From positions 71 to 64,070 of the forward strand of contig JAZDHJ010000059.1 of the NCBI GenBank assembly GCA_043805995.1: DNA of 64,000 nt. Direction: 5' to 3'. Below the pieces are notes generated by a model. It had not been told where the DNA came from and did not search any database. It saw only the letters and a list, made by a program, of their open reading frames with translations. Positions 1-64,000 of this stretch are shown in pieces. Numbering within the stretch: position 1 is the first letter of the stretch; every line of letters starts with the position of its first letter. The translations under genes were made by a program, and so were the position numbers. Source of the DNA: Candidatus Uhrbacteria bacterium. Lineage in GTDB: Bacteria > Patescibacteriota > Patescibacteriia > UBA9934 > GWF2-40-263.

Positions 1-251
1 CAATCTTGAACCGTTCTTTTTTGTCTCAATGGAACCGCAAGACGGACATTTTCTATTTTTTAAACATACACACTTTTTTATTCACAGGTTATTAAACCTT
101 TTTTATAGAGTATAACACGCGAATTAAGGCTTAACAAAGCGGTGAAATGGTGTTTTTAGCAACCGATATGTCGTACGCTGTCCGGATTTTAGTCTGGACA
201 AAAAGGGGTTTTTGTGATAGATTTTTATTACTTCCTAATTTTCATTCTAGA

Positions 252-509
252 CTAAATTAATCGTTTTCTCGAAAAAGCGTAACCAGAATTACCTTTCAAA
301 TAAGCTTCAAATTCCTGAGCTTTTTTCTTTGAAGAAAAAGCAGCATACCAGACAATTTTCCAAGGCCTGAATTTTTTAGTGTACAAAGATTTTCCGTCGT
401 TGTGTTCTTTTAATCGTTCCGATGGATCTATTTCAGTAAAACCGTAATAATAACGTTTATCTAATTCGCTTTGTAAGACGTAAACAAACCACATAATTTT
501 GCGGCCCAC
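252..509 (-). CDS. GIY-YIG nuclease family protein (small, UPF0213/YhbQ-like)
   Basis: 85 aa; N-terminal motif FVYVLQS...YYYGFT matches the GIY-YIG signature; lies directly beside tRNA-Asp. Confidence 0.65.
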   Translation of the reverse strand: MGRKIMWFVYVLQSELDKRYYYGFTEIDPSERLKEHNDGKSLYTKKFRPWKIVWYAAFSSKKKAQEFEAYLKGNSGYAFSRKRLI

Positions 510-575
510 TTCGCTCGCGACGAGCTACGTTGGGGCCATCCCTACCGTAGCCTCGTCCAACGAGGCGAAGGGGGA
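509..575. repeat. Two inverted units of the CCTTCGC(T)CG-loop-CGAGCTACGGAAGG palindromic repeat directly abutting the tRNA-Asp 3' CCA
   Basis: cttcgctcgcgacgagctacg and ccgtagcctcgtccaacgaggcgaagg read directly; the same motif family recurs more than 10 times in the window. Confidence 0.6.
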
Positions 576-653
576 TGGCGGACTGGAAGGGATTTGAACC
601 CTTGATCTTCTCCGTGACAGGGAGACGTGTTAACCGGGCTACACCACCAATCC
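576..653 (-). tRNA. tRNA-Asp (anticodon GTC) with encoded CCA
   Basis: Reverse complement GGATTGGTGGTGTAGCCCGGTTAACACGTCTCCCTGTCACGGAGAAGATCAAGGGTTCAAATCCCTTCCAGTCCGCCA; folds as a cloverleaf with D stem GTGT/ACAC, anticodon stem TCTCC/GGAGA, loop CTGTCAC and T arm AAGGG-TTCAAAT-CCCTT. Confidence 0.85.
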
Positions 654-759
654 GCGTTTGTTCCGACGGCAATTATATTAACAAAAGGGACGAATTTAGG
701 CAAGAGTGAATATCCCCAACGATTGCTTGGGAGAGGTGAACCCTTCGACCTGGCTCAGG

Positions 760-850
760 GTCTTCGAGGGGTTGAACCACCCTTCCTCCTTCGCTCGGGC
801 TTCGGAAGGACAGGTCGCTCGTGGCGAGCTACGGAGTGGCGTGGCGGGGG
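760..850. repeat. CCTTCGC...CGGAAGG palindromic repeat cluster
   Basis: ccttcctccttcgctcgggcttcggaaggacaggtcgctcgtggcgagctacgg; same family as at 509-575, 5985-6050, 8521-8640, 18666-18740, 37880-38010 and 53505-54000. Confidence 0.55.
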
Positions 851-885
851 ATTTTTTGGTTGGATTAAATTGGTGGTTTTTGTTT

Positions 886-3800
886 TTATATGGAAGCAAG
901 TCGTTGATTAACTTGTTCCAGTTGTTGGTCTAACTCAACGATTTGTTCTGAAAGTCTTTCTTTTTTATTTGTTTTTACTGTTTTTAGTAATTTTGCTGTC
1001 AATCTTCCTTTCTGGCTTTCTAATGAAATAGCTTTTTTTCGCAACTCGTCAGCATCCATATCTTCCAATCTTTTTTCTCCTGTTATCTCATCAAATCTAG
1101 CTGGCCCGGCTGGCGATACGATCGCTGGATTTACTGGAGGTGCTTCGGTTTCGGTTGGGGCCTCGACTGGTGAGGCGGCTTCGACTGGAGCCGTTTCAGA
1201 CGACGGGGTATCAGAAACCTCGGCGGCTGATGAAGTGGCTCCTTCAGCCTCTATCAACACCAACAAATCCTGTGCTGCTTGAATTTCAGCTCGAACTTTC
1301 ATCAGACGTTGTGGATTTGTGTTACTTTCAACCAATCTTTCTTCTTCACTGCTTAATCTTGCAACTTTTTCTTCTAATTTTTCAGACGGAAAATCTTTCA
1401 TTTTTTCGGTTAGTGTCCGAACAAAATCTTGATATCTTCTGTCTAATTCTTGTTGGATTGAAGCACTTTCTTCACTAGGCTCCATACCAGGCTCTTCGGC
1501 TTCTTTGGCTCTTAACGTTTCAAGTCGAGAAGACAACTCGTTGATTGAAGAATTTAAATCAATCGGCGTTTCAACGACCGGTGGTTTTTCAGCTTCATCT
1601 GGTTGGGCTTCGGTGGGAATCTCGGTCGTCGTTGAAGCGACAGGGACAGCTTCGACCGGCTGTTGGGCTAATAAAATATTCACGGCACCCAATTCACCAT
1701 CACAGCTGGTTAAAGCTAGCTTTATTTCACCAATCGGCCTGCCTGCTTCTCTGGCCAATCTTAATTCGTTTTTCAACCGGCTAAATTCTTTTCTTAAAGC
1801 GGCGGCTCTATTTTCCAAACTAGAAACTGGCTCGCCTTCATAATCTTTCATGAAACTCTCAATCAAGTCATTAAACTTTTCCTCTAAAACCTGATCAAGA
1901 ACTTTTCGTCTTTTTTCTAACTCTTTGTTATCCAGATCTCCTTTCAAAGCCGCGTCCAACTCAAAAGAAAGTCTTTGCAAAGTCGAACCTCTTTCTTTTC
2001 TGTATTCTGCCAAGATTGCCGCCTCGTCTATGGCGACTTCTGGTGCTGCAGGTGCGGTTTCGGCCGATCTTTTTTGATCAAGTAAGGTTTTAATCGCGGT
2101 TATTTCTACATCATGTTCAGCTAAAAGACCTTTTATTATTCCAGCAGTTATTTCGTTGCCTGCCGCCAGAGCTTTTAATAAACCTTGTTCTACTCTACCT
2201 TTCGCTTCAGTCAACTCCTCCAAACGTCTTTTCAAATCTGAAAGCGAATCGTCTTTATGTTCAGTTAAAAATTTTTGAACCGCCTCAAGTTTTTCTTTTA
2301 AAACCTGATCAAGAACTTTTTTTCTTAATATTAATTCAGCGTCGTCTGGATGTTCTTCTAAAGACGCTCCCAAAATAGGAGAAATATTTTGCAAACTCAA
2401 AATACTATTTTTTTTATATTCTGCAAGTATTGCCACCTCATCTGTGGCAGTCTCAGCAGCTCCGGTTTCGGCTTCAGACCCCGAAGCAGGTTCAGTCGAC
2501 GAACCAACGGGTGACTCTGCTTCTGGAATGTTCAGCAAATTTTCAATTGCCTGTTCTTCGGCACCGCATTCACTCAAATCCAACATTATTTGAGCCTCGG
2601 TTTCCCTGGCTGCGATTCGAGGTTCTGTTTTACGAGAATTTTGCAAAGCCGACTTCAGTTCAAGTCGTCTTTTTCCTAATTCGTCACGTCTTGATTCCAA
2701 ATCAGAAACCAATTTGCCCCTGTGTTTTTCTGTAAAAATTTCAACCGACGCCTTTATTTTTTCCTCCTTAATCGCTTTGATGATAGCTAACCTTAATTTT
2801 AATTCTGGATTTTCTTCATCTTTTTCCCGATCTAAAACCAAATCAAAATCAACCTTTCTTAAATCTAAATCGCTGAGTTTACTGTATTCGTCTCTCATTC
2901 GTTCTTTTTCATCCCTGGCTGTTTCGACCAACCCGGCCGGTTCGGCCGGCACGGTTGAGTCGGCTGGTTTTTCTGGTGGAGATGAGGCTGCAGGGGTTTC
3001 GACAATTGGTGGAGCAGTAACCGGCGTTTCAACAGACGACGAGGCGTCTCTGATAAACAAATAAAGTGCTTCCAGGTCTTTTCCAAGGTATGAAGCGGCC
3101 CGAGCTTTTGCAACACCGGATTTATAATCTCTCAAAGATCCCTCTATGGAAATAATTACATCTTCAAAATCGTAAAGATCTCGAATTTGTGGTGGTACCC
3201 TTAAAGCGAGGATATCTCCTTTAATGCGAAACCTAACAACATCATGTACCTCGGGGTCAGAAATAATTGATGAAGATTCTGCCAATGGACCCACCCTACC
3301 CCTGCGTTCTTCAAGCGCTGTTTTAAATTTAATCCATAGTGGTTCAGATTGTGTCAGTTTTTCAAAAACCGCCCTTCCTTCTTTTATTAACTTAGCAATT
3401 TCTTCCGTTTCACGCTCATTTAATTCAAAATTTATACCGTACAAGGAATTCGGATATTTGCCCTCATGTTTTGCAAAACATCTTTTTTGTATGCTCTTCA
3501 AAAGATCTAAATCCAATAAACTCTCAACTCCAGCGGCTTCCGGCGATCCAACAACTTTTTCTGGTCCATCTCCTTTACTTGAACTGATATCACCAACCGG
3601 TTTAGATGCTTCAGCGCCGGCCACGACAGGCTTTACCACCTCAGCTGCCAAACTTCGATATTCTCTAATATTCAGATATTCCCCGCCTGCCCAAGTAAGA
3701 CCAAAAAACGAACCGCTTGGTTCTGGTTTAAAAACAAGTTTTTCTGCTTTACCTTTTTCTACCAGTTTCCCGCCTTCGATGCCGGTCAATTTATATTTAC

Positions 3801-5571
3801 CATCCGCTGTTTTTTCCACAATCAAAGAATTGCCATCGGACTGCGTGCCGAATTCTAAACGACCGAGAGCCGGTAGTTCTTGAAGAGCTTTTTCAACCGC
3901 TGTCGAAACATTCTCGACTCGCCGACCACCTTTTTCCAAAAGACCAGACCATCTACCGGGAATCATTTTTTCTGGAACAGGCGGAGTGGTTTCCACAGTA
4001 GCTGTAACAACAGAAGGTTTAACCAATTCTTCGCGAGTCGGAGCAGGTGGAACAACCTCAACAACTGGGGCAACTGGTGCTACTCGAACCGTTTCAACTG
4101 GCCGAACAGCTGAAGTTGTACCTGGAACAACCGAAGATCTTCTGGTAAGCCCGGCCTTTGCCACGGTCTTATAATTCGTAAAAACACCTTCCACGTTTAC
4201 CCCTGATGAAATACCGCGTCCAGAAAGTTCTACTCCGGCCAGCGAGCCGATTGCCCCGCCATCACTACTGCCAACGACTGAGACAAACTCAATGTAAGAA
4301 TTTTTAATTTTTGCTCGTTCCTTTGGAGTGGCCGTAGTCATGGCTTCAACAAATTTGGTAAAGGTTTTTATTTCATTACCTTTTCCGTCAACAATAAGCA
4401 TTGGTGGTCTTAAACCAGGTTCAATTCTGTTCCAATTTTCAATAACATATTGAAAAACATTTTTATATTCATTAAAATTTTTGGCAACCAGCCGTTCAGA
4501 CTCTTCTTTATCCTTCCTAATATATTCAGTTTTTGGTAAACCAAAAGCCTTGAGAAAAGTCAACATTGTTTCGGCAGTAAATTTTTCTGCAACTTCGGTT
4601 TTAGTCTCTGACACGGGTGTTATATCAGAACCGGCCGCAACAATCGGTTCAGCTGTTTCAGCCACATTTGCAACAACTACGGCTACCGGTTCTTCTGTTT
4701 CAGTTCCCGCCTTACGACCAATGACCTCAACAACTATTTTTTTTAATTTTCTATAACTCAGCACTCGTTTATAAATATTCTCTGCCTTATCAAAAGCGTC
4801 TTTATAACCCGGCTTTGTGGCTTTGATCTTGGCAAGATCTTCATAAGCCTTAACACGTTCTTTCTCTAATTTTTCCAAAATTTTATCGTAATTGGCCGCA
4901 ATCTTTTTAAGTTCCGCCAATTTTATATCTTCAAAACCAGTATTGGTTCTTTCAACCAACGGAATTTCTGGCAATGGACCGGATGTCTCTGTTGATGACA
5001 TATCAGGATTTTTTAAAATTGGTGGAACGACTTCAGGAACAACAGCTGGTTTAGGCGCTTCAGCTGTCGCTTTTTTTGCCGTTTCATTTAATTCACCCAA
5101 TCTTTCAGCGTAATCCGCTTTTCTTTCCTCTCGTTCTCTTGTTTCTCTTTCAGTATTTCGCAAAGCTTTTAATTTTTGTTTGGTGCGGTTACGAACCGCG
5201 GTTAATCGATTTCCTAAAGTTCCTATTTCGACCCCTAGAGGGGCCAAAATCTCCGCACGCTCTTCTTTAAGACCTATGCGATTGAGGACCTCTATAACCA
5301 TGGTTGGAGAAGCGATAAATTTTTTTTGCATTTCTTCAGACATCACATCCGTAAGAGCGCTTATATCTTCAATAATTTGCAAAGCCGCTTCATCACGAGC
5401 GTCAGGACGATCCTCTCTTTCGTATTGATCCACCAAACTTTTAAATTTTTTTTCGATAGCCGAAGAAGAATCAATCTTTGATGATTCTTGTGGCGCCTCG
5501 ACCGCGGCTGGTGTTGTCTCGACCGCTGGGGGTGCTTCATTTTCTATTGGAGCAATTGGTGTGTCTGCCAT
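886..5571 (-). CDS. Very large hypothetical protein of about 1560 aa; cytoplasmic-looking, coiled-coil and Pro/Ala/Glu-rich linkers, with an internal tandem duplication of about 130 aa
   Basis: Long ORF; the likely true start is MADTPIAPIENE at 5571, since the upstream part of the track ORF runs into the preceding small gene. No signal peptide. The two copies of the repeated block start with VAILAEYKKNS... and AAILAEYRKERGS... and share ...LDQVL(K/E)EK... further on. No recognisable catalytic motif. Confidence 0.55.
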   Translation of the reverse strand: MADTPIAPIENEAPPAVETTPAAVEAPQESSKIDSSSAIEKKFKSLVDQYEREDRPDARDEAALQIIEDISALTDVMSEEMQKKFIASPTMVIEVLNRIGLKEERAEILAPLGVEIGTLGNRLTAVRNRTKQKLKALRNTERETREREERKADYAERLGELNETAKKATAEAPKPAVVPEVVPPILKNPDMSSTETSGPLPEIPLVERTNTGFEDIKLAELKKIAANYDKILEKLEKERVKAYEDLAKIKATKPGYKDAFDKAENIYKRVLSYRKLKKIVVEVIGRKAGTETEEPVAVVVANVAETAEPIVAAGSDITPVSETKTEVAEKFTAETMLTFLKAFGLPKTEYIRKDKEESERLVAKNFNEYKNVFQYVIENWNRIEPGLRPPMLIVDGKGNEIKTFTKFVEAMTTATPKERAKIKNSYIEFVSVVGSSDGGAIGSLAGVELSGRGISSGVNVEGVFTNYKTVAKAGLTRRSSVVPGTTSAVRPVETVRVAPVAPVVEVVPPAPTREELVKPSVVTATVETTPPVPEKMIPGRWSGLLEKGGRRVENVSTAVEKALQELPALGRLEFGTQSDGNSLIVEKTADGKYKLTGIEGGKLVEKGKAEKLVFKPEPSGSFFGLTWAGGEYLNIREYRSLAAEVVKPVVAGAEASKPVGDISSSKGDGPEKVVGSPEAAGVESLLDLDLLKSIQKRCFAKHEGKYPNSLYGINFELNERETEEIAKLIKEGRAVFEKLTQSEPLWIKFKTALEERRGRVGPLAESSSIISDPEVHDVVRFRIKGDILALRVPPQIRDLYDFEDVIISIEGSLRDYKSGVAKARAASYLGKDLEALYLFIRDASSSVETPVTAPPIVETPAASSPPEKPADSTVPAEPAGLVETARDEKERMRDEYSKLSDLDLRKVDFDLVLDREKDEENPELKLRLAIIKAIKEEKIKASVEIFTEKHRGKLVSDLESRRDELGKRRLELKSALQNSRKTEPRIAARETEAQIMLDLSECGAEEQAIENLLNIPEAESPVGSSTEPASGSEAETGAAETATDEVAILAEYKKNSILSLQNISPILGASLEEHPDDAELILRKKVLDQVLKEKLEAVQKFLTEHKDDSLSDLKRRLEELTEAKGRVEQGLLKALAAGNEITAGIIKGLLAEHDVEITAIKTLLDQKRSAETAPAAPEVAIDEAAILAEYRKERGSTLQRLSFELDAALKGDLDNKELEKRRKVLDQVLEEKFNDLIESFMKDYEGEPVSSLENRAAALRKEFSRLKNELRLAREAGRPIGEIKLALTSCDGELGAVNILLAQQPVEAVPVASTTTEIPTEAQPDEAEKPPVVETPIDLNSSINELSSRLETLRAKEAEEPGMEPSEESASIQQELDRRYQDFVRTLTEKMKDFPSEKLEEKVARLSSEEERLVESNTNPQRLMKVRAEIQAAQDLLVLIEAEGATSSAAEVSDTPSSETAPVEAASPVEAPTETEAPPVNPAIVSPAGPARFDEITGEKRLEDMDADELRKKAISLESQKGRLTAKLLKTVKTNKKERLSEQIVELDQQLEQVNQRLASI

Positions 5572-5581
5572 ACAAAAAAAA

Positions 5582-5782
5582 TTAATTTGTTTTAGAAGTA
5601 AAAATTTTTGAAATAAAACCACGAATCCGATCGGCGGCTTTCGCTTCACCGGCTTTAATGGTTTTTTTGACCAAATCGTCGTGTTCGTTTTTAATCGCCG
5701 CCACTGACTGTTCAAACTCTTGAGTGATTTGAACGGCCGCTTTTATGCGATCGTCGGCAGTTTGTGAGGTGGGGTCGGCCAT
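5582..5782 (-). CDS. Small hypothetical protein (66 aa); stop lies 10 bp upstream of the large coiled-coil gene start
   Basis: ORF only; the tight spacing suggests co-transcription. Confidence 0.35.
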   Translation of the reverse strand: MADPTSQTADDRIKAAVQITQEFEQSVAAIKNEHDDLVKKTIKAGEAKAADRIRGFISKIFTSKTN

Positions 5783-6050
5783 ATGTTGGTGATTATAGCA
5801 CGGATTGGGGTGGAGTTGGGAGGCGACATGGGCTTCAGGCCTCGCCCGTAGGCTATGGCCGAGGGGGCTTGATGGGCTTGGCTGGAGAGGCCAGAAGAGG
5901 CTTAAAAGGCTTGAGAGGCTTTGTGGGGGATGGTTTTAGGGACTAAGGTTGGAACTGGGAAACGTTTCTAAATCAAAGCCACGCGGCCCTCCTTCGCTAG
6001 GGCTACGGAAGGGTGAACGAGATCCTTCTCTGGCTCAGGATGACAAATAT
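5783..6050. repeat. Composite intergenic repeat block: a G-rich GGCCTCGCCCGTAGGCTATGGCCGAGGGGG unit plus CCTTCGCTAGGGCTACGGAAGGG and GATCCTTCT-TGGCTCAGGATGACA units
   Basis: The same submotifs are seen at 8521-8640, 32690-32870, 35395-35570 and 42404-42740. Confidence 0.55.
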
Positions 6051-6054
6051 TGTA

Positions 6055-8442
6055 TTATTTTTTTCGTCTCAATTTTGCTAAAGCGAGACGAGTTGGTAAA
6101 ACTGAGTCTGGGTTTAGGGACAAACTGTCGATACCGGCTTTCATTAACATGACGGCGAAGGCGGGATAATCTGATGGGGCCTGGCCGCAAATACCGACTT
6201 TGATTTTGTGCCCGCGAGCGACTTTGATGACTTTTTTAATAAGTTCGACCACCGCCGGATTCCGTTCATCGGCCACGGCGTGCAAACGCGGAGAATCACG
6301 ATCAAGGCCGAGGGTGAGTTGGGTTAAGTCGTTTGAACCGATACTGAAACCGTCAAAAATTTCGGCGAACTCGTCAGCTAAAATTATGTTCGAAGGAATC
6401 TCGACCATAACAAAAACTCTCAGCTTGTTTTTTCCACGCACCAGACCAGCTTTTTTCATAACTGCAAGCACCTTCTGCCCTTCCTCAACCGTTCGACAAA
6501 ATGGCACCATGGGGACAACATTATTCAAACCCATTTCATCGCGCACCCGACGAATAGCTTCGCACTCCAAAAGAAAAGCTGGCTCAAAATCCGGATCATA
6601 ATACCGCGAAGCACCGCGCCAACCGATCATGGGATTTTCTTCTTTTGGTTCAAACTCGGCACCGCCTAAAAGCGAAGCATACTCATTAGTTTTAAAATCA
6701 GAAAAACGAACGATAACATCATTCGGATAAAAAGCCGCGGCAATTTTGGCGATACCACTGGCTAATTTCTCGATGTAAAAATCTGTCGGTTTTTTATAAC
6801 CGACTGTCAACTTAGCAATCTTGGCCACCAAACTTCGGTCTTTAAGTTTTGGATATCTGACAAGCGCCATTGGGTGAGCCTTAACCATGTTGGCAATAAT
6901 AAATTCCTCGCGAGCCAAACCAACACCATCGTTTGGAATACGACACAACTCAAAAGCCGTATCGGGCTGACCGACGTTCATCATGATTTTGATCGGCAAC
7001 TTTGGCACTTTAGAAATATTCGTTCGTTTGATTTTGAACAATAACTCGCCCTCATAAACTCGGCCATCCTCACCCTCGGCACAAGAAACCGTAATTTTTG
7101 AATTATCTTTAATCATCTGAGTTCCCTTGCCTGTACCAACCACACAAGGCACGCCAAGTTCGCGGCTAACGATGGCTGCATGCGAAGTTCGACCACCGCC
7201 ATCGGTCACAATGGCCGCGGCTTTTTTCATAATCGGTTCCCAAGCCGGATCAGTCATTCTGGCCACCAAAACATCGCCGGTCTGAAAAGCGTCAATCTGT
7301 TTTGGACTCTTAACCAACCTGGCTCGACCAGAACCGATTTTTGAACCGACAGCGATGCCTTTAATAATAATTTTTCCTGGCTGAGTTAAACGATACTCCT
7401 CGATGACCTCGGTATTTTTTTGCGCCTGAACTGTCTCGGGCCGAGCTTGAACAATAAAAAGTCGACCGGTTGGACCGTCCTTGGCCCATTCAATATCCAT
7501 CGGCTTAGCAAAAGCCTTTTCAATCTCGACTGCCCACTTGGCCAATTGCAAAACCTCATCGTCACTAAGAGAAAACTTGCCGCGTTCCTTAGCCTCAGTC
7601 GCTACAATCCGGCTACCGCCATCTTTCTTCATCACATACTTCAAAAGCTTACTGCCAAGTTTCCGTTCCAAAATTGGTCGATGTTTTTCCAAAGTATTTT
7701 TAAAAACCGAAAAATGATCAGGCACAGCTTTGCCTTGAACAATCGCCTCACCATAACCCCAAGAAGCATCGATATTAACTATTCGTTCAAAACCCGACTC
7801 GGTATCAATGGTAAACATGACACCAGAAGCGGCGCGATCGGAACGAATTAAAAATTGCACGCCGACCGACATGGAAACCAAACGGTGTTTAAATTTATTA
7901 TTGACCCGATAAGAAATGGCCCGATCAGTAAAAAGCGAAGCAAAACATTTTTTAACTGCTTCGACGACTTCATTTTTCCCGGAAATATTTAAATACGAAT
8001 CGTGCTGGCCAGCAAAAGAAGCGCCGGGCAAATCCTCGGCCGTGGCTGAGGAGCGCACAGCTACCGTGATGGCTTTTGAACCGAGCTCAGCCGATAATTT
8101 TTCGTAAGACTTGATGATCATCTTCGTTAATTCATCCGGCATCGGTGTCGACATTATCAACTCACGAATCTTTTTTCCCTCACGAGCCAAAACCTCGGTA
8201 TTCTGAACATCAATCGACTCGACCATTTGCCAAACTTGTTTGGCAATTTTCCCCTCAGTTAAAAAAAACCGAAAAGCTTCGGCTGTAACCGCAAAACCCG
8301 GCGGTACTGGGAAACTAATTTTGTTTTTTTTGCTCGATCGCAGACCAAGACGAGTCATTTCACCGAGAGCTGCATTTTTACCACCAACCAAACCAACATC
8401 AGTAATTTTAATTTGTTTGAACCACAGAATGAAGTTGGACAT
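6055..8442 (-). CDS. ppsA: Phosphoenolpyruvate synthase (pyruvate, water dikinase)
   Basis: 795 aa; N-terminal GLVGGKNAALGEM; GGRTSHAAIVSRELGVPCVVGTG phosphohistidine-domain motif; C-terminal PEP-utilising TIM-barrel motifs; size matches PpsA. Confidence 0.85.
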   Translation of the reverse strand: MSNFILWFKQIKITDVGLVGGKNAALGEMTRLGLRSSKKNKISFPVPPGFAVTAEAFRFFLTEGKIAKQVWQMVESIDVQNTEVLAREGKKIRELIMSTPMPDELTKMIIKSYEKLSAELGSKAITVAVRSSATAEDLPGASFAGQHDSYLNISGKNEVVEAVKKCFASLFTDRAISYRVNNKFKHRLVSMSVGVQFLIRSDRAASGVMFTIDTESGFERIVNIDASWGYGEAIVQGKAVPDHFSVFKNTLEKHRPILERKLGSKLLKYVMKKDGGSRIVATEAKERGKFSLSDDEVLQLAKWAVEIEKAFAKPMDIEWAKDGPTGRLFIVQARPETVQAQKNTEVIEEYRLTQPGKIIIKGIAVGSKIGSGRARLVKSPKQIDAFQTGDVLVARMTDPAWEPIMKKAAAIVTDGGGRTSHAAIVSRELGVPCVVGTGKGTQMIKDNSKITVSCAEGEDGRVYEGELLFKIKRTNISKVPKLPIKIMMNVGQPDTAFELCRIPNDGVGLAREEFIIANMVKAHPMALVRYPKLKDRSLVAKIAKLTVGYKKPTDFYIEKLASGIAKIAAAFYPNDVIVRFSDFKTNEYASLLGGAEFEPKEENPMIGWRGASRYYDPDFEPAFLLECEAIRRVRDEMGLNNVVPMVPFCRTVEEGQKVLAVMKKAGLVRGKNKLRVFVMVEIPSNIILADEFAEIFDGFSIGSNDLTQLTLGLDRDSPRLHAVADERNPAVVELIKKVIKVARGHKIKVGICGQAPSDYPAFAVMLMKAGIDSLSLNPDSVLPTRLALAKLRRKK

Positions 8443-8444
8443 AT

Positions 8445-8769
8445 GGTGGAAATTATTGAATTTTCAAATTATTTAATTATTGAATTATGGAAAATTATCT
8501 TTTACATTTTTAAAATTAACCCTTTCTCCTTCTCTCGAGCTTCCTCCTTCGCTCGTGACGAGCTACGGAAGGACGCGGTCGGAAGGACAAACCGCTCGCG
8601 TCGAGTGGCAAACGAGATCCTTCTTTGGCTCAGGATGACAGGTGAATTGGAATGTCAAATGACAAATGATGGAATTTATTATTCTAAAAATTCAACCTCC
8701 ATACTTAGACACCCCTAACAATCGAGCTTCCTTAATTCAATAATTCAGAAATTAAATAATTCAATAATT
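8445..8769. repeat. Intergenic repeat block: AT-rich AATTATTGAAT iterations plus a CCTTCGCTCGTGACGAGCTACGGAAGG unit and a GATCCTTCTTTGGCTCAGGATGACA unit
   Basis: Direct reading; the same units occur elsewhere (5985-6050, 17770-17830, 60090-60110). Confidence 0.5.
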
Positions 8770-10158
8770 TCAAATCTCCTTTATCTCCACAAAATTTACC
8801 CGTTTACCGACTGGCTGACCAGCTAAAATGATTATTTTTTCTCCCTGTTTAACCAAATGTTCTTTTTTTAATCTTTTAATGGATTTGGCAATCAAATCAT
8901 CAATATTAAAAGTTTTAGGAATGGCGATAGGCGAGACAGCCCAGGATAAACACAATTGATGGCGAACAAATTCGGAAGCGGTGGCGGAAATAATCGGTAG
9001 TTCTGGTCTAAAACGGCTAACCAATCGCGCAGTACTACCGGAAAGTGTAGCTACTAAAATAGCATTGGCCTTAACTGTACGAGACAATAAGTTGGCCGCG
9101 CCGCCAATAGCATCCTCGATAACTTTTACAAAACCCGCCGCCTCATCTGGCGAAACATCGTCAAAAGGTGAGGCCTCGGTTTCCATAATAATTTTTGCCA
9201 TGGTCTCGACGGCCTCGACCGGGTATTTACCGGTTGCGGTTTCACCCGACAACATGACGGCGTCGGTGTGATCAATAACCGCATTGGCAACGTCGGAAAC
9301 CTCGGCCCGCGTCGGTCGAGGATTTCGGATCATGGAATCGAGCATTTGGGTGGCCACAATAACTGACTTACCAATTGTCCGGCACTTTTCAATTATTTCT
9401 TTTTGCACTAAAGGCACCTGCTCGGCCGGAATCTCGATTCCTAAATCACCACGAGCCACCATGACGGCGTCGACTTCTTTGAGAATTTCATCGAAACGAC
9501 GAACCGCTTCGTGCTTTTCGATTTTCGCAATAATCATGGGAATTGGTTGACTGGCTTTGGCTTTTGTTTTTAAAAGACGTCGCAGATTGCGAATGTCTTT
9601 AGGATCAGTCACAAACGACATGGCGACATAATGTACGCCTTCACGGACACAAAAAGCCGCATCTAAACGGTCTTTTTCGGTAAGTGGTTCAATTTTTAGC
9701 GTTGAGTCGGGAAAATTTAAACCTTTATGAGAAGTAAGCGTGCCACCGACGTTAACTTTAATTTTTAAAAATCCGGACTTACCGCCGATACACTCGCCAT
9801 CCATAATTCCATCATCAAGCAAAATCCGATCGCCTTTTTTGACGTCACGAAAAAGATTCGGATAAGTGACTGGAACCTCAATTGTTTCTCCTTTAACAAT
9901 TTTCAAACCTGCCGCCGGCAAATCACCAACTCTAATTTTTGGTCCTTGGAGATCACCAATAATAGCAATCGGTTCACCAAGTTTTTTCTCAACCGCTCGA
10001 ATACTTCTAATCGTCGCCCGATGACTTTTATAATCACCATGCGACAAATTTAATCGAGCCACGTTCATACCACTGCGAATCAATCGGGTAAGTTTAACAG
10101 TTGATGAAGAAGCTGGACCGATGGTGCAAACTATTTTAGTTCTTTTTTGTGGTTTCAT
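8770..10158 (-). CDS. pyk: Pyruvate kinase
   Basis: 462 aa; N-terminal TKIVCTIGPAS...MNVARLNLSHG is characteristic of pyruvate kinase. Confidence 0.9.
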   Translation of the reverse strand: MKPQKRTKIVCTIGPASSSTVKLTRLIRSGMNVARLNLSHGDYKSHRATIRSIRAVEKKLGEPIAIIGDLQGPKIRVGDLPAAGLKIVKGETIEVPVTYPNLFRDVKKGDRILLDDGIMDGECIGGKSGFLKIKVNVGGTLTSHKGLNFPDSTLKIEPLTEKDRLDAAFCVREGVHYVAMSFVTDPKDIRNLRRLLKTKAKASQPIPMIIAKIEKHEAVRRFDEILKEVDAVMVARGDLGIEIPAEQVPLVQKEIIEKCRTIGKSVIVATQMLDSMIRNPRPTRAEVSDVANAVIDHTDAVMLSGETATGKYPVEAVETMAKIIMETEASPFDDVSPDEAAGFVKVIEDAIGGAANLLSRTVKANAILVATLSGSTARLVSRFRPELPIISATASEFVRHQLCLSWAVSPIAIPKTFNIDDLIAKSIKRLKKEHLVKQGEKIIILAGQPVGKRVNFVEIKEI

Positions 10159-10169
10159 ATTGTTTTTTT

Positions 10170-10384
10170 GGGGTTAAGGGGACGGAAGGGGTTAAAGGGG
10201 TTGCAGAGGGTTTTAAGTTGGGTCGGAGTTTTGTTGGTTATTATCGGAGGGTGGTTTTTAGGTGATTAAAAAGGTGATTATTTTTTTGATAGTTAATAAC
10301 TCACCAATCATCTAAATAATCACTCTAATCAACACCAAATAAAATCCTCTACAACCCCTTCCGCCCCTTAAACCCCTTATTCCC
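10170..10384. mobile_element. MITE-like G-rich element of about 215 bp with terminal inverted repeats (GGGTTAAGGGGACGGAAGGGGTT ... AACCCCTTCCGCCCCTTAAACCCC)
   Basis: The ends are reverse complements of each other; it sits exactly between the pyk start and the htrA stop; related to the 35395-35570 and 42404-42740 elements. Confidence 0.5.
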
Positions 10385-10387
10385 TAA

Positions 10388-11584
10388 TTACTCCTCCTTA
10401 TACTCCTCAAGCGTCACCAACAATTCCAACGTCTCCTCGCCGCGCAAGACGGTCAGTTTCAAAACGTCGCCAGACAAATGTTCACGAACGACTTTTGATA
10501 AAGAATTTTCTTCGGTTAAAATTTCACCGTCAACTTTTGTCACAACGTCACCGGTTTTCAAACCAGCTTTATCGGCCGGGCCATCTTTAACAATTGCTTC
10601 ATCGCCCTCATCAGCCGAAATCAAAGCTCCAACTTCAACCGGCAAACTTTCCGCCTCGGCGTATTCTTTATTGATCATAAGAAAACGCACACCGAGCCAA
10701 GGCCGAATAATTCGCCCGTCTTTTTTGACACTCTCGATGGCCTGCTTAATCTCATTAACCGGAATGGCAAAACCCAAACCCTGACCGTCAGAACTAACAG
10801 CTGTATTCATACCAATAACCTCACCTAACAAATTGATAAGCGGACCACCGGAATTTCCTAAATTAATAGCGGCGTCAGTTTGAATAGCGCCTTCAATAAC
10901 TTCACCACCGCTCAAATTATCATAAGTTTCCAGACGACGATTAACGCCCGAAATTACGCCTTTGGTAACGGTGTTTTGATATTGAGAAAGAGCATTGCCA
11001 ATAGCAATAACTGTTTGTCCAACTTCCAAATTGTCGGCGTCACCAAAAACCACCGTTGGAAAATTAGCCCCTTCGATTTTTAAAATCGCAATATCAAAAA
11101 ACGGATCAATATCAACAACTTTTGCTTCGTATTCTTTATCATCAAGAGTTACCACGGTAAAGAAAGCGTCTTCCTCTTCTACCACATGACGATTGGTTAC
11201 GACATAACCATCACTCGTAACAAAAAAACCAGTCCCGGCCCCGACCTCGACAAGCTTATCTGGATCTTCAATTTTTGGTTCAACTGGAGCCTCTTGGCCA
11301 AAAAAGAAGAGATTCATGGAATTGGTTTGAACGTCCTTAGCTTTCTTTTTTATAACGATGCTCACCACAGCCGGCGTGACTCGATCAACCACACTAATGG
11401 CCGAAGATTCTTCCTCGATCATTTGGATAATATTTTTATCAACTTGATCTGAGACAGAAAACAATCTACCTGATAAAGAAAAATATTGATTGGCCAAAAA
11501 ACCGCCAAGCACACCGAATGAGGTGGAGATGAGGACGGTAATGGCTAGTAAAACTATGAGGGTTGTAGATTGTTTGTTTTCCAT
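10388..11584 (-). CDS. htrA: HtrA/DegP-family serine protease with C-terminal PDZ domain
   Basis: GTGFFVTSDGYVVTNRHVV (His), GNSGGPLIN (Ser) catalytic motifs; PDZ-like C-terminus; N-terminal TM/signal. Start chosen at MENKQSTT, since the upstream extension of the track ORF overlaps a repeat. Confidence 0.9.
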   Translation of the reverse strand: MENKQSTTLIVLLAITVLISTSFGVLGGFLANQYFSLSGRLFSVSDQVDKNIIQMIEEESSAISVVDRVTPAVVSIVIKKKAKDVQTNSMNLFFFGQEAPVEPKIEDPDKLVEVGAGTGFFVTSDGYVVTNRHVVEEEDAFFTVVTLDDKEYEAKVVDIDPFFDIAILKIEGANFPTVVFGDADNLEVGQTVIAIGNALSQYQNTVTKGVISGVNRRLETYDNLSGGEVIEGAIQTDAAINLGNSGGPLINLLGEVIGMNTAVSSDGQGLGFAIPVNEIKQAIESVKKDGRIIRPWLGVRFLMINKEYAEAESLPVEVGALISADEGDEAIVKDGPADKAGLKTGDVVTKVDGEILTEENSLSKVVREHLSGDVLKLTVLRGEETLELLVTLEEYKEE

Positions 11585-11591
11585 ATGGTAG

Positions 11592-11733
11592 GGGTTACGA
11601 ATCACGAATTTTGACACGAATCTACGAATCAACGAAATTGGTTTTTATTTTCAAAACAACATTCGTTGATTCGCCGTGCCCATCCGTAGCTCGTCACGAG
11701 CGAAGGTGGGTGACACAATTCGTTATTCGTAAC
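11592..11733. mobile_element. Degenerate third copy of the GGGGTGCGAATAACGAAT-TIR MITE
   Basis: Left end GGGGTTACGAATCACGAAT and internal ATTCGTTATTCGTAAC resemble the TIRs of the copies at 18647-18879 and 36235-36431; it contains a CCTTCGC-family unit. Confidence 0.4.
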
Positions 11734-11805
11734 TGCCAAGAAATTATACCAGAAAAAAGATTAAGAAAACAGTGGAAAAAAGATGAAAAAATTATGAAAA
11801 AAAAT

Positions 11806-11832
11806 GTAGAGACAGGGCATTACCCTGTCTCT
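11806..11832. repeat. Hairpin TAGAGACAGGGCATTACCCTGTCTCTA, the same hairpin carried inside the MITE copies
   Basis: Perfect 11-bp stem; MITE copy 2 has TAGAGACAGGGCATTGCCCTGTCTCTA and copy 1 has TAGAGACGTTGCATTGCAACGTCTCTA, which differs by compensatory changes. Confidence 0.6.
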
Positions 11833-11877
11833 ACGCCGTTTTACATTTTTTTAAATTTTTGGCTTTTTTACTTCATA

Positions 11878-11990
11878 GGACTTTCTCATTTGGCTGCAGA
11901 ACGAGGAAAAACCTGAATTTTTTGTGAGACGTATGCCTTATACGTTGAACAAAAAATTCAGGCTTTGACGAAGTTATGCGCCAAATGTGA
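11878..11990. repeat. About 105-bp nested-palindrome element, copy A, immediately downstream of the ftsZ stop; inverted relative to copy B at 13300-13405
   Basis: CCTGAATTTTTTG...CAAAAAATTCAGG outer stem and ACGTATGCCTTATACGT inner stem; its reverse complement matches 13300-13405 at roughly 85%. Confidence 0.65.
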
Positions 11991-11995
11991 AAGTC

Positions 11996-13270
11996 CTACA
12001 TCATCTTTTTCCGAATAAACGCCGGGATCTCCAATTCCTCTTCCTCGGTTGTCTGTTGCGGTTGTGGAATTGAAATTGGTCTTGGGGTTAATTTTGGTTG
12101 CGGTTGTTGCAGTGGCGGCATGTTTACATTAATTGGCCGTGATTGAGTTTGTTCGTCGATAAAACGTGGTTTCATGTTGGTTGATGGTGGTTGGAGTGAA
12201 GAGGGTTTTGTTTGATGCTTTTCTTCCTCTTCACGATCACGGCGGGAGAAAAAAGAACTGGGTGTCCAAGTGCCTTGGGATTGAACCTCTACCCCACCAC
12301 CTGGACGACGACGATCGTGATGATCAAAGCCAGTGGCGACTACAGTAACTCTAACCTCTTCATTTAAACTTTCGTCGATGTTGGCACCGAAAATAACCTT
12401 AGCATCTTCATCGGCTGAACTGGTAATAATTTTAGCGGCCTCGGCCACCTCGTGCATACCCAAATCCTTACCGCCGGTAATGGTAAACAAAATGCCTTTA
12501 GCACCATCAACCGAGAGCTCGAGGAGTGGACTGGCAATAGCCTGCTTAGCCGCCTCAACGGCTCGATTTTCACCAGTCGCTCGGCCAATACCCATAAGTG
12601 CCGAACCAGCATTTTCCATGATGGCTCTAACGTCGGCAAAGTCGACGTTAATAAGACCTGGAATAGTAATAAGTTCTGAAATACCTTGCACACCCTGACG
12701 CAAAACATCGTCGACGATATTAAAGGCATCGAGGAGCGAAGTTTTTTTATCAATAATTTGTAAAACCCGATCATTAGGAATGGTAATCACTGTATCAACA
12801 TACTGAAGAAGTTCAGCAAAACCTTCTTCGGCAATTCGACGGCGTTGGGCGCCTTCGAATGAGAATGGTTTTGTGACCACGGCTACAGTAAGAGCACCAA
12901 TATCTTTTGCTAATTTAGCAACCTCGGGAATAGCACCGGTACCGGTTCCGCCGCCCAAACCACAAGTTAAAAAAACCATGTCCGCACCATTAAGTGCATT
13001 ACGAATATCATTCTGACTTTCCTCGGCCGAACGACGACCAAGTTCCGGATTCATACCAGCTCCCAAACCGCGGGTAATACTTTTACCAATGGCAATTTTA
13101 GTTGGGGCGGGATTATTATGAAGAGCCTGAACATCAGTGTTGATAGCAATAAAATCAACACCTTTTATTTTGTCGCTGATCATGCGAATAACGGCCGCGC
13201 CACCACCGCCGCCAATACCGCAAACTTTTATTTTAGCGAAGGTTTCAATGTCCGGTTGTACTTGTGCCAT
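11996..13270 (-). CDS. ftsZ: Cell division protein FtsZ
   Basis: GGGTGTG tubulin signature, N-terminal IKVCGIGGGGGAAV; Pro/Gln-rich C-terminal linker. Start chosen at MAQVQPD. Confidence 0.95.
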   Translation of the reverse strand: MAQVQPDIETFAKIKVCGIGGGGGAAVIRMISDKIKGVDFIAINTDVQALHNNPAPTKIAIGKSITRGLGAGMNPELGRRSAEESQNDIRNALNGADMVFLTCGLGGGTGTGAIPEVAKLAKDIGALTVAVVTKPFSFEGAQRRRIAEEGFAELLQYVDTVITIPNDRVLQIIDKKTSLLDAFNIVDDVLRQGVQGISELITIPGLINVDFADVRAIMENAGSALMGIGRATGENRAVEAAKQAIASPLLELSVDGAKGILFTITGGKDLGMHEVAEAAKIITSSADEDAKVIFGANIDESLNEEVRVTVVATGFDHHDRRRPGGGVEVQSQGTWTPSSFFSRRDREEEEKHQTKPSSLQPPSTNMKPRFIDEQTQSRPINVNMPPLQQPQPKLTPRPISIPQPQQTTEEEELEIPAFIRKKMM

Positions 13271-13299
13271 ATAAATGTTGTTCCAGAACTTCCTCGTTT

Positions 13300-13405
13300 G
13301 GCGCATAACTTCGTCAAGACCTATATTTTTTCGTTCAACGTATTCGCATACGTCTCACAAAAAAATATAGGTCTTTCCTTGTTCTGCATCCAAACGAGAA
13401 AGTTC
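13300..13405. repeat. About 105-bp nested-palindrome element, copy B, immediately upstream of the ftsZ start
   Basis: CCTATATTTTTTT...AAAAAATATAGG and ACGTATGCGAATACGT; the stems differ from copy A by compensatory substitutions on both strands. Confidence 0.65.
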
Positions 13406-13690
13406 TGTGTTCAAGTGAGTTACCGATGAACACTTTTTGTCGTCATTTAAATCTCTTCAGGACTACTTTAGAGCTCAAGAGGGTCAATTGTAAAGGCAGG
13501 CCTGTGGACAAATAAACTCTTGGAAATTAATGAATTATTTAATTATTGAATTTCTGAATTATGGAGGGTTATTTATTTTAAAATATTTTTCTTCAAACAA
13601 AAAAATGGATCATCCGTAGATGATCCGAGCGTCGAGTGGTTTTGATTTCGAAGAACGAATCTGGTTCGAAGTGATTCAAGAAACTGCGAA

Positions 13691-14551
13691 TTACGCCGCT
13701 TCCTGAGTCGCCTGGAGTTCCAGGAGACGCTCAATAAGAACCAAAACTTGGGCCTGCCTCGGCAGGAGTTCCTCTTCCAGGTACCGTTCTGGCAAGATGT
13801 GTCGCACCGCCTCAACCATGGGCCAGGTGGCTTGATGGTTGTAGACAAGGCAACTGAGCAAGTCTGAATTCTTGTAGTCACCCATCTTGTCCACCGGAAT
13901 GATCGAGCATCCCTGTCCATCACCGCTGAGATACTGACGAAGATCAGCGATGGTGTGCCGGCTCAGGGTTGGTTTACCCTTTAAGGCCCAAGATGTCCTG
14001 GTTATTCCAGCGTCGGCATGGTCACAGATGACCAGCAGACCGAGCAACTTTTCACCAAGCGTTTCGGCCCGGGCGATTTGAAGACCGACCAGCCCTTGGC
14101 TGTGATTTGCAATCGCGAAGTAAACCGCCGCTTTTTCTTCTTCGTTCAGGCCAGCGATCGGCATGAGCCAGAACAGCACAGCCGAAAGTATAGCGTGATC
14201 GATGAACTTTAGATTGTTTAGATCAGTCTTGGCAGCAGCAACGGCCATATCGACATCGGTCGATTTAACCTCTGGATAAGCGAAGTCACCCAGTCGACCG
14301 AGGTCATGAAGCTCCGCAGCCAAGATGAGCAGCTCACCCAACCGCCGATCCTCAAGGAAATCAGCGAGCAGTATTGCTTCTGCCCGCACGCGACGAACAT
14401 GACGTCCCCCGTGGATGGGTTCTGTCCACCATGAACCGTCGCCTTTCGGTGATAGTTCCATGGTCGCTCTGACATACGACCACACACCCTGAAGTGTTGT
14501 TGGTAACAACGTCCCTCCCTCCTTTCTGAAAATCCAGTGGTGGAACACCAA
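13691..14551 (-). CDS. HD-domain-like hypothetical protein in a region of elevated GC
   Basis: 286 aa; AAELHDLGR motif resembling an HD phosphohydrolase; local GC is visibly higher (about 52-55%) and codon choice differs (CTG/GCC-rich) compared with the flanking ftsA and ftsZ. Confidence 0.5.
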   Translation of the reverse strand: MVFHHWIFRKEGGTLLPTTLQGVWSYVRATMELSPKGDGSWWTEPIHGGRHVRRVRAEAILLADFLEDRRLGELLILAAELHDLGRLGDFAYPEVKSTDVDMAVAAAKTDLNNLKFIDHAILSAVLFWLMPIAGLNEEEKAAVYFAIANHSQGLVGLQIARAETLGEKLLGLLVICDHADAGITRTSWALKGKPTLSRHTIADLRQYLSGDGQGCSIIPVDKMGDYKNSDLLSCLVYNHQATWPMVEAVRHILPERYLEEELLPRQAQVLVLIERLLELQATQEAA

Positions 14552-14580
14552 AGGACAAAATAAAGTAACATACTAGACGA

Positions 14581-14617
14581 AAAAAATCAATAAAAAAACA
14601 GGGCTTCTAACCCTGTT
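14581..14617 (-). terminator. Rho-independent terminator downstream of ftsA
   Basis: Stem AACAGGG/CCCTGTT with loop CTTCTAA, followed on the minus strand by a U-run (plus strand AAAAAATCAATAAAAAAA). Confidence 0.7.
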
Positions 14618-14634
14618 TCAAAACTAATTTATTT

Positions 14635-15921
14635 TTACGGCCTCAGCGACTGAAACCACTTACCAACTGTCCCGGCTACGTCTTTCAAGCCTTTAACCTT
14701 ATCGAAAATTTTTCCTAATTTTCCATCGTCAACCTGAGCGGTTAGGTGGTGACCCCAAAGGACCAAGCCGATGGCTGTGGCCATAGATGGATCGTTTACT
14801 CGTTCAACGACTGAGGTGACGCCGATTGGCGTGCCAAGCGAGGCTGGCAGACGTAAATTTTTCTTGGCCGCTTCGACCATACCGTGCATTTTGGCCCCAC
14901 CGCCGGTTAAAACCACGCCAGCTGGCAACATGCCGGAACGACCGACTTTGCGAAGTTCCTCGTCAACCTTTTCAAAAATTTCCTGAACCCGAGCCGAAGC
15001 AATATCGGCAATAAAACGCCGACCGACAATCTCTTCTTCCTCAGCCCCAAGTTCGGCCAAATTAACTTCTTCCTTTTTATTAATTTCTTCTGGGGTAGCA
15101 CTGGCATAACGCAGCTTGGCTTTTTCGGCCACCTCGATAGAAGTTCGCAGACCGATAGCAATATCGGCCGTGATATGAGCGGCACCGATCGGCAAAACTG
15201 ACGCGTACAAAACATCACCTTCTTCAAAAACAATTAAACCGGTGGTGGAAGCGCCGATATTGATGACACAGACGCCAAGTTCTTTTTGTTTATTGGTAAT
15301 GACAGCATCAGAAGTGGCGAGGATTGATAAAACCACGTCTTCGATATCAATACCGGTACGATGAATACATTTTGTAAGATTTTTGATTTGCGAGGTTTGG
15401 CCTTGAACAATTAAAGCATCCACCTCGAGTCTGATACCAGTCATGCCAACCGGGTCGTTAATTCCCCGCTGACCATCGACCGTAAAACTGCGTGGCAGGA
15501 CATGCAAAATTTCACTGTTGGCTGGCATGGCCACCGTCCGAGCGGCATCGATAGCCCGTTCCACATCGTCCTCACGAATTTCACTATCACCACGAGCAAC
15601 CCCGACCACCCCACGGCTTTCCTGACAAGAAACGTGTGTGCCATTAATACCCACCCAAACTCGACTCATTGGCAGACCTGTAAGACGTTCGGCTTGTTCG
15701 AGGGCTTTGGAAACCGAAGAAACAGCATCCTCAATATTGGTGACGCCGCCTTTATTAACACCTTCAGAGGGAACCTCAACTGCCCCGATTATGTGAATAA
15801 CCGGCTTGCCAGTGTCGAGATGATTTCCAGTCGCCATAGCTATTGGTTGACCCACAGCCACCCGCACAGCATAAGAACCAATGTCTAAGCCAACTATTAT
15901 ATCTTCATTCATATCGTTCAA
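14635..15921 (-). CDS. ftsA: Cell division protein FtsA
   Basis: 428 aa; N-terminal IVGLDIGSYAVRVAVG actin-like ATPase fold; typical FtsA length. Confidence 0.9.
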   Translation of the reverse strand: MNDMNEDIIVGLDIGSYAVRVAVGQPIAMATGNHLDTGKPVIHIIGAVEVPSEGVNKGGVTNIEDAVSSVSKALEQAERLTGLPMSRVWVGINGTHVSCQESRGVVGVARGDSEIREDDVERAIDAARTVAMPANSEILHVLPRSFTVDGQRGINDPVGMTGIRLEVDALIVQGQTSQIKNLTKCIHRTGIDIEDVVLSILATSDAVITNKQKELGVCVINIGASTTGLIVFEEGDVLYASVLPIGAAHITADIAIGLRTSIEVAEKAKLRYASATPEEINKKEEVNLAELGAEEEEIVGRRFIADIASARVQEIFEKVDEELRKVGRSGMLPAGVVLTGGGAKMHGMVEAAKKNLRLPASLGTPIGVTSVVERVNDPSMATAIGLVLWGHHLTAQVDDGKLGKIFDKVKGLKDVAGTVGKWFQSLRP

Positions 15922-15935
15922 AGTATAACGACTTT

Positions 15936-16307
15936 TCAGCCGACTAACAAGTTAAGAAAGTGGGGAAGAAAAATTATCACCCCAATTACGGCGGCAAAAA
16001 GTGAGGCAATAAGCACGGTGGCCGCCATAATATCCTTTATTTCACCAACCACTGGATGAATCCGCGGCTTAAAAGTATCCACCAGACGCTCAAAGATACT
16101 ATTGATCATCTCCAGAACCAGAACCAAAACCACGAGTAACAAAACTATAATAATCTCAAAAACCGATAAAGGAAAAATAATCAGAAAAACTCCGACGACT
16201 AGAGCGGCCAATATTTGCAGACGAAAACTCTGCTCATCTTTTATCAAAGTTTTAACCCCTCGACAGGCGTGAGAAAAACTTTTCAATAAATCTTTTACAC
16301 GAACCAT
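15936..16307 (-). CDS. dgkA: Diacylglycerol kinase / undecaprenol kinase family (DgkA)
   Basis: 123 aa, three TM helices, EMINSIFERLVD motif typical of prokaryotic DAGK. Confidence 0.75.
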   Translation of the reverse strand: MVRVKDLLKSFSHACRGVKTLIKDEQSFRLQILAALVVGVFLIIFPLSVFEIIIVLLLVVLVLVLEMINSIFERLVDTFKPRIHPVVGEIKDIMAATVLIASLFAAVIGVIIFLPHFLNLLVG

Positions 16308-16311
16308 AATT

Positions 16312-16743
16312 TTAACCGGCTTCCGGCCGTTGCCAATTTATTTTTAAATTTTTCAAAATCTTCTGCTGCAAAAGAAACATTTTTTTTGCTTCAGTTTCCT
16401 TCAAATGGTCATAACCAAACAAATGAATCAAACCATGAACCAAAAGAATAGTTATTTCCTCTTCAAGCGAATGCTGATATTCCCTGGCCTGTTTTTTGGC
16501 TTGAGACAAACAAACCAAAACCTCACCAAAAGTTTCTTCGTCAATAAATGGAAACGACAAAACATCAGTCACCTTATCCTTACCTCGATACGATTTGTTT
16601 AATCGTTTAATTACTCCGGGTGTGACAAAAGCGATTGAAACCTGTTTGTCTTTTTTCAAACGCAAACCCCGAGAAACTTCTGACAGAATCTTTTCTTGAT
16701 TTTTTTTGGACAATGGCGATTTGTTCCATTCCGCTTTCAACAT
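16312..16743 (-). CDS. ybeY: rRNA maturation endoribonuclease YbeY
   Basis: TDVLSFP and HGLIHLFGYDH metal-binding motifs. Confidence 0.9.
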   Translation of the reverse strand: MLKAEWNKSPLSKKNQEKILSEVSRGLRLKKDKQVSIAFVTPGVIKRLNKSYRGKDKVTDVLSFPFIDEETFGEVLVCLSQAKKQAREYQHSLEEEITILLVHGLIHLFGYDHLKETEAKKMFLLQQKILKNLKINWQRPEAG

Positions 16744-16744
16744 A

Positions 16745-17785
16745 CTACTGAACCAAAACCAAACTATTTATCATCATTTCAAAAGTCGCCAGATAATCAA
16801 CCGTGGCTTTAACGGTATTTGAATAACTCATAATCACAACTCGACTACCAGCCTCGATGTAAACTGTCATTTGATCTTCAGTTACCAACATTTGATAACC
16901 GTTTTTAGTTTTTGATTCACTAATTTTTATATTTGAGGTCGGATTAGCATTACTAAACCAGGCAGCTAAAGGAATGGCCGCGTCTTTTTCTTCCAAACTC
17001 AAAATTACACTTTCACCGCTCGGCACAACAAAAACCATATTATTTAATTTTTCAGGCTCAGTTTTTGCTGTCCAAATTGTAGGATAATAAAGTGAGTAGA
17101 GATTCTCAACAGAATATTTTGTGACCAGGGCAGTATCGCTCAACTTGGCCGGTGAAGGCACATTTGGATCATAACCGTGAAAAACCTCATTACCGTCAAG
17201 AAAACCATCACTATCAGTGTCTGGTTTTTTAGAACTGGTGCGATAAAAAATTTCTTCGGCATCAGTCAAACCATCACTGTCAGTATCACGACCGGGTTGA
17301 GAGTTATTTGGAAAAGGCGAAGTAGTTGTTCCGCCTGTAGTCACCGGTGGAGTTTCCACTACAACCGGCGGGGTTTCTGTAATTGTCACCGGTGGAGCGG
17401 TATTGACCGGTTTGTTGGTAGTAATGGTTTGATTATTTTTAACCGGCTGAAGTGAATAAAAAACATAAATACCAGCCGAACTTAAAACCATCAAGAGAAC
17501 CACGCCGGCAATAATGATCAGCTTAGTGGTTTTGGCCAGGCCTTTCTTTTTCAAAATCGAAACCGGTTTTACTGGCGGTGGCGGTGGAACCGGTTTAACC
17601 GGAACCGGAGCCGCCGATTGAGTAGCGGCCGGCTTAATTACCGGCGGATTCACCCTAGCCGCCAAACCGCGAAAACTTTCAGGCATAGCAAAAATTTGCG
17701 GCTCGCTTTGAGACGGTTTTGCCCCTGGCGGAGTTTCTAATTTTGGTAATTGAACGTCGGGCATATTTGTTGGCTGAAATTTCAA
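16745..17785 (-). CDS. Membrane protein: Pro-rich cytoplasmic N-terminus, one TM helix, extracellular thrombospondin-type-3-like Ca-binding repeats, plus a C-terminal domain
   Basis: DTDSDGLTDAEE and DTDSDGFLDGNEVFHGYDPNVP motifs; TM segment LIIIAGVVLLMVLSSAGIYVF; stop abuts the ybeY start. Confidence 0.6.
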   Translation of the reverse strand: MKFQPTNMPDVQLPKLETPPGAKPSQSEPQIFAMPESFRGLAARVNPPVIKPAATQSAAPVPVKPVPPPPPVKPVSILKKKGLAKTTKLIIIAGVVLLMVLSSAGIYVFYSLQPVKNNQTITTNKPVNTAPPVTITETPPVVVETPPVTTGGTTTSPFPNNSQPGRDTDSDGLTDAEEIFYRTSSKKPDTDSDGFLDGNEVFHGYDPNVPSPAKLSDTALVTKYSVENLYSLYYPTIWTAKTEPEKLNNMVFVVPSGESVILSLEEKDAAIPLAAWFSNANPTSNIKISESKTKNGYQMLVTEDQMTVYIEAGSRVVIMSYSNTVKATVDYLATFEMMINSLVLVQ

Positions 17786-17884
17786 ATGACAAATTATTGA
17801 ATGTCAAATGATGGATTTTTATTTTTCTAAAAAATTAAGCTTCCTTCATTAGACATTTGACATTCGATCAATTTGAAATTTCCA

Positions 17885-18541
17885 TTATTCCCCTTCAGTA
17901 ACCGGCAACTCAAACAATTTGCCGGCGCCGTTTGGATTGTAGCCGCTTTTAACTTCATCGCCATCTTTATAACTATCACCGTCAGTATCCGGCGACAGAG
18001 GATTAGTGTGATAGACTTCAACTTCTTCGCGGTCAAACAAACCATCGTCATCAGTATCAGTTGAGGTTGGGCTGGTTCCAAGTTCAGCTTCACGAGTGTC
18101 GGTTAGACCATCTTTATCAGTATCAACCTCAACCACCGGTTCGACTACCGGCGTCTGAACCTCGGTTTTGACAGGAGGAGTTGTTGGGATAGTTTCGGTT
18201 TTTACTTGAGTGTTCGCAGTATTGGCAAGATTGTTAACACTTTCAGTAACCGGTTTAGAACTCGAGAGAATGTATCTGGACAACATGGCTCCGGCGGCAA
18301 TAACCACGATCGCCCCAAGAGCAATCAAAACAATCGGTTTCCAAGCAATGGTTTTAGCCGGTTTCACTTCGCTACCAACCGACGGCATACCAGGCGGAGT
18401 TGCAATGTTTGATGGTGGTGGTTGAATAGGTGGAACAGTTGGGCCAGTTGAGGGTACGGGATTACGAAAAGGTGGTGGTACAGGCGATTGATCAACTGAG
18501 GCAAAAATATCTTCGGGTGGTTTTTTTAGTTCGTCGAACAT
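17885..18541 (-). CDS. Membrane protein with C-terminal TSP3-like repeats; paralog of 16745-17785 and 18885-19772
   Basis: DTDKDGLTDTRE, DTDDDGLFDREE, DTDGDSYKDGDEVKSGYNPNGAGKL. Start set at MFDELKK, because the 20 upstream codons of the track ORF (MAGPRQNPMPAGN...) are a translation of the cruciform repeat. Confidence 0.6.
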   Translation of the reverse strand: MFDELKKPPEDIFASVDQSPVPPPFRNPVPSTGPTVPPIQPPPSNIATPPGMPSVGSEVKPAKTIAWKPIVLIALGAIVVIAAGAMLSRYILSSSKPVTESVNNLANTANTQVKTETIPTTPPVKTEVQTPVVEPVVEVDTDKDGLTDTREAELGTSPTSTDTDDDGLFDREEVEVYHTNPLSPDTDGDSYKDGDEVKSGYNPNGAGKLFELPVTEGE

Positions 18542-18565
18542 ATGGGTTGAAATTTCTAAATTATT

Positions 18566-18618
18566 CCCCGCCGGCATAGGATTTTGGCGGGGTCCCGCCA
18601 AAGGCCTCCGCCGGCGGG
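18566..18618. promoter_or_regulatory. Nested cruciform element CCCGCCGGCATAGGATTTTGGCGGGGTCCCGCCAAAGGCCTCCGCCGGCGGG, immediately 5' of a start codon
   Basis: Outer stem CCCGCCGGC/GCCGGCGGG and inner hairpin TTTGGCGGG-GTC-CCGCCAAA; copies at 45752-45804 and 60033-60083, partial copy at 33466-33510; flanked by AATTATTGAAT iterations. Confidence 0.45.
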
Positions 18619-18646
18619 ATAATTATTGAATTATTGAATTATTGGG

Positions 18647-18879
18647 GGGGTGCGAATAACGAATTTTGTTATCCCGCCGACGGAGGCCTTCCTCCTACGC
18701 TCGGGCTTCGGAAGGACAGGTTGGCGGGATCCCGCTCCGAGGCCTACGAGGCGGGACGAATCTACGAATCTACGAATATGAATTTTCGTCCGTAGAGACG
18801 TTGCATTGCAACGTCTCTACGATCGATCGCCGACATTCGTATATTCGTAAATTCGTAATTGATTCGTTATTCGCACCCC
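18647..18879. mobile_element. MITE copy 1 (233 bp) with 18-bp terminal inverted repeats GGGGTGCGAATAACGAAT / ATTCGTTATTCGCACCCC
   Basis: TIRs read directly; internal hairpin TAGAGACGTTGCATTGCAACGTCTCTA; carries a nested CCTTCGC-family unit that copy 2 lacks; ends 5 bp beyond the stop of the adjacent gene. Confidence 0.7.
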
Positions 18880-18884
18880 AATCT

Positions 18885-19772
18885 CTACAACCTTCCTTCC
18901 CCAAGCGGATTGTAACCACCGTCTATTTCGACCTTATCGGAATAACCATCGCCGTCGGTATCAGATTTGGCTGGATCGGTTTTGTATTTATGATACTCGT
19001 CATAGTCAGAAAGTCCATCACTATCTGAATCTATGTTTTCATCACTGATGCCAAGTCGTTTTTCAATTGACGCGTCAAGATTATCCAAATCTTTATCACC
19101 AACCCCAACCGAATCAACGCAACCGCCCTGATCTTGGGGGTTCGACAAAAGCATGCACTGGCCAGGATCTCTGGACGCAATCGCCTTACTTAAGGCTTCT
19201 TGTCTAGTACAAATACTCGGATCAATACCAGTTCCTTGGCATCCTTTTTGCTGAGCAATCTGTTCAGAGACAGTATTAATACATCTGGTTTTACCAATTT
19301 CGCTATTAATTTTTTCGCACCAAGACAAATCTAAATTCACCCCAGCCAAACTTCGATAAACCGTATCCTGACAACCGGTTTGTTTTTCCTTGATTGGAAT
19401 ATTTTTACAGGCTTCAGGATCATTTTCTTGTAAAGCTATTTTCCAAACACAAGTCACCAAAGAGTCATCGGTCAGCTTATTGCAAATTTCAGCTGAACCG
19501 ATTGAACCGGCACTCATTTCCACCATATCAGCTCGACACTGTTCAGGAATTTTAGCTTGATCGCATTCAGACAAAGTTCGGTCCAACTCCAAACTTACTC
19601 GTTCAATGACCGCGGCCTGCTGACCAGCTTCGGTTTTTGTCGAAATCAACCACCTGGCCCCAAAAATAATCAAAATGATAAGAATAACCGTGCCACCAAT
19701 TATAGCAATTGTCTTCCAAGAAATAGGCCCTCGGGTAGGCGCATATTGATCAAAACCGTTCATAAAAAGCAA
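18885..19772 (-). CDS. Membrane-anchored Cys-rich extracellular protein with C-terminal TSP3-like repeats
   Basis: N-terminal TM helix TIAIIGGTVILIILIIFGARWLI; more than 20 Cys; C-terminus DSDSDGLSDYDE...DTDGDGYSDKVEIDGGYNPLGEGRL; start is 4 nt from the giant gene stop. Confidence 0.6.
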   Translation of the reverse strand: MLFMNGFDQYAPTRGPISWKTIAIIGGTVILIILIIFGARWLISTKTEAGQQAAVIERVSLELDRTLSECDQAKIPEQCRADMVEMSAGSIGSAEICNKLTDDSLVTCVWKIALQENDPEACKNIPIKEKQTGCQDTVYRSLAGVNLDLSWCEKINSEIGKTRCINTVSEQIAQQKGCQGTGIDPSICTRQEALSKAIASRDPGQCMLLSNPQDQGGCVDSVGVGDKDLDNLDASIEKRLGISDENIDSDSDGLSDYDEYHKYKTDPAKSDTDGDGYSDKVEIDGGYNPLGEGRL

Positions 19773-19775
19773 AAG

Positions 19776-22700
19776 TTATCTGATCGGACAATAGTTTAAA
19801 CTTATATTACTAATGTTAATTGTACCAGTTCCGTTAAAATCAAATTTTATTGGAATCTCACTTTCTGTGGCGCCGTTACAAGCAAAACCTTCTGGGAAAG
19901 GTATGGTTACACCATTACCTTCGGTTACTGGCCCAGAAGTTATATGAGTTCTGTTATTAACTTCCGTGGTTAATCCAATATGCATATTTACAATGCTCCC
20001 AAGTATTGAATCGAACATTGATGTAAAACCCGAAGCTGTGGTGGCCGAATAGGCATACTCAACACCGTCTTCAGCGTTCTCACGACAATCGGTAACACTT
20101 TCAAAAGGATCGTTGGCTGGATAATTGCAAGACTGCGGGATAGATTCACTACAATAACCATCGATATCATCATCACTAAAAATACAGTTACCTTCGGCAC
20201 ACTGACTATCGTCCCAACAATCGTAGAGTTCTTCCTCATCATTAAGATCCTCGCAATAACCTATTATTCCATCGTTACAAACTGAATCACGGTGATCCTC
20301 TTCTACGTCTGCACATGTAATTGTCGGATCGTTTGAGCAACCGCCTAAACTGCTACACGATGGATAATCTCCACCGCAAGTCGTTCCATCCAGACTGCAC
20401 GTTCCAAGGGCAGAAGAGTTTGTGTCACAGTCATCACTGGAAAAATGTCTCATGTAGCCCAGAACGGTATCAGAATCATCCAGAGGTAAGGCGGCCGAAT
20501 AAACTTTAATTCCAGCTGCCGTTAACTCATTAGTAACAACTCGAGCTTCATCCGCGGCTGTGTCAATAAATTCAGAATAAGCCTCGCCATATGAACCATC
20601 TGACATTCTGACATTTGGCAAACCGTCGCTTAAAAGGATAACGATTTTACTTTGAGCATTCGAACGTGATAATAAATCTTTTGCGCATAACAAACCCGCA
20701 GCTGTTGGTGTTCCATTCTGTAAACGAGAAGCATAAGAAACAACACCGTGATCCGAATCATACAAAAGATCACTTTGGATATTTGTAAAACCCGCATCAG
20801 TAAACGCCAATGGCACCGCATCGTCTCTGCTGGTAACACAAGCCGAGGCAAGAATTGCCAGACCTTGATCAGTTGTCAGACCTTGATCCCAAAGGCTTTC
20901 TTCACCAGAAAAACTGACTAACGCAATTCGCAATTCATCAATATGATCAAAAAGGTCGTCTATTGTTTGAGATAAAACTTCGGTCGCAACACTAATACTG
21001 GTTCCAGGAGCCATTGGCGTATTTGTGTAACCCATAGTAGTGGAGAGATCGGTCACAAAAACAATGTCAGTAGAAGGCGGTGTCCAATTAGTGGTATCGA
21101 TATCGGCGGTTATAGCTGTGCCTATTTCGCAAGCCGGAATAAATAACGTTGCCAAATCAGGACTGTTACCGGCCCGATTATTAAAATCATAAAGATCGGC
21201 GCTGGTTTGTTTGGAAGCTCCGGCTAATTCGGTTTGAATCAAAATCGAAGTTGATTCATAAGTTGTCGGACAAGTAGCGTCGCAGCTATTGGCGCAAGCC
21301 GGCTCAACACAAATTCCCGCGTCGCCAGACTCATCTAATCCGCATTCCTTAGAACTGCTATATGATCCGACCACATTCACACACGGTTCGGCATTGTAAT
21401 AATATTGGTTTGTCGATTCATAACCCCCATTACAAGCTCCAACGTTTTCACAAGTATAACCCGTGGCACAGTCGGCTGGTTGTTCACAGACTGAACCAAT
21501 AATACGTAAACTTGGATCGATTGAACCGCTGAAACAGTACCTGGGAGAATCGACACCATCGCAAAACTCGCCGGTCTGGACAGTTGCATCGCCGCAGTAG
21601 GCACCAGAAACTGTGGTGTACTGACAATTTATGTTGCAATAAGAACAAGTGTCATCATATTCTGGTGAGCAAACATCACCATTTTCATTTCCATTGTCAC
21701 AGGTTTCGTGACCGGCATAAACATAATCATCACCACAAACACTGACTGTACATTCAGAAGTACAATCATCGGTACTATCATCATTACCATCATCGCATTC
21801 TTCATCACCTTCTAAAATTCCATTACCGCAAACTTGATCGCCACCCAAACAAGCGGTCCAAGTTTCCCAAGTACAAGTCGCGCCAGGGGCGTCATTGCAA
21901 GTTCTGGTACGTGACAGTTGATACTCGGCCGAGCTGCAGGTACCGTTTGCGGCCGCGCAATCCGAACCACAAGGATAACCATCTTTAATTCCTCCATCGC
22001 TGCTCTCGCAAACTCTGGCAATATTACAAGCTTGAAATCCCGTAGCGTTACCGCAAACTCCACCGGTTCCGCAATCACTGTCCACGGTGCATTCTTCATT
22101 AATATTGGTTCCGGCGCTACAAAGACTGCCACTCCACGATTCGTAACCACCATCACAGACTTCGGGACCATTCAGCTCACCGTCACCGCAAGACGGACCC
22201 GGGAAGGTGCAATCAAAAGCGCAAGTATCGTCGTAAGTTGTATCGTACTGACCATTGGCGGCGTCACAACTGTTGATAGAGGCCCAACTGGTGGCAGGCA
22301 GATTTGAAGACCAATTGATGGTTGAATAGCAATCACATTCTTCACCACCAGCAATAAAACCATCGCCGCAAGAAAAAGAACCACCGTTACAGCTTTGACT
22401 ACAATGACCATAAGTACCATTTTCTTCTCCGTCGTCACAAAGTTCTGTTCCCTCTTTTACGCCATTACCACAAGAATAAGGAATGCAAGCCGACGTGGCC
22501 GCTGTCTGCCAAGCGCAAGTGCTAACTGAATTCACCATTGTTTCCACACAACCAATATTTTGAGTACCTCCTGTACAAGTTCGAGATTCGTATTCACCGA
22601 TTTCACAAACCTCGGCCTCGTTAACAGTTAACGTATTTGGATTATCTGTTGCCTTAACCCCATCTCCACAACGAGACGAAGAAGTTCCCATGGTTACATT

Positions 22701-25700
22701 ACTACACATTGGTCCGGTTGTTTGAAAACCGCCCGATGTTGCCGGATTTGTTAATGCCGATTCTGCTGAAGATGATGTATAAGCATACTCAGCATAAAGC
22801 GTGGCGTTGTCGGCTGAGTCGTCATCAAGTGAGTAACCCCAGGTTCCGATAATATCACTGCCTTCAAGTTGTACGCCTAATTTATAAGCCACGCCGCCAA
22901 GATTTTGGTAAAGATAAACGTGCGAGCCCTCATGACAAGTAAATTGCCCGGCCGCACTGTCCCAACAATAATTTTCATCGGCACCGGCATGACAACCAAC
23001 AAATTCATTTATTGGATCCGTCGGCAAAGTTGTCCCCAAAGCATTATCTAATTCTGATGTCCATGAAGGCCAAGTGCTGGTAGTAAAAGATGAAAGGAAG
23101 GTACCGCTAATTAATGGCGGCACGTGTTGCTGACAAATTTCATTACCCGGACAATCATCATCTTCGCCGCACAACTGATCGGAGGTTACCGAACAATAAC
23201 TGAAAAGCTGACCATAATTATCAATAATCGTGGCGATTTTACGAGCGTCGGTTAAACGTTTTAAATCTCGAGTCAATTTAGCTTTTTCTCCATCACAAAA
23301 AGCCGAGTCGTCAGTTATTGTTCCACCAGACTGAGTTACTCCCTGACAATCACCGTCCCAATCGCAGGAGACGAGATTTTCGTCTGTATCGTAAACGTAA
23401 TTTACACTTATGGAATCCTCAGTACCTCGACTTTTACAGACATTATCGGAACAAAAGAGTGAACCAGCGCCCGCATCGCATTCTTCGTTTAAAGTGCAGG
23501 GATAAGGTTGACCATCTGAATCAAGAACGGTTTCTTCTGTCGGCAAAGTTATGGTAACAGAATCTTTACAAACATTTACATCGGTGATTACCGAATCGTT
23601 GGTGTTGAAAGTCCAACTATCCAAAACTTGACCAAAAATATTTTCCATTTCGTCACTTGCACCCTCATTATAAGAAATGACGTAAATATTTGGATAAAGA
23701 ATTTTTGTCGAAGTGACTGGATCATTAGAATTGACTGCGGAAACATAATAAGTATTTCCGTCTTGTACCGCTTCGTAACCATCAACAGTGGTCTCTGAAG
23801 GTGAGCCGGTAAAACCTTGATCGGCAAACCAATCGGCTGGAGTAAGATAATTAGGATTTGGTAAAACCCGAACGCCGATGGCGTCGTTATTTGCCAAAAA
23901 GAGCAATTCTTTAAAGATTGTGGTCGAAGCAACCGAGGTTACTTCCCTCACAGTTAAGCTAGGTAAGAGATCAGTTGAACCGGCTTGATCTCGACAGTAG
24001 GAGAAGGCGAAATTGGTGAAATTACCGGTAGCCGACAAACCAAGTTCGACAGCACTAGAGCTCGTGTCTTCAAAACGATAACTACCACCAGTCCTTCTGG
24101 TGGCCGGCCAAGGATTGCTGCAAAGGAAAGTTGTCAAATCAGTTTGACCTGTAACAGATGCATTGACTGTTCTGCCGGAAGAATCAACACTTGTGATATT
24201 TGCCGAGATAACAGCCTGAACCGTTCCATCCTGAGTTTCCGAAGTGGCAGTAGTTGTTCCGGTACCAGTGGCAGCTGGAATGTTCACAATGGTTTCATCG
24301 CTAGCTTCAGTTGAACTCCAAGCACCCCAAGCCCAAGAATAAACACCTGTTATGCTTTGAATCTGTGAGGCCACGGCTCCGTTTAGTGTGAATCCAGCGG
24401 CTGTCAAAGTATGTTGTTCGCCGGTTGATGAGAAAAACCCTGGACTCGGATCTTCATAAATATCGGCACCGATTATTCCGTTATCAATAACCGAAACGTA
24501 ATCAAGAGTACAAATATCTGCCCTGGTCACAAACATGCTTGATTCATTGTTTAACAAATCAACGCCGTCAGCGCTCATCGCTCCGTTTGTATAAGTACCG
24601 GTTGAATTAGACTCACCCATTATGAATAAACTATATTCAGCGTTGGCCACCAAAGCTTCTGGCAAATCAAGGCCAATTTTTGTGGGAGTTACCAGGGTAT
24701 AATTTACCGGCACCAGACAGGCTGAAATTGTCGTGGCTTGAGCACCAAAAATTTGCAAAATATTATCTCTTAACCAATGCCAGGCCCGAACCAACAAATT
24801 TTCATCTTCGTTATTTTCCAAAGTCAAAGAAACAACAGAAGTATAAGACTCCGGGCATTCTGTCAAATCGTCAACAGAATTACCGGCCGTACAACTAGCG
24901 TCTATACAATCTATTTTATTCAATTTCAAATACAAAGTACCTGAATTTTTTACAGCCTCAACATCCATTGGTTGACTGAAATTAACCCAAACTGCCGTAT
25001 TACGACAAACACTTGTCGCACTAATCTCTGGATAACGTCCGAGAACCGTCGGACGACTAAAACAACAACTGGAATTACCGCAGCCGTAACTATTTGCATC
25101 AGTAGTAGAATTGCAGCTGGCATCGGTGGTACAAGAACACTGCAAAGTTAAATAACCATCGCCTGTTTTATTACTTACATCTTCTTTGGCTGTAATTTTC
25201 GAAGAAGCAGAATTTCCTCCCTGGTCGCGAATCTCTTGTTGCGCCGTGTTGGAAATATAAGCCAAGACAAAAGGAGCAATCCTTGTTGCACTGGCCGAAG
25301 TTGCCTCGCACTCTTCCCCAGTTTCCCTGACACCATTACCACAAACAGCGCGACGAGAATCACTTGAACCTTCGGACAAACAGCTGGAAGAACAACCGTC
25401 GCCGCTCACAGAATTTTCATCATCACAATCTTCGCCAGTCTGAGGAACACCGCCGTTACCACACAGCGAATTATAAATAGACGAGGAACCTTCGTTCGTA
25501 CAACTCGATGAACAACCGTCACTGTTTGTAGTGTTTTCGTCATCGCAATCTTCGCCTCCTTCAACAACACCGTCGCCACAAATGGCCGGATAATTACTTC
25601 TTGATTCAGAACCAAGATTCAAACAATTCGCAGAACAATTATTGGCCGAATTTTCATTACCATAATCGCATTCCTCGCCACCAGCTTGATCGCTATGGGC

Positions 25701-28700
25701 CACATCACCGTTTCCGCAAGTTGTACCAACCGAAGAAGCACCAACAGATAAACAAGTTGCTGAACAACCAGGATGACTAGTCAATGCCGGATGGCCTGTC
25801 GACGCCCCAAAATCACAATCTTCACCTGCATTAATGGTTCCATTACCACAAGTTGAACCCGTTGTTCCTATATTCAAACAAGTTGTGGAACAACCAATAC
25901 CACCGTCGCAATCTTCACCCGGTTCTACACATTGCCCATTATTGACATTACATTTTTCGCCGACGCTACAATCACTGTCTGCATCACAATCAAAAACTGC
26001 ATTGTTACCGCAAATGGCCACCGGTGCCGGCGAACCGGTATTTAGACAAAGACTAGAACAACCTACTGGCAAACTTGAAGCGACCCTTAGAGGACTTGTT
26101 CCGCTATAACCAAACAGAGAAGCCACGGTTGCGATTGTGTCGGCCAATTGTCCCTCGTAATCTGTAGCCGTCCAAGCTTCCCAATTATATCCGGAAGCAA
26201 TCAGACGCTGACCTTCGTCAGAACAGTCGTCGGCTGTACCGAATGGCACAGCGGTAAATCGCTGGATATCACCGATTCTTTGCAAAGTGGCCGAGCTTGG
26301 TTCAACTTCAACCCGATCCACTTCGCAGGTAGCATCACCGGTCGTAAAAGTCCAAGTAAGATCACCGTTATACCAAGCCATGTCTCCAACAGCCTCGGCC
26401 AAAGTGGAACCGCTGTCTGATTCGGCATCTTTAGAAACCGTCACGCGGTATGAAGTGTTGGCAATTAAATCAGAGTGGTTAATTATTAATTGATAAATTC
26501 CATTTATAGCATCACCTGTATAAACCGGTGAAATGTGTAAACTGGAAGTTACATCGGTTACTTCGTCTGGAGCGCAGGCTTCGTCTTCACATCCAAACAA
26601 CTTGACTCGATTGTTAGCAAAAGTGTCGACTTTCATGGCCAGATTAAATGTGAGACCAATCTCGGCATTCAAACAAGCCTCGGAACAACTTGGCCAATAA
26701 TTACTAACTTGCGGATCAGAAAAATTAATGGTTAATTCACCAGAACCATCGACGCTTCTTTCACCCCCATTACCATAGTTAAGTTCAAACCAAATTGAAA
26801 CAGGCGATCCGACGGCGGTTTCTTGATACGGCAAAGCCAAGGCGTCGCATATGGAATCCTGCACTCCAACCGTGTTCGGATCTATATCGGCCGCTCTATC
26901 TACAACTGCAGCTTTGGTACTGTTTCTTGAACCGAAATCCCAAAAATTATCCCCGGAATCGCAAGTTAAAAGAGTGCATTCGTATTCCTCTGACACCGGT
27001 GTAGCCGAATAAACTACGGCCCCTGTGCAAGTTAAATCACCCGCCTGACAAATACTATTGGCAGTATACTCAGCCGGATCAACTAAAACCCCCCCAACCG
27101 TACAAGGCTCGCCGTCGGCCGAGGTTTCAAAATACCAGACATAATTTTGCAGCATACCCAAACCTCTTGCACTTAAAACACCGGTTTCGCCACCAGAAAC
27201 TGTTACCTGGTAACGTTTACCCGGGAGCCAACCAGATCCTTCCGGATAATTTGGTTGCCAAAAAAAGCTCCGACTGGTCGGACTCGAAGCCACAGTCATT
27301 GGTACAACTGTCGTGCAGGAATCGCCGACGCATTCTTTAACTAAAATAGTACTGGCCGTAAAAGTTGACGAATTCATGTCCTCGGTAAAAGACACGTGCA
27401 ATATTGCATCTGAACAAACATCTGTGCCACCCTCCCAACCTTCATAAGGCGACGGTGAAACGATTCTTGGGGAGACGCCCGGCGCTGAACACTCCACTTG
27501 AATTGCCGGATTATGTGGAATATCACCGGTGGAAAAACGATAAGCATAATGGGCAGCAAAAGATTCTGCCCCACCACAGCCTAAAGTTGTAGACGAACAA
27601 GCTCCAGTATCGCAACATTCTTGACCGGTAGCACAAGTAAAATCAACATCGCACATTCCAACCTGAAAATTTATAGAATTTGATTCTTGTCCGTCCTTAT
27701 CGACTATAAAAACCGGACCGGTTTCAGTACCTTCTGGCACTGACATTGGATGAGCAATATTACCGAGAATCTGACCGTCGTCCCAAGTAACCGGAGTCGG
27801 GGTGACCTCTACGCCATTATAAAATTCCACTTTTCCAAAAGGAGCCACCGTGCCGGCATCGTCCTCAAATCCCTCACCATAAATCGCCACAGTTGTACCC
27901 ACCGGACCAGCGTCTGGAACCAAAGCACAAATACCAGGCGAGGCCTCACCAGCAGTCACCAAAAAATCGATAGTATCCGAAGACAAGCCACCACGCACCA
28001 CCCATAAATCATGCAAACCGGCAACTACTGCCGGACTGGTTTGAGTTAAGCCATAAACCGCCGGAACCTTGATGACAATTGTGTCGTCTGACCAATAAAC
28101 CGATTCGCAAGCGTCAGGAAAATTATTATTGCCAAGCCCTTCGTATTCAGTTGATTGATTTTGAAAACGAACCGTGCCTTGAGTGGTGCCAAAATTTGAG
28201 CCATAAATTGTTACGTATTGTCCGGCCGGACCGGCATCAAGACAAGACGAACCACCGCAATCCGCATCGCTTGAACAAAGAACTGTGGAATCATTAACAC
28301 AACGCCTTAAACCAGAATCAACATCGATAATAACCGGCGGTTCGGTATTGGAAGAAGTGCTAACCGCAAATTCTTTAACATTGGAGCCTTGGCGGCTATC
28401 AGCCTCACCGGAAAAAAATTGAACATCATAAAAACCACTGTCCAAAAGCGGCGAAATGACAGAAAAAGAAGTTCCATCAGAATTCCAATTGGCATAACTG
28501 GCGGCTTCGTAACTGCCAAAATAAAAAGTGGAATTGCTCAATTCAGCACCAAAATTTTTTCCAGATACCGCCACAGAATCACCACCCTGACCCGCATTCG
28601 GCGATATATTACAAATACCTGGTCGAACTGTAGTATTCACGTCAAAATCACCAATGACAGATCCGTTATCATCATTAGTTTGGTCAAATTTATCATTAAC

Positions 28701-30284
28701 ACTATTTGTAACCTTAATTGGACCGTCTTTGGCACCGGTTGGAACTTGAACAACTATTTCGCTATCCGACCACCAATCACCGCAAGCAGAATTAGAATTA
28801 ATTAATACACTTTCATTGTCACTGACCCCAAGAAAAATTACCGTACCAGCTGTCGTACCAAAACCACTGCCGGAAATGGTAATCAGATTACCTTCAGCTC
28901 CATCGCCAGGCGAAACTCTTTCAATTTCAATCGTGCTGGTGCAAATTCCGTTTTCACAATTACCAGAACGACAGTCGCCATCGTTATAACATTCAGCGCC
29001 ATCACAAGCTCCACAATAATATTCACCGGTGCCGCCGCAGTCGCAAGGTTCTGGATCAACACAAGTACCTGTTTCATAATAAGGATCACCTGAATCAGAA
29101 ATATCGTTATCGCAAGTCGCCGCTCGCAACATTACATTAACCGAACCCGAATCTGAATTTCCGGCACAATCGCTACCCTCGGCCACAATTGTGTACTCAT
29201 GATTAGTAACTTCGCCCGTTGTATTCCACCAACCATCAAAATAATAAGTATCCGGAACAAGCGAATCGGCGGTTCGATAGCTGGTGCTATAAACATCGTC
29301 GCCGCCAACCCAAAAAGTTACCAATGACACACCGACATCATCGACAACTTTCGCTTGCAACGGTTCAGCTCGATCAGCAAAAAGTGAATCACCGGTTGAA
29401 GGACGTTGCATGGTTACGATTGGAGCCGAAACATCCAAACCGCTACCGGTTGTAAAAGAAAAGTCGCAAGGAAAATCTTCGTTCGAACAATCAATTTGAT
29501 AACCGGCTGAACTTTCAAGTGTTGGATCGATAGTTACATCAAAAGTTGTATTTGGTTCGAAACAGAAGAAACCGGAGACGTCTTCGCAAGAATCAAGCGG
29601 AGTAAAAATAAAAGTTTGAGCACTTAAAGCAGTACCGCCAACGGCTGTAAAAGTTCCGGCCACTTCATCGCCAGCTATATCGATTCTAATTTTACTGTTT
29701 TCGGTAATTTCGGCTTTATTGACTCGTTGACTAAAGACAAATCTGGGTTGATAATTTTGAATGGTGGCGGCGCAAGCCGTATCTAAAGGATTCAAAACAA
29801 AAGTTGTTGTCCAATCCGGAACCTCCCAACACTCGGAACCGACACATCCATTTTCTTCTGAAACATTAGTTTCAACACCGCCCCCCATAGCCGTGGTAAT
29901 CCTCGAGATAAAAAACTGAGCAATGGCAAAAGAAGATAAAATTATTACCAAACCAATCAAAGCATTCTTCATTACCGCCTTGGCTTTTTTTATTTTTTCC
30001 TCTTCCCCACCAGCCGTGGTCCACAAAAAACCGGCGTAAATTACAAAACAAACAGCCACCACACCAACAAACCCAAGCGCCACTCGAATTATATTGGCGA
30101 TGAGCAAAACCAAACTAACATTGGCCAAACCGGCTGTTGAAGCAAAGTTTGCACCATTGGTTCCGCCAAACAATTCGTTGGTTGAAACCGTGGCTGCTAA
30201 GGCCGAGTGCGAAACCAAGAAAACAGCGGCCGAAAATAGCACGGCGACCAGAATGATTTTAAGTGAGGGGTGAAAATTTTTCAC
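19776..30284 (-). CDS. Giant surface protein (3502 aa): VirB2/TrbC-like pilin-fold N-terminal membrane module, IPT/TIG-like repeats, many Myxococcus-type Cys-rich repeats, vWA domain
   Basis: N-terminus: signal peptide, then two hydrophobic helices flanking a KIKKAKAV basic loop, the same architecture as the two upstream genes. Repeated xISGSGFGTTAGTVIF / VTIYGSNFGTTQGTVRF (IPT/TIG-like). More than 10 CGNGxxExGEECDDGNxxxxDGCSxxC units. VTDLSTTMGY...ALVSFSGE...ILLSDG matches vWA/MIDAS. Confidence 0.75.
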   Translation of the reverse strand: MKNFHPSLKIILVAVLFSAAVFLVSHSALAATVSTNELFGGTNGANFASTAGLANVSLVLLIANIIRVALGFVGVVAVCFVIYAGFLWTTAGGEEEKIKKAKAVMKNALIGLVIILSSFAIAQFFISRITTAMGGGVETNVSEENGCVGSECWEVPDWTTTFVLNPLDTACAATIQNYQPRFVFSQRVNKAEITENSKIRIDIAGDEVAGTFTAVGGTALSAQTFIFTPLDSCEDVSGFFCFEPNTTFDVTIDPTLESSAGYQIDCSNEDFPCDFSFTTGSGLDVSAPIVTMQRPSTGDSLFADRAEPLQAKVVDDVGVSLVTFWVGGDDVYSTSYRTADSLVPDTYYFDGWWNTTGEVTNHEYTIVAEGSDCAGNSDSGSVNVMLRAATCDNDISDSGDPYYETGTCVDPEPCDCGGTGEYYCGACDGAECYNDGDCRSGNCENGICTSTIEIERVSPGDGAEGNLITISGSGFGTTAGTVIFLGVSDNESVLINSNSACGDWWSDSEIVVQVPTGAKDGPIKVTNSVNDKFDQTNDDNGSVIGDFDVNTTVRPGICNISPNAGQGGDSVAVSGKNFGAELSNSTFYFGSYEAASYANWNSDGTSFSVISPLLDSGFYDVQFFSGEADSRQGSNVKEFAVSTSSNTEPPVIIDVDSGLRRCVNDSTVLCSSDADCGGSSCLDAGPAGQYVTIYGSNFGTTQGTVRFQNQSTEYEGLGNNNFPDACESVYWSDDTIVIKVPAVYGLTQTSPAVVAGLHDLWVVRGGLSSDTIDFLVTAGEASPGICALVPDAGPVGTTVAIYGEGFEDDAGTVAPFGKVEFYNGVEVTPTPVTWDDGQILGNIAHPMSVPEGTETGPVFIVDKDGQESNSINFQVGMCDVDFTCATGQECCDTGACSSTTLGCGGAESFAAHYAYRFSTGDIPHNPAIQVECSAPGVSPRIVSPSPYEGWEGGTDVCSDAILHVSFTEDMNSSTFTASTILVKECVGDSCTTVVPMTVASSPTSRSFFWQPNYPEGSGWLPGKRYQVTVSGGETGVLSARGLGMLQNYVWYFETSADGEPCTVGGVLVDPAEYTANSICQAGDLTCTGAVVYSATPVSEEYECTLLTCDSGDNFWDFGSRNSTKAAVVDRAADIDPNTVGVQDSICDALALPYQETAVGSPVSIWFELNYGNGGERSVDGSGELTINFSDPQVSNYWPSCSEACLNAEIGLTFNLAMKVDTFANNRVKLFGCEDEACAPDEVTDVTSSLHISPVYTGDAINGIYQLIINHSDLIANTSYRVTVSKDAESDSGSTLAEAVGDMAWYNGDLTWTFTTGDATCEVDRVEVEPSSATLQRIGDIQRFTAVPFGTADDCSDEGQRLIASGYNWEAWTATDYEGQLADTIATVASLFGYSGTSPLRVASSLPVGCSSLCLNTGSPAPVAICGNNAVFDCDADSDCSVGEKCNVNNGQCVEPGEDCDGGIGCSTTCLNIGTTGSTCGNGTINAGEDCDFGASTGHPALTSHPGCSATCLSVGASSVGTTCGNGDVAHSDQAGGEECDYGNENSANNCSANCLNLGSESRSNYPAICGDGVVEGGEDCDDENTTNSDGCSSSCTNEGSSSIYNSLCGNGGVPQTGEDCDDENSVSGDGCSSSCLSEGSSDSRRAVCGNGVRETGEECEATSASATRIAPFVLAYISNTAQQEIRDQGGNSASSKITAKEDVSNKTGDGYLTLQCSCTTDASCNSTTDANSYGCGNSSCCFSRPTVLGRYPEISATSVCRNTAVWVNFSQPMDVEAVKNSGTLYLKLNKIDCIDASCTAGNSVDDLTECPESYTSVVSLTLENNEDENLLVRAWHWLRDNILQIFGAQATTISACLVPVNYTLVTPTKIGLDLPEALVANAEYSLFIMGESNSTGTYTNGAMSADGVDLLNNESSMFVTRADICTLDYVSVIDNGIIGADIYEDPSPGFFSSTGEQHTLTAAGFTLNGAVASQIQSITGVYSWAWGAWSSTEASDETIVNIPAATGTGTTTATSETQDGTVQAVISANITSVDSSGRTVNASVTGQTDLTTFLCSNPWPATRRTGGSYRFEDTSSSAVELGLSATGNFTNFAFSYCRDQAGSTDLLPSLTVREVTSVASTTIFKELLFLANNDAIGVRVLPNPNYLTPADWFADQGFTGSPSETTVDGYEAVQDGNTYYVSAVNSNDPVTSTKILYPNIYVISYNEGASDEMENIFGQVLDSWTFNTNDSVITDVNVCKDSVTITLPTEETVLDSDGQPYPCTLNEECDAGAGSLFCSDNVCKSRGTEDSISVNYVYDTDENLVSCDWDGDCQGVTQSGGTITDDSAFCDGEKAKLTRDLKRLTDARKIATIIDNYGQLFSYCSVTSDQLCGEDDDCPGNEICQQHVPPLISGTFLSSFTTSTWPSWTSELDNALGTTLPTDPINEFVGCHAGADENYCWDSAAGQFTCHEGSHVYLYQNLGGVAYKLGVQLEGSDIIGTWGYSLDDDSADNATLYAEYAYTSSSAESALTNPATSGGFQTTGPMCSNVTMGTSSSRCGDGVKATDNPNTLTVNEAEVCEIGEYESRTCTGGTQNIGCVETMVNSVSTCAWQTAATSACIPYSCGNGVKEGTELCDDGEENGTYGHCSQSCNGGSFSCGDGFIAGGEECDCYSTINWSSNLPATSWASINSCDAANGQYDTTYDDTCAFDCTFPGPSCGDGELNGPEVCDGGYESWSGSLCSAGTNINEECTVDSDCGTGGVCGNATGFQACNIARVCESSDGGIKDGYPCGSDCAAANGTCSSAEYQLSRTRTCNDAPGATCTWETWTACLGGDQVCGNGILEGDEECDDGNDDSTDDCTSECTVSVCGDDYVYAGHETCDNGNENGDVCSPEYDDTCSYCNINCQYTTVSGAYCGDATVQTGEFCDGVDSPRYCFSGSIDPSLRIIGSVCEQPADCATGYTCENVGACNGGYESTNQYYYNAEPCVNVVGSYSSSKECGLDESGDAGICVEPACANSCDATCPTTYESTSILIQTELAGASKQTSADLYDFNNRAGNSPDLATLFIPACEIGTAITADIDTTNWTPPSTDIVFVTDLSTTMGYTNTPMAPGTSISVATEVLSQTIDDLFDHIDELRIALVSFSGEESLWDQGLTTDQGLAILASACVTSRDDAVPLAFTDAGFTNIQSDLLYDSDHGVVSYASRLQNGTPTAAGLLCAKDLLSRSNAQSKIVILLSDGLPNVRMSDGSYGEAYSEFIDTAADEARVVTNELTAAGIKVYSAALPLDDSDTVLGYMRHFSSDDCDTNSSALGTCSLDGTTCGGDYPSCSSLGGCSNDPTITCADVEEDHRDSVCNDGIIGYCEDLNDEEELYDCWDDSQCAEGNCIFSDDDIDGYCSESIPQSCNYPANDPFESVTDCRENAEDGVEYAYSATTASGFTSMFDSILGSIVNMHIGLTTEVNNRTHITSGPVTEGNGVTIPFPEGFACNGATESEIPIKFDFNGTGTINISNISLNYCPIR

Positions 30285-30290
30285 AAAATT

Positions 30291-32186
30291 TTATTGGCTA
30301 ATTGTGACTCCGGTGAATGTGCATGGATCGAGGCTAGCCACACCATTGCAACAATACCTACCAGAATTTGCACCACCACAATTTGAAGTGACATTGTCTT
30401 CTTTTGGTCCATTTGCCGGCGACATACAAATTTGCCAGGCGCTTTTAACACCGTTGGTAATCACTGGATAATAACTGTACAAATCACCGGTTCGTCCGTT
30501 ACCGTTTGAATCTTCGGTGCCGTTATCACTCTCCCAAAAAGTCGCATGGTTAATTGTCACCACAGTAAAATTATCATCAAACGAACTTGGTGTAGTTATT
30601 ACATCAGCAACAGAGCCAGGATTTTCAGCATTGGAATTTTGATACCAAAAAGCCTGAACAAAATCAGGCAACAGTCTGATATTAGTGGAATTAAGAGTTG
30701 AAGATTGCATGAGTGAATCAAAATTGATCGTTACATTCTGATTCAAAGTAACTTGTCCTTGATTAACCGTAGGGCCAACACTGAAAATTGCCGGCACATC
30801 GGTTCTGGGTTCAGCTTCAGTTGTAAAACCCCATTCGTAGTTGTCCAAACTTGACGGAGAACCTGGACCGTCAGCTATGCCATTTCTGTTTCCATCCAAA
30901 GAATTGCCAGCCGCATCAACCAAACCATTAAACAAACCTTCGTCAGTCATGGCCGCTTGAGGCGGATCAGTACTTAACGCAGCAGCCTTGGCCACGACAT
31001 CCAAATTCACATTTCTCGGCAAACAGAAAATATCATTTCCGCAGGGATCAGAACCACAAATTTCGGTTGGTACAAATTCCACAGTTCGGTAGACATTGGA
31101 GACACTATAAGTACCGGCGGTATTGTCTGTGGTGTTTTTTAAAACCTTAATGTTAGTAAACTCCGGTGGCGAGTCTGCTGGCAGAGGTGTTACACCGGTA
31201 TAAGTTCCACTGGCCGCTATTGGGTCCATAGCTTCGTTAAAAGTTATGGCCACAATAATATTTGGCGCTTCGGTTGACCTAAGGGGTGATAAATCGGCTG
31301 GCACAACCGAAACAACTTGTGGTGGGGTTAAATCAACTTCGGTTGAAACCTCGAACTGCCAGGCATAACCTTCAGAATCAAAGGCACCGGCAAAGGAACC
31401 ATTGGGTAAAACTTTTTTAATTCCGGTACCGAGAGTCACGGTATAATTCATTTCTGTTGTGTCGCTACCAAGCAAGACCGTAGGATCAAAGCTAAAAGTT
31501 TTGTGATCGGCTGTAACCGCAACTTGTACTTGACTGCCAGTCAAAGCTACTCCGTCCGCAATATCGGTTGGAGCAATGGTTACGTTGGCTGCGTTTAAAA
31601 CATTAGGGGTAGTCGCAACACCATCATCATCAACCATAATAGTATCGACTTTAATCGCCTCCTTAAAAGTCACATAAATTCTGGTGTTGCGGGGAATTTC
31701 GGTAGCGTCACGGGCTGGATAATGAGATTCAATGATGCCAGAACCGAGTGAACCAGCTAAAGGTTCATTAAAATTTTGCGCTGTAGTGGTGGAAATGCCA
31801 CCGTTTAAACCAGCGGCCTCGAGAAGATAATTTAAAACAAAAGTGGCAATGGAATAAGCCGAGAGAATTATGAGCAACCCGATGATAGTGGTTTTAATAA
31901 TATCTTTGGCTTTTTTGGTATTTTTTTCTTCGCCTTGAGAAGTGAAATAAAGCCAACCGGCATAAATTATTAAACACACCATGATGACACCCAAAACCCC
32001 AAGAACGATTCTGATAATTCGAGCCACTAAAATACCAAGCTCAATTGTAGCTAAACCCGAAGTCTCGCCAACTGTGGATAGTTCGTTAGTTACCAAATCT
32101 GCGGCAAAAGAATGAAATGGTAAAAACAACAAAAAAGCCACGGTGGCAATACCAACTGCCGTAATCAAAAGCCTATTTTTTTTCAC
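30291..32186 (-). CDS. Surface protein (631 aa) with the same pilin-like N-terminal module fused to Ig-like extracellular domains
   Basis: Signal peptide, then NELSTVGETSGLATIELGILVARIIRIVLGVLGVIMVCLIIYAGWLYFTSQGEEKNTKKAKDIIKTTIIGLLIILSAYSIATFVL, aligning with the giant protein's N-terminus; the following region (SHYPARDATEIPRNTRIYVTF...) is also paralogous to the giant's post-pilin region. Confidence 0.7.
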   Translation of the reverse strand: MKKNRLLITAVGIATVAFLLFLPFHSFAADLVTNELSTVGETSGLATIELGILVARIIRIVLGVLGVIMVCLIIYAGWLYFTSQGEEKNTKKAKDIIKTTIIGLLIILSAYSIATFVLNYLLEAAGLNGGISTTTAQNFNEPLAGSLGSGIIESHYPARDATEIPRNTRIYVTFKEAIKVDTIMVDDDGVATTPNVLNAANVTIAPTDIADGVALTGSQVQVAVTADHKTFSFDPTVLLGSDTTEMNYTVTLGTGIKKVLPNGSFAGAFDSEGYAWQFEVSTEVDLTPPQVVSVVPADLSPLRSTEAPNIIVAITFNEAMDPIAASGTYTGVTPLPADSPPEFTNIKVLKNTTDNTAGTYSVSNVYRTVEFVPTEICGSDPCGNDIFCLPRNVNLDVVAKAAALSTDPPQAAMTDEGLFNGLVDAAGNSLDGNRNGIADGPGSPSSLDNYEWGFTTEAEPRTDVPAIFSVGPTVNQGQVTLNQNVTINFDSLMQSSTLNSTNIRLLPDFVQAFWYQNSNAENPGSVADVITTPSSFDDNFTVVTINHATFWESDNGTEDSNGNGRTGDLYSYYPVITNGVKSAWQICMSPANGPKEDNVTSNCGGANSGRYCCNGVASLDPCTFTGVTISQ

Positions 32187-32280
32187 ATGCTTTGTGTTTA
32201 AGAAACCGTAATCATTTTAGCACAAAAAACAAAAAACCGCTTGGCTTTTTTCACCAAACGGTTGTGGATAATAAACCAAC

Positions 32281-32670
32281 CTAAGATACAGCTCCTAAAC
32301 GAATCAAACTAGAAGTAGCAATCAGGTAAATACAGAACATAACCACCATACCTGTTCCACCAACAAAAACCAGGTAACGACAGTGACGAACCTTATCATC
32401 AGATCCTGAGGATATAATATATTGAAGCGCTCCTTGCAAAAGGAGAAAAATGAAAAAAATGGCAAAAACCGCCGAAGCTACTCGCAAACCACGAAAAAAC
32501 AATTCCAAGGTTTGTCCGGAATTAAAAGCTTGTCCTTGAAGAAAATCAAAAAACGAACCCTTAGCCGGAGCCGATGAGTTTACCGAATTCGTCGCTGGAG
32601 TTTTCAAGATAGTAGTTGGCACTCCACTCACGGCCAAAAGCGTCGATGATTTTAAACCTGGAAAAAACAT
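32281..32670 (-). CDS. Small VirB2/TrbC-like pilin-fold protein (about 129 aa)
   Basis: Start set at MFFPGLKSST, since the upstream extension of the track ORF translates a G-rich repeat. Signal-like N-terminus, then two hydrophobic helices (VASAVFAIFFIFLLLQGAL and YLVFVGGTGMVVMFCIYLIA) around a charged loop, the same topology as the N-terminal modules of the two following genes. Confidence 0.55.
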   Translation of the reverse strand: MFFPGLKSSTLLAVSGVPTTILKTPATNSVNSSAPAKGSFFDFLQGQAFNSGQTLELFFRGLRVASAVFAIFFIFLLLQGALQYIISSGSDDKVRHCRYLVFVGGTGMVVMFCIYLIATSSLIRLGAVS

Positions 32671-32689
32671 ATAAATTTTATTTATGGTA

Positions 32690-32870
32690 GAGGGAGTAAA
32701 TTGTCTGGGGCGTTGAGGCATTAAAGCCTCGCCCGTAAACCAGCTCTGCCCATAGAGCAACACCTGAGGGGCTATGGCCGAGGGGCACTAAGGCAAGGAA
32801 AATATTTCTTAGGCAAAATCCTCCATGCCCCTAAGGCCCTTTAACGCCCCACAACGCCCCCCCCTAAACC
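32690..32870. repeat. G-rich intergenic repeat of the GCCTCGCCCGTAAAC...GGCTATGGCCGAGGGGCACTAAGG family
   Basis: Shares GCCTCGCCCGTA and GGCTATGGCCGAGGGG cores with 5800-5890, 35410-35460 and 42430-42470; its translation produces spurious N-terminal extensions on flanking ORFs. Confidence 0.5.
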
Positions 32871-33307
32871 AACACCTTTTCCAAAACCTCTTTAACTCGT
32901 CCAGCATTCGCTCGACCAGCTACGGCTGTCATTACAGCCCCCATCGCTTTCCCTGTATCTGCTTTGGCCGAAATTCCAGCTTCCAATAAAGCATCACGAA
33001 CGGTTTTTTCCAAATCTTCGTCCGGCATCTCGGCCGGCAAATAACCTTCAAGTGTTACCAATTCATTTTTATTTTTTTCCACCAAATCATTTCGACCAGC
33101 CGCTTCAAAAGAAGCCAATGCATCTTTGAGTTGTTTGATTTGAGTTCGGATAACTGCCAAGACATCTTCTTCCTTTAATTCCCGAATTAATTCAATCTCT
33201 TTATTTTTAAGCGCCGAACGCAAAAGTCGAAGGGTGGAAAGCACGGCCTCCTTTTTTTCCTTCATGGCCGCGGTGAGATCGGCGTTGATTTTTTCTAGGG
33301 TGGACAT
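32864..33307 (-). CDS. GatB/YqeY-domain protein
   Basis: 147 aa; INADLTAAMKEKKEAVLSTLRLLRSALKNKEIE is typical of the YqeY family. Confidence 0.8.
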   Translation of the reverse strand: MSTLEKINADLTAAMKEKKEAVLSTLRLLRSALKNKEIELIRELKEEDVLAVIRTQIKQLKDALASFEAAGRNDLVEKNKNELVTLEGYLPAEMPDEDLEKTVRDALLEAGISAKADTGKAMGAVMTAVAGRANAGRVKEVLEKVLV

Positions 33308-33329
33308 ATTTTTGATTGGGTTATGTAAA

Positions 33330-33600
33330 TAGGTAGAAACATAGAAATTGTAGATTGGTAGAAAACGTAGAATTTTTGTCGGTTGTTTGCTTTTGAACTC
33401 TGATTAAAATGATTTTCTGATTACAATGATTTATTTTTAATCCAATTCCAACAATCATGGCCATCACTTCCCGCCGGTGGAGGCCTTTGGCGGGATCCCG
33501 TTCGAAACTAAGAGGCGAGATAATCAGTTTAATCAGAGTTCAGCCAACCAACACAACAATCTACGCCGTCTACGACTTCGACTATTCTACTAAAACCAGT
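33330..33600. repeat. Intergenic palindromic element (TTGAACTCTGATTAAA ... TTTAATCAGAGTTCAG) containing a partial cruciform unit CCCGCCGGTGGAGGCCTTTGGCGGGATCCCG
   Basis: A 16-bp inverted repeat flanks the core; the TTTGAACTCTGATT motif is shared with the 42404-42740 element. Confidence 0.5.
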
Positions 33601-33602
33601 AT

Positions 33603-33632
33603 ACAAAAAAGCGGCTAAAGCCGCTAGTTTGT
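33603..33632 (-). terminator. Rho-independent terminator of rpsU
   Basis: Minus-strand hairpin AGCGGCTTTAGCCGCT followed by UUUUUUG. Confidence 0.6.
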
Positions 33633-33893
33633 TTATTTGCGATGTGATTTGTTTTTCTTTTCTTCTTCTTCAGTCAAACGACCAGTTTTCAGTAAGAATT
33701 CACGATGAGCAGCCGTTTCTAAACGACGAAGTGCGCTGTTTCTGAGGGAAGTTTTGTTTTTATCACGAGCGTGGAAGCGGTGCTTTTTAGCTTCGATAAG
33801 ACGGCCAGAAAGCTGAACGCGTTTGGTAAAGCGACGCAACAGAGCGTCGAAGCTTTCGCCTTTACGGCGTTTTGTTTCTAACATATCTATCAC
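33633..33893 (-). CDS. rpsU: 30S ribosomal protein S21
   Basis: KGESFDALLRRFTKRVQLSGRLIEAKKHRFH aligns with the S21 consensus (EPFDVALRRFKR...). Confidence 0.75.
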   Translation of the reverse strand: MIDMLETKRRKGESFDALLRRFTKRVQLSGRLIEAKKHRFHARDKNKTSLRNSALRRLETAAHREFLLKTGRLTEEEEKKNKSHRK

Positions 33894-33957
33894 CTTCCTT
33901 TCCTGCAGGAGCTAAATAGCCTCTGCTTAAGTTTTGACGCTGGTTATAATGCCTTTT

Positions 33958-35391
33958 TTAATGCTTGGTGTCAAGACCTTTGGCTATTTCCAGTTTCTTT
34001 TTCATAATATGGATGATTTTACTAGCGTCAACAATTTCCTGGGCGCCGGATTCCATGTCACGAACTATGATTGTGCCATCGAGAACTTCTTTTTGTCCAA
34101 GAATCAGAGTGAACAATACACCAAGCTTATTAGCTAATTCCAACTGAGTTTTTAAAGAACCTTTGCCAAAAGCCTCGCGAACACTGATACCAGACTGACG
34201 AAAATCTTCAAAAACCTTTAGACCGACCCGGCGAGCTGAATCACCTAATTGAGCAAAAAAGACATCAACTTTTTTGGCGGGTGGCTGAACCTTTAATTCT
34301 TTCAAAGCCAACACAATGCGTTCCATGCCCAAAGCCACACCACAACCCGGAGTTCCCTCGCGACCACCAAGAAGTTCGACTAAACCGTCATAACGACCGC
34401 CGCCGCCGATGGCATTCTGAGCTCTTTCGCCTTCATCGTTCACGGTCCAGATTTCAAAAACTGTACGGTTGTAATAATCGAGTCCACGCACCAAATGTGG
34501 ATCAAGGGTGTAAGGCACACCAGCTTCGTCTAAAAATTCCAAAATGCGCATGAAGTGATTTTTGGATTCTTCGTCAAGCCAATCAAGAATTTGTGGCGCG
34601 TCAACTTTCACAGCCAAACAGCCTTCGACTTTACAATCCAAAAGGCGCATAGGATTTTTTAAAAGGCGGCGTTTACAATCCTCGCAAATCTGATTTTTTT
34701 TGGTGCGATAATAAGAAGCCAATTCTGTTTTATAAGCTTGACGTGAATCTTGAGTCCCAATGGAATTCATGCGGATGTTGGTTTCCAAACCAATGGTTTT
34801 TAAAAGATTGTAAGTCATGACAATAATCTGCGCGTCGATGATAGGTTCGGAACTACCAAAAGCCTCGAAACCGATTTGATAAAACTGACGATAGCGACCA
34901 GCTTGTGGACGGTCGTATCTAAAATTTGGACCTTCGTAAAAAAGTTTAACCGGCTGAGGCAGGTTTAACATGCCGTGATTAATGTAAGCTCGAGCCGCCG
35001 AAGCCGTCATTTCCGGACGCATGACTACCTTATCACCACCCTTGTCCTCAAAACTATAAATTTCTTTTTCAACAATATCGGTCTGTTTACCAACGGTGCG
35101 AATAAACAATTCTTCCTTTTCCAAAATTGGAAAATCAATTCGGTCAAAACTGTAAGTCTCAGCCATGCTTTTGGTTGCTTCACGTAAAATATCCCAATAT
35201 ATTTGTTCGTCTGGCAAAATGTCACGAAAGCCGCGCAAAAGTTCCGGAGTTTTTCGACCCTTTGATAATGGTACGACCGGTGGTTCTGGTACCGAAATTT
35301 TCTTTTTTAATTCTTCCGGCTCTTCGATTTTATCTTCAACCTTAATCGATTTTTCTATTTTTTTCACCGGTGCTTTTATTTTATTGGGCAT
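33958..35391 (-). CDS. hisS: Histidine--tRNA ligase
   Basis: LRGFRDILPDEQIYW class-II HisRS motif; C-terminal anticodon-binding domain. Start set at MPNKIKAP, since the track ORF extends into a G-rich repeat. Confidence 0.85.
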   Translation of the reverse strand: MPNKIKAPVKKIEKSIKVEDKIEEPEELKKKISVPEPPVVPLSKGRKTPELLRGFRDILPDEQIYWDILREATKSMAETYSFDRIDFPILEKEELFIRTVGKQTDIVEKEIYSFEDKGGDKVVMRPEMTASAARAYINHGMLNLPQPVKLFYEGPNFRYDRPQAGRYRQFYQIGFEAFGSSEPIIDAQIIVMTYNLLKTIGLETNIRMNSIGTQDSRQAYKTELASYYRTKKNQICEDCKRRLLKNPMRLLDCKVEGCLAVKVDAPQILDWLDEESKNHFMRILEFLDEAGVPYTLDPHLVRGLDYYNRTVFEIWTVNDEGERAQNAIGGGGRYDGLVELLGGREGTPGCGVALGMERIVLALKELKVQPPAKKVDVFFAQLGDSARRVGLKVFEDFRQSGISVREAFGKGSLKTQLELANKLGVLFTLILGQKEVLDGTIIVRDMESGAQEIVDASKIIHIMKKKLEIAKGLDTKH

Positions 35392-35394
35392 ATT

Positions 35395-35570
35395 TTTGGC
35401 TTGGATTAAAGGGGACGGAAGGCCTCGCCTGTAGGCCAGGCTATGGCCGAAGGGGTTTAAGGGGTTGAAGAGTTTTTTAAAATTTGGTTGGAACACAGAA
35501 TATTATTCTCTATTCAAAACCGTAATAAAAATCCCCTGCAACCCCTTCGACCCCTTATTCCCCAAAAAAA
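35395..35570. repeat. G-rich MITE-like intergenic element (GGGGACGGAAGGCCTCGCCTGTAGGCCAGGCTATGGCCGAAGGGGTTTAAGGGG ... CCCCTTCGACCCCTTATTCCCC)
   Basis: Ends are approximately inverted; cores are shared with the 10170-10384 and 42404-42740 elements. Confidence 0.5.
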
Positions 35571-36194
35571 TTACAAATTGTAAGATGGAATTTCGAAAGT
35601 GCCGATTCTGTCAAAAGGTAAACCACGTACCCAGACTTTTCCGATTATATCTTCCTTTGTCAAAGCTCCCCAAACCCGCGAATCAGAACTGGCGTCGCGA
35701 TGATCACCAAGAACAAAGTATTCATCGGCTCCAAGAGTTACCTTTTTTGTTCCTGTCGTCACTGTACCTTCCGGTAAATAAACCGATTCGTCAAGCGCTA
35801 GACCGTTTGGATGTTCATCATTATAAATTGTTACTCGACCGTTTGAGACTTCGATTGTTTCGCCTGGCAAACCAATAACCCGCTTGATAAAAAATTCTGA
35901 TGGATCTTTTGGGTAACGAAAGACAATAGTTTCGCCACGAGCCGGTGCCGCAAAACGATAACTTAATTCGTCGATAATCAAATATTCACGATCGTAAAAA
36001 TTTGGTTCCATGGACGCGCCTTTGACATAAAAAGGTTGAACCAAAAAATAACGAATCGGAATAATAATGGCCGCAGAAATAACCGCGATTTGAACAAACT
36101 CCAAAATCAAAACAATCACCGTTCCGGCCGGTATGCCGAATTTACGGTGCCAAAAAGTGTCATTAGCGTGTTCTTGGCGACAAAAAAGTTTCAT
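35571..36194 (-). CDS. lepB: Signal peptidase I
   Basis: GASMEPNF (Ser box) and GDHRDASSDSRVWG (Lys/box E) motifs. Confidence 0.9.
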   Translation of the reverse strand: MKLFCRQEHANDTFWHRKFGIPAGTVIVLILEFVQIAVISAAIIIPIRYFLVQPFYVKGASMEPNFYDREYLIIDELSYRFAAPARGETIVFRYPKDPSEFFIKRVIGLPGETIEVSNGRVTIYNDEHPNGLALDESVYLPEGTVTTGTKKVTLGADEYFVLGDHRDASSDSRVWGALTKEDIIGKVWVRGLPFDRIGTFEIPSYNL

Positions 36195-36234
36195 AGTTCC
36201 TGTCTAAAATACTCCAAATAAAAAGAAAAAGCAA

Positions 36235-36431
36235 GGGGGGCGAATAACGAATTGATTATCCCGCCGACGGTGGCCTTTGACGGGATCCCGCTCCGAGTCC
36301 TACGAGGCGGGACGAATTTACGAATCTACAAATATGGATTTCCATCCATAGAGACAGGGCATTGCCCTGTCTCTACAATCGGTCATATTCGTATATTCGC
36401 AAATTCACAAAAAATTCGTTATTCGCACCCC
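36235..36431. mobile_element. MITE copy 2 (197 bp), TIRs GGGGGCGAATAACGAAT / ATTCGTTATTCGCACCCCC
   Basis: Collinear with copy 1 except for a missing nested CCTTCGC unit; internal hairpin TAGAGACAGGGCATTGCCCTGTCTCTA. Confidence 0.7.
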
Positions 36432-36510
36432 CTCCAAAAAAAGATCCCGGCAGAGATGCACGGGATAGAACGTCTTGATGTGAACCAAGAGTTTACTTGG
36501 CTCGAGTGGC

Positions 36511-36918
36511 TCAGTGACGAGGGCTGGGATCGCGCACACTGGACTGATCCCGTCTAGCCTGATCTGCCTCGTCTGCAGGATCTCCGGCCGCAACCGAGCG
36601 ACGAGACTGCCGATCTTTAGAAGGTCCGTTATGAACGCCTCTTCCGTCACTTGAAGAAGACTTAGACTTCCTCCACTGAGGCAAACTCCCGGATGGTGTG
36701 AAATCCTTTTCAGCTTGTGTTTCCGGTACTTCGACCAACCGTAACTCCCCATCCAGGGCGTGATGCGTGTCAGTCCAATGATCATCTACCAATAAAAGCC
36801 TGATCTCCTTGATGTCGGCCTCCCTGCTCGCCTTATCCCCGGGATCGGTCGCCGGATCACCAGAAATTTCACGGTCACAAATCGGACAAAAGATTACCCC
36901 TCGAACCTTGGCTGACAT
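36511..36918 (-). CDS. Hypothetical protein with N-terminal CPICDRE Zn-ribbon-like motif, in a GC-rich islet
   Basis: 135 aa ORF; local GC about 52%, versus about 43% in the flanks. Confidence 0.4.
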   Translation of the reverse strand: MSAKVRGVIFCPICDREISGDPATDPGDKASREADIKEIRLLLVDDHWTDTHHALDGELRLVEVPETQAEKDFTPSGSLPQWRKSKSSSSDGRGVHNGPSKDRQSRRSVAAGDPADEADQARRDQSSVRDPSPRH

Positions 36919-36973
36919 CTGTTTTCCCCTCCCTCTGATTTTCGAGGTTGGACTGATTGTTTGGTAGGGTCTC

Positions 36974-37327
36974 CTATGAAGACTCTCGCTCTCGTCTCTC
37001 GGCCCCTCGCTCCATTATAAAAGTCCTGAGAGCCACAAGATCCTTCATAGTAAAGGTTTGACCTGACAAAAAAACGATTCCAATGAACACTACCGCTTCC
37101 AACGGCGTTAGAAGGTCAAAGATATGATGCCATGCCTCGTGGATAGAACGAGGCAGCGTAACCAGGTTGTTTCCGTCTCGGCCGCCACGAGCCCAGGGAA
37201 GAATATGATGGATAGAAGGACTGTGCCGTTCTTGTCCATCTTTTCTTATGAGCCGTTTGGCCTTAATGGCTCGCCTTCTGGCTCGCTTCCGCTGTTTTCG
37301 TTCCTTACGAGTTGTAGTTTTCTTCAC
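36974..37327 (-). CDS. HNH-endonuclease-like protein (degenerate HNH motif) in a GC-rich islet
   Basis: HHILPWARGGRDGNNLVTLPRSIHEAWHH resembles the HNH core (HxIxPxxxGGxxxxxNLxxL...H), though the usual Cys pair is replaced; basic N-terminus. Confidence 0.5.
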   Translation of the reverse strand: MKKTTTRKERKQRKRARRRAIKAKRLIRKDGQERHSPSIHHILPWARGGRDGNNLVTLPRSIHEAWHHIFDLLTPLEAVVFIGIVFLSGQTFTMKDLVALRTFIMERGAERRERESS

Positions 37328-37383
37328 TCTTTTTCCTTCTAAAGGATCGGGTTAGAAAACGAAACACCTTACGACTTCCCACC

Positions 37384-37418
37384 TCCGACAGTTATTTTTC
37401 TAAAAAAATAACTGTCGG
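37384..37418. repeat. Perfect 14-bp inverted repeat CCGACAGTTATTTT/AAAATAACTGTCGG bounding the GC-rich islet
   Basis: Read directly; it could be a terminator or an element boundary. Confidence 0.45.
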
Positions 37419-37428
37419 AAATGACAAT

Positions 37429-37761
37429 TTATTTTTTTGGTTCAAGTTTCTCTTTTGCAGCTGCAAAAGCACTATAAATTAAAGAAGAGTCTCCGACTTC
37501 AAAAGCTCTTCTAACTGTTTCAATAAGTTCTGGACAAACGACACCAATCGCCTCTATTAAAGACGCTTTATCGCTCCTCGGATAATTTTTTATTAATGCC
37601 TTAACATCGGGTCCGGATTTCCCCATTTCATCGTCTAAGGCTTTATCAAATTCCTGTTCTAATAAAATTAATCTTTCTAAATTATTTTTTCTTTCTACGT
37701 CGAAATCCAAAAAAACTTGTCCTGTTTCGCCATCGGATTCTGAAAAGTTTTTTTGAACCAT
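37429..37761 (-). CDS. Hypothetical protein (110 aa)
   Basis: ORF only. Confidence 0.4.
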   Translation of the reverse strand: MVQKNFSESDGETGQVFLDFDVERKNNLERLILLEQEFDKALDDEMGKSGPDVKALIKNYPRSDKASLIEAIGVVCPELIETVRRAFEVGDSSLIYSAFAAAKEKLEPKK

Positions 37762-37789
37762 ATGAAATTAAAATTAAACAAATGGCCGA

Positions 37790-38010
37790 CTATGTCGCTC
37801 ACGAGCGACGGTGAATTTTATGGTCGAAGACCATGAACAGTGAGGGTAAATGAAACTGTGAGCCCCTCGATTGGCCTCGGGACATTCGACTACAGCGGTA
37901 ACAGTACAGCTGTCCGCCCTCCGTCGCTCGTGCCGAGCTATGGAGGGCATCCTTCGCAAAAAGCGAGCAAAATGATGGCCCGCCATCCGAAGCTCGCCAC
38001 GAGCGAAGGA
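37790..38010. repeat. CCTTCGC-family palindromic repeat cluster abutting the tRNA-Val 3' end
   Basis: CCGTCGCTCGTGCCGAGCTATGGAGGG and CCATCCGAAGCTCGCCACGAGCGAAGGATGG run directly into the tRNA CCA. Confidence 0.55.
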
Positions 38011-38087
38011 TGGTGGACGTTACTGGATTCGAACCAGTGACCTTTGCAATGTGAATGCAACGCTCTAACCAGCTGAGCTAAACGTCC
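38011..38087 (-). tRNA. tRNA-Val (anticodon CAC) with encoded CCA
   Basis: Reverse complement GGACGTTTAGCTCAGCTGGTTAGAGCGTTGCATTCACATTGCAAAGGTCACTGGTTCGAATCCAGTAACGTCCACCA; clean cloverleaf. Confidence 0.9.
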
Positions 38088-38223
38088 TTTATCGGAATCT
38101 GAATTTCAGAAAACAGATTAACACAGTTTGCCAAAAAAAATCAAGAAAATGGCAAAATTATCCTCTTTACTTTTTCGTTGTTTTGTGATAATTTAAGGAC
38201 ACTCCCCCGTTTAATTAATCCGA

Positions 38224-38691
38224 ATGTTTTCAACTATGGGAAAACAGTTAACCAAACAAGACCTTTTCGAAGTTATCAACAAATCCAACCAAGAATTACA
38301 CGAAGTTATAAATAGTTCCAGCCAAGACATACTCGAAGCTATCAACGACTCATTCTCCGAATTCGAAGGAAAAATTGTCACCAAATTTAATTCAATCGAC
38401 CAAAAATTCAATTCGATCGAGCAGAGATTAAATTCGATCGACCGAAGATTTGATTCAATCGAGCAAAGAATGGCTACCAAAGCTGATTTGGCCGCCATGG
38501 AAACCAGATTGGTCACCAAAAGTTATCTCGACGACAAACTTTCAACTCTTCGTGGCGACCTTTTAGAGGTTATTCAAAAGGAAGACCACAAACTTGGATC
38601 GCTGGTCAACAAACTAGCCAATCATAAAGTCTTACCTGTCAAAGAAGTTCGCGAAATTTTAGCTATGGAACCGTTTGCTAAAACTTTATAA
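38224..38691 (+). CDS. Hypothetical coiled-coil protein with short tandem peptide repeats (FNSIDQKFNSIEQRLNSIDRRFDSIEQR)
   Basis: 155 aa ORF followed by a terminator. Confidence 0.45.
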   Translation: MFSTMGKQLTKQDLFEVINKSNQELHEVINSSSQDILEAINDSFSEFEGKIVTKFNSIDQKFNSIEQRLNSIDRRFDSIEQRMATKADLAAMETRLVTKSYLDDKLSTLRGDLLEVIQKEDHKLGSLVNKLANHKVLPVKEVREILAMEPFAKTL

Positions 38692-38769
38692 TTTTTCAAT
38701 AAAACCGTCATTAATCGACGGTTTTATGTTGCAAAATTTTTCAAAAATTCATTTGAGATCTAAAAGACA

Positions 38770-38800
38770 AAAACCGACCGGATTTTTTTCGGTCGGTTTT
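38770..38800 (+). terminator. Rho-independent terminator
   Basis: AAAACCGACCG-GATTTTTTT-CGGTCGGTTTT, then T-rich sequence. Confidence 0.7.
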
Positions 38801-38830
38801 ACTTTTGTAACTGTAAATAAAAAATCTGAC

Positions 38831-39199
38831 TTATTTGATTCCAAAAAACCGGTTTAAAACTTCTGGTGTAGTACCGATGTCTTCGGGGATTAAATTACCT
38901 CTTTCCATAGCTTTAATTAAACACCTCAAATTAATTTCTGGAAAATCGTTTGCTAATATAGCTTTTAGAGCTTTTTTTGCTTCACATTTAGCTGCCTTGT
39001 CTAAAAATATTGCCACTTCCTCTTTGGAACTTCCAATATCTTCGGGACATAAACCGCTTTGTTTTAACGCTTCATTAAAAAGTTCTAAAGACCCTAAACC
39101 CAAAGCCTCATCTTTTCTAAATGCGGATAAATATTCTTCTGCTATCACTTTTAATTTTGGATCCCCTCTTCTTTGTTCAAATGATATTACCCCTGCCAT
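38831..39199 (-). CDS. Hypothetical protein (122 aa)
   Basis: ORF only. Confidence 0.4.
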   Translation of the reverse strand: MAGVISFEQRRGDPKLKVIAEEYLSAFRKDEALGLGSLELFNEALKQSGLCPEDIGSSKEEVAIFLDKAAKCEAKKALKAILANDFPEINLRCLIKAMERGNLIPEDIGTTPEVLNRFFGIK

Positions 39200-39236
39200 A
39201 ATTTTTTAGTTAATTTTTAAAACTAATTTTAGTTTA

Positions 39237-39246
39237 CCCCCCCCCC
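39237..39246. repeat. Homopolymeric C10 tract (G10 on the minus strand) about 40 bp upstream of the 38831-39199 start
   Basis: Counted directly. Confidence 0.6.
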
Positions 39247-39473
39247 GAAGCTTTTTGGCAAACAAACTTATCAACACACTGCCAATCCGATAAAATCCTT
39301 TCGCCACGGCGAGCTTCGGCAAGACGAATTGTTCGCAACGAACTATGGAGGGGCGTGACGGTTCAGATAAACACCGTTGCTTTTCCACTCAAACCTGTTT
39401 AGTTGAATTTTGTTCACTCACTCTCAGTTGCCAAAACTGTTTTTTTTCTTTATAATAAGGCCGTCAAAAGCCA

Positions 39474-41027
39474 TTGGCTATGGAACAGCACAAAATCGAC
39501 TTTTTAAAGGAAAAACACAGCCTTAACGTTGACCGGCGTCGACCTTTTGTTTTTTTTGGCAAAATTTTTGCAGCTGTATTAATTATCACCGCCGGTCTGG
39601 GTGCGGCTTTTTCCTTCAACATAAAAACCAGTGGCGATGTCTCCTTGGCCGACGTGCCACGTTTTTCTTTGTTTGATACTTTACGCAGTCTTCTCTCCCC
39701 AGCCGACGATGCTTTAAAAGGTGCAGAAAATGATCGTATCAATCTTTTGCTCCTCGGTGTTGGTGGTGATGGTCACGACGGCGCGCAACTAACTGACACA
39801 ATTATCTTTACCAGCCTTCGACCGTCAGACAAAGCTGTGGGCATGATGTCAATTCCCCGCGACTTAACAGTTCCGATACCAGACGAAGGCTGGAGAAAAA
39901 TTAATGCCGTGAATGCTTTAGCCGAAGCTAAGGAGGCAGGCAGCGGTTCGGTAGCCACCAGTCAAATTCTTTCTTCCATGCTTGATCAAGAAATAAATTA
40001 TTATGTCAAAGTAGATTTTGATGGCTTTGCCGAACTCATAGACGAACTGGACGGTTTGAATATTTACGTGGAAAAAACTTTTTCTGATTATGAGTATCCA
40101 GTTCACGGCATGGAGGATGCCAATTGCGGCAGCACGACTCAAATTAATGAAGTTGGTGAAACTGTCGAGGTGCCTTTTTACAGTTGTCGTTACGAAACAC
40201 TTTCCTTTCAAGAAGGCTGGACACAAATGGACGGCGAAACAGCTCTCAAATATGTCCGTTCACGCCACGGCAATAATGGCGAGGCTTCTGATTTTGCCCG
40301 CAGTCGTCGACAACAAAATCTGCTCATGGCCCTTAAAGAAAAAATTCTTGATTTAAACACTCTAAGTCATCCTTCAAGAATCACGGCCATCCTCAAGGCG
40401 CTCGAAGAACATATTCAAACCAATTTAACTATCGGTGAACTTTTAATTCTCGGTCGTGAATATGGAAACATTGATCGCGGGCAAATTGCCAACCAGGTTC
40501 TCGACACCGCAGAAGACGGTCCACTCTATGCCACCTCAATGAACGGTGCTTATGTCATTCTGCCAAAAAACGATGACTGGACACCGATTCAAAATTTGGC
40601 AGCTAATATTTTTTCTCAAACCGCCTCGACCGATTCTGTAGCCATAAATTCTCAAACTGTTCCACAGTTTATCAAAATAGAAATTCAAAACGGTACGACA
40701 ATTTCTGGACTAGCGTTTCAAGCTTCGCAACTGCTCTCGGCTCAAGGTTTTGAAATAGTAAAAATTGGCAATGCCGAAGATCGCAATTTTGAACACACGA
40801 TTATTTATGATTTAACCAATGGTGAAAAAGCTGATGAATTAAAAGATTTACAAAAAACTTTGGCCGCCGAAGTTGCCATGTCAACCACCGGCTGGATTTT
40901 TTCCGGCGAAATCGTCCCAAAGGAAATCACGGTTACTGATGAAAATTATTCCTCAAAAACCACCACTGAAAATCTAGATTTTCTAATCATTCTAGGTGAA
41001 AACAGCGCTAATTTAGTCCGAAGATAA
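39474..41027 (+). CDS. LytR-CpsA-Psr (LCP) family protein with C-terminal LytR_C domain
   Basis: N-terminal TM; LLLGVGGDGHDG...DTIIFTSLRP...MMSIPRDLTVPIP...KINAVNA LCP core. Confidence 0.8.
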   Translation: MAMEQHKIDFLKEKHSLNVDRRRPFVFFGKIFAAVLIITAGLGAAFSFNIKTSGDVSLADVPRFSLFDTLRSLLSPADDALKGAENDRINLLLLGVGGDGHDGAQLTDTIIFTSLRPSDKAVGMMSIPRDLTVPIPDEGWRKINAVNALAEAKEAGSGSVATSQILSSMLDQEINYYVKVDFDGFAELIDELDGLNIYVEKTFSDYEYPVHGMEDANCGSTTQINEVGETVEVPFYSCRYETLSFQEGWTQMDGETALKYVRSRHGNNGEASDFARSRRQQNLLMALKEKILDLNTLSHPSRITAILKALEEHIQTNLTIGELLILGREYGNIDRGQIANQVLDTAEDGPLYATSMNGAYVILPKNDDWTPIQNLAANIFSQTASTDSVAINSQTVPQFIKIEIQNGTTISGLAFQASQLLSAQGFEIVKIGNAEDRNFEHTIIYDLTNGEKADELKDLQKTLAAEVAMSTTGWIFSGEIVPKEITVTDENYSSKTTTENLDFLIILGENSANLVRR

Positions 41028-41041
41028 TACCAAAATTTTTT

Positions 41042-42403
41042 ATGTCAAAAATACCTACTGTCGCCATTATCGGCCGAACCAACGTTGGCAAATCAACTTT
41101 GTTCAACCGCATGATCGAACAACCAAAAGCTTTAATTTCCAGCGTGCCTGGCACAACTCGCGATCGCAACGAAGCCGAGGTTCTTTGGCGAGCCAAAATC
41201 TTTCGCGTGGTCGACACTGGCGGCACTGACAGCAAATTTGGTAAGGAAATCGAAAAGGCAACCGTTGACCAGGTTTGGCGAGCAGCGAATGAAGCCGACA
41301 TAATTCTTTTTGTTGTTGATTTAAAAACCGGTCCTATGCCTCAGGAACGAGCTTTGGCCAAAAAACTCAAAACCATAAACAAGCCAGTTATTGTCGTCGG
41401 CAACAAAGCCGAAACACCAAACCTAGTCGCTTCGGTTCACAATCCGGAATGGCGTTTAGCCGGTCTGCGTTCACCAATGGCGGTTTCGGCCTTACGCGGC
41501 ACTGGTGTCGGAGATTTACTTGATTTGATTCACAAGGAACTTAGAAAAATAAAACGTCCATCAACCGAAAGAAACGAAGATCAAATAGTTCGTGTCGCCA
41601 TTATTGGCAAACCTAATGTTGGCAAATCTTCCATTGTCAACGCCATTCTTGGTGAGGAAAGAGTTATTACCAGTCCAATGACTCATACCACCCGCGAACC
41701 AATTGATACTAAAATTGAATTGAATGGTAAAAAATATCTTTTCATCGACACGGCCGGCATGAGAAAAAGCGGTAAAGTTAAACGAGCGGGCGGACTCGAA
41801 GCAGCTGGCGTGGCGCGTTCCAAAAAAGCCGCTGAAACAGCCGACGTGGTTCTTATGGTTATGGAAGCCAACGAACAAATCGGTACTCAAGATAAAGCTA
41901 TTGCTGGAATTTTAGATTCTTCAAACGCCGGCGTTATTATTGTCGCCAACAAATGGGATTTGGTGGCGGGCAAAACCCCGACCACCATTAATGATTACGA
42001 AAAATACGTGGCTGGCATGATGCCCTTCATTTCTTACGCGCCAATCGTTTTCACTTCAGCCAAAACCGGCCAGCGTATCGAAAACATTTTCACCTTAATC
42101 GACCAAGTCCAAGCCGCCAGAACCCGAGAATTAACCGAAGAAGAATTAGAAAAATTCTTGCGCCAAGCTGTCTCCCACCGCGCCCCAATCAGAGGCAAAG
42201 TGGTTAAACCACCAAAAGCTCTCGGTTTACGTCAAACCGGCACCTGCCCGCCGTCTTTCGCGGTCACCATCAAAGCCAAACGCGAGGACGCCATCAGCCA
42301 AAGTTATTTGCGCTATATTGAAAATCGCCTACACGAAGAATTCGATTTCACTGGTACACCGGTTGTGGTTAAGGCGAGGCTGCCGAGAATTACGGCCGTT
42401 TAG
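41042..42403 (+). CDS. der: Ribosome-biogenesis GTPase Der (EngA), two tandem GTPase domains plus KH-like C-terminus
   Basis: VAIIGRTNVGKSTLFN and VAIIGKPNVGKSSIVN P-loops. Confidence 0.95.
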   Translation: MSKIPTVAIIGRTNVGKSTLFNRMIEQPKALISSVPGTTRDRNEAEVLWRAKIFRVVDTGGTDSKFGKEIEKATVDQVWRAANEADIILFVVDLKTGPMPQERALAKKLKTINKPVIVVGNKAETPNLVASVHNPEWRLAGLRSPMAVSALRGTGVGDLLDLIHKELRKIKRPSTERNEDQIVRVAIIGKPNVGKSSIVNAILGEERVITSPMTHTTREPIDTKIELNGKKYLFIDTAGMRKSGKVKRAGGLEAAGVARSKKAAETADVVLMVMEANEQIGTQDKAIAGILDSSNAGVIIVANKWDLVAGKTPTTINDYEKYVAGMMPFISYAPIVFTSAKTGQRIENIFTLIDQVQAARTRELTEEELEKFLRQAVSHRAPIRGKVVKPPKALGLRQTGTCPPSFAVTIKAKREDAISQSYLRYIENRLHEEFDFTGTPVVVKARLPRITAV

Positions 42404-42740
42404 ATTGGAGGGGTTAAAGGGGGCGAAGGCCTCGCCCATGGCCAGGCTATGGCCGAGGGGGTTGCAAGGGATTTTTAGTTGGGATTGGATAAGGGTGATT
42501 ATCGGAAGTTGGGGTGATTGTTTAGGTAATTAGTTGGTAGTTGTTATTTTTGAACTCTGATTCCTTATAATCTGTAAGGGAATAATTATTCCGATCAAAA
42601 AACAATCACCTAAAAAATCACCCCCGATAATCACCAAACCCCACCCCTAACCAACTTAAAACCTCCCTCCAACACCCGCCACGTCCTTCCGAAGCCCAGC
42701 GAAGGAGGATTAAACCCCTTCCATCCCCTAACCCCACCCA
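42404..42740. repeat. Large (about 335 bp) imperfectly palindromic G-rich intergenic element
   Basis: The left arm GGTGATTATCGGAAGTTGGGGTGATTGTTT is mirrored by AAACAATCACC...CCCCGATAATCACC on the right; it contains GGCCTCGCCCATGGCCAGGCTATGGCCGAGGGGG and ends with a CCTTCCGAAGCCCAGCGAAGGAGG unit. Confidence 0.55.
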
Positions 42741-42742
42741 AT

Positions 42743-43282
42743 ATGTGCCTAATCGTCGGTCTCGGTAATCCGGGAAAAAAATATGAACGGACTCGTCATA
42801 ATGTCGGATTTTTAGTGCTCGACGAATTAGCTAATTTAACTGAGGGAAAATTTAAAACCAAAAAAGATCTGGCTTGTTCGGCGGCCGAAGTCAAAATCAC
42901 CAATCGCGAAGTCAAACTAATTAAACCGTCGACCTTCATGAATCTTTCAGGTGAAGCAGTAATTCAAACCGCCAATTTCTGGCACATTACCAAAAATAAA
43001 ATCACCATTATCGTCGACGACGTTAATTTACCGCTCGGACAAATTCGCGTGCGCGAAAGCGGTTCAGCCGGTGGTCACAATGGCTTAAAATCAATTATTG
43101 AAAGATTGGGTACAGAAAATATTCGTCGTGTTCGCATTGGTGTCGGCCGAGCCGAAAATCCGGAAATTCCTTTAGACAAATGGGTGCTTGGCGAATGGAA
43201 TAAAACGGAATGGAAAACGATCGTCGAAGCCACCCGCGAAGTGGCAAAAAAGATTTTTAATGGCGAGATCAAAATTGGTTAA
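42743..43282 (+). CDS. pth: Peptidyl-tRNA hydrolase
   Basis: LIVGLGNPGKKYERTRHNVGF signature. Confidence 0.95.
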   Translation: MCLIVGLGNPGKKYERTRHNVGFLVLDELANLTEGKFKTKKDLACSAAEVKITNREVKLIKPSTFMNLSGEAVIQTANFWHITKNKITIIVDDVNLPLGQIRVRESGSAGGHNGLKSIIERLGTENIRRVRIGVGRAENPEIPLDKWVLGEWNKTEWKTIVEATREVAKKIFNGEIKIG

Positions 43283-43384
43283 TTATTTATCCTTCGTCAT
43301 TGCGAGAAGCGAAGCCGCTGAGTGACGAAGCAATCCAATAATTAGATTGCTTCGCGTGGCGCTCGCAATGACGGGTATAAAACT
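43283..43384. other. Nested palindromic structure between pth and dprA (CGTCATTGCGAG...CTCGCAATGACG with inner GACGAAGCAATC/GATTGCTTCG)
   Basis: Two nested inverted repeats read directly; a possible structured RNA or terminator. Confidence 0.4.
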
Positions 43385-44524
43385 ATGACTCAAAAGGACC
43401 TCGGCTTCCTTCTTGCCCTCATCCGGTTCCCTAAATTCGGTCCCATCCGCCTCGCCAAAATGCGAGGATTTTTTGACTCAATGGAAATGGCTTTTTTGGC
43501 TGGACGCAATGAATTATTGGCGGCCGAATTGGAACCAAAAGTTGTTGAAGAATTTTTATCGATTCGAGCTAAACTTTCACCGGAAGAAGAATTAGAAAAA
43601 TTGAGACAAAGTGGAGCTACAGCTATTCCCTTCACCGAGCCTGAATATCCACCGCTCCTGAAAAAAATTTACGATCCGCCAGCTGTCCTTTTTGTTCGTG
43701 GACAACTCCCAAGTCCTGAACTTCTATCTCTGGCCGTCGTCGGCAGTCGCAAAATCACTGATTACGGAACGCGAATAATTGAAGCGATTGTTGAACCCGT
43801 CGCCGCTTCGAATGTCGTAATCGTTTCTGGTCTGGCTTATGGCGTCGACAAACTGGCCCACGAAGCCGCCCTCAAAGTCGGTGGTAAAACGATGGCCGTG
43901 CTTGGTTCCGGCGTCGACAATAATAATATTTTTCCCACCGACAACCGCGAACTGGCGCACCGAATTATCGAATCTGGTAATGCTGTCGTTTCCGAGTTCC
44001 CGATCGGTTCATCACCACTCAAACAAAATTTTCCCATTCGCAATCGCGTCATCGCTGGACTGGCTCATGGAACACTTATTGTCGAAGCCGCCAAAACTTC
44101 CGGTTCGCTTATTACCGCCCGCGCCGCTCTTGAAGCCGGTCGTGAAGTTTTTGCCGTGCCCGGACAAATAAATTCTGAAAGCTCGGAAGGTACAAATCAA
44201 CTTTTAAAATCCGGCGCTCATGTCGTCACCGAAGCCAACGATATTTTATCAGTCCTCGGCCTCACCGCTCGAGCCGATGTTGATTTGAATACAAAAACCC
44301 CGCGAGTAGCTCCGTCGATAATCAAAACCATAAAAACCCGACCAATCCCTGGCAGTCCCGAAGAAGCCGAAATTCTCAAACTCCTCAGTTCTGAACCAAT
44401 CCACGCCGATGATCTGGCTCGCACCACCGGCAAAAAAATCTCAGAAATTTCACACCTCCTGACCCTAATGGAAATGAAAGGTTCGGCAAGACATGTGGGT
44501 GGGTTGTATTATACGATTGGGTAA
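43385..44524 (+). CDS. dprA: DNA-processing protein DprA (Smf)
   Basis: Rossmann-like DprA core VVSGLAYGVDKLAHEAAL...FPIRNRVIAGL...EAGREVFAVPG. Confidence 0.9.
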   Translation: MTQKDLGFLLALIRFPKFGPIRLAKMRGFFDSMEMAFLAGRNELLAAELEPKVVEEFLSIRAKLSPEEELEKLRQSGATAIPFTEPEYPPLLKKIYDPPAVLFVRGQLPSPELLSLAVVGSRKITDYGTRIIEAIVEPVAASNVVIVSGLAYGVDKLAHEAALKVGGKTMAVLGSGVDNNNIFPTDNRELAHRIIESGNAVVSEFPIGSSPLKQNFPIRNRVIAGLAHGTLIVEAAKTSGSLITARAALEAGREVFAVPGQINSESSEGTNQLLKSGAHVVTEANDILSVLGLTARADVDLNTKTPRVAPSIIKTIKTRPIPGSPEEAEILKLLSSEPIHADDLARTTGKKISEISHLLTLMEMKGSARHVGGLYYTIG

Positions 44525-44601
44525 ACTTCTTTTATATTGTCATTCTGAACCCTTGTGAAGAATCTCGCCGCGTAATCCAAACGAACTTTAAAACCAAAAT
44601 T

Positions 44602-45624
44602 ATGCCCTTAAATTTAAAAGAAGAAAAAATTTTAAATTCAATTATCGTTGCCTCGGAAAACGATCCTAATAAACCAGAATTTCCACCTGACGATCCGCGC
44701 TTCCCGGCCACTCCCACCTATCAAATTAAGGTGCCTGGTTTTAGTAATGTCTGGTTAAAAGATGAGAGCATCAACCCAACCGGCACACACAAAGATAGAA
44801 TGGCTTGGGAAATGGTGGTTACTTATAAACAACTATTAAAAGCCAAAGCCAACGGTTCCATCAAAAAACTTCCTCAATTCTCCATTATCAGTTCCGGCTC
44901 GGCGGCCAATGCCATACAACAAATGTTAAAAAAATATAACTTACCAAACATCAAAGCCCTCCTGGATTTTAGAGTTGATAAAAGAATTAAAAACTCTTTA
45001 GAAAAAATCGGCTGTGAAATTTTTGAAACCGATTTGTCCAAACAAATGTTGTCTGCCGAAGATATTCTAAAACTAACCAACAACTCTGACGGTATCGATA
45101 TCACTTCCGACGACTCTCTTGGTCCTTGCAGTATTTTTTACGATTGGATGAGCTATGAAATTTTAAATCAAAACGCTGATTATATTTTTGTGCCTTATGG
45201 CACAGGCAATCTTTACGAAAACATCGTTAACATTGCGGTCAAAGAAAGCAAAAATTTATTATTTCACGATAAACGTCTAAAAGTTCCGGCTTCCAGCCTA
45301 AAAAAATCTCATTTCTTGGGAGCAACCACAAATAATCCCTTAACCGAAGCCGATAAACTTTATTCATCGCATTTACCTTTTGTTCATTTTGACACTCACT
45401 GGATAAAATTGGCCATCAAAAATGGTTACATCGGAAACGAATCTAATGTTTATAATACCCAGGAAAAATTCTTTGAAAAAGCGATGACTGTGGCTAAAGA
45501 AAACAACATAACCTGCGAACCATCCGGTATTGCCGGCTTGGCTCTTATGCTCCAAATGAACGATCGTTTGCCTAAAAATAAAAAGATACTGGTTGTAAAT
45601 ACCGGCCAAACAAAATTATCTTAA
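44602..45624 (+). CDS. PLP-dependent enzyme, fold type II (threonine synthase / Trp-synthase-beta superfamily), divergent
   Basis: KDESINPTGTHKDRMA matches the lysine-containing PALP motif (ESxNPTGSFKDRG); function not assignable. Confidence 0.55.
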   Translation: MPLNLKEEKILNSIIVASENDPNKPEFPPDDPRFPATPTYQIKVPGFSNVWLKDESINPTGTHKDRMAWEMVVTYKQLLKAKANGSIKKLPQFSIISSGSAANAIQQMLKKYNLPNIKALLDFRVDKRIKNSLEKIGCEIFETDLSKQMLSAEDILKLTNNSDGIDITSDDSLGPCSIFYDWMSYEILNQNADYIFVPYGTGNLYENIVNIAVKESKNLLFHDKRLKVPASSLKKSHFLGATTNNPLTEADKLYSSHLPFVHFDTHWIKLAIKNGYIGNESNVYNTQEKFFEKAMTVAKENNITCEPSGIAGLALMLQMNDRLPKNKKILVVNTGQTKLS

Positions 45625-45751
45625 CACCACTCCAACTTGACGAAAACCCAAAAATCCACCATTATCTAAACCACAATCGTAATTCACAAATTTCCAAATT
45701 TTCCAATTTCTAAATTATTGAACTAAACTCCTCCCATAATTCCATAATTAT

Positions 45752-45804
45752 CCCGCCGTCATAGGATTTTGGCGGGACCCCGCCAAAGGCCTCCGTCGGC
45801 GGGG
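45752..45804. promoter_or_regulatory. Nested cruciform element immediately upstream of topA
   Basis: CCCGCCGTCATAGGATTTTGGCGGGACCCCGCCAAAGGCCTCCGTCGGCGGGG; same family as 18566-18618 and 60033-60083. Confidence 0.45.
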
Positions 45805-45828
45805 AATAATTAAATAATTTCTTTCCCC

Positions 45829-48069
45829 ATGTCCTACTCACTTGTCATCGTTGAGTCTCCGGCCAAGGCTCGAACTATTTCTAAATTTTTAGGGAACAAA
45901 TATAAAGTTCTCTCGTCTTTTGGGCATGTCCGCGATTTGCCAAAAAAGGAACTTGGGGTTGATGTTGAGCATGGTTTTTTGCCAAAATATGTTGTCTCGC
46001 GCGACAAGGCTAAACAAGTTAAAGCTCTAAAAGACGCGGCCGCCAAAGCTGATGAAATTTTATTCGCAACTGACGAAGATCGTGAAGGTGAAGCTATTTC
46101 TTGGCACTTGGCGCAAATTTTAAAAGTTGAGCCGGAAAAATTAAAACGCATCACTTTTCACGAAATCACCAAACGGGCCATCGACGAAGCGATTGAACAT
46201 CCACGAACTCTTGATTTAAATTTGGTCAATGCTCAACAAGCGCGCCGGGTTTTGGATCGTTTGGTTGGTTACGAACTTTCACCATTCCTCTGGCGCAAAG
46301 TTCAAAAAGGTCTTTCGGCTGGTCGAGTTCAATCCGTCTCGGTTCGTTTAGTTGTCGACCGTGAACGTGAACGTGATGCTTTCAAACCTCAGGATTTTTG
46401 GACAGTTGATACAATTTTCAATAAAGATAAAATTTCTTTTCCCGGCAAACTTCACGCCATCGGCGATAAAAAATTAGAAAAACTCGGCATCACTTCGGAA
46501 ACCGAAGCCACAAAAATTCTCGAAGCGCTTAAAAATGGCAAATATAATGTTACCGATGTTACCAAAAAAACCGTTAAGCGTTCCCCGGCTCCGCCTTTCA
46601 CCACTTCCACTCTGCAGCAGGAAGGCAACAACAAATTAAATTTCTCGGCCAAAGAAACCATGTCGCTGGCTCAGCGCCTTTACGAAGGTGTCGATATTCC
46701 CGGCGAAGGTTCAATTGCTCTTGTTACCTACATGCGTACCGACTCGGTCAACTTGTCAGATCTTTTTATAAACGAGGCGCGAAATTTTATTTCCGGTAAC
46801 TTCGGAGCTGATTATTTATTGGCCGAACCGCGTCGGTTTAAAACCAAATCCAAAGGTGCTCAAGAAGCCCACGAAGCCATCCGTCCAACCGATGTCTCTC
46901 GAACGCCCGAATCTCTCAAATCAGTTCTTGACCGCGATCTCTGGCGTTTATACGACCTCATTTGGCGTCGCGCTGTGGCCACTCAACTCCCAGAGGCTGT
47001 CTTTAATGCCACCTCGGCTGACATTACCACTGGCGAATATGTTTTCCGTTCCACCGGTTCAACCATTAAATTTGAAGGTTATCTAAAAGTCTACGAAGAG
47101 AAACGCAACGAATCGATTTTGCCAGATCTGACCAAAGGTGACGAGGTGGCTTTGGAAAATCTCGAGTCAAAAAAGCATACCACTGAACCGCCGGCTCGCT
47201 ACTCAGATGCCACTCTCATCAAGGCACTCGAGGAACACGGCATTGGTCGTCCTTCCACTTACGCGCCGACCGTTAACACCATTGTCGAGCGCGGTTATGT
47301 TGAGCGTGATGAAGCCAAAAAACTCAAACCTTGCGCCGTGGCTTACACCGTCAACGATCTCTTAGTCGAACACTTCCCTAACATTGTTGACTTGGCTTTC
47401 ACAGCTAACATGGAAGAAAATCTCGACCAGGTAGCTGAAGGTGAAAAAGAATGGGTACCGGTTCTTCAAGATTTTTACGGACCATTCCACGAAAACCTGG
47501 TGGCCAAAGAAAAAGATGTCAAAAAATTAAAACCGGACGATAAGGCCACCGACATTGTTTGCGAAAAATGCGGCCAACCAATGGTCATCCGTTCCGGTCG
47601 TTTTGGTGAATTTATGGCTTGCTCAGCTTATCCAGCCTGCAAAAACACCAAACCGGTTACGCAAAATGAAAAAGGTGAGACGGTTGTAGCTGTTCCAGAA
47701 GATACTGGCGAAGTTTGCCCAACCTGCAGTGCACCAATGGTTCTTAAACGCGGCCGTTTTGGTCCATTCTTGTCCTGTTCCAAATATCCTGATTGCAAAA
47801 CCATTAAAAACATCGAAAAGAAAACCGGCCTGGTCTGCCCGGAATGCGGCCAAGGCGACTTAGTCGAAAGACGCGGCCGTTCCGGCAAACCGTTTTACAG
47901 CTGCAACAAATACCCTGATTGCAAATTCGCCCTTTGGCAAAAACCGACTGGCGAAAAATGTCCGCAATGCCAATCCCTCATGACTTTCGCCACCAAAGGC
48001 ATGACTCAGTGTTCAAAAAAAGAATGCGGATTTAAAAAGGCTTTGGAAATAGAAGTGGCCGAAACGTAA
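45829..48069 (+). CDS. topA: DNA topoisomerase I with C-terminal Zn-ribbon repeats
   Basis: Toprim N-terminus LVIVESPAKARTI, active-site region, and four CxxC...CxxC zinc ribbons at the C-terminus. Confidence 0.95.
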   Translation: MSYSLVIVESPAKARTISKFLGNKYKVLSSFGHVRDLPKKELGVDVEHGFLPKYVVSRDKAKQVKALKDAAAKADEILFATDEDREGEAISWHLAQILKVEPEKLKRITFHEITKRAIDEAIEHPRTLDLNLVNAQQARRVLDRLVGYELSPFLWRKVQKGLSAGRVQSVSVRLVVDRERERDAFKPQDFWTVDTIFNKDKISFPGKLHAIGDKKLEKLGITSETEATKILEALKNGKYNVTDVTKKTVKRSPAPPFTTSTLQQEGNNKLNFSAKETMSLAQRLYEGVDIPGEGSIALVTYMRTDSVNLSDLFINEARNFISGNFGADYLLAEPRRFKTKSKGAQEAHEAIRPTDVSRTPESLKSVLDRDLWRLYDLIWRRAVATQLPEAVFNATSADITTGEYVFRSTGSTIKFEGYLKVYEEKRNESILPDLTKGDEVALENLESKKHTTEPPARYSDATLIKALEEHGIGRPSTYAPTVNTIVERGYVERDEAKKLKPCAVAYTVNDLLVEHFPNIVDLAFTANMEENLDQVAEGEKEWVPVLQDFYGPFHENLVAKEKDVKKLKPDDKATDIVCEKCGQPMVIRSGRFGEFMACSAYPACKNTKPVTQNEKGETVVAVPEDTGEVCPTCSAPMVLKRGRFGPFLSCSKYPDCKTIKNIEKKTGLVCPECGQGDLVERRGRSGKPFYSCNKYPDCKFALWQKPTGEKCPQCQSLMTFATKGMTQCSKKECGFKKALEIEVAET

Positions 48070-48091
48070 ATAGGTAAAAATTGTAAAAAGT

Positions 48092-48130
48092 AAAAACCGC
48101 CGGAATAAAATCCGACGGTTTTATTTTTTT
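48092..48130 (+). terminator. Rho-independent terminator after topA (possibly bidirectional)
   Basis: AACCGCCGG-AATAAAAT-CCGACGGTT, then TTTATTTTTTT. Confidence 0.6.
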
Positions 48131-48212
48131 ACAATTTTTCGCTCCTATTTACATTTTTCACCCCATCATCCAAAACCCATATTTTACTAAGAGAGAAGTA
48201 AGTGAGAATCGA

Positions 48213-49646
48213 TTATGCCATTTTACCCAAAGCTTTTTCTTTTAATTTTTTATACGTTTCATCTGCTTTTTTATCCAATTTGGCCTCTGTCTCCCACTTA
48301 GGCTCCCATTTTTTTCCGAGCATTAACTGCCCAGTTAGTTTATTCAAATCCCATAACCCCTGACTTAACCCATGTCTAGCTTTTTTTGTCGCAAAACGAA
48401 TGGGTTTAAGGCCAAGTTCCACTGCCACTAAAGGTAGCACCAATGGAGCCTTCCAGTGTTCAGACGCCATTTTTTTGAGGACTTCTTTATCCTCTAACGG
48501 CCCGGTATCCTTGGGAATTTCGTGAATTTTACCTAACAATATTGCATCCTTAACGACTTCAGAATCTCTAATAGCCGCCCCAATTCGACCTTTGGCTAAA
48601 GAAACATCCCAACCCGAACCAAATCTAATTCTGTTAAGGGCATACCGACCAGAAAAAAAGCTCCCGGCCGAAATTGGTTGAATTTTATCAACGTCAACTT
48701 CTGGTCTACCTAAAAGGATCCGATTACCATTTTTATCAAAAAGATGAACCAACTCTGCTTCTCGAATCAAAGTGAAAAGTTCTTTTTGCCGCCTAAAACC
48801 TTCGCGACCACCATAATCAACAAAAAGACTTTTTCCGGTTGTGGCTTCAACTCTTTTAAACTCGTCTTCAACAAGTTTATCAATAACCAACTCGGCTGTC
48901 CGTGAGGCTAACGAATGTTCTTTTTCCAAATCTTCGTAACGACTTCTTAAAATACGAAGATCTACCCGGTCATAATCGTCCTTAATTTTTTCCAAACCTT
49001 GAACTAGTTTTTTTCTGGCCACTAATTCCTTATGGATCATTACGCCCTCAGCGGTTTGGCTGGGACGATCCTCAAAACCACCGTCTTTTTTGGCCACCGA
49101 AATAATTTTAGTTTCATTGTCATGAATCGCCCGAGTGATTTCGCGAATAATAAATGGTAAATCTTCGGAACCAACGTCCACAGGAATTTTAATTACCCTT
49201 GGCTCCCTTTCTTTTGTATTGGGGTCCATTTCTAACTTCGTGCCAAAAATAATTTTTATTGGCCTAGTTTCGTCATTTGCCCCAGGCAGAATTGAAAGAA
49301 GATTAACCGCTCTATCCGTTAAACTTTTAACAAAAATTCTAGCCTCCTTACCCACTACCGGTTCACGGCCGTCTACCGTTCTAACTCTAATTTCAACAGT
49401 GTTCCTTACTGCCTCAGAAGCTCTGGCTTCACGCACGGCCGCGGCTCGGGCCTCAGCTCGAGCTGCGGGGGCCAAACTCTCTACTTCTGATTCACGTCTT
49501 TGTCTTTCAATTCGTGCCCTCATGGCATCTAAAGCTCTTTTGTTTAATCTTTCGAGTCGCTCTTCCGGTGTTTCTGCCGGTGCCGAAACAACGTCTGGCG
49601 CACGAACACTAGTATCGGGAGTTCTTGATCGATTATGTCTACTCAT
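48213..49646 (-). CDS. Hypothetical protein (477 aa) with an Arg/Ala-rich N-terminus
   Basis: Long ORF, no recognised motif. Confidence 0.45.
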   Translation of the reverse strand: MSRHNRSRTPDTSVRAPDVVSAPAETPEERLERLNKRALDAMRARIERQRRESEVESLAPAARAEARAAAVREARASEAVRNTVEIRVRTVDGREPVVGKEARIFVKSLTDRAVNLLSILPGANDETRPIKIIFGTKLEMDPNTKEREPRVIKIPVDVGSEDLPFIIREITRAIHDNETKIISVAKKDGGFEDRPSQTAEGVMIHKELVARKKLVQGLEKIKDDYDRVDLRILRSRYEDLEKEHSLASRTAELVIDKLVEDEFKRVEATTGKSLFVDYGGREGFRRQKELFTLIREAELVHLFDKNGNRILLGRPEVDVDKIQPISAGSFFSGRYALNRIRFGSGWDVSLAKGRIGAAIRDSEVVKDAILLGKIHEIPKDTGPLEDKEVLKKMASEHWKAPLVLPLVAVELGLKPIRFATKKARHGLSQGLWDLNKLTGQLMLGKKWEPKWETEAKLDKKADETYKKLKEKALGKMA

Positions 49647-49734
49647 ATTTTTATATTTATAATCAAAATAATCATAACAAAAAAACCCCGGTTTGTCATC
49701 TTGAGGGCTAAGTGATAATGTAAGAAATACAGTT

Positions 49735-51252
49735 ATGATTGATATAATTCATACTTACGAAGATTTGGAACGGCTCATAAAAAAAAATTATGTGACGCCG
49801 GATTTAACTTTGGTACGCCGAGCTTATGAAATGGCCGAACGGGCTCATAAGGACGAAATTCGCTACACCGGCCACCCTTACATTACCCATCCATTAGCCG
49901 TCGCCTTCAAACTGGCCGAAATGTGTTTCAACCTTAACATGATCGTGGCCGGTCTACTTCACGATACTGTTGAGGACACAGAAATTACTCTTGATGATAT
50001 TAAACGCGAATTTGGTACCGATGTTGCCGACATGGTTGACGGGGTTACCAAACTCAAAAAAATTAAATATCAAGGCGTCGAACGTTACGTAGAAAACATG
50101 CGCCGCATGTTTATGGCTATGGCTTCCGACGTTCGCGTGGTTTTTATAAAATTTGCCGATCGCTTGCACAACCTACAAACTTTATACGCTCGCCCTGGCC
50201 ACAAACAGGAACGCATTGCCAGAGAAACTTTGGAAATCTATGCACCAATTGCCAACCGTTTAGGTATGGGCGAAATGAAAGGCGAAATGGAAGACTTATC
50301 CTTCAAATATCTTCAACCAAAAGAATACGATTGGGTCCAACAAATCATGGACACCAAGGTGAGAGAAAAAGGCGTTCAAATAACCCGCATCATGGACACG
50401 GCCGATGGAGTTTTACGAGCCGCTGGCATTACCCCGATTCAAATTCACGGTCGGGTTAAACGCCTCTTCAGTCTTTTTCACAAACTTCAACGTTACGGGA
50501 ACGACATTAATAAAATTCACGACCTGGTAGCGGTTCGGGTTGTCCTTTCTGATGTCGAAGATTGCTACGCCGCCCTTGGAGTCATTCACCAAAAATGGCA
50601 CCCGGTACCTAATCGCATCAAAGATTACATTGCTCAACCAAAACCCAACGGTTACCAATCTTTACACACCACAGTTTTTTGCGAAGGCGGTGAAACCGCG
50701 GAGTTTCAAATTCGCACTGAAGAAATGCACGAACTAGCCGAATACGGTGTGTCGGCTCACTGGCGGTACAAGGAAACTGGTCGCACACCACCAAAAAGTC
50801 TGCGCTGGATGGAGGAGCTGGTGACCATTCAAAAAGAATTGGCCAACAAAAAAGATTTCATGGAACAAATGGAAGTCTTAAAAATCGACGTCTTCCGCGA
50901 TCGCATTTTCGTTTTCACACCTCAGGGCGATGTCATCGATTTGCCAGAAGGCGCCACGCCGGTTGATTTCGCCTTCATGGTGCATTCCGATGTCGGTAAC
51001 AAATGCGTGGCCGCCCGCGTCAACGAACAAATGGTCAACCTAGACTCACCACTCAAATCAAACGATGTGGTGGAAATAATAATCGACAAAAATCGTCGTG
51101 GTCCTAATCCTGACTGGCTAAAATTTGTTAAAACCCACCACGCCCGCGAACACATTCGCGAAGCGGCGAGGCGTGGCATGAAAAGTTGGCTAAATTTTAT
51201 GATGCCTAAACCGGGGTTTGGGGGAAAGAAAAAGGAGAAGGGGAAGAAGTAG
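49735..51252 (+). CDS. rel: Short bifunctional (p)ppGpp synthetase/hydrolase Rel (HD + synthetase + TGS domains, no ACT)
   Basis: HD motif GLLHDTVEDT; RelA/SpoT synthetase core; TGS motif IFVFTPQGDVIDLPEGATPVDFAF. Confidence 0.85.
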   Translation: MIDIIHTYEDLERLIKKNYVTPDLTLVRRAYEMAERAHKDEIRYTGHPYITHPLAVAFKLAEMCFNLNMIVAGLLHDTVEDTEITLDDIKREFGTDVADMVDGVTKLKKIKYQGVERYVENMRRMFMAMASDVRVVFIKFADRLHNLQTLYARPGHKQERIARETLEIYAPIANRLGMGEMKGEMEDLSFKYLQPKEYDWVQQIMDTKVREKGVQITRIMDTADGVLRAAGITPIQIHGRVKRLFSLFHKLQRYGNDINKIHDLVAVRVVLSDVEDCYAALGVIHQKWHPVPNRIKDYIAQPKPNGYQSLHTTVFCEGGETAEFQIRTEEMHELAEYGVSAHWRYKETGRTPPKSLRWMEELVTIQKELANKKDFMEQMEVLKIDVFRDRIFVFTPQGDVIDLPEGATPVDFAFMVHSDVGNKCVAARVNEQMVNLDSPLKSNDVVEIIIDKNRRGPNPDWLKFVKTHHAREHIREAARRGMKSWLNFMMPKPGFGGKKKEKGKK

Positions 51253-51312
51253 TGGAGTTAAGGGCCTTGAAGGGCACTAAAGGAATTAAAATGTTTTTAA
51301 ATTCCTCCGCAA

Positions 51313-51355
51313 AAAATACCACGCAAGGGCCGATCGGCCCTTGCGTGGTATTTTT
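51313..51355. terminator. Strong bidirectional terminator between rel and parB
   Basis: Perfect palindrome AAAATACCACGCAAGGGCC-GATC-GGCCCTTGCGTGGTATTTT with T-runs on both strands. Confidence 0.8.
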
Positions 51356-51366
51356 AATTTCAAATT

Positions 51367-52236
51367 TTAAACCTCCGACAACCTCGCCAATAACTCTACC
51401 AAATCATCCTTCGAGTAAAAATGCAGAGTAATAACTCCTTTGCCGCCGCGTTCCTTAATTTCCACTTTTGTTCCAAGAATTTCCTGCAGTTTCTTTTCAT
51501 GGGCCACCAAATTTGGATCGACGTGGCGACCGACTGAAACTTTTGGTCGATGAATTGAAACGGCCGCCTCTGCTTCACGAACTGTAATCTTGCCAGTCAG
51601 CATCGCTTCAAATAGTTCGTGTTGTTTTTTAGGATCAGTTTCAGCCAGTAAAGTTCTGGCATGACTTTTTGTAATTTTCCCATCGCGGAGTCCATCCTGA
51701 ATTTCTTCTGGTAATTCAAGCAGACGCAAGGTATTAGCCACAACCGAACGACTCTTCCCTACTTGTTTGGCGGCTTCTTCCTGGGTAAAGCTGAGTTCAT
51801 CCATTAGGGTGCGATAGGCCAAAGCCTCCTCGAGCGGATTCAAATCGGCCCGTTGCAAGTTTTCAATTAAAGCCCATTCCAACTTCTGTTGTTTGGTAGC
51901 GTCACGAACAATTACAGGTACAGTTTTTTGACCCAAAGATTTTGAAGCCCGCCAGCGTCGCTCACCAGCAATCAACTCAAATTTATTATCGGCTTCACAT
52001 TTACTAACAATGAGTGGTTGAAGAATTCCATGCTCTCTGATTGAACTAACTAAGTCCTCCAAATCAGCCTCGGAAAAATAATGACGAGGTTGATGCGGAT
52101 TTGGCGTAATGTCCTCGACGGGAATTTGCAAAACTTCCTGATGACCAATAACCGAAGTCACGACCTGAGAAACTTTTTTGGTGGGAATCAGTGAGCCGAG
52201 CCCGCGACCGAGTACTGGTTTCATGTTGGTGTTCAT
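51367..52236 (-). CDS. parB: Chromosome partitioning protein ParB/Spo0J
   Basis: ParB box LIAGERRWRAS and HTH region. Confidence 0.9.
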   Translation of the reverse strand: MNTNMKPVLGRGLGSLIPTKKVSQVVTSVIGHQEVLQIPVEDITPNPHQPRHYFSEADLEDLVSSIREHGILQPLIVSKCEADNKFELIAGERRWRASKSLGQKTVPVIVRDATKQQKLEWALIENLQRADLNPLEEALAYRTLMDELSFTQEEAAKQVGKSRSVVANTLRLLELPEEIQDGLRDGKITKSHARTLLAETDPKKQHELFEAMLTGKITVREAEAAVSIHRPKVSVGRHVDPNLVAHEKKLQEILGTKVEIKERGGKGVITLHFYSKDDLVELLARLSEV

Positions 52237-52242
52237 ATTTGG

Positions 52243-52350
52243 AGTGTTGGAGTGTTGGAGTCGTGGAGTCGTGGAGTGAAAGAAGCTCTTATTCTAATAA
52301 ATAATCTTCCATAACTCCAAGACTCCACGACTTTAAATACTCCATGACTT
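52243..52350. repeat. Tandem GGAGT(G/C)(G/T)T octamer repeats with an inverted partner (ACTCCACGACTT)
   Basis: GGAGTGTTGGAGTGTTGGAGTCGTGGAGTCGTGGAGTG ... ACTCCAAGACTCCACGACTT; related to the CCACCACTC array at 57874-57932. Confidence 0.55.
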
Positions 52351-52356
52351 TACAAT

Positions 52357-53130
52357 TTACAAATCTCCATTTTCCCTCAATAAAAATTCATGAGCCAAGC
52401 GTTCATAAGCTTTAGCCGCTTTAGAGGCTGGATCGTAATGAAGAATGGTTTTACCAAAAGATGGTGCCTCGGATAATCTAACACTGCGAGGAATGACCGA
52501 ACGGAAAATATTATTAGGAAAATATTTATAAAGTTCCTCCAAAACTTCCTTGGATAATTTCAGCCGCGAATCGTACATGGTGATAACCGCACCCATGACT
52601 TTAAGATCAGGGTTGAGTTGCTCGCGAATAAGATCGACGGTACCCAAAAGTTGTCCGAGTCCTTCGAGAGCGTAATATTCGGCCTGAACAGGAATTAGGA
52701 CTGAATCAGAAGCGGTTAAACCATTGATCGTAAGTAAACCAAGTGATGGTGGATTATCAATAAGTACGTAATCAAAATCATTTCGGATTTCCAGCAGACC
52801 TTTTCGCAAACGATGTTCGCGTTCCTCTACCCCGACCAGCTCAACAGCTGCCCCAGCCAAAGCTTGAGTGGCCGGAATAATTTTTAGACCAGCGTGATCG
52901 GTTGGCATAATCAAATCCCGCATACGATGCGAACCAATCATACCTTCGTAAATTCCCGCCGGAATATTTCGGTAGTCAATTCCGAGACCAGAAGTGGCAT
53001 TGGCTTGCGGATCAAGATCGACTAATAAAACAAACTTACCCAAATGAGTTAGGTAAGCGGCCAAACTTAAAGACGTGGTAGTTTTCCCCACCCCACCTTT
53101 TTGATTCACAATCGAAACCACGTGAGCCAT
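52357..53130 (-). CDS. parA: Chromosome partitioning ATPase ParA/Soj
   Basis: Deviant Walker A VNQKGGVGKTTT. Confidence 0.95.
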   Translation of the reverse strand: MAHVVSIVNQKGGVGKTTTSLSLAAYLTHLGKFVLLVDLDPQANATSGLGIDYRNIPAGIYEGMIGSHRMRDLIMPTDHAGLKIIPATQALAGAAVELVGVEEREHRLRKGLLEIRNDFDYVLIDNPPSLGLLTINGLTASDSVLIPVQAEYYALEGLGQLLGTVDLIREQLNPDLKVMGAVITMYDSRLKLSKEVLEELYKYFPNNIFRSVIPRSVRLSEAPSFGKTILHYDPASKAAKAYERLAHEFLLRENGDL

Positions 53131-53159
53131 AAGCGGTTGTATTATAGCATATCGGTTGT

Positions 53160-53240
53160 TGGGGTTTAAGGGGTTGAAGGGGCATAAGGGGTTGAAGGGA
53201 AATTTTACCGTAGGGGCGAGAGGCCTCTCGCCCTATATTG
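53160..53240. repeat. G-rich GGGGTTTAAGGGGTTGAAGGGG ... GGGCGAGAGGCCTCTCGCCC repeat
   Basis: Same family as 10170-10384. Confidence 0.5.
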
Positions 53241-53297
53241 AAGATTATTTTTTCATTTTACAAAACAAAAACACCTGACGATAAAGTCGGGTGTTTT

Positions 53298-53374
53298 TGG
53301 TTGCGGGGGTCGGATTTGAACCGACGACCTTCTGGTTATGAGCCAGACGAGCTGCCAGGCTGCTCTACCCCGCG
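53298..53374 (-). tRNA. Initiator tRNA-fMet (anticodon CAT)
   Basis: Reverse complement CGCGGGGTAGAGCAGCCTGGCAGCTCGTCTGGCTCATAACCAGAAGGTCGTCGGTTCAAATCCGACCCCCGCAACCA; C1:A72 mismatch; near-identical to the E. coli initiator. Confidence 0.9.
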
Positions 53375-53427
53375 ATGTTTTATTTCTGGGCTAAGAATAC
53401 TTCTTTTTTCTTGGCCTGTCAACGATT

Positions 53428-53504
53428 TGGTAGCGGGAGCCGGAATCGAACCGGCGACCTAAGGCTTATGAGTCCTTCGCTCTAACCGACTGAGCTATCC
53501 CGCC
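53428..53504 (-). tRNA. Elongator tRNA with CAT anticodon (Met or lysidine-Ile)
   Basis: Reverse complement GGCGGGATAGCTCAGTCGGTTAGAGCGAAGGACTCATAAGCCTTAGGTCGCCGGTTCGATTCCGGCTCCCGCTACCA. Confidence 0.85.
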
Positions 53505-53600
53505 ATTTTTGCGAGGTCGGTTCAATTACCGACTGCTTGCCCTTCCGTAGCTCGCCACGAGCGTAGGAGGGAGCTATCCCGCCATGTCTTTAAAACGGGT
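53505..53600. repeat. CCTTCGC-family repeat plus a 14-nt duplication of the 5' end of the adjacent tRNA (GAGCTATCCCGCCA)
   Basis: CTTCCGTAGCTCGCCACGAGCGTAGGAGG followed by GAGCTATCCCGCCATG, which duplicates tRNA positions 1-14. Confidence 0.55.
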
Positions 53601-53656
53601 AAATAATACCAAACTCTTGAACTTCTGACAAGGTTTTGATAACATATCCTCACCGA

Positions 53657-53758
53657 TATTTTAAATGGGCGAGTGGCGGAACCCTCCTTCGCTAGGGCTT
53701 CGGAAGGGCAAGCTGGTATAGGTGATTAACCGCCACTAAAATTTAAAAACAACAAAAT
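53657..53758. repeat. 16-nt duplication of the tRNA-Leu 5' end (GGGCGAGTGGCGGAAC) followed by a CCTTCGC-family unit and scrambled tRNA-like fragments
   Basis: GGGCGAGTGGCGGAAC|CCTCCTTCGCTAGGGCTTCGGAAGGG...CTGGTATA...AACCGCCACT, then the intact tRNA. Confidence 0.55.
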
Positions 53759-53845
53759 GGGCGAGTGGCGGAACTGGTATACGCGCAGGACTCAAAATCC
53801 TGTGTTCGCAAGAGCATGAGAGTTCGATTCTCTCCTCGCCCACCA
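53759..53845 (+). tRNA. tRNA-Leu (anticodon CAA), long variable arm, encoded CCA
   Basis: GGGCGAGTGGCGGAACTGGTATACGCGCAGGACTCAAAATCCTGTGTTCGCAAGAGCATGAGAGTTCGATTCTCTCCTCGCCCACCA. Confidence 0.9.
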
Positions 53846-54000
53846 CCCTTCGCTCTGTGGCAGAGCTTCGGGTGGCAGGCCACCCTATTTGGCGAAGGGT
53901 GTCCCCCATAGCTCGACGCGAGCAGCTTGTCCTTCCGACCGTGTCCTCCCGTAGCTCGCCACGAGCGAAGGAGGAAGCCCGGCGAAGGAGGACGGGGGAC
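53846..54000. repeat. Cluster of CCTTCGC...GCGAAGG palindromic units starting at the first base after the tRNA-Leu CCA
   Basis: CCCTTCGCTCTGTGGCAGAGCTTCGGGTGGCAGGCCACCCTATTTGGCGAAGGG; CCCGTAGCTCGCCACGAGCGAAGGAGG. Confidence 0.55.
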
Positions 54001-54121
54001 GCAAAACATGGAAGCAAGTGGCCGGCCGAAAATAAAATAACCATTTAATTGGTTGTTTTTGTTTTATCCACTTAATCTTCCCAAAAGGACAAAAAAATGC
54101 TATTCTATATCCAGTTAAACT

Positions 54122-54586
54122 ATGACACTAACAGCCCACGCGGCCATGGGAGCAGTTATTGGTGAAGCCATTGGCAATCCCCTTCTGGGTTTTGTCCTGG
54201 CGATCATTATTCATTTTCTGGTTGATATAATTCCCCACGGCGACACTTTCATTTCCAATAACTACCGAATTCTAAAACGCCGGCGTAAACAAGCTTTAGC
54301 TTACGTCACCGTCGACGCCATCTGTGCTATTCTCTTCATCTTGTTCATCGTCAACATCCGCGACGTGGCGCTTATTCGACCAATCAGCTTAGGTATACTT
54401 GGTTCGGTTCTACCAGATCTTTTAGTCGGCCTTTACGACATTACCAAATCCAAATATCTCCGCTGGCTTTTCAAACTGCATTTTTACTTTCACGATTTGA
54501 TTATTAAAAAACGTGGCGATGTGCCTCTCAAGTATGCACTGGCCGCTCAAGCAGTTCTAGTTCTTCTATTGCAAGCAAGATTATAA
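54122..54586 (+). CDS. Hypothetical integral membrane protein, possibly a YdjM/DUF457-like metal-dependent hydrolase
   Basis: Four TM helices; HFLVDIIPHGD motif. Confidence 0.35.
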   Translation: MTLTAHAAMGAVIGEAIGNPLLGFVLAIIIHFLVDIIPHGDTFISNNYRILKRRRKQALAYVTVDAICAILFILFIVNIRDVALIRPISLGILGSVLPDLLVGLYDITKSKYLRWLFKLHFYFHDLIIKKRGDVPLKYALAAQAVLVLLLQARL

Positions 54587-54610
54587 AAAAAATTATTAAC
54601 CTAAAAATTT

Positions 54611-55396
54611 ATGTTTAAAGGAATTTTTGGAGGAAATGAAAGCGGACAACATCAAGTACTGGTAGAGTCACATGAAAAACCGAGCGCGTCATCAGACGAA
54701 ACAAGGCGATTATTCGATGAAATGAGACAATTAGAAAAGCTAGGTCAGCCAACGGACATGACTGGAGCCGAACTAATAGGAAGAATTCGAATGGTTGTAG
54801 AAAAAGACCTTGAGGCAACAAAACGATCCAATCAAGACTATGTAGATCGCGGTAGCGTTTCCGAAGTTAATAACAACTCTATTTTAATGTTAGAAAATCG
54901 CTTAGCGGTTTTGGATGAAGTCGCGAAAGACACGGCGTTTGCTACAAAACAAATCAGAGTTCAACCGTCGGCTTTTACAGATTTAACTGGCCCTCTTTTT
55001 CGTAGCGGAGAGATGGAAATTAGACCTGATAATTATTTGAGTGAATTAATTCGTAAAACAAAAAGTCCAGAAGAAGAAAGAAAGGATTATGAAAATTCTT
55101 CATCTCACCGTATTAAGAAAGAGGTAAGTCGAGTAGTGACTGCTGCAGAAAGAATTTTGTATCCAGATCATGAGACTATGCCTGTCGAAATTTATGGCGT
55201 CTTAGGCCAAGCCGAAGAAATAGCGCTTGCTAGAATCATAAAAAAACTAAAACCAAAAGGCGGAGTTATACCTAACGAAAATCGTTTTCGGTATGATGAT
55301 TATGCTATAGAAAAAGACCAACAGGTTCTTGATGACAACGACATAAAAGACATTGCTTCGTTTATGCACGATGCCATGACCAGGGCCAAAATATAA
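54611..55396 (+). CDS. Hypothetical protein (261 aa)
   Basis: ORF followed by a strong terminator. Confidence 0.45.
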   Translation: MFKGIFGGNESGQHQVLVESHEKPSASSDETRRLFDEMRQLEKLGQPTDMTGAELIGRIRMVVEKDLEATKRSNQDYVDRGSVSEVNNNSILMLENRLAVLDEVAKDTAFATKQIRVQPSAFTDLTGPLFRSGEMEIRPDNYLSELIRKTKSPEEERKDYENSSSHRIKKEVSRVVTAAERILYPDHETMPVEIYGVLGQAEEIALARIIKKLKPKGGVIPNENRFRYDDYAIEKDQQVLDDNDIKDIASFMHDAMTRAKI

Positions 55397-55411
55397 TAAA
55401 TTACAATCCAT

Positions 55412-55445
55412 AAAAATTCGCCGGCTTCAACCGGCGAATTTTTAT
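55412..55445. terminator. Bidirectional rho-independent terminator
   Basis: AAAAATTCGCCGG-CTTCAA-CCGGCGAATTTTT, perfect 13-bp stem. Confidence 0.8.
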
Positions 55446-56575
55446 TTTTCCTTTAAGACCAACAAAATTTTCTCGATAGTTTTTTTCCAAGTAAATTTTT
55501 CCGACCATTGTTTCCCTCTTTCAATGTAATCTTTTCTTGTCTCCAAGTCTGCCATCTCTTTCATTGCCAGGGCCAATTCTTCTGGATCTGTACCAGAGAC
55601 ATATCGGGCCGCCGAACCACAAGCTTCGGGTAGCGAGCCGACAGCGGTTGTAATAATCGGCGTGCCAATTTTCATAGCTTCGAGTGGTGGCAGGCCAAAA
55701 CCTTCGTACAGTGAAGGAAAAACCAAAGCTTCCGCGCCAGCCAGCAAAGCCAGTTTTTCCTCTTGAGAAACATAGCCGAGTTCGTTGATTATTTTCTTAC
55801 TCTGATTCACCCGCTTAATTTCCTCAACCGTCGCCTGCCACTTCCACCCCCGTTTTCCGACGATTACCAACCGAAACTCCACCCCACCCTCACACAGAAT
55901 TTTTGCGGCTTTAACCGCCATAAAAAAATTCTTTCGTGGCTCGATCGTGCCAAGGCACAAAAAATAACGACCAAGCAGATCAAATTTTTGGCGGAGCTCA
56001 TCGGTCAAAACTGGAATAATTTTTGGAATTGAAACCGCTGGATGAACGACGAAAATTTTTTCTTCTTTTATTTTGAAGTGACGAATCAGATCTTTTTTCG
56101 TCGCCTCAGAGATAGTGATAATTTTCTTGGCTCGAAAAAAACTGAGTGGTACGACAATTTTCGTCGAGAACCAACGAACGAAACCATTGTCAGGAAACCA
56201 CTCCGGGTGATCGTAAATTGCCAAATCATGAACTACAACAACCGCTCGACCAATAAAACCGAGTGGTAGTTGTCCGGCTGGCGCAAAAAATAAATCGCTT
56301 TTGTTTTTTAAAATTAGGTAAGAGAAAATGAAATGATTGAGAAAAAAAATACTTCGAAAACGAGGTACTAAAATAATCTTCACGTCTGATCGCAGGGATT
56401 GGAGTGCTTGAATTATTTCCAGTGAAACATCCGGTCGAAAAAACAAAACAATTTGCCAATCGGTTGGCGCAAATTCCAAAAAACCTCGCGTCACGCCATC
56501 GACGTAGTGTGGAATGCCGGCGTAAGAACCGCGCGCCGGCGAGAGAATTTCACGACAGTCGATAGCGAGGTACAT
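55442..56575 (-). CDS. Glycosyltransferase family 4 (GT1-type, GT-B fold)
   Basis: EGFGLPPLEAM motif; start set at MYLAIDCRE, since the track ORF begins at a TTG. Confidence 0.8.
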   Translation of the reverse strand: MYLAIDCREILSPARGSYAGIPHYVDGVTRGFLEFAPTDWQIVLFFRPDVSLEIIQALQSLRSDVKIILVPRFRSIFFLNHFIFSYLILKNKSDLFFAPAGQLPLGFIGRAVVVVHDLAIYDHPEWFPDNGFVRWFSTKIVVPLSFFRAKKIITISEATKKDLIRHFKIKEEKIFVVHPAVSIPKIIPVLTDELRQKFDLLGRYFLCLGTIEPRKNFFMAVKAAKILCEGGVEFRLVIVGKRGWKWQATVEEIKRVNQSKKIINELGYVSQEEKLALLAGAEALVFPSLYEGFGLPPLEAMKIGTPIITTAVGSLPEACGSAARYVSGTDPEELALAMKEMADLETRKDYIERGKQWSEKFTWKKTIEKILLVLKEK

Positions 56576-56598
56576 ACAAATAAAAAAAGATAAAAAAA

Positions 56599-57363
56599 TT
56601 ATCTTTTTTTCGAAACAAAAATTTTCATCGGCCAATTTAAACAATACAATCCGCCGTGTTTTTCAATACCAAGAATTTCTTCGGCACCCTTTAAACATTC
56701 CTCCGGCGTGGTTTTGGTCATGGCGTGCAATTTATACAAAAAAATTCCGATATCTTTTTTGTTCTTAAATTTCCATTTCAAAGGCAAATTATAAAACTTT
56801 GGCTTTTCAAAACCAGCGTTAAAACAAAGCGTCTCGACATACTCTTTGCTCCAAAAAGCCACTTCATGCCCAGTGAGACAATATTTTGCCACCTTATCAT
56901 CAAAATGTTTGGCTAAACTTGATCCGGAAAATACATCGGCAATTACTATTCGACCGCCATTTTTCAGAATTCTGCCCATGTTTTCGAAAGATTTACTTTT
57001 TTGAAACATGTGGTGCATGGCGCCAAAAGACCAAATGGCCTCAACCTTATCTTTTTCCAAATTAACTGTCTCGGAACCGAACTGAACAAAATTAATCACG
57101 TCGATATTTTTCTTTCCGAGTTTTTTAATTTCTGCCAATTGATCGAGCGACGGATCAGAAACTATTAATCTTCCACTGGCTCCAAGTAAATCAGAAATAT
57201 GTTTGGAAAAAAATCCACTGCCGGCGCCGATTTCCAAAATCCTTTCGCCTGGCTTTGGCGCCAAATATTTTTTCATAACCAAAACATCCTCGTCTCTGGC
57301 TTGAGAGAATTCTTTCAAACACTCCTTATATAATTTTGCTCTGAGACCATTAAATTCTGCCAT
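56599..57363 (-). CDS. Class I SAM-dependent methyltransferase
   Basis: ILEIGAGSGFFSKHI motif I; start set at MAEFNG. Confidence 0.75.
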   Translation of the reverse strand: MAEFNGLRAKLYKECLKEFSQARDEDVLVMKKYLAPKPGERILEIGAGSGFFSKHISDLLGASGRLIVSDPSLDQLAEIKKLGKKNIDVINFVQFGSETVNLEKDKVEAIWSFGAMHHMFQKSKSFENMGRILKNGGRIVIADVFSGSSLAKHFDDKVAKYCLTGHEVAFWSKEYVETLCFNAGFEKPKFYNLPLKWKFKNKKDIGIFLYKLHAMTKTTPEECLKGAEEILGIEKHGGLYCLNWPMKIFVSKKR

Positions 57364-57379
57364 ATTTATTTTTAAATCC

Positions 57380-57856
57380 TTAAACCATCCACCCCAAAAA
57401 TCCCAAAGCACCCTGAACAATCAAAGTTACAATAATTCCCGCCACCACCACCCCGGCGATCACGGCTGGAAAAGAATATTTTGGTTGAATTTTTAAAATC
57501 GTCGCTAGGGCGGCACCGGTCCAAGCACCGGTCATTGGTAACGGAATGGCCACAAAAATTGCAAGCGCCAGGGCACCGTACTTGTCATAAGAATCCTGAA
57601 ACTTAGCGCGTTTTTTTTCGAGCGCAAGGGTCAGATGTTTATGCAACCAAGGAATTCTTTTTTCCAGCCAAACCATAACTTTTGGCAACAGATAAAAAAT
57701 TACCGGAATCGGTAAAGAATTTCCAATCACCGAATAAAAAAAGGCTGACCAAGGCGCCAAATGCAAAACCGAAACCCCAAAAGGAATCGAACCACGAAGC
57801 TCAGTCAAAGGTAAAGCCGCCGAAAGCAAAGTCCAAATTTCCGGAGAAATAATCAT
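57380..57856 (-). CDS. Small membrane protein (COG2426 / small multidrug export-like)
   Basis: ELRGSIPFG motif, four TM helices. Confidence 0.4.
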   Translation of the reverse strand: MIISPEIWTLLSAALPLTELRGSIPFGVSVLHLAPWSAFFYSVIGNSLPIPVIFYLLPKVMVWLEKRIPWLHKHLTLALEKKRAKFQDSYDKYGALALAIFVAIPLPMTGAWTGAALATILKIQPKYSFPAVIAGVVVAGIIVTLIVQGALGFLGWMV

Positions 57857-57873
57857 ATCTTTTTAAAGTTAAA

Positions 57874-57932
57874 CCACCACTCCACCACTCCACCACTCCA
57901 CCACTCCACCACTCCACCACTCCATCACTCCA
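57874..57932. repeat. Tandem 9-bp repeat CCACCACTC, about 6.5 copies
   Basis: CCACCACTCCACCACTCCACCACTCCACCACTCCACCACTCCATCACTCCATCACT; located between the dac stop and the upstream membrane-protein start. Confidence 0.8.
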
Positions 57933-58907
57933 TCACTTCCACTCAAACGTCTGATACGCCCAAACCGCCAAAGCCTTAACATCTTTTAAACGGCCTTGAA
58001 CCGAGTCAGAACCAAGAACCACGACAAAAATATCCTTACTGCCGTCTTTTTCCATTTGCACTCCAAGACAATAGCCGGCTTCTGGCAGATAACCGGTTTT
58101 GCCGCCGACGATTTTGTATGGATCTTGGTTAATAAAACCAGTTAAAAGTTCATTGGTGTTTTCCAGTTGATAAGAATTTCCGTCGGTGTCAGTAATGGTC
58201 GCTGTCGCTTGTTCGGTCGCAAAACGGATGTCGTCATTTTTTAAAGCCGTGCGGATAAGAGCCACCAAATCTGGAGCCGTTGAACGATTGTTTGGCGAGA
58301 GGCCGGTGGGATCAACAAAAGTTGTTGAGACCATACTAATCTCTGCGGCTTTTTCGTTCATTCTAGCCACAAAATCGCTTTCAGAAAAACCAGATAAACG
58401 AGCCAGGGCGGCGGTAGCTGAATTATCCGAAGAAACCAAACTAGCCAAGAGCAAATCTTTTATAGTCACCAATCGACCAGTCGGTACATGTTGTTTCCCG
58501 CCTTCACGAAGATCGCTTGATGCCAAAAAAGTTTGCGTGTTCAAATCAGGATTACCAGATAAAAAAACCAAAGCTGTCATTAGTTTAGTCATGCTACCAA
58601 TCGAGCGAGCTTCGTCGGTATTCTTTTCGAAAAGAATCGCTCCACTCGCCGCATCGGCCACCAAAGCCGTGGTGGCGGCCGTTACAACTCCCAAACTCTC
58701 GGGGCGAATTTTTTTTGGCACTCTGGCCACGTCGTTGGCTAATGGCAAAGCCGGGTACAAAGTTCTCATCACTTCTTCGATATTCACTCTGGAACTAAAA
58801 CCCGCTTGCGGCAATTTGGCATAAGACTCGATAACTCCGGCATCAACCGGAAAAACCTGCACCAAACTGGCGGCTAAAATTATTTCAATTAACGTTTTGT
58901 AAATCAT
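57933..58907 (-). CDS. dacA: D-alanyl-D-alanine carboxypeptidase (S11 family, PBP5/6-like)
   Basis: SxxK motif SMTK and SxN motif SSDN; signal peptide. Confidence 0.8.
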   Translation of the reverse strand: MIYKTLIEIILAASLVQVFPVDAGVIESYAKLPQAGFSSRVNIEEVMRTLYPALPLANDVARVPKKIRPESLGVVTAATTALVADAASGAILFEKNTDEARSIGSMTKLMTALVFLSGNPDLNTQTFLASSDLREGGKQHVPTGRLVTIKDLLLASLVSSDNSATAALARLSGFSESDFVARMNEKAAEISMVSTTFVDPTGLSPNNRSTAPDLVALIRTALKNDDIRFATEQATATITDTDGNSYQLENTNELLTGFINQDPYKIVGGKTGYLPEAGYCLGVQMEKDGSKDIFVVVLGSDSVQGRLKDVKALAVWAYQTFEWK

Positions 58908-59476
58908 ACAATCTGTTTTTCTTCCGGATTCACCAAACCACCGCTAAGTTCCTGAATCATTTGATCGATTTGGACATTGTTATGGAAACTTTCAAAATCA
59001 GGCAGTTCGGCAACGCCGTGAATACCCAAATGACGAAGCATTTCCAAAGAAACCGAATAAACCGGTTGGAGTTTTGTGATGTCATCTTTTTCTTCGATGA
59101 GTCCGCGCACCAAAAGATTCCTCAAAATCAAAGTACAGTTTACACCACGGATCTGCTCGATCTCCGGTTTAGTCATCGGTCCGCGATAAGCGATGATGGT
59201 CAAAGTCTCAAGCGAAGGCCTGGTCAGTTCCCCACCCATATCTTCCTTAGCAAAAGTTTTGACAGCCTCGGCTGCATTCGGATTAGTCGCGAGCTGCAAT
59301 TTTCCCTCTTGCTCAACAACTTGAATACCGGAACTTTCGACATTGCGAAGATTTTTAAGTTCATCAATGGCTTCACGCAAAGTTTCTTGATTGGTATTTA
59401 AAGCCTTAATCAAAACTTTCAAATCGAGCGGCTTGGCGGCGGCAAAAAGTATGGCCTCCAGAGTAGCAATAAGCAT
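58904..59476 (-). CDS. scpB: Segregation and condensation protein B
   Basis: Winged-helix ScpB N-terminus LEAILFAAAKPLDLKVL...; TLTIIAYRGPMTKPEIEQIRG. Confidence 0.85.
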   Translation of the reverse strand: MLIATLEAILFAAAKPLDLKVLIKALNTNQETLREAIDELKNLRNVESSGIQVVEQEGKLQLATNPNAAEAVKTFAKEDMGGELTRPSLETLTIIAYRGPMTKPEIEQIRGVNCTLILRNLLVRGLIEEKDDITKLQPVYSVSLEMLRHLGIHGVAELPDFESFHNNVQIDQMIQELSGGLVNPEEKQIV

Positions 59477-59479
59477 ATG

Positions 59480-60010
59480 TTAAAAATTTTCTTTATCGCC
59501 GATCAAACTTTTTTGACCAGTTATAACATCAAATTGATAATTAAATTCTTTCCCTGTTTTATCAAGTTCTTTATAAAAAACCCTTTGGCTGTCAGTCGAC
59601 CAATTAAAACCATCGAAAACTACTTCGCTTTCTTCGGTCGGAAAAATTGTTTGACCACTAGCTGATTCAATTCGAAAAATATTTATTCTTAAATTCATTC
59701 CTTTATCCCAAACTGGATAAGCGATCCATTTATTATTTGGCGAAATCGAAAACTCGGTTGGTTCGAAAGACTCATCATCCATATAAAAAACTTCGAAATC
59801 GGTTTTAATCTTCTCATTGTCAGGCAAAATTTTATAAAGTTCCCAGACATTTTTTTCATCATTGGCCAAAAAAATAAAATTTTGAGGTGAAACAATTTGT
59901 TGCGACTGGTTATTTTTTTCTTTTAAGACTAAACCGAGCCAGAAAATTAAAACCAAAACTGCTAAGGCTAGAAAAAATGGAATAATTTTGTTTTTTTGTT
60001 CTTTCAACAT
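59480..60010 (-). CDS. Hypothetical membrane-anchored protein
   Basis: Start set at MLKEQKNK, because the upstream codons of the track ORF (MAGSRQSPTSAGE) translate the cruciform repeat. Confidence 0.45.
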   Translation of the reverse strand: MLKEQKNKIIPFFLALAVLVLIFWLGLVLKEKNNQSQQIVSPQNFIFLANDEKNVWELYKILPDNEKIKTDFEVFYMDDESFEPTEFSISPNNKWIAYPVWDKGMNLRINIFRIESASGQTIFPTEESEVVFDGFNWSTDSQRVFYKELDKTGKEFNYQFDVITGQKSLIGDKENF

Positions 60011-60032
60011 ATTTTGGGAATGTCTAATTTCT

Positions 60033-60083
60033 CCCGCCGACGTTGGACTTTGGCGGGATCCCGCCAAAAGCCTCTGCCGGCGG
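60033..60083. promoter_or_regulatory. Nested cruciform element immediately 5' of a start codon
   Basis: CCCGCCGACGTTGGACTTTGGCGGGATCCCGCCAAAAGCCTCTGCCGGCGGG. Confidence 0.45.
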
Positions 60084-60198
60084 GATAATGTCTAATGACA
60101 AATGATGGATTTTAATATTTAAATCTTGTTTTTCTTTATACCACCAAAAAATCAAGACAATCCTTTAATCAAGTGAATCAAGGTTCAGACAAATAATT

Positions 60199-60891
60199 TT
60201 ATTCAACCCGAATCAACTCGATATCTTCAAAATTTTTACTTTGTTGAACTCTAACAATTCGCTGTTTAACGAGTTCAAGTAAGGCCAAAAAACTCACCAC
60301 AATATCAGCTCGAGATTTGGCACCACTGATGACATCGGAAAAACTAAATTTCGCTCGTTCCAAAACCGCCCGCTGAATATCACGAATTTTTTCTTCGACC
60401 GTGGCCACACGTTCGAGTGAGGCTTGTCGTAAAGCAAAAAATGGTTCGAGTTTTTTTATCAAACTCTTAAAAGCTTCAGCTAGCAAACCACTGTTCAAAT
60501 TTTCTGGTGGCCGAAAACCTGGTTCAACCGGTAATGGCACATAAGGTCTGGTATAAAGAGCGACGCCGCTATTATATTTAACTTCCATTTCCCTGGCCAC
60601 TTCAATAAAAGCTCGGTAAAGACGTAACTGGGCGGCCAAAGTATTTGGATCTTCGGCCTCAAGAATCGGCGCCGGTAATATTGAATTTGATTTAATGAGC
60701 AAAAGTTTAGCCGCCACAATCAAAAAATCCGCCAATTCGTCGGCTGGTACATTAGAATTTTCTAGATACTTAAGATAATCGCCGGTGACCTGGGCGAGCG
60801 AAACCTCGGAAATTGGCAACTCGTCTTTTTCAATAAGACCGAGGAGTAATTCGAGAGGACCGGAGAATTTTTCGAGCGAGACTTGGTACAT
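60199..60891 (-). CDS. scpA: Segregation and condensation protein A
   Basis: LEKFSGPLELLLGLIEKDELPISEVSLAQVTGDYL N-terminal kleisin motif. Confidence 0.85.
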   Translation of the reverse strand: MYQVSLEKFSGPLELLLGLIEKDELPISEVSLAQVTGDYLKYLENSNVPADELADFLIVAAKLLLIKSNSILPAPILEAEDPNTLAAQLRLYRAFIEVAREMEVKYNSGVALYTRPYVPLPVEPGFRPPENLNSGLLAEAFKSLIKKLEPFFALRQASLERVATVEEKIRDIQRAVLERAKFSFSDVISGAKSRADIVVSFLALLELVKQRIVRVQQSKNFEDIELIRVE

Positions 60892-60893
60892 TA

Positions 60894-62291
60894 TTATTTC
60901 AATTTAATATGCACATCAGACAAGGTTTTTTCTGGCAGTTCACTTGGTGCGCCCATCATCAAATCTCGGGCGTCACCGGTTTTTGGCATTGGTATAACTT
61001 CGCGAATATTCGGCTCATTGGCCAATATCATAATAATACGATCAATGCCCGGAGCGATACCACCATGTGGTGGCGCACCAAAAGAAAAAGCCTCCAACAT
61101 GTGACCAAATTGGGATTGAATTTGTTCTTCATTAAAACCCATGATTTCCAAAACCTTATGCAAAGCATCGGCGGAATGATTACGGATACTGCCACCACCG
61201 GCTTCATAGCCATTTAAAACGATATCGTATTGGGTAGTGAGAATATCACCGATGTTTTCTTGATTCATCAATTGTTCTCGATGTTCAGGAATAGCCGCCG
61301 AGAAAGGATTGTGAGTAAAGGTCCAGCCGCCTTCTTCGGTTTTTTCAAAAAACGGAAAATCAATCACCCAGCAAAAAGCCAAAAGATTTGGATCGTTTTT
61401 ATCCTCACGAAGATCAGGCTTATCGCAACCATATTTTTCCATTGATTCCTGGTAAGACAAACGAGGAAACGGCACTTGTTGAATTCGTTTTTCTGGCGTT
61501 ACAGTCTTAACCATCTCAATCATCATTTCTTCGATCAAGCTCATAACATCCTCACGCTCGACAAAAGACATTTCCAAATCAAGCTGAGTGAATTCAGGTT
61601 GACGATCGCCACGTTGATCTTCATCGCGGAAGCAACGAGCGACCTGAAAATATCTTTCCACTCCACCGACCATTAACAACTGTTTAAACTGCTGGGGTGA
61701 TTGCGGCAACACATACATTTGGCCAGCGTGAATACGTGAAGGCACCAAAAATTCGCGAGCGCCTTCTGGAGTGCCTTTAGTTAAAATTGGTGTTTCAACC
61801 TCAATAAAATCTCTTTGATGCAAAAAACCGCGAAAAAAAGTTTCAACTTTATCACGCAAGATTAAATTTTTATGCAGGCGTTCGCTGCGCAAATCGAGAT
61901 ATCGATATTTCAAACGAAGTTCCTCGTTAACACCGATGGTATCTTTATCGATTTCGAACGGTGGTGTTTTGCAGGTGTTTAAAACTTTAAAAGATTTGGC
62001 AGCTACCTCAACCGTACCGGTTGGCATGTCTGGGTTGAGTTGCTTTTCTCCACGTTTTTGCACCACACCCTCAATTTCCAAAACATATTCCCCACCGACC
62101 TCATCAACAGCTTTTAACGAAACCTCGTCGAGATCTGGTTTATAACAAACAACTTGAACAATACCACTACGATCTCGCAAGTCGATAAAAACGAGTTTCT
62201 CACCCATGCGACGAATGCAATGAGCCCAACCATTAAGTTTTACCGTTTCCCCCACTTTATTTATTGTTTGGCTATTCCAGGTTCTGGTCAT
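60894..62291 (-). CDS. aspS: Aspartate--tRNA ligase, short form without the GAD insertion
   Basis: FRDEDQRGDRQPEFTQLDLE (motif 2); HNPFSA...GGGSIRNH...GAPPHGGIAPGIDRI...IPMPKT (motif 3) matches bacterial AspRS. Confidence 0.8.
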   Translation of the reverse strand: MTRTWNSQTINKVGETVKLNGWAHCIRRMGEKLVFIDLRDRSGIVQVVCYKPDLDEVSLKAVDEVGGEYVLEIEGVVQKRGEKQLNPDMPTGTVEVAAKSFKVLNTCKTPPFEIDKDTIGVNEELRLKYRYLDLRSERLHKNLILRDKVETFFRGFLHQRDFIEVETPILTKGTPEGAREFLVPSRIHAGQMYVLPQSPQQFKQLLMVGGVERYFQVARCFRDEDQRGDRQPEFTQLDLEMSFVEREDVMSLIEEMMIEMVKTVTPEKRIQQVPFPRLSYQESMEKYGCDKPDLREDKNDPNLLAFCWVIDFPFFEKTEEGGWTFTHNPFSAAIPEHREQLMNQENIGDILTTQYDIVLNGYEAGGGSIRNHSADALHKVLEIMGFNEEQIQSQFGHMLEAFSFGAPPHGGIAPGIDRIIMILANEPNIREVIPMPKTGDARDLMMGAPSELPEKTLSDVHIKLK

Positions 62292-62318
62292 AAATTTTTA
62301 TTTAAAATTTAGCTAACT

Positions 62319-62567
62319 TTAGTCAATTTTTATCGTTCCTAAATATTTGTAAAATTGGGTAGAAAAATCTGGGTTAATGTTTTGATTGTCAGTCACGACT
62401 GTGTTTTCCTCAGTTTTTAGATTGTGTAAAATCAATTTTCCGTCTTGATCAATAACTAAAGTATCATCAAACCAATCCAAAGGAAAAGAAAAGGCGTCAC
62501 AAATTTCTGGCTTGGTCAAATTTTTTTCAACTTTGGTCTGCCAAAAACAATCTTGGTCATCAATCAA
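62319..62567 (-). CDS. Hypothetical small ORF, possibly the C-terminal part of a disrupted gene together with 62628-63527
   Basis: ORF only; 60-nt gap and a frame change relative to the upstream ORF. Confidence 0.3.
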   Translation of the reverse strand: MIDDQDCFWQTKVEKNLTKPEICDAFSFPLDWFDDTLVIDQDGKLILHNLKTEENTVVTDNQNINPDFSTQFYKYLGTIKID

Positions 62568-62627
62568 ACCGACTGTCTTACCATCAGGCGACCAAATTGC
62601 ATTAGAAATTTCTCCTAAACTGCCTCG

Positions 62628-63527
62628 CTATAGTTCCTTGGTCTCACCACTTGGCAAATCAACCCCATTAACAATAGTTAAGTTGTCCGTTCGTTTATTA
62701 ATAAGATAAGTAATCTTTTCATTATCACCATCATACCAAGTGACCCAGTCTGATTCTTCAGCGTCGGTTTTAAGTCGAGAAATTTCTTGCCATTCATTAG
62801 TGGCCAAAGAAACTTTCCAAAAAATATCATCGTTTATAGCCTCGATTGTTCGACCCCAAACATAAATATCGTTTCCATTGTCGGAAATAAACCAAACGCC
62901 AGCTTCGGCCATTTCATAACCAATATTAGACCATCTAATCTCCGTAGTTCCAATCAAATCATCGTTTTTATTAAAGGCTTTTATAGCCAAACCATCACGA
63001 GCAACTGGCATTTCCCCAGAACCAAAATTTAAACCCTGGCCGGTAACAAAAAATTCACCATTATTGGAACTAATCTTATAAACTTCTGTTTGTTTTTCTT
63101 GACCATCTAAACTCAAATCTTTCCAAGTCTCGCCGTTGAAAAAAGAAATATAATATCCATTCTTATAAAGTACCGGCTGTTCGTTCTCAAAAGTTTTTAG
63201 AATTTCTTTTTCACCGCTTTCGATTCGATATCGATAAATAGTTTTATCGTTGGTTGTTGTCCAACCATTGGCTTCACTATCCCAAACATCTTCGCTTTGC
63301 GAAACACTAAAAACAATATAAGTTCCAGGTTGTAAAACAACTTCACGATAATAAAAGGGCAAATAAGGTTCTGCTTCGTACCCAAGGTTAAAATCCGGCC
63401 AACCACCGCACCAAGCCAAACCGCTCGATTGTGTAGACGCACTCCAACGACAAACTGAAAAATTCGCCACCGTTAAAACAGCTCCTAATAAACCAATGAC
63501 AAATAAAGCCGTCCGTAATTTATCCAT
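62628..63527 (-). CDS. Hypothetical secreted protein (299 aa)
   Basis: Signal-like N-terminus LRTALFVIGLLGAVLTVANF; Trp/Tyr-rich. Confidence 0.45.
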   Translation of the reverse strand: MDKLRTALFVIGLLGAVLTVANFSVCRWSASTQSSGLAWCGGWPDFNLGYEAEPYLPFYYREVVLQPGTYIVFSVSQSEDVWDSEANGWTTTNDKTIYRYRIESGEKEILKTFENEQPVLYKNGYYISFFNGETWKDLSLDGQEKQTEVYKISSNNGEFFVTGQGLNFGSGEMPVARDGLAIKAFNKNDDLIGTTEIRWSNIGYEMAEAGVWFISDNGNDIYVWGRTIEAINDDIFWKVSLATNEWQEISRLKTDAEESDWVTWYDGDNEKITYLINKRTDNLTIVNGVDLPSGETKEL

Positions 63528-63579
63528 AAAAAAATTCTTTCCCCTCCCACCCTGGGGGAGGGGTTAGGGGTGGGGGGGC

Positions 63580-64000
63580 CTAAGGCGTCGACCGATTCAA
63601 CGTTCTCGGAAAAGGAATCGTTTCGCGAACGTGATGAACTCCGGTCACCCAACGAACAATTCGCTCTAATCCAGGACCGAAGCCACTGTGTGGTACACTG
63701 CCGTACTTTCGAGTGTTAAGATACCATTCATACTGCTCGAGCGGATAATTTCGATTAACAATTTCTTTTTTTAATTTTTCATAATCTTCTTCACGCTGGC
63801 TACCACCAATAATTTCCCGGCCTTCTTCCGGAGCAATAAGGTCGGCACAAACCGCTCGATAAACTCCGGCCTCGTCGGTGTAATGCTTCATGTAAAAAGC
63901 TTTGACGACGGCTGGGTAATCTTCGATAAAAACTGGCAGTTGATATTTGTTGCCAAGATAAATTTCTTCTTCGGTTGACATGTCGTCGAGTGGATCGACA
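63580..64000 (-). CDS. asnS: Asparagine--tRNA ligase, C-terminal fragment (gene continues beyond the window edge)
   Basis: GGSQREEDYE...EQYEWYLNTRKYGSVPHSGFGPGLERIVRWVTGVHHVRETIPFPRT matches AsnRS motif 3. Confidence 0.8.
   Translation of the reverse strand, partial: VDPLDDMSTEEEIYLGNKYQLPVFIEDYPAVVKAFYMKHYTDEAGVYRAVCADLIAPEEGREIIGGSQREEDYEKLKKEIVNRNYPLEQYEWYLNTRKYGSVPHSGFGPGLERIVRWVTGVHHVRETIPFPRTLNRSTP

Follow-up and report, generated by a model that had tools for sequence, protein, structure and literature searches.

A GC-rich double-hairpin repeat, probably mobile, in the intergenic spacers of a Candidatus Uhrbacteria genome

REPINs – doublets of REP sequences – consist of inverted, imperfectly palindromic units that fold into one long hairpin (PMC3116915, PMC3337134). 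The repeat described here resembles them in having a short (20-40 nt) imperfectly palindromic unit, in being extragenic and present in many copies, and in forming inverted doublets that fold into a hairpin, with compensatory changes and with singlets beside doublets. It differs in its host, which is a CPR bacterium, in a linker of only 2 nt, in the 7-8-nt direct repeats that often flank it, and in having no GTAG-like tetranucleotide at the foot of the unit; no conserved tetranucleotide was found there at all, as the bases beside CCCGCC/GGCGGG vary (tt, at, cc, gc and others). The REPIN/RAYT systems known to us are all proteobacterial, and direct flanking repeats of 7-8 nt are not known to us from single-strand HUH transposition. 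In the BIMEs of E. coli, Y and Z REPs alternate, and the two arms of one doublet here likewise belong to different variants. REPIN-bearing genomes encode a cognate RAYT (a Y1 HUH transposase), whose gene the repeats usually flank. A phmmer search with E. coli RayT, which as a single-sequence search of incomplete genomes has low sensitivity, gave no match at E <= 10 among the 9,606 ORFs (1.12 Mb) of the DNA described below and its 187 related loci, and membership of the REPIN/RAYT family is not established.

Two other groups of elements offer close comparisons. The GC clusters of yeast mitochondrial DNA (e.g. GC42; PMC4478555) and the DHEs of Allomyces mitochondrial DNA are likewise GC-rich (double-)hairpin modules of about 40-50 nt, mostly intergenic, in AT-rich and gene-dense genomes, and in the passages of PMC7218506 that cite the work on DHEs their mobility is inferred from presence or absence between relatives. 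The element here, by contrast, resides in a free-standing bacterial genome and is unrelated to them in sequence; the target of GC42 is the dinucleotide AG, whereas the flanking repeats here are of 7-8 nt, and the comparison is an analogy of design and behaviour, not one of membership. In Neurospora, GC-rich mitochondrial palindromes associate with tRNA genes. MITEs, which depend on a DDE transposase and include the Correia, ERIC and RPE types, and in whose known size range 52 nt stands at the low end, share with our element the terminal inverted repeats (its 9-bp outer stem), direct repeats that look like target-site duplications, intergenic placement in either orientation, co-transcription as a hairpin, and spurious ORFs. 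A MITE would be expected to have a target-site duplication of one fixed length at each copy, whereas the flanking repeat here is of variable length and accompanies only about one copy in three. No parent insertion sequence or autonomous element with the same ends was found in the incomplete genomes examined, a Pfam scan of 30 of the ~48 genes in the DNA described below revealed no transposase, and the searchable literature yielded no description of REP, MITE or palindromic repeats in CPR/Patescibacteria.

Here, we describe this repeat in a 64-kb stretch of DNA from a Candidatus Uhrbacteria bacterium (the window) and in 187 related loci. We regard it, on balance, as probably a mobile, insertional double-hairpin repeat of AT-rich intergenic spacers, REPIN-like or DHE-like in character.

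The window contains six copies, three full and three variant, all of them intergenic (Table 1). Full copies A, B and C are 86-88% identical in pairwise comparisons; the family pattern CCCGCCG-N9-TTTGNCGGGNNCCCG has eight strand-matches in the window and none in 100 dinucleotide shuffles, and the core GGCGGGNNCCCGCC has four matches where 0.08 are expected. A preliminary description had reported three near-identical copies and one partial copy, and these are present with coordinates right to within 1-4 nt, the partial copy being a hairpin unit followed by a degenerate partner that extends to ~33519. Two family members, those starting at 18673 and 36260, had escaped it. It also held that two copies lie just upstream of the likely true starts of minus-strand genes and one upstream of topA, and that translation of the element creates false N-terminal extensions; both statements are correct. 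ORFs 17885-18601 and 59480-60067 open with LAGPRQNPMPAGN and LAGSRQSPTSAGE, both read from the element, and the first in-frame ATGs of these ORFs are those listed for copies A and C. The Pfam scan identified the gene following copy B as topA. The flanking word iterations that had been described are found beside copy A as three exact units, and in part beside copy B; at copy C a 10-nt direct repeat, AATGTCTAAT, stands on both sides in their place.

Table 1. Copies of the element in the window with associated features, and the tRNA-linked arrangement in other lineages
Feature	Position	Composition	Context
Full copy A	18567-18618	double hairpin, 52 nt	25 nt upstream of ATG 18541, minus-strand gene 17885-18541
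Copy A, first unit	18567-18591	7-mer ATAGGAT	linker GT follows
Copy A, inverted unit	18594-18618	7-mer GGCCTCC	
Word array	18621-18644	AATTATTG x3	adjoins copy A
Variant copy	18673-18755 (+)	first hairpin 18673-18728 + partner CCCGCTCCGAGGCCTACGAGGCGGG 18731-18755	
Variant copy	33470-33519 (+)	hairpin unit 33470-33494 + degenerate partner	
Variant copy	36260-36311 (+)	unit 36260-36284 + partner 36287-36311	
Full copy B	45752-45803	52 nt	25 nt upstream of topA ATG 45829
Full copy C	60033-60084	GTTGGAC/AGAGGCT subfamily	22 nt upstream of ATG 60010, gene 59480-60010 (-)
Partial tRNA copy with element, GIY-YIG gene, intact tRNA gene			L028 (Thr), L004 (Thr), L008 (Asp), L110 (Glu)

The repeat unit, H, is a 25-nt hairpin of the form CCCGCC-GNC-(xyNNNy'x')-TTT-GGCGGG. 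A full copy consists of H, a 2-nt linker, and a second H that is inverted and of a different apical class, and in variant copies H is joined to another second hairpin, of the form CCCGYC...GGCGGG. Because the two H units are inverted, their four G/C tracts can pair either as side-by-side hairpins or as an outer and an inner stem (a cruciform). The minimum-energy fold of the predicted RNA uses the outer 9 bp (CCCGCCGNC/GNCGGCGGG) and the inner 9 bp of complementarity to form one long hairpin, with predicted minimum free energies of -32 to -40 kcal/mol and z-scores of -4 to -5. The nested cruciform that had been proposed therefore has real outer and inner stems, and it is incomplete in that each 7-mer forms its own covarying 2-bp apical pair.

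Most informative are the two 7-mers between the stems. The ends of the 7-mers are of the types GG..CC, AT..AT, GT..AC, AG..CT, GC..GC and AC..GT, and all four apical pairs are kept in 41 of 42 distinct full copies. In alignments of 43 single units and 47 doublets, 100% of the apical pairs are standard and both partners change (GC/AU/UA/CG); none of 500 shuffles reached the observed covariation score. Across the arms of a doublet, left and right 7-mers pair less than shuffle expectation, and in 44-45 of the 47 doublets no pair forms at columns 11-42 and 15-38. Both arms have the same apical class in only one of 27 distinct 7-mer pairs (20% expected, p = 0.018). The 7-mers thus pair within and not across the arms, and the repeated unit is the 25-nt hairpin. 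The pair counts rule against both one long, perfect hairpin and two stems separated by a plain internal loop. Distant lineages conserve the unit and not the doublet, e.g. as CCCGCCGTCGCTTCGCTTTGGCGGG in MAGs labelled Omnitrophota.

This pairing bears on whether a host protein could bind the element, or use it structurally, at the level of DNA – a nucleoid-associated protein, a recombinase, or gyrase/topoisomerase, as at the BIMEs of E. coli. The near-palindromic form with its conserved core GGCGGG-RY-CCCGCC, the conserved mismatch in the outer stem (the middle base, N8/N45, is unpaired in 35 of 47 copies), the indifference to orientation, and the placement of one copy ahead of topA would all suit such a site. 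However, covarying 2-bp apical pairs imply a folded single strand or an extruded hairpin and not recognition of a duplex, no candidate binding protein was identified, and the scattered, polymorphic distribution described below fits poorly with a fixed architectural role; we consider this explanation very improbable. For a mobile double hairpin, which we favour, a propagation machinery that recognises hairpin shape and spreads the element as DNA would account for the apical covariation, and counter-selection of perfect 52-bp palindromes would account for the two different arms. No mobilising enzyme could be tied to the element in the window and the 187 related loci, which come from incomplete genomes.

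The closest relative of the window is the MAG 'bacterium DeMMO3_36' (JAGVPA01), to which its coding regions are 85-91% (about 89%) identical, with synteny over window positions 252-13588 and 33583-49205; for one window protein there is a homologue, 93% identical, that carries the name Candidatus Uhrbacteria. These matches point to a Patescibacteria (CPR) genome. The related loci comprise 67 from a scan of 185,579 species genomes and 120 listed from a scan of metagenomes. Of the 67, ~13 are chance matches in GC-rich genomes and 38 belong to DeMMO3_36, which has ~46 copies in these loci by a count that is provisional; other loci are from the Patescibacteria MAGs JBAZTR01, JBAZUI01, JBDRDZ01 and JAZDEQ01 and from MAGs labelled Omnitrophota. 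The metagenome scan gave at least 120 loci, with family-like units in 100 of the 120 listed. All of these relatives are MAGs or metagenome contigs, and per-genome copy counts and some of the taxonomic labels are provisional. The element has no matches in phage records, plasmid records or IMG/VR contigs, on which ground an origin from phages or plasmids was rejected. Retention of a 25-nt unit across very distant lineages would not usually be expected of a purely selfish repeat, and counts against the mobile-repeat reading to the extent that it suggests some conserved function or partner. If the element is indeed mobile, REPIN-like 'genomic replicators' would reach a very different branch of bacteria, and a compact hairpin conserved across phyla would provide a handle for finding the mobilising machinery.

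The preliminary description interpreted the element as a cis-acting structure at gene starts: a 5'-UTR or promoter-proximal RNA hairpin, or a protein-bound cruciform, controlling the translation start or mRNA stability of the downstream gene. Its characterization as a conserved, strongly structured repeat common to unrelated genes is upheld, and several observations would agree with such a role. All three full window copies lie 22-25 nt from real ATGs, and in a tally of 61 non-redundant full copies, for which ORF calling was crude and only ATG was taken as a start, 17 of 57 start-facing distances (~30%) are 10-30 nt, roughly a two-fold excess just upstream of ATGs. Start-proximal copies often share a layout in which the element is followed by a leader, AAATAATT..TTTCCACC..ATG, before different genes (at least 10), and this leader is also present at 8443 without the element. 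The topA copy is kept in both the window and DeMMO3_36, and a promoter-like TTGACG-17-CATTAT 87 nt upstream of copy B would place that copy in the topA leader. No Shine-Dalgarno motifs were found ahead of the start codons in the window, so leader structure could matter.

The same tally argues against a dedicated role at starts. Among the 61 copies, 30 are in co-directional spacers, and of these 16 are closer to a start and 14 closer to a stop; nine are in divergent and five in convergent spacers, and 10 of 48 stop-facing distances are <=30 nt. Orientation relative to the flanking genes is mixed (six sense and 12 antisense in a hand tally of asymmetric variants). Placement and orientation with respect to gene starts are thus largely random, the outcome that the preliminary description had named as refuting its interpretation, apart from the excess ahead of ATGs, and it is this modest excess at 10-30 nt that survives of the proposed regulator. 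Further points against it are that copies occur inside pseudo-copies of tRNA genes, that the presence of the element differs at orthologous housekeeping genes of close relatives, and that the topA copy is inverted between genomes, such that different apical loops would be offered to any strand-specific reader. A search for a sigma-70-like -35/-10 pair at a fixed distance, a check suggested in the preliminary description, found none at the three full copies, nor is there a T-run directly after the element or a terminator-like site at these copies on either strand; an intrinsic (Rho-independent) terminator or a fixed promoter was rejected accordingly. We judge control of the downstream gene to be an unlikely primary function, and think that a 5'-UTR role would, at most, arise secondarily at some of the copies. 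On the mobile-repeat reading, the closeness to ATGs in the window would mostly reflect very short native spacers together with a preferred AT-rich target or leader, and a copy that is transcribed would add its stable hairpin to the mRNA, perhaps affecting stability or processing incidentally.

Known RNA and array classes were also considered. Only tRNAs pass a gathering-threshold Rfam scan of the window, and E-value scans of 18500-18900 and of the palindrome flanking ftsZ gave only sub-threshold matches to miRNA-like or generic hairpins; a known RNA family was therefore rejected. TIGR arrays are long tandem series in which each unit has box C/D motifs and two spacers of 8-12 nt, and they lie by a Nop-domain Tas gene (PMC12045711). 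The copies here are dispersed singlets and doublets whose variable parts are self-complementary 7-mers, which excludes such an array, and no Nop domain was found in the 30 window genes scanned with Pfam.

Comparison of orthologous spacers shows that, over short evolutionary times, copies appear, disappear and change orientation. The inverted topA copy of DeMMO3_36 (L035 4457-4508) matches the window copy at 51 of 52 positions as the reverse complement versus 39 of 52 directly, and the left flank is 86% identical between the two. Between the flanks AATTATTC..ATAATTATTG, the element is found one way round in window copy A and the other way round in L094, L122 and L160. Presence differs between the window and DeMMO3_36 at no fewer than three orthologous spacers: L056 6411 and L035 3153 are occupied and the corresponding window spacers empty, and the window 36260 copy is absent from the orthologous palindrome at L039 3990-4130. 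Copies land by either gene end, in either orientation, and are also nested in other hairpins. In practical terms, copies give rise to false N-terminal extensions and spurious ORFs in MAG annotation and can break or mis-join short-read assemblies, and their presence, absence and flip state are ready strain markers.

The sites themselves have a variable insertion signature. The single clean filled/empty pair (L056 versus window 13560) shows an insert of 72 nt, in which 19 nt of AT words precede the element and 1 nt follows it, and a duplication of 12 nt, and not a simple insert of 52 nt with an 8-nt duplication. Across copies, the two flanks share direct and not inverted repeats (mean longest shared word 7.95 versus 5.5, p = 2e-13), and direct repeats of at least 6 nt (mostly 7-8 nt) abut 31% of copies versus 9% of mismatched-flank controls, including all three full window copies. 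The length of these abutting repeats ranges from 6 to 13 nt. Intergenic tandem arrays in the window are mostly of period 8 and occur also without the element (8451-8492, 13525-13562 and 57874-57942), and the flanking direct repeats could result from insertion into, or slippage within, pre-existing arrays of period-8 words.

The copies are frequently built into larger palindromic structures. The first hairpin of the 18673 variant carries a nested 35-nt insert, CCTTCCTCCTACGCTCGGGCTTCGGAAGGACAGGT, of another repeat module that also stands alone at 781-815, and the whole copy is a side branch of a ~230-nt palindromic element (~18643-18880). The 33470 copy is at the apex of a ~250-nt imperfect hairpin that fills the spacer 33308-33632, the 36260 copy belongs to a palindromic element, directly inward of its left inverted end, GGGGGGCGAATAACGAAT, and in L009, L017 and L059 the element is at the apex of a 125-nt palindrome. 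A general placement in the loop of a larger local hairpin is not supported for the window lineage, where flanks of +/-40 nt show no more complementarity than mismatched ones do; such a placement does hold for the 33470 copy and for the tRNA-linked copies of other lineages. Most long spacers of the window are long imperfect hairpins made from word arrays and enclosing several families of GC-rich hairpin modules. CPR/Patescibacteria genomes are regarded as extremely streamlined, yet the intergenic DNA here consists largely of palindromic modules, nested in one another and with a faster turnover than that of the genes. Among these modules the double hairpin is the clearest family.

A spacer-wide architecture of this kind raises the prospect of transcript 'punctuation', a known role of some REP elements that has also been proposed for mitochondrial palindromic repeats. 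The element would then be an orientation-independent RNA processing site or protective end-hairpin between operon cistrons, retained even if it had spread selfishly. Its position is consistent with this, as it is always intergenic in the 187 related loci, often within 30 nt of a gene end, and the window genes are mostly co-oriented with tiny spacers. Whole spacers are predicted to fold into long hairpins, with z-scores of -7.6 for 33308-33632, whose apex is formed by the element, and -13 for 18542-18884. A near-palindrome gives much the same hairpin whichever strand is read. In L010 a 4.6-kb block of housekeeping genes lies between inverted copies, and in the window a different palindrome brackets ftsZ. 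Orthologous spacers may also carry unrelated palindromes, the whole spacer palindrome having been swapped at L039 3041 and L056 1268, as though some hairpin were needed. However, many spacers are without the element, ordinary intrinsic terminators are already present at convergent window genes (38761-38806, 48086-48131 and 55397-55441), and polymorphism in presence speaks against necessity at any given site. Punctuation seems to us an unlikely explanation, and we retain the mobile double hairpin as the preferred one. Neither bracketed region is itself a transposon: 11996-13306, considered as a transposase gene between inverted repeats, encodes FtsZ, and the L010 block, considered as a composite transposon, contains trigger factor and an AP-endonuclease-family (xylose-isomerase-like TIM-barrel) gene.

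Outside the window lineage the element is associated with tRNA genes. Of 174 elements in other lineages, a set in which some loci are duplicated between collections, 24% lie within 150 nt of a tRNA gene versus ~3% expected from tRNA density. Beside the intact tRNA gene in these cases is a truncated copy of it, and the element sits exactly in one of the loops of that copy (D, anticodon or T), as an insert of ~54 nt. In L190 a minimal doublet, CCCGCC-TTT-GGCGGG-AC-CCCGCC-GTA-GGCGG, occupies the D-loop of a partial tRNA-Ser copy, and the window has a like layout with other GC modules upstream of tRNA-Leu (53666-53740) and tRNA-Met (53505-53575). Self-splicing group I introns interrupt otherwise complete Patescibacteria tRNA genes at position 35/36 (PMC13011429), and two of the inserts fall at this anticodon position; a tRNA intron was rejected because the inserts are so short and the host tRNA copies are truncated and lie beside an intact copy.

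The same neighbourhoods contain stand-alone GIY-YIG nuclease genes of 80-100 aa (PF01541), of which there are 17 ORFs in 15 loci. With few exceptions these loci have a tRNA gene next to the nuclease gene, usually within 200 nt. The nearest solved relatives of these proteins are UPF0213 (E = 4e-5) and, weakly, SLX1 (E = 0.025-0.6), NCBIfam has no specific family for them, and a look-up of the homologue P0001 yielded nothing. Phage T4 SegB is a free-standing GIY-YIG homing endonuclease whose gene lies in a tRNA gene cluster (PMC2330249). The loci here resemble it in that small GIY-YIG genes adjoin tRNA genes, with the element in a displaced partial tRNA copy beside them. They differ in that the proteins consist of the catalytic domain alone, in that the genes belong to chromosomes, those of CPR and Omnitrophota-labelled MAGs, and in that nuclease and repeat are linked by neighbourhood.

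There are four independent cases in which a partial tRNA copy with the element, a GIY-YIG gene and the intact tRNA gene follow in that order (Table 1), and in four lineages, by manual reading of the sequences, the GIY-YIG start codon comes 22-77 nt after the element, a placement that would also suit control from a 5'-UTR. The double hairpin and its sister GC modules might be cis-partners of this UPF0213/SLX1-like nuclease, a reading that we hold to be doubtful, and that nonetheless offers a concrete, testable hypothesis of a new mobility mechanism. The modules would be the end structures, the substrates or non-autonomous derivatives of the nuclease, which would read DNA shape (extruded hairpins or cruciforms) and not sequence, and nicking of loops would seed the copying of modules into other loops and into AT-rich spacers. 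If this were true, it would constitute a nuclease-plus-repeat system analogous to RAYT/REPIN on a different enzyme, common to distant Patescibacteria and Omnitrophota, and the period-8 word arrays and spacer-wide palindromes would be footprints of nuclease activity. The link is at present one of neighbourhood only, and both nuclease and repeat could simply accumulate at tRNA genes. In the window, a GIY-YIG gene (252-509) comes after tRNA-Asp and two hairpin modules, and loci retrieved by way of GIY-YIG homologues, and not of the repeat, again have the order tRNA, GC hairpin modules, nuclease gene.

Seven intergenic spacers of the window are filled entirely by long imperfect palindromes, in which iterated short words (AATTATTG, GGGGTTAA, ACGAATCT, GGAGTGTT, and others) on one side face their reverse complements on the opposite side. 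Predicted folds of the two spacers tested gave z = -7.6 and -13. At orthologous positions the palindromes are unrelated between the window and its 89%-identical relative (MAG DeMMO3_36). Intergenic tandem arrays are also present, the overwhelming majority with a period of 8 and a few with one of 7 or 9. The repeat modules may have left these arrays as footprints or may use them as targets; slippage is another possible source. A further palindromic module, TGTCATTC(C/T)GA..(G)AATCTCGCC / GGCGAGATTC..GAATGACA, recurs in spacers, and appears to resemble a repeat that yields spurious peptides in many annotations of uncultivated bacteria.

Two copies of a ~125-nt palindromic element, for which no Rfam family was matched, flank ftsZ on both sides, and its outer part (GGACTTTC.C.TTTGG.TGCAGAACGAGGAAAAACC ... 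TTTGACGAAGTTATGCGCCAAA.G.GAAAGTCC) is kept in a distant Patescibacteria MAG, non-complementary stretches included. There, the double hairpin – the 52-nt GC-rich repeat of two inverted hairpin units – occupies the apex of the element. Between ftsZ and the gene for the HtrA-like protease, the 89%-identical relative has an extra ~2-kb minus-strand gene (L056 2700-4790), which is absent from the window at the corresponding 11589-11846. At another double-hairpin locus, L010, a 4.6-kb block of housekeeping genes lies between inverted repeats; among its genes are those for trigger factor and for a protein of the AP-endonuclease family (xylose-isomerase-like TIM barrel). The block could be an invertible segment, or the repeats could pair at transcript ends.

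GC-rich hairpin modules also accompany tRNA genes. In the window, tRNA-Asp is followed by two such modules and then directly by a stand-alone GIY-YIG nuclease gene, and the same order is found at eight other loci with homologues. Members of a second GIY-YIG subfamily precede tRNA genes and themselves come after a partial tRNA copy. In front of each of the window genes for tRNA-Met and tRNA-Leu lies a partial copy that repeats the first 20-24 nt of that gene and has a GC hairpin module inserted in its D-loop; after this copy the D-loop bases recur as their inverse complement.

Features of the window and related loci (window positions unless a locus is named; L039 and L056 belong to the relative, the other L-numbers to loci retrieved in scans for the double hairpin)
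Feature	Position	Strand	Remarks
Spacer-wide palindromes	8443-8769, 10159-10387, 18642-18884, 33308-33632, 36195-36510, 42404-42742, 52237-52356		
Intergenic tandem arrays	8451-8492, 13525-13562, 18621-18644, 18756-18777, 45687-45716, 52239-52278		
Intergenic tandem array	57874-57942		period 8, CCACCACT x8.5
TGTCATTC-type module	43283-43384, 44540-44575, 6016-6054, 8610-8640; L056 1290-1390		
~125-nt element	11875-11998, 13273-13390; L039 3200-3323; L009, L017, L059		
ftsZ	11996-13306		
Inverted repeats	L010 202-318, 4937-5053		117 nt, double hairpin plus flanks, 88% complementary
GIY-YIG gene	252-509	-	80-85 aa, UPF0213/SLX1-like
tRNA-Asp	576-653	-	510-575 separates it from GIY-YIG gene
tRNA-Met	53428-53504		partial copy in 53505-53575
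tRNA-Leu	53759-53845		partial copy in 53666-53740
Giant ORF	19776-30284	-	3,502 aa
Giant ORF	886-5715	-	1,609 aa
Neighbours of giant ORFs	16745-19772		bacterial TSP3 repeats, Big_5 domain, T4SS-pilin-like domain

The two giant ORFs and their domain-bearing neighbours probably encode surface proteins, of a kind typical of CPR genomes. Most start codons in the window lack a preceding Shine-Dalgarno-like sequence (e.g. 8443-8460, 18542-18566, and 10159-10175). Many ATGs follow A/T-rich runs, and several have TTTCCACC or TTTCAACC 2-5 nt upstream.

What the first reader, a model, noticed from the sequence alone, without database searches (positions are those of the whole stretch)
18647..18879. MITE with 18-bp terminal inverted repeats, present in two full copies and one degenerate copy, carrying a hairpin that is conserved by compensatory substitutions
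The copies at 18647-18879 and 36235-36431 share the TIRs GGGG(T/G)GCGAATAACGAAT / ATTCGTTATTCGCACCCC and a collinear interior. Copy 1 additionally contains a nested CCTTCGC-family unit, which is a repeat inside a repeat. The internal hairpin is TAGAGACGTTGCA-TTGCAACGTCTCTA in copy 1 and TAGAGACAGGGCA-TTGCCCTGTCTCTA in copy 2. The stem is maintained by paired changes on both arms, which argues for selection on the structure, perhaps an RNA or a protein-binding cruciform, rather than neutral decay. A degenerate copy lies at 11592-11733, and the same hairpin stands alone at 11806-11832. No transposase is present in the window, which is the defining property of a MITE.
Basis: seen in the sequence. 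Interest (0 to 1): 0.65.

Follow-up and report, generated by a model that had tools for sequence, protein, structure and literature searches.

The report
REP-carrying palindromic mobile repeat in Uhrbacteria
The repeat is real and belongs to a family of about 144-base non-coding hairpin elements that recently spread between genes of one Candidatus Uhrbacteria species, but its "conserved hairpin" is an already described type of repeat (a "double-foot" REP tied to RAYT tyrosine transposases), so this is a new family of a known kind and not a new structured RNA.

Summary
Copies at 18647-18879 and 36235-36431 share 18-bp TIRs, ACGAAT-word arms and a 29-bp hairpin. A degenerate copy lies at 11592-11733 and a lone hairpin at 11806-11834.

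A metagenome scan found at least 20 more copies in unrelated flanks, nearly all from one sample that holds a close relative. The canonical unit is about 144 bp and folds as one long hairpin. It has no target-site duplication, and no transposase was found nearby. The window copies are this unit plus nested palindromes.

The hairpin is a separate module. The same 29-mer occurs in Cyanobacteria, Bacteroidota, Chloroflexota, Patescibacteria and other phyla, with a covarying inner stem. In 5 of 120 such loci it lies in frame inside an IS200-like HUH gene, and in the four complete genes it also flanks the gene. This matches published TnpA_REP subclass 2.4 (RAYT group 4) with "double-foot" GTAG REPs.

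Relatives at about 80% protein identity have 3-44 nt spacers where the window has 179-325 nt of such elements. Strains whose coding DNA is about 91% identical carry different cassettes in the same spacer. The lone hairpin is an orthologously conserved ftsZ terminator.

The MITE label is only partly right. The element is mobile-like and non-autonomous, but closer to a REP or REPIN than to a classical MITE.

The parts
18647..18879 (.). Copy 1 of the ACGAAT-word palindromic element: the canonical unit of about 144 bp plus two nested insertions, 233 bp in all
   Evidence: Folds as one branched hairpin, RNA dG -125.7 kcal/mol, z -11.9. Its right end lies 5 nt from the stop codon of the upstream gene (18885-19772, minus strand).
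18647..18664 (+). Left TIR, GGGGTGCGAATAACGAAT
   Evidence: Invariant apart from single-copy substitutions across the 16 aligned family members.
18862..18879 (+). Right TIR, ATTCGTTATTCGCACCCC
18672..18756 (.). Nested CCCGCC...GGCGGG palindrome, inserted at TTA^CGAAT of the left arm. It is absent from the canonical element.
   Evidence: Alignment A6. Same family at 18563-18623, 33466, 45748 and 60029. The same insertion at the mirrored site occurs in L151.
18687..18721 (.). CCTTCC...GGAAGG hairpin unit nested inside the nested palindrome (third level of nesting)
   Evidence: 97% identical to 781-815. Absent from copy 2 at the same place.
18792..18820 (.). Double-foot REP hairpin GTAGAGACGTTGCATTGCAACGTCTCTAC (GTT/AAC allele) at the apex of the element
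   Evidence: The same 29-mer lies inside and beside tnpA_REP-like genes in L018, L095 and L105.
36235..36431 (.). Copy 2 (197 bp): the canonical unit plus the nested CCCGCC palindrome
   Evidence: At the orthologous site, the 82% relative L161 is empty and L158 (HisRS 98%) holds a different ACGAAT-word palindrome.
36259..36312 (.). Nested CCCGCC palindrome of copy 2, at the same insertion site as in copy 1
36348..36376 (.). REP hairpin, AGG/CCT allele. One foot is degenerate (ATAG on the plus strand, which reads as a G-U pair on the transcribed minus strand).
11592..11733 (.). Degenerate REP-less member built of ACGAAT words, with a nested GC-rich hairpin at 11677-11713
   Evidence: families D5, D20; inverted repeats I5, I24.
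11806..11834 (-). Lone REP (AGG/CCT allele) followed by T8 on the minus strand: a terminator-like site downstream of ftsZ
   Evidence: Terminator scan. The same REP lies at the orthologous place in L166 (FtsZ 83%), and a REP-derived ordinary terminator lies there in L165 (FtsZ 94%).

Best explanation
The locus is one copy of a non-coding, full-length palindromic dispersed repeat of about 144 bp. Its ends are GGGGTGCGAATAACGAAT and its arms are built of ACGAATNT words. The family has recently colonised the short spacers between co-directional genes in one Candidatus Uhrbacteria (Patescibacteria/CPR) species.

At its apex it carries a 29-bp "double-foot" GTAG REP. This is the cognate repeat of TnpA_REP subclass 2.4 (RAYT group 4), an IS200-like HUH tyrosine transposase family that acts on single-stranded DNA hairpins. 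The window copies are the canonical unit with further small palindromes nested into regions that are unpaired in the folded element.

The paired substitutions in the hairpin are the normal sub-family variation of REPs. What has to be kept is a hairpin with GTAG feet, and the GTT/AAC and AGG/CCT versions are two resident REP alleles.

**Shown**
- The family exists and has a canonical structure.
- The insertions are nested.
- There is no target-site duplication.
- Relatives have empty orthologous sites.
- The hairpin is a REP linked to a RAYT gene, including in a congeneric Uhrbacteria genome.

**Inferred**
- The composite is moved in trans by such an HUH enzyme, or a related one, through a single-stranded hairpin intermediate, and not by a DDE transposase.
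- Some copies, such as the one after ftsZ, have been co-opted as RNA terminators.
For: **A true dispersed family**
- The metagenome scan returned 31 contigs, 19 from sample Ga0172379 and 2 from Ga0265292. Sixteen hold complete TIR pairs in unrelated, housekeeping flanks, and 15 of these are 110-155 bp long.
- That sample holds a close relative: L153 is syntenic with the window at 87-88% nucleotide identity, and L158 has a 98%-identical HisRS.
- The canonical unit folds as a single hairpin, DNA dG -65.7 kcal/mol, z -15.3.
- The arms never vary and even their mismatches are conserved. This fits recent copying better than selection on pairing.
- The sub-family with the nested CCCGCC palindrome at the same site is found at three different loci: both window copies and L151. 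So the composite moves as a unit.

**Consistent with a single-strand hairpin mechanism**
- No TSD: the longest flank repeat averages 2.4 nt against 2.0 in a control with mismatched flanks.
- Nested units sit in loops or internal loops of the folded host element.
- The asymmetric centre is oriented 8:1 against gene direction by script, or 10:2 with three hand-assigned copies; p about 0.04 either way.

**The hairpin is a REP**
- The genome scan hit its 120-locus limit. The exact 29-mer sits in unrelated flanks in many phyla.
- The inner stem stays Watson-Crick in 113 of 126 copies, across 9 triplet types.
- In L008, L018, L095 and L105 the REP lies in frame inside a Y1_Tnp / REP-associated tyrosine transposase-like gene and again before and/or after that gene. 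The partial gene at the contig edge of L081 also contains it.
- 74 of the 120 best homologues contain the REP-encoded peptide VETL[QH]CNVST or a close variant.
- Motifs of the four complete genes (NH[VM]H; WQ, with TGA at the Trp codon in L018; YIxNNP, YIKDNP in L018; 195-220 aa) and the REP inside the gene match published subclass 2.4 and its double-foot REPs (PMC6006769). The phylum range matches RAYT group 4 (PMC5581495).
- Candidatus Uhrbacteria GW2011_GWE2_45_35 has 84% FtsZ identity to the window organism and carries such a gene.

**Insertion or turnover**
- Orthologous spacers are 3, 44 and 128 nt in L161 against 179, 325 and 316 nt in the window. The 12-21 kb of syntenic sequence in L161-L164 holds no REP, ACGAAT-array, CCCGCC or AATTATTG unit.
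Against: - No tnpA_REP gene lies in the window or in any of the 31 TIR-bearing contigs. Its presence in this exact genome is therefore unproven.
- The ends of the 144-bp unit carry no GTAG foot. REP-less members exist (L129, L134, L142, L145, L158, and window copy 3), so the shell can persist, and perhaps spread, without the REP.
- The orientation bias rests on 9-12 copies.
- The metagenome search needed an exact 18-base match, so a diverged parent IS would have been missed.
Confidence: 0.6

Rival explanations
1. Classical MITE: an internally deleted derivative of a DDE-transposase insertion sequence with the same 18-bp TIRs, moved in trans by cut-and-paste.
For: - Perfect 18-bp TIRs, small size, no coding capacity, and at least 20 dispersed copies of uniform length.
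- One 561-bp member (L151) carries a gene between the TIRs.
Against: - No target-site duplication at 18 copies or against the empty orthologous site.
- No TIR pair enclosing a transposase in 31 contigs or in the viral collection.
- The L151 cargo is a GxxExxY PD-(D/E)XK protein, not a transposase, and no such gene lies near any other copy.
- The element is palindromic along its whole length and built of short words, unlike a deleted IS.
Confidence: 0.12
2. A functional intercistronic RNA or DNA structure kept by selection (for example an RNase III or processing site, an mRNA stabiliser, a terminator, or a protein-binding cruciform). On this view the copies are similar because of shared function, and the double substitutions reflect selection on the fold.
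For: - Very stable folds.
- The ends sit 4-10 nt after the upstream stop and 9-15 nt before the downstream start in many tandem-gene contexts.
- The lone REP after ftsZ is terminator-like and orthologously conserved. In three informative copies (window lone REP, window copy 2, L166) I read by eye from the sequences that the mismatch is a G-U pair on the mRNA strand.
Against: - The whole element is absent from the orthologous spacers of relatives, which are 3-44 nt long.
- In strains whose coding DNA is about 91% identical to the window, the same spacers hold unrelated cassettes or a different variant.
- The arms are invariant including their mismatches, so they give no covariation support.
- No promoter-like site was found in copy 1, only a single promoter-like match in the copy 2 region, and no terminator-like site within either element. 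No Rfam family matches.
- Function may apply to single co-opted copies but does not explain the family.
Confidence: 0.1
3. No dedicated transposase. The palindromic cassettes arise and spread through replication slippage of words, hairpin-primed template switching (inverted duplication around a small palindrome such as the REP), and gene conversion or recombination between spacers.
For: - Many different word-array palindromes fill the spacers of this genome.
- Spacers of close strains differ by whole cassettes while their edges stay identical.
- REP alleles are unlinked to shell variants, as expected under frequent conversion.
- Half-REP duplications lie beside REPs in other genomes.
Against: - At least 16 copies of a sharply bounded unit of about 144 bp, with identical ends, lie at non-homologous sites. 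This is hard to obtain by conversion, which needs flanking homology.
- The nested units have precise boundaries.
Confidence: 0.15

Closest known systems
Double-foot GTAG REP sequences with TnpA_REP subclass 2.4 (RAYT group 4) (Quentin et al. 2018, PMC6006769; Bertels et al. 2017, PMC5581495)
   Same: - The hairpin is a long palindrome with 5' GTAG and 3' CTAC.
[quoted passage not shown]
- It is found in Cyanobacteria, Bacteroidota, Caldilineae-type Chloroflexota and scattered other phyla.
   Different: - Here the REP sits at the apex of a larger TIR-bounded palindrome, in a CPR bacterium.
- The papers do not print this sequence and their text, searched for the terms, does not mention CPR.
- The cognate gene was not found in the window.
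REPINs (REP doublets forming hairpins; Bertels and Rainey 2011, PMC3116915)
   Same: A non-autonomous, extragenic unit of about 100-150 bp that folds into one long hairpin. It has no target duplication, is proposed to be moved by a RAYT, and is present in many near-identical copies.
   Different: - The arms are not two inverted REPs. They are ACGAAT word arrays with their own 18-bp ends, and a single REP lies in the middle.
- REP-less members exist.
GTAG-tagged REP families and TIR repeats next to tyrosine transposases (TIRtrons/TIRYT) (Di Nocera et al. 2013, PMC3733652)
   Same: - REP sub-families with alternative complementary stem residues.
- REPs located mainly between co-directional genes close to stop codons, and REPs inside genes.
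- Moderately abundant TIR families that flank tyrosine transposase genes and share GGGGWSAS. The TIR here starts GGGGTGCG, a 7-of-8 match.
   Different: No tyrosine transposase flanked by this TIR was found. The 7-of-8 motif match is a lead, not a test.
Bacterial MITEs (for example Nezha, NEMIS/Correia, RUP)
   Same: TIRs, 100-300 bp, non-coding, intergenic, able to fold, many copies.
   Different: No target-site duplication and no parent IS. Palindromic over the whole length.
Small dispersed repeats (SDR) of Nostoc (Elhai et al. 2008, Genome Res 18:1484). Cited from memory; the paper is not held by the library.
   Same: As I recall the abstract:
- hairpin units of 21-27 nt supported by compensatory changes;
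- often embedded in tandem heptamer repeats or mini-transposons;
- nested in one another;
- inserted without duplication.

The Nostoc loci do show this REP inside a MITE-like unit and beside partial self-duplications.
   Different: I could not check whether any SDR family is this sequence. That paper described the elements as confined to a subgroup of cyanobacteria.

Membership tests
Classical MITE | Terminal inverted repeats | tested here: met
   18-bp TIRs. They are perfect in copy 1 and invariant apart from single-copy substitutions across the 16 aligned members.
Classical MITE | Target-site duplication flanking each copy | tested here: not met
   Longest flank repeat, allowing the boundaries to shift by up to 6 nt: mean 2.4 nt against 2.0 in the control, at inconsistent offsets. 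No duplication against the empty site in L161.
Classical MITE | Small, non-coding, many dispersed copies | tested here: met
   About 144 bp. Sixteen further complete copies plus end fragments, in unrelated flanks.
Classical MITE | A related autonomous IS with the same TIRs | tested here: inconclusive
   None found in the window, in 31 TIR-bearing metagenome contigs or in the viral collection.
REP, double-foot GTAG type (the hairpin only) | Palindromic hairpin of 20-40 bp with 5' GT[AG]G and 3' C[TC]AC | tested here: met
   GTAG...CTAC, 14-15 bp stem. Definition from PMC6006769.
REP, double-foot GTAG type (the hairpin only) | Copies flank, and in subclass 2.4 lie inside, a tnpA_REP/RAYT gene | tested here: met
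   Met in other genomes: L008, L018 (Candidatus Uhrbacteria), L095 and L105, plus the partial gene of L081. 74 of 120 homologues carry the REP-encoded peptide. Not shown in the window's own genome.
REP, double-foot GTAG type (the hairpin only) | Repeated, mainly extragenic, in the host genome | tested here: met
   Three copies in 64 kb, all intergenic. At least 12 more in contigs of the close relative.
REP, double-foot GTAG type (the hairpin only) | Bound and cleaved as single-stranded DNA by its RAYT | not testable with these tools
   Needs biochemistry.
TnpA_REP subclass 2.4 / RAYT group 4 (the linked gene, in other genomes) | HuH NH[IFV]H, WQ, Y motif YIxNNP, about 194 aa, variable insert between HuH and Y | tested here: met
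   - PNHVHGI or PNHMHGI, WQ, and YIINNP/YIANNP are read directly from the translations of L095, L105 and L008, at 195-220 aa.
- L018 deviates: TGA at the Trp codon of WQ, and YIKDNP.
- PF01797 scores 23.9 bits against a cutoff of 23.
- NF047646 scores 60.3 bits, E 1.8e-16, below its equivalog cutoff of 80.
REPIN | Two REP sequences in inverted orientation forming the hairpin arms | tested here: not met
   The arms are ACGAAT word arrays. Only one REP is present, at the apex, and REP-less members exist.
REPIN | Long hairpin, no TSD, extragenic, many near-identical copies | tested here: met
Known RNA family (Rfam) | Match to a curated covariance model | tested here: not met
   Only tRNAs reach the gathering scores. 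The permissive scans over copy 1 and over the copy 3 / lone REP region give only sub-threshold hits to unrelated families, mostly hairpin-like miRNA precursors.

The most novel reading that the evidence does not exclude
The short-word palindromic "shells" are a distinct class of hairpin-borne intergenic cassettes that has invaded a streamlined CPR genome. The ACGAAT, AATTATTG, AAGGGGTT and other families fill almost every spacer of this Uhrbacteria genome. They would insert into single-stranded loops of one another and into 3-40 nt operon spacers, and would be exchanged as cassettes between strains. The 29-bp double-foot REP would be a self-sufficient minimal substrate that seeds or rides them. 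This would be a mobilisation system not covered by the MITE or REPIN definitions.
Probability: 0.2. Interest if true: 0.65.

Novelty: new member of a known kind. Interest (0 to 1): 0.4.

Why it matters
- The result removes an apparent new structured RNA by showing that the hairpin is a REP of a described RAYT class.
- It records that this REP/RAYT pair reaches CPR bacteria.
- It shows that one Uhrbacteria species has had its normally tiny operon spacers inflated 5- to 60-fold by nested palindromic repeats that turn over between strains whose coding DNA is about 91% identical. That is unexpected for genomes regarded as streamlined and poor in mobile DNA.
- The strain-to-strain differences give natural filled and empty sites for studying how REP-type elements move.
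- The ftsZ terminator is a clean example of a REP kept as a terminator across species.

Tried and rejected
1. **GxxExxY nuclease as the mobilising enzyme.** The 561-bp member L151 carries a TIGR04256 gene. phmmer found no such ORF near any of the 120 hairpin loci, the other TIR loci or the window, so it is cargo.
2. **Viral carriers.** The TIR scan of viral contigs gave one chance hit that reads as ordinary, probably coding, sequence with no second TIR. The hairpin occurs on only 3 viral contigs.
3. **Promoter function.** No sigma-70-like site in copy 1 and only a single promoter-like match in the copy 2 region.
4. **Identity with the published Nostoc punctiforme REP of Bertels and Rainey.** That REP is a different sequence.
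5. **Finding the motif in open-access text.** No relevant paper prints it.
6. **Elhai 2008.** The paper could not be read.
7. **Locating the window by exact protein look-up.** This failed because my ORF starts were too long. It was solved later through homologue names.
8. **Tracing RAYT homologues to the same metagenome.** The listing of cluster members returned no accession numbers.
9. **Stepwise compensatory evolution within the family.** Rejected. The six changed bases differ as a block while the shells are only about 9% diverged on average (the TIRs and word arms nearly invariant), and the allele is unlinked to shell variants (0.092 against 0.093).

Full report
**1. The observation**

- Copy 1 (18647-18879) and copy 2 (36235-36431) share 18-bp inverted ends, inverted arrays of ACGAAT-type 8-nt words, and a central 29-bp hairpin.
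- The exact TIR core occurs four times. Allowing 2 mismatches there are 9 matches against 2.4 expected.
- The hairpin pattern occurs three times against none expected.
- The unit nested in copy 1 is 97% identical to one at 781-815.
- The degenerate copy at 11592-11733 has related ends and words, no central hairpin, and a different nested hairpin.
- Both full copies also hold a nested CCCGCC...GGCGGG palindrome. The whole element, not only its ends, is self-complementary: RNA folds give z = -11.9 and -10.5.

**2. A real dispersed family**

A metagenome scan with the TIR returned 31 contigs, 19 of them from one sample (Ga0172379) and 2 from Ga0265292.
- Sixteen contigs hold a complete TIR pair, 15 of them 110-155 bp long, and several more hold ends cut by the contig edge.
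- The canonical unit is about 144 bp: TIR, three ACGAAT words, a short asymmetric spacer, the hairpin, a short spacer, three ATTCGT words, TIR.
- It folds as a single hairpin. As DNA, dG is -65.7 kcal/mol and z is -15.3.
- The flanks are unrelated housekeeping genes. No transposase family appeared in the Pfam results shown for them or for the window ORFs; for the batch scans only the 25 best-ranked families were displayed.
- The centre is variable cargo: either hairpin allele, a variant hairpin (L128), nothing (L129), another small repeat (L134), or a GxxExxY gene (L151).
- Against the canonical unit, the window copies have a CCCGCC palindrome inserted precisely at TTA^CGAAT. Copy 1 has a further hairpin inserted in that palindrome.
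- The same CCCGCC insertion lies at the mirrored site in L151, so this composite sub-family sits at three different loci and has moved as a unit.
- No target-site duplication exists.

**3. What varies**

On the 16-copy alignment the TIR and word helices never vary, and even their mismatches are conserved. They therefore say nothing for or against selection on structure and look like recent copies of a master.
- The hairpin helix has changes on both sides at 6 of its 14 pairs.
- The three inner pairs split 8:8 between GTT/AAC and AGG/CCT.
- This split is unlinked to variation elsewhere in the element. Mean shell distance is 0.092 within alleles and 0.093 between alleles.
- Six concerted base differences in shells only about 9% diverged on average, with the TIRs and word arms nearly invariant, are a block difference, not stepwise compensation.

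**4. The hairpin is a REP**

- The 29-mer lies in unrelated flanks in Nostocales and other Cyanobacteria, Bacteroidota, Chloroflexota, Patescibacteria (Uhrbacteria, Parcubacteria, Microgenomates, Buchananbacteria), Omnitrophota, Brocadiaceae and some Proteobacteria.
- The inner triplets take at least nine forms and stay complementary in 113 of 126 copies.
- In the Uhrbacteria locus L018 two copies bracket part of an ORF with an HUH motif.
- The same kind of ORF, and only that, recurs in L008 (Ferruginibacter), L095 and L105 (Nostoc), and as a partial gene at the contig edge of L081 (Saprospirales).
- In each gene a hairpin lies in frame inside it just after the HUH strand. In the four complete genes a second copy lies 15-45 nt after the stop or about 45 nt before the start, and sometimes both.
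- These ORFs hit Y1_Tnp and NCBIfam "REP-associated tyrosine transposase".
- At least 2,149 homologues exist, many named RayT. Of the 120 best, 74 contain VETL[QH]CNVST or a close variant, which is the hairpin read in frame. The word-based search favours such hits.
- Quentin et al. 2018 describe exactly this. TnpA_REP subclass 2.4 (RAYT group 4) has NH[IFV]H, WQ and YIxNNP motifs and is about 194 aa. It is found in Cyanobacteria, Bacteroidetes and various phyla. [quoted passage not shown]
- Bertels et al. 2017 give the same odd phylum range, including Caldilineae.
- Di Nocera et al. 2013 note that most REP families contain sub-families with alternative complementary stem residues.
- Within a locus the allele inside the gene matches the copy beside it: AAG/CTT in L008, and GTT/AAC in L018, L095 and L105.
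- A CPR-like contig (L157) has the AGG/CCT allele inside its gene.

**5. Organism and comparative evidence**

HisRS and FtsZ are 100% identical to proteins of an NCBI "Candidatus Uhrbacteria bacterium" MAG, on a 69,350-nt contig.

| Spacer | Window | L161 (HisRS 82%) |
|---|---|---|
| upstream gene to lepB | 316 nt | 128 nt |
| lepB to hisS | 179 nt | 3 nt |
| rpsU to yqeY | 325 nt | 44 nt |

- The 12-21 kb of L161-L164 contain no REP, ACGAAT-array, CCCGCC or AATTATTG unit.
- At the copy 2 site L161 is empty.
- L158 comes from the metagenome that holds the family. Its HisRS is 98% identical and its coding DNA about 91% identical to the window. With identical flanks, it has a different ACGAAT-word palindrome, without REP or CCCGCC unit.
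- The lepB-hisS spacer holds unrelated cassettes in the window and in L158.
- L153 is 87-88% identical to window 576-10331 and shows the same replacement at two more spacers.
- The elements fill tandem-gene spacers, ending 4-10 nt after the stop and 9-15 nt before the next start.
- The lone REP is different. In L166 (FtsZ 83%) the same AGG/CCT REP lies at the same place after ftsZ, followed by a T run and the conserved -10 box of the next gene.
- In L165 (FtsZ 94%) the site holds a REP-derived ordinary terminator.
- In the three informative copies I read the single mismatch, by eye from the sequences, as a G-U pair on the mRNA strand.
- The congener GW2011_GWE2_45_35 (FtsZ 84%) carries the subclass 2.4 gene.

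**6. Mechanism**

*Shown*
- A sharply bounded palindromic unit is present at many non-homologous sites.
- It is gained or lost between close relatives, without duplication of the target.
- Smaller palindromes are nested in regions that are unpaired in the fold.
- The apex module is a REP whose family is tied to HUH tyrosine transposases, one of which occurs in the same genus.

*Inferred*
- Movement goes through a single-stranded hairpin, catalysed in trans by such an enzyme. This fits the missing duplication, the loop-directed nesting and a weak orientation bias (8:1 by script; 10:2 with three hand-assigned copies; p about 0.04 either way).

*Open*
- What recognises the shell ends is unknown. 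They lack a GTAG foot, and REP-less shells exist.
- The TIR start GGGGTGCG resembles the GGGGWSAS motif of TIRs beside tyrosine transposases. This is only a lead.

**7. Rivals**
- A DDE-type MITE is disfavoured by the tested absence of duplications and of a parent IS, but is not excluded.
- A conserved functional RNA is contradicted by the absence or replacement of the element in relatives. It holds only for co-opted copies such as the ftsZ terminator.
- Spread by slippage, template switching and conversion alone fits the cassette turnover, but not identical bounded units at unrelated sites.

**8. Verdict**

This is a genuine, well-described repeat. The label MITE is acceptable only loosely. 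The hairpin with "compensatory" changes is an already known REP type. The 144-bp family and the heavy colonisation of Uhrbacteria spacers are new instances of known kinds.

Noticed in passing
window 8449-8771; 10164-10380; 32760-32870; 33310-33590; 35389-35570; 42400-42745; 45640-45830; 52236-52350; 57866-57945: Almost every intergenic spacer is a long imperfect palindrome built of 7-9 nt words (AATTATTG, AAGGGGTT with GGTGATTA inside, GTAGA, GGAGTCGT; CCACCACT repeated about 9 times in tandem). 10164-10380 and 42400-42745 are homologous to each other. Orthologous spacers in relatives at about 80% identity are 3-44 nt.
   Followed up: partly
window 18563-18623, 18672-18756, 33466-33520, 36259-36312, 45748-45808, 60029-60089: A palindrome family of about 55 nt, CCCGCCG...CGGCGGG. 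It occurs free and also nested inside the ACGAAT element, always at the same site.
   Followed up: partly
window 511-575, 781-844, 5984-6018, 8539-8605, 11677-11713, 18687-18721, 37912-38018, 53538-53574, 53679-53713, 53850-53990: GC-rich hairpin units of about 35 nt (CCNTCC-GWA-GCTCG-NNN-CGAGC-GWA-GGNNGG), often directly beside tRNA genes. The conserved GWA/GWA internal loops are unexplained.
   Followed up: no
window 6019-6045 and 8614-8640; L134, L136, L142, L145: Another small repeat, GAGATCCTTCTCTGGCTCAGGATGACA. In L134 it replaces the REP at the centre of an ACGAAT element.
   Followed up: partly
window 11870-12000 (+) and 13296-13425 (-); L158 798-925: ftsZ is bracketed by two inverted copies of a palindromic element of about 125 nt. 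A third copy lies in the lepB-hisS spacer of the close strain.
   Followed up: partly
L151 434-994: A 561-bp member of the family carries a GxxExxY PD-(D/E)XK gene (TIGR04256, 113.8 bits) where the REP normally sits. No such gene lies near any other copy or hairpin locus.
   Followed up: yes
L018 256-786 (Candidatus Uhrbacteria UBA12432): The tnpA_REP-like gene has TGA at the conserved Trp of the WQ motif. It is either a pseudogene or a recoded or misread codon.
   Followed up: no
About 30 Nostocales loci among L001-L120 (for example L002, L007, L022, L041): In Nostoc the same REP commonly sits inside a MITE-like unit with TIR TTAGACATCTCCRGAAA. Several loci (L011, L035, L037, L076, L098, L105) show half-REP duplications beside a full REP.
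   Followed up: no
L128 5090-5116; L165 about 2340-2375: REP variants in which GAGAC/GTCTC has become AAAAC/GTTTT on both arms, giving an ordinary hairpin-plus-T-run terminator. This suggests REPs decay into, or are recruited as, terminators.
   Followed up: partly

Follow-up and report, generated by a model that had tools for sequence, protein, structure and literature searches.

Canonical VirB2/TraA/TrbC pilins have a long cleaved leader and two hydrophobic helices joined by a short basic cytoplasmic loop, with the mature ends outside the cell. The large proteins described here share the leader, the two helices and the basic loop (a topology taken from hydropathy and AlphaFold2), whereas the canonical Gram-negative pilins are about 70-120 aa, carry no extra domains and are encoded within type IV secretion system (T4SS) operons. 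In Patescibacteria, tandem arrays of 2-11 divergent VirB2-like genes have been described, one of which is essential in Southlakia (Quinonero-Coronel et al. 2025, PMC12102498; Wang et al. 2023, PMC10633639). Our locus resembles these arrays (PF18895/PF04956) in hairpin family, phylum and the tandem arrangement of sequence-divergent paralogues, with 40% identity between its two large modules as compared to a published array average of 25%. The published arrays encode small stand-alone pilins, often beside virB4, whereas two of the three members here carry ectodomains of about 500 aa and about 3370 aa, and the cluster, set among housekeeping genes at a distance from those of the T4SS, is also present in assemblies where VirB4 was not detected. 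The published survey tables give no VirB2 entry for the single genome with the locus that we checked.

Streptococcus sanguinis, a monoderm bacterium, produces PilB, a modular type IV pilin with a vWA module (PMC8179133). As in PilB, a pilin polymerisation/anchor module is grafted here to an adhesive module that includes vWA/MIDAS. However, type IV pilins are an unrelated class, assembled by a type IV pilus machine and built with a class III signal peptide and only one N-terminal helix; their prepilin motif was absent from our proteins, and compared with modular type IV pilins such as PilB the ectodomain is about tenfold larger. The sortase-pilus tips RrgA and GBS104 and Porphyromonas Mfa5 (Mfa1 fimbriae) also carry a vWA/MIDAS adhesin at the far end of a stalk of Ig-like domains but use other anchoring and assembly chemistry; here an N-terminal hairpin replaces C-terminal attachment and no LPxTG sorting signal was found in the proteins. 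Giants of the RTX/Bap type (SiiE, MpIBP) and large CPR surface proteins likewise contain thousands of Ig-like-repeat residues, acidic modules that bind Ca and a distal end that binds ligand, whereas SiiE/MpIBP-type adhesins depend on T1SS export or other anchoring. To our knowledge, no RTX/Bap-type or large CPR surface adhesin is anchored by a VirB2-type hairpin. VirB2-like pilin arrays are already known in the phylum; new, in that no description of a VirB2-type hairpin fused to giant surface proteins was found in the literature searched, is the fusion of this hairpin to surface proteins of 631 and 3502 residues, the larger ending in a predicted metal-dependent adhesion domain.

Organization of the locus

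The window (the whole stretch of 64,000 nucleotides that was analysed) is a housekeeping stretch from the chromosome of Candidatus Uhrbacteria (Patescibacteria), an ultra-small bacterium that has not been cultured. A sequence-only reading had described three adjoining minus-strand genes of 129, 631 and 3502 aa, all of which proved to be real ORFs. The genes and sites of the locus are as follows:

19776..30284, minus strand: giant putative modular pilin gene, 3502 aa (ORF scan, Pfam, orthologues)
30291..32186, minus strand: 631-aa putative modular pilin gene (Pfam, family and species-level occurrence)
32235..32263, minus strand: terminator-like hairpin (11 pairs, then a T-run) between the small and 631-aa genes
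32281..32670, minus strand: small stand-alone pilin-like gene, 129 aa (NCBI match, dN/dS, hhalign, AF2)
32864..33307, minus strand: YqeY gene, directly upstream of the small gene
18885..19772, minus strand: gene for a 295-aa membrane protein with one TM pass, an ectodomain rich in Cys and TSP3-type Ca-binding repeats at the C-terminus

The giant gene starts 6 nt past the stop of the 631-aa gene, and the gene for the 295-aa protein begins 3 nt after the giant's stop. The small ORF (32281-32763, minus strand) encodes 160 aa if read from a GTG and 129 aa from the ATG at 32670; the 129-aa version is exactly the NCBI call V1716_04210 of a Candidatus Uhrbacteria MAG. The hairpin at 32235..32263 was the strongest terminator-like site within 16000-34000; it rests on a consensus match alone, and such sites were no more numerous in the region than in shuffles. 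The 295-aa protein matched TSP3_bac (E 4.7e-8) and has one TM at 15-47. An alignable, N-terminally anchored gene was located downstream of the giant in most related loci with room there, and we infer that the 295-aa protein is a conserved partner of the giant. The cluster occupies a fixed housekeeping position near ftsA and ftsZ. That the window lacks T4SS genes, also claimed earlier, was borne out by a family scan in which the ORFs scanned (nearly all non-overlapping ORFs of at least 150 aa) had no match to VirB4/VirB6/VirD4-type families. No additional pilin modules were found in the window.

The N-terminal module of the two large proteins

Hydropathy and AlphaFold2 indicated that both large proteins begin with a signal peptide followed by a two-helix hairpin. 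The predicted cleavage sites are of the AxA type, falling between ALA and A in the giant and between SFA and A in the 631-aa protein.

30192-30284, minus strand: signal peptide of the giant, aa 1-31, predicted cleavage between ALA and A
29892..30137, minus strand: pilin hairpin of the giant, aa 50-131, loop AGGEEEKIKKAK
31818..32060, minus strand: pilin hairpin of the 631-aa protein, aa 43-123, loop TSQGEEKNTKKAK (hydropathy, Pfam)

The order of helix, short basic loop (KKAK) and helix, proposed earlier for both proteins, was recovered by the two methods (helix at about 58-90, loop, helix at about 95-132), with an AF2 pLDDT of about 80 for the giant's helices (58-90 and 95-132). Based on the positive-inside rule and VirB2 precedent, the basic loop is predicted to be in the cytoplasm and everything past helix 2 outside the cell.

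The giant scored 27.7 bits against Pfam T4SS_pilin (PF18895), or 30.4 bits with the N-terminal piece alone, and the 631-aa protein scored 24.4 bits (Pfam stretch 59-117), just under the gathering cut-off of 26.6 bits. PF18895 is on record for most orthologues of the 631-aa protein and PF04956 for a few, and its hairpin matched the NCBIfam Mbov_0395 pilin-like conjugal transfer protein at 30 bits, below the cut-off of that model. A profile of the module matched 85,473 representative proteins; the closest relatives of the module were stand-alone 130-186-aa PF18895 pilins of Patescibacteria, matching at E down to 1.6e-17 with 51-55% identity, and some family members also matched PF04956 TrbC/VirB2. 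Residues Y83, G85, G93, A101 and G111 of the giant hairpin were invariant in 46-47 of 47 orthologues, suggesting that the hairpin is constrained more than a generic anchor requires. With PF18895 at or near its gathering score, PF04956 in some orthologues and the signature residues invariant, the assignment of the module to the VirB2/TrbC type was upheld. The two large N-termini were 40% identical across 139 aa (E 3e-26), and at the family level the two proteins were collinear through residues 17-300 (E 2e-44), indicating that the shared unit consists of the signal peptide, the hairpin and the first Big_5 domain. A PDB sequence search returned no solved VirB2 structure, and in fold searches the helical hairpin matched thousands of unrelated chains, making structure superposition uninformative.

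The small pilin-like protein

In the small protein, the loop SSGSDDKVRHCR connects two TM helices (about aa 56-89 and 97-121); AF2 placed helices at 40-87 and 91-128. A signal-like segment had been reported for all three genes, which held for the two large proteins but not for the small protein in this genome, where no convincing signal peptide was found. The small protein had no BLASTP similarity to the two large proteins and no Pfam match. Alignment to the pilin modules with hhalign gave a 90% probability (E 1.5e-6), with reversed and shuffled decoys at 0.5% or less (the reversed decoys keep the helix-loop-helix composition), and cross-HMM matches tied the small protein to the same modules. 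The three N-termini could thus be related, the two large ones strongly and the small one at the profile level, and on sequence evidence the small protein is a diverged relative of the large proteins' hairpin that only profile comparison can detect. Neither of the outcomes named beforehand as refuting the earlier reading (a module with no similarity to VirB2/TrbC or T4SS pilins, or one that is only a plain signal-anchor; N-termini that cannot be aligned) was thus obtained, and that reading was supported. The small gene is under purifying selection (dN/dS 0.10-0.18 versus relatives). In several relatives, small-family members have a classical signal peptide and hairpin and are pre-pilin-like. 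About half of the loci lacked the gene, and YqeY carried the module as an in-frame C-terminal extension in 25 related loci, a few of which were near-identical.

Ectodomains of the two large proteins

Past its hairpin the 631-aa protein has three Big_5 Ig-like domains (Pfam E 9.6e-14) and a Cys-rich C-terminus. The corresponding part of the giant includes the following features:

27705..28925, minus strand: four IPT/TIG domains, aa about 454-860 (Pfam TIG E 5.3e-20, 4 stretches)
25365..25850, minus strand: first cysteine-rich acidic repeat block, aa 1479-1640 (CGNG...E.CD...C...C)
21495..22670, minus strand: second, looser Cys-rich repeat block, aa 2539-2930
20505..21068, minus strand: vWA domain with MIDAS, aa about 3073-3260 (D3079-x-S-x-T, T3194, D3220)

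Fusion of the pilin module to large extracellular regions was confirmed for both proteins. The IPT/TIG-like domains expected in the giant were recovered by Pfam as four TIG domains, alongside four stretches of Big_5 (E 6.2e-18) and a Big_7; Big_5 and Big_7 lie ahead of the TIG domains at aa 166-367 and further Big_5 domains after them at aa 939-1054, 1191-1315 and about 1744-1786. The first Cys-rich block is based on TIGR02232 myxo_disulf_rpt (E 5.1e-22, 6 stretches), DUF4215 and regex matches, and the second on weak DUF4215 matches, CGxG starts and 3 full regex repeats. Myxococcus-type repeats are therefore present, but the earlier count of more than 10 was generous, with 6 stretches detected by HMM, 7 full repeats by regex and 14 CGxG starts in the giant. 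The VWA/VWA_2 matches of the giant itself were weak and under the Pfam cut-off; the predicted vWA/MIDAS domain was supported by a clean VWA plus VWA_2 match in one orthologue and by MIDAS residues (DxSxS/T/D, consensus DLSGSM) kept in 37-39 of 47 orthologues. Against PDB sequences the region gave weak matches to a vWA protein (7w6b) and the fimbrial subunit Mfa5. The giant ectodomain contains 485 D+E versus 115 K+R and 179 Cys. Domain searches recognised no domain in about 800 central residues of the giant.

Occurrence and conservation across genomes

Relatives of the 631-aa protein are encoded by 294 species-level genomes, and its family numbers at least 345 clusters (about 600-660 aa), for most of which PF18895 and PF13205 are on record. 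The giant gene directly followed the 631-aa homologue in the fetched loci wherever the contig was long enough, and the pair adjoined YqeY in the loci examined. Fusions of the pilin module to giant proteins therefore recur in related genomes and are not a one-off. Most giant orthologues measured about 3050-3600 aa, with a few split or shorter ones, and they were collinear over 46 species, with about 32% mean identity end to end and few indels. Such uniform conservation is more in keeping with a conserved surface organelle than with a rapidly evolving adhesin specific to a host, for which it would be unusual.

T4SS genes never adjoined the locus in the loci examined, and virB4 was distant from it in a VirB4-positive genome. 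Many Uhrbacteria do encode VirB4, TrsD and T4CP, among them 6 of 10 genomes with the locus, and one table section recorded VirB4 in only 18 of 36 Uhrbacteria assemblies. Of ten cross-checked assemblies with the cluster, four were scored VirB4-negative, three of the four being about 1.0-1.1 Mb; these are draft MAGs in which a divergent VirB4 could have escaped detection.

Proposed model and alternative explanations

We favor, with roughly even confidence, the reading that this conserved chromosomal cluster of Candidatus Uhrbacteria specifies "modular" pilins of the VirB2/TrbC type that display an adhesin-like surface fibre. The hairpin, normally a building block of conjugation-type pili, would serve as membrane anchor and, by inference, mediate the association among the three paralogues. 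The 631-aa protein would display its three Ig-like Big_5 domains outside the cell, and the giant a stalk in which Ig-like domains are combined with acidic, disulfide-rich repeats, with an intact-MIDAS vWA domain at its end. The ectodomains may together make a long surface fibre whose vWA tip could bind a host-cell or substrate ligand in a metal-dependent manner, for which there are no binding data. We lean towards proteins that work while anchored in the cytoplasmic membrane, with a T4SS machine not strictly needed, and do not exclude extraction into a filament. The term "host-attachment apparatus" remains an inference from domain content. Against the model count the lack of any experiment or imaging on localisation, cleavage or binding, the uniform conservation of the giant over its whole length and its about 800 central residues without a recognised domain.

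Possible, though we think it unlikely, is that a T4SS builds a VirB2-type pilus in which the large proteins are true pilins, either minor ones or tip subunits. Its shaft would consist of the small protein or of stand-alone pilins encoded elsewhere, a VirB4 machine would extract the hairpins from the membrane, and the 631-aa and 3502-aa subunits would be low-copy, for example at the tip, presenting the vWA adhesin. The module belongs to a pilin family and keeps its invariant residues, a conservation that could equally mean continued interaction with T4SS assembly factors. The small protein resembles an ordinary major pilin in several relatives, where it has the classical signal peptide of pre-pilins, making the cluster resemble a pilus-subunit operon. 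The published arrays with their essential Southlakia member, the PilB precedent (PMC8179133) and the VirB4, TrsD and T4CP of many Uhrbacteria, 6 of the 10 locus-bearing genomes among them, point the same way. PrgB-like adhesins were not found by the published survey, and if this explanation were true the locus would supply the adhesin reported missing from the Patescibacteria T4SS. However, T4SS genes were not beside the locus in the examined loci, VirB4 was undetectable in 4 of 10 assemblies with it, and about half of the loci lack the small gene, with another 25 in which it is fused to cytoplasmic YqeY. Steric constraints would also make a 3370-aa C-terminal extension hard to fit in a VirB2 helical lattice except at an end, and a pilus of PF18895 proteins has not yet been seen.

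Less probable still, the proteins would be no attachment device but a conserved structural part of the cell envelope, for instance a scaffold that spans the wall or resembles an S-layer, or a surface structure associated with division. Rigidity would come from the Ig-like, Cys-rich and Ca-binding modules, and the vWA domain would have another envelope component as its ligand. Consistent with this are the collinearity and even identity of the giant (about 32% in 46 species, few indels), its highly acidic composition, the fixed position near ftsA and ftsZ and the conserved Ca-binding TSP3 membrane proteins downstream. Against this, Pfam found no S-layer, SLH or cell-wall-binding domain, TIG/Big/vWA-MIDAS combinations are typical of adhesins (the weak PDB matches being a vWA protein and fimbrial Mfa5), and a single copy per hairpin anchor would be an unusual lattice-protein design. 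A merely convergent resemblance, in which a signal peptide and generic two-helix anchor draw weak HMM matches by hydrophobic composition, could account for the marginal Pfam scores (24.4 to 30.4 bits versus 26.6), the unselective fold searches and the lack of VirB2 in the PDB sequence search, but is very improbable and largely refuted by the matches to stand-alone PF18895 pilins, the invariance of the polar loop motif and Gly/Ala positions rather than of hydrophobic residues alone, the decoys (0.5% or less versus 90% for the real alignment) and the PF04956 matches in some family members.

Two more TM proteins with TSP3_bac repeats, of uncertain membership in the cluster, are encoded across 16745..18601:

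17885-18601, minus strand: TM protein with TSP3_bac repeats, 238 aa
16745-17785, minus strand: TM protein with TSP3_bac repeats, 346 aa

Gene organization of the locus

The sequence-only reading had described three consecutive minus-strand genes sharing an N-terminal two-helix VirB2/TrbC-like pilin unit (here the module, or hairpin), and this arrangement was borne out by the ORF listing and by a module HMM, which found no further pilin modules among the window ORFs.

Features of the locus (genes from the ORF listing)
32281-32763, minus strand: small ORF, 129 aa from an ATG at 32670
32235-32263, minus strand: terminator-like hairpin, 11 pairs with a T-run, between the small pilin-like gene and the 631-aa gene
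30291-32186, minus strand: gene for the 631-aa protein
19776-30284, minus strand: gene for the giant, 3502 aa
16745-19772, minus strand: three genes in a row for single-pass membrane proteins that carry TSP3-type calcium-binding repeats, immediately 3' of the giant gene

The 129-aa form of the small ORF and NCBI protein V1716_04210, from a Candidatus Uhrbacteria MAG (69,350-bp contig), have the same sequence; the 631-aa protein likewise has an identical NCBI counterpart in that organism, annotated 'Ig-like domain-containing protein'. The strong terminator-like hairpin suggests that the small gene is transcribed apart from the 631-aa, giant and TSP3 genes, between which the gaps are just 6 and 3 nt.

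Outside the locus, the window is ordinary chromosomal DNA and encodes PPDK, pyruvate kinase, HtrA, FtsZ, FtsA, DAGK, YbeY, YqeY, HisRS, signal peptidase I, LytR, Der, Pth, DprA, TopA, RelA, ParAB, ScpAB and AspRS/AsnRS-type synthetases. Family profile scans of the ORFs in the 64-kb window returned no match to VirB4, VirB6, VirD4 or relaxase families, in agreement with the earlier statement that the window holds no type IV secretion system (T4SS) genes. A mobile-element or conjugation reading of the locus was rejected because the housekeeping neighbors lie in conserved synteny and no relaxase, coupling protein or VirB4 is nearby. Another large protein, of 1609 aa, is encoded at 886-5715 on the minus strand and has neither a Pfam match nor a predicted TM segment.

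The N-terminal module of the two large proteins

The first 139 residues of the 631-aa and 3502-aa proteins share 40% identity (E 3e-26) and the family profiles of the two are collinear over residues 17-300 (E 2e-44), which indicates that the paralogous unit consists of the signal peptide, the hairpin and the first Big_5 domain. HMM searches supported the proposed VirB2/TrbC-like identity for both proteins. Against the Pfam T4SS_pilin family (PF18895, gathering cut-off 26.6 bits) the giant reached 27.7 bits when searched whole and 30.4 bits when only its N-terminal piece was used, and the 631-aa protein fell just under the cut-off at 24.4 bits. Most orthologues of the 631-aa protein have PF18895 on record and a few have PF04956, and the module gave a sub-threshold NCBIfam match to the Mbov_0395 pilin-like conjugal transfer protein. 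The module profile matched 85,473 cluster representatives; the module's nearest database relatives are stand-alone PF18895 pilins of Patescibacteria of 130-186 aa (E down to 1.6e-17, identity up to 55%), two of which also match PF04956 TrbC/VirB2.

Hydropathy and AlphaFold2 gave the same layout for both large proteins: a signal peptide, a helix at ~58-90, a four-residue turn within the loop AGGEEEKIKKAK and a helix at ~95-132, meeting the VirB2/TrbC-pilin pattern of a leader and two hydrophobic helices with a short basic loop between them. AxA-type sites are predicted at ALA↓A, after Ala31, in the giant and at SFA↓A, after Ala28, in the 631-aa protein, with no cleavage data. Residues Y83, G85, G93, A101 and G111 are essentially invariant across 47 orthologous giants; when the alignment includes the stand-alone pilins, G85, G93 and G111 are invariant too and A101 is nearly so. 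Searching PDB sequences with the module profile recovered no VirB2 or TraA, only spurious matches to designed 'Pizza' repeat proteins, and fold searches were uninformative on the identity of the hairpin because any helical hairpin matches. We conclude that this hairpin belongs to the VirB2-type pilin family.

The small size canonical for such pilins (~70-130 aa mature, single module) is met only by the 129-aa ORF, as the 631-aa and 3502-aa proteins carry large ectodomains after helix 2. The type IV prepilin motif (class III signal peptide, G↓F/M-x-x-x-E) was absent by regex within residues 1-60 of each of the three proteins, the sortase signal LPx[TSA]G was absent from all three, and their C-termini are not hydrophobic.

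Ectodomains and the vWA domain

The 631-aa protein carries three Big_5 Ig-like domains and a Cys-rich C-terminus. The giant is more elaborate.

Domains of the giant ectodomain
aa 166-367: Big_5 and Big_7, first in the ectodomain
aa ~454-860: four TIG domains, after Big_5/Big_7
After the TIG domains: further Big_5 domains
Two blocks of cysteine-rich acidic repeats of the myxo type: 6 stretches by HMM, 7 repeats by strict regex and 14 CGxG starts
aa ~1780-2560: region of ~800 aa without a recognized domain
C-terminal: vWA domain, sub-threshold in Pfam here and clean in an orthologue

The IPT/TIG repeats and the vWA/MIDAS domain read from the sequence alone were thereby recovered, the former as Pfam domains and the latter with its motif residues in place. 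More than ten Cys-rich repeats had also been claimed; repeats are present, but only the count of CGxG starts exceeds that number, the HMM and strict regex counts being lower. The MIDAS motif test (DxSxS...T...D) is met by D3079-L-S-T-T, T3194 and D3220, the fold not having been modelled, and in the orthologous giants the consensus is DLSGSM, with the residues kept in 37-39 of 47. Weak PDB sequence matches of the giant were to a vWA protein and the fimbrial subunit Mfa5. Neither the central region (aa ~1780-2560) nor the extreme C-terminus had a Pfam or PDB sequence match. A stretch at aa ~2410-2480 (nt ~22845-23055), LPTDPINEF...SHVYLYQNLGGVAYKLGVQLEG, looks similar to the type IV pilin/pseudopilin globular head of CPR bacteria; this candidate was set aside as it had no Pfam or PDB support.

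The giant ectodomain is very acidic (485 D+E vs 115 K+R) and contains nearly all of the protein's 179 cysteines. In both large proteins the large regions follow helix 2, which by the topology of the pilin family places them on the outer side of the membrane. In content these regions resemble adhesins, and the MIDAS site is conserved.

Conservation across genomes

Scanning one genome per species, relatives of the 631-aa protein were found in 294 genomes. The family comprises at least 345 clusters of ~600-660 aa, most with PF18895 and PF13205 on record, and its named members are mostly Uhrbacteria. From the 294 genomes the best 80 loci were fetched. In every fetched locus with a long-enough contig, a giant ORF that begins with a pilin module of its own starts a few bases after the 631-aa homologue, so the fusion arrangement noticed in the window recurs in related genomes. 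Complete giants have a median length of 3347 aa, a few others being shorter or split, and the giant is collinear across 46 species at a mean identity of ~32%. The pair of 631-aa and giant genes adjoins YqeY in those loci for which the gene content was inspected, and HisRS and signal peptidase I as well in two of them. A single-pass membrane protein lies 3' of the giant in the window and, as an alignable gene, in most loci with room downstream, and ends in TSP3 Ca-binding repeats where complete.

Two irregularities were seen among these records. The giant is split into at least two ORFs or is much shorter (1180-1700 aa) in locus L006 (11864-21854; 1796 + ~1540-1585 aa) and in L052, L061, L068 and L074, which could be due to frameshifts, assembly errors or real splits. 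Many locus-bearing public records are titled 'uncultured Gammaproteobacteria bacterium' (L014, L017, L025, L030, L031, L046 and more) and one 'Candidatus Kapaibacterium'; records so titled, among them the 1.0-Mb chromosome-level OZ246408.1 of L046, look like mislabelled Patescibacteria MAGs.

The small pilin-like protein and YqeY fusions

All three N-termini had been read as alignable to each other and as beginning with a signal-like segment. Both points hold firmly for the two large proteins and only in part for the small ORF. Direct BLASTP of the small ORF against the large proteins found nothing and it has no Pfam match, its relatedness being visible to profile methods only. Aligning the small-protein family to the module with hhalign placed helices and loop in register over 74 columns (90% probability, E 1.5e-6; reversed and column-shuffled decoys reached at most 0.5%), and the HMM of either family also picked up proteins of its counterpart at 1e-5 to 1e-8. 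Judged from these profiles, the small protein is a diverged relative of the pilin module. The three consecutive module-bearing genes satisfy the criterion of a patescibacterial VirB2 gene array (two or more pilin-module genes adjacent or one gene apart). The small gene is under purifying selection (dN/dS 0.07-0.10 over the hairpin), and structure prediction from a shallow alignment returned the hairpin only at medium confidence. In the window genome the hairpin of the small ORF is not preceded by a convincing signal peptide, whereas relatives of this ORF have classical ones.

YqeY is a cytoplasmic GatB/YqeY-domain protein. About half of the loci have a small pilin-like module upstream of the pair, as a separate ORF in 14 and as an in-frame C-terminal extension of YqeY in 25; in the window the YqeY and small genes are separate and in different frames. 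The YqeY-pilin fusion ORF is ~250 aa (9173-9916 in L004; also L012, L016, L019-L021, L023-L030, L032 and others). In all 25 fused cases an AxA motif follows a hydrophobic segment (e.g. HPALA↓AT) and is followed by the hairpin. If signal peptidase cut the fusion internally, a mature pilin could be set free.

Relation to type IV secretion and possible function

A large part of bacterial diversity is patescibacterial, and these bacteria seem to live attached to other cells, by means that are largely unknown. The locus offers concrete conserved candidates that join a pilin module to a 3400-residue adhesin-like fiber with a metal-dependent binding domain. The phylum widely encodes VirB2-like pilins (PF04956/PF18895), and often 2-11 genes of divergent sequence form an array. 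In Southlakia, the only species amenable to genetics, both an array of this kind and the T4SS are essential, and a pilus has yet to be seen for any PF18895 protein (Quinonero-Coronel et al. 2025, PMC12102498; Wang et al. 2023, PMC10633639). The published survey of patescibacterial T4SS did not find PrgB-like adhesins. Pilin arrays in this phylum were already known; the literature searched (PF18895/T4SS_pilin, Uhrbacteria pilins, CPR giant adhesins) gave us no account of pilin modules fused to ectodomains of 500 to 3400 residues. Conceptually, what comes closest is PilB of S. sanguinis, a modular type IV pilin that likewise has a vWA module but belongs to an unrelated pilin class (PMC8179133).

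Canonical VirB2/TrbC pilins are encoded with T4SS assembly genes (VirB4, VirB6 and others), but neither the window nor, in the homologous loci that were inspected, the 10-kb flanks contain such a gene. The cluster recurs in related genomes unlinked to T4SS genes. The survey places Uhrbacteria in class ABY1 and lists VirB4 in only 18 of 36 assemblies of one section of its Table S1. Ten locus-bearing assemblies could be matched to the survey table, with VirB4 reported elsewhere in the genome in six and not reported in four. The VirB4-negative set includes RIFOXYB12_FULL_58_10 (1.12 Mb), in which the full 631-aa/giant pair was read directly. In one VirB4-positive genome, survey Table S3 puts VirB4 and TrsD ~570 genes from the locus and lists no VirB2, so the survey did not report the fusion proteins for that genome; the locus flags proteins without a report in the VirB2 survey for the one genome that could be checked.

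We see about an even chance that these proteins function in a membrane-anchored state, independent of a T4SS. The hairpin would anchor them in the membrane and let paralogues associate, the ectodomains would form a long surface fiber, and the vWA end would bind a partner; each of these steps is inferred. The main rival, that they are minor or tip subunits incorporated in a T4SS-built pilus, keeps a substantial minority share of our belief: it can draw on the six assemblies with VirB4 elsewhere, and has to face the four without a VirB4 report. A conserved envelope-scaffold role is possible at a clearly lower probability, with collinearity across species on its side and the adhesin-like content on the other. 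Chance resemblance of the N-terminus to pilins is unlikely and carries very little weight, the PDB search without a VirB2 match standing beside glycines shared invariantly with stand-alone pilins.

We tentatively propose, with more doubt than belief, that Uhrbacteria and probably other Patescibacteria made the VirB2 hairpin a general grafting module for surface proteins, and that modular VirB2 pilins are the adhesive subunits of an attachment organelle able to work without a canonical T4SS. If true, the organelle, pilus-like or hairpin-bundled, would represent a novel type of surface filament or anchor and would provide the adhesin so far missing from the pilin/T4SS system that is essential in Patescibacteria. 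Two questions become testable, namely whether VirB2-type modules in monoderm ultra-small bacteria form filaments or membrane anchors, and what the ligands of the surface fibers are.

Other architectures with this hairpin were also seen. Many metagenomic 'poly-pilins' carry 2-17 tandem T4SS_pilin hairpins per polypeptide and other proteins pair two hairpins with long repeat regions, examples of such database proteins being P0022 (1775 aa), P0014 (820 aa) and P0157 (1369 aa); in the literature consulted, the descriptions are of arrays of separate pilin genes only (PMC12102498; PMC10633639).
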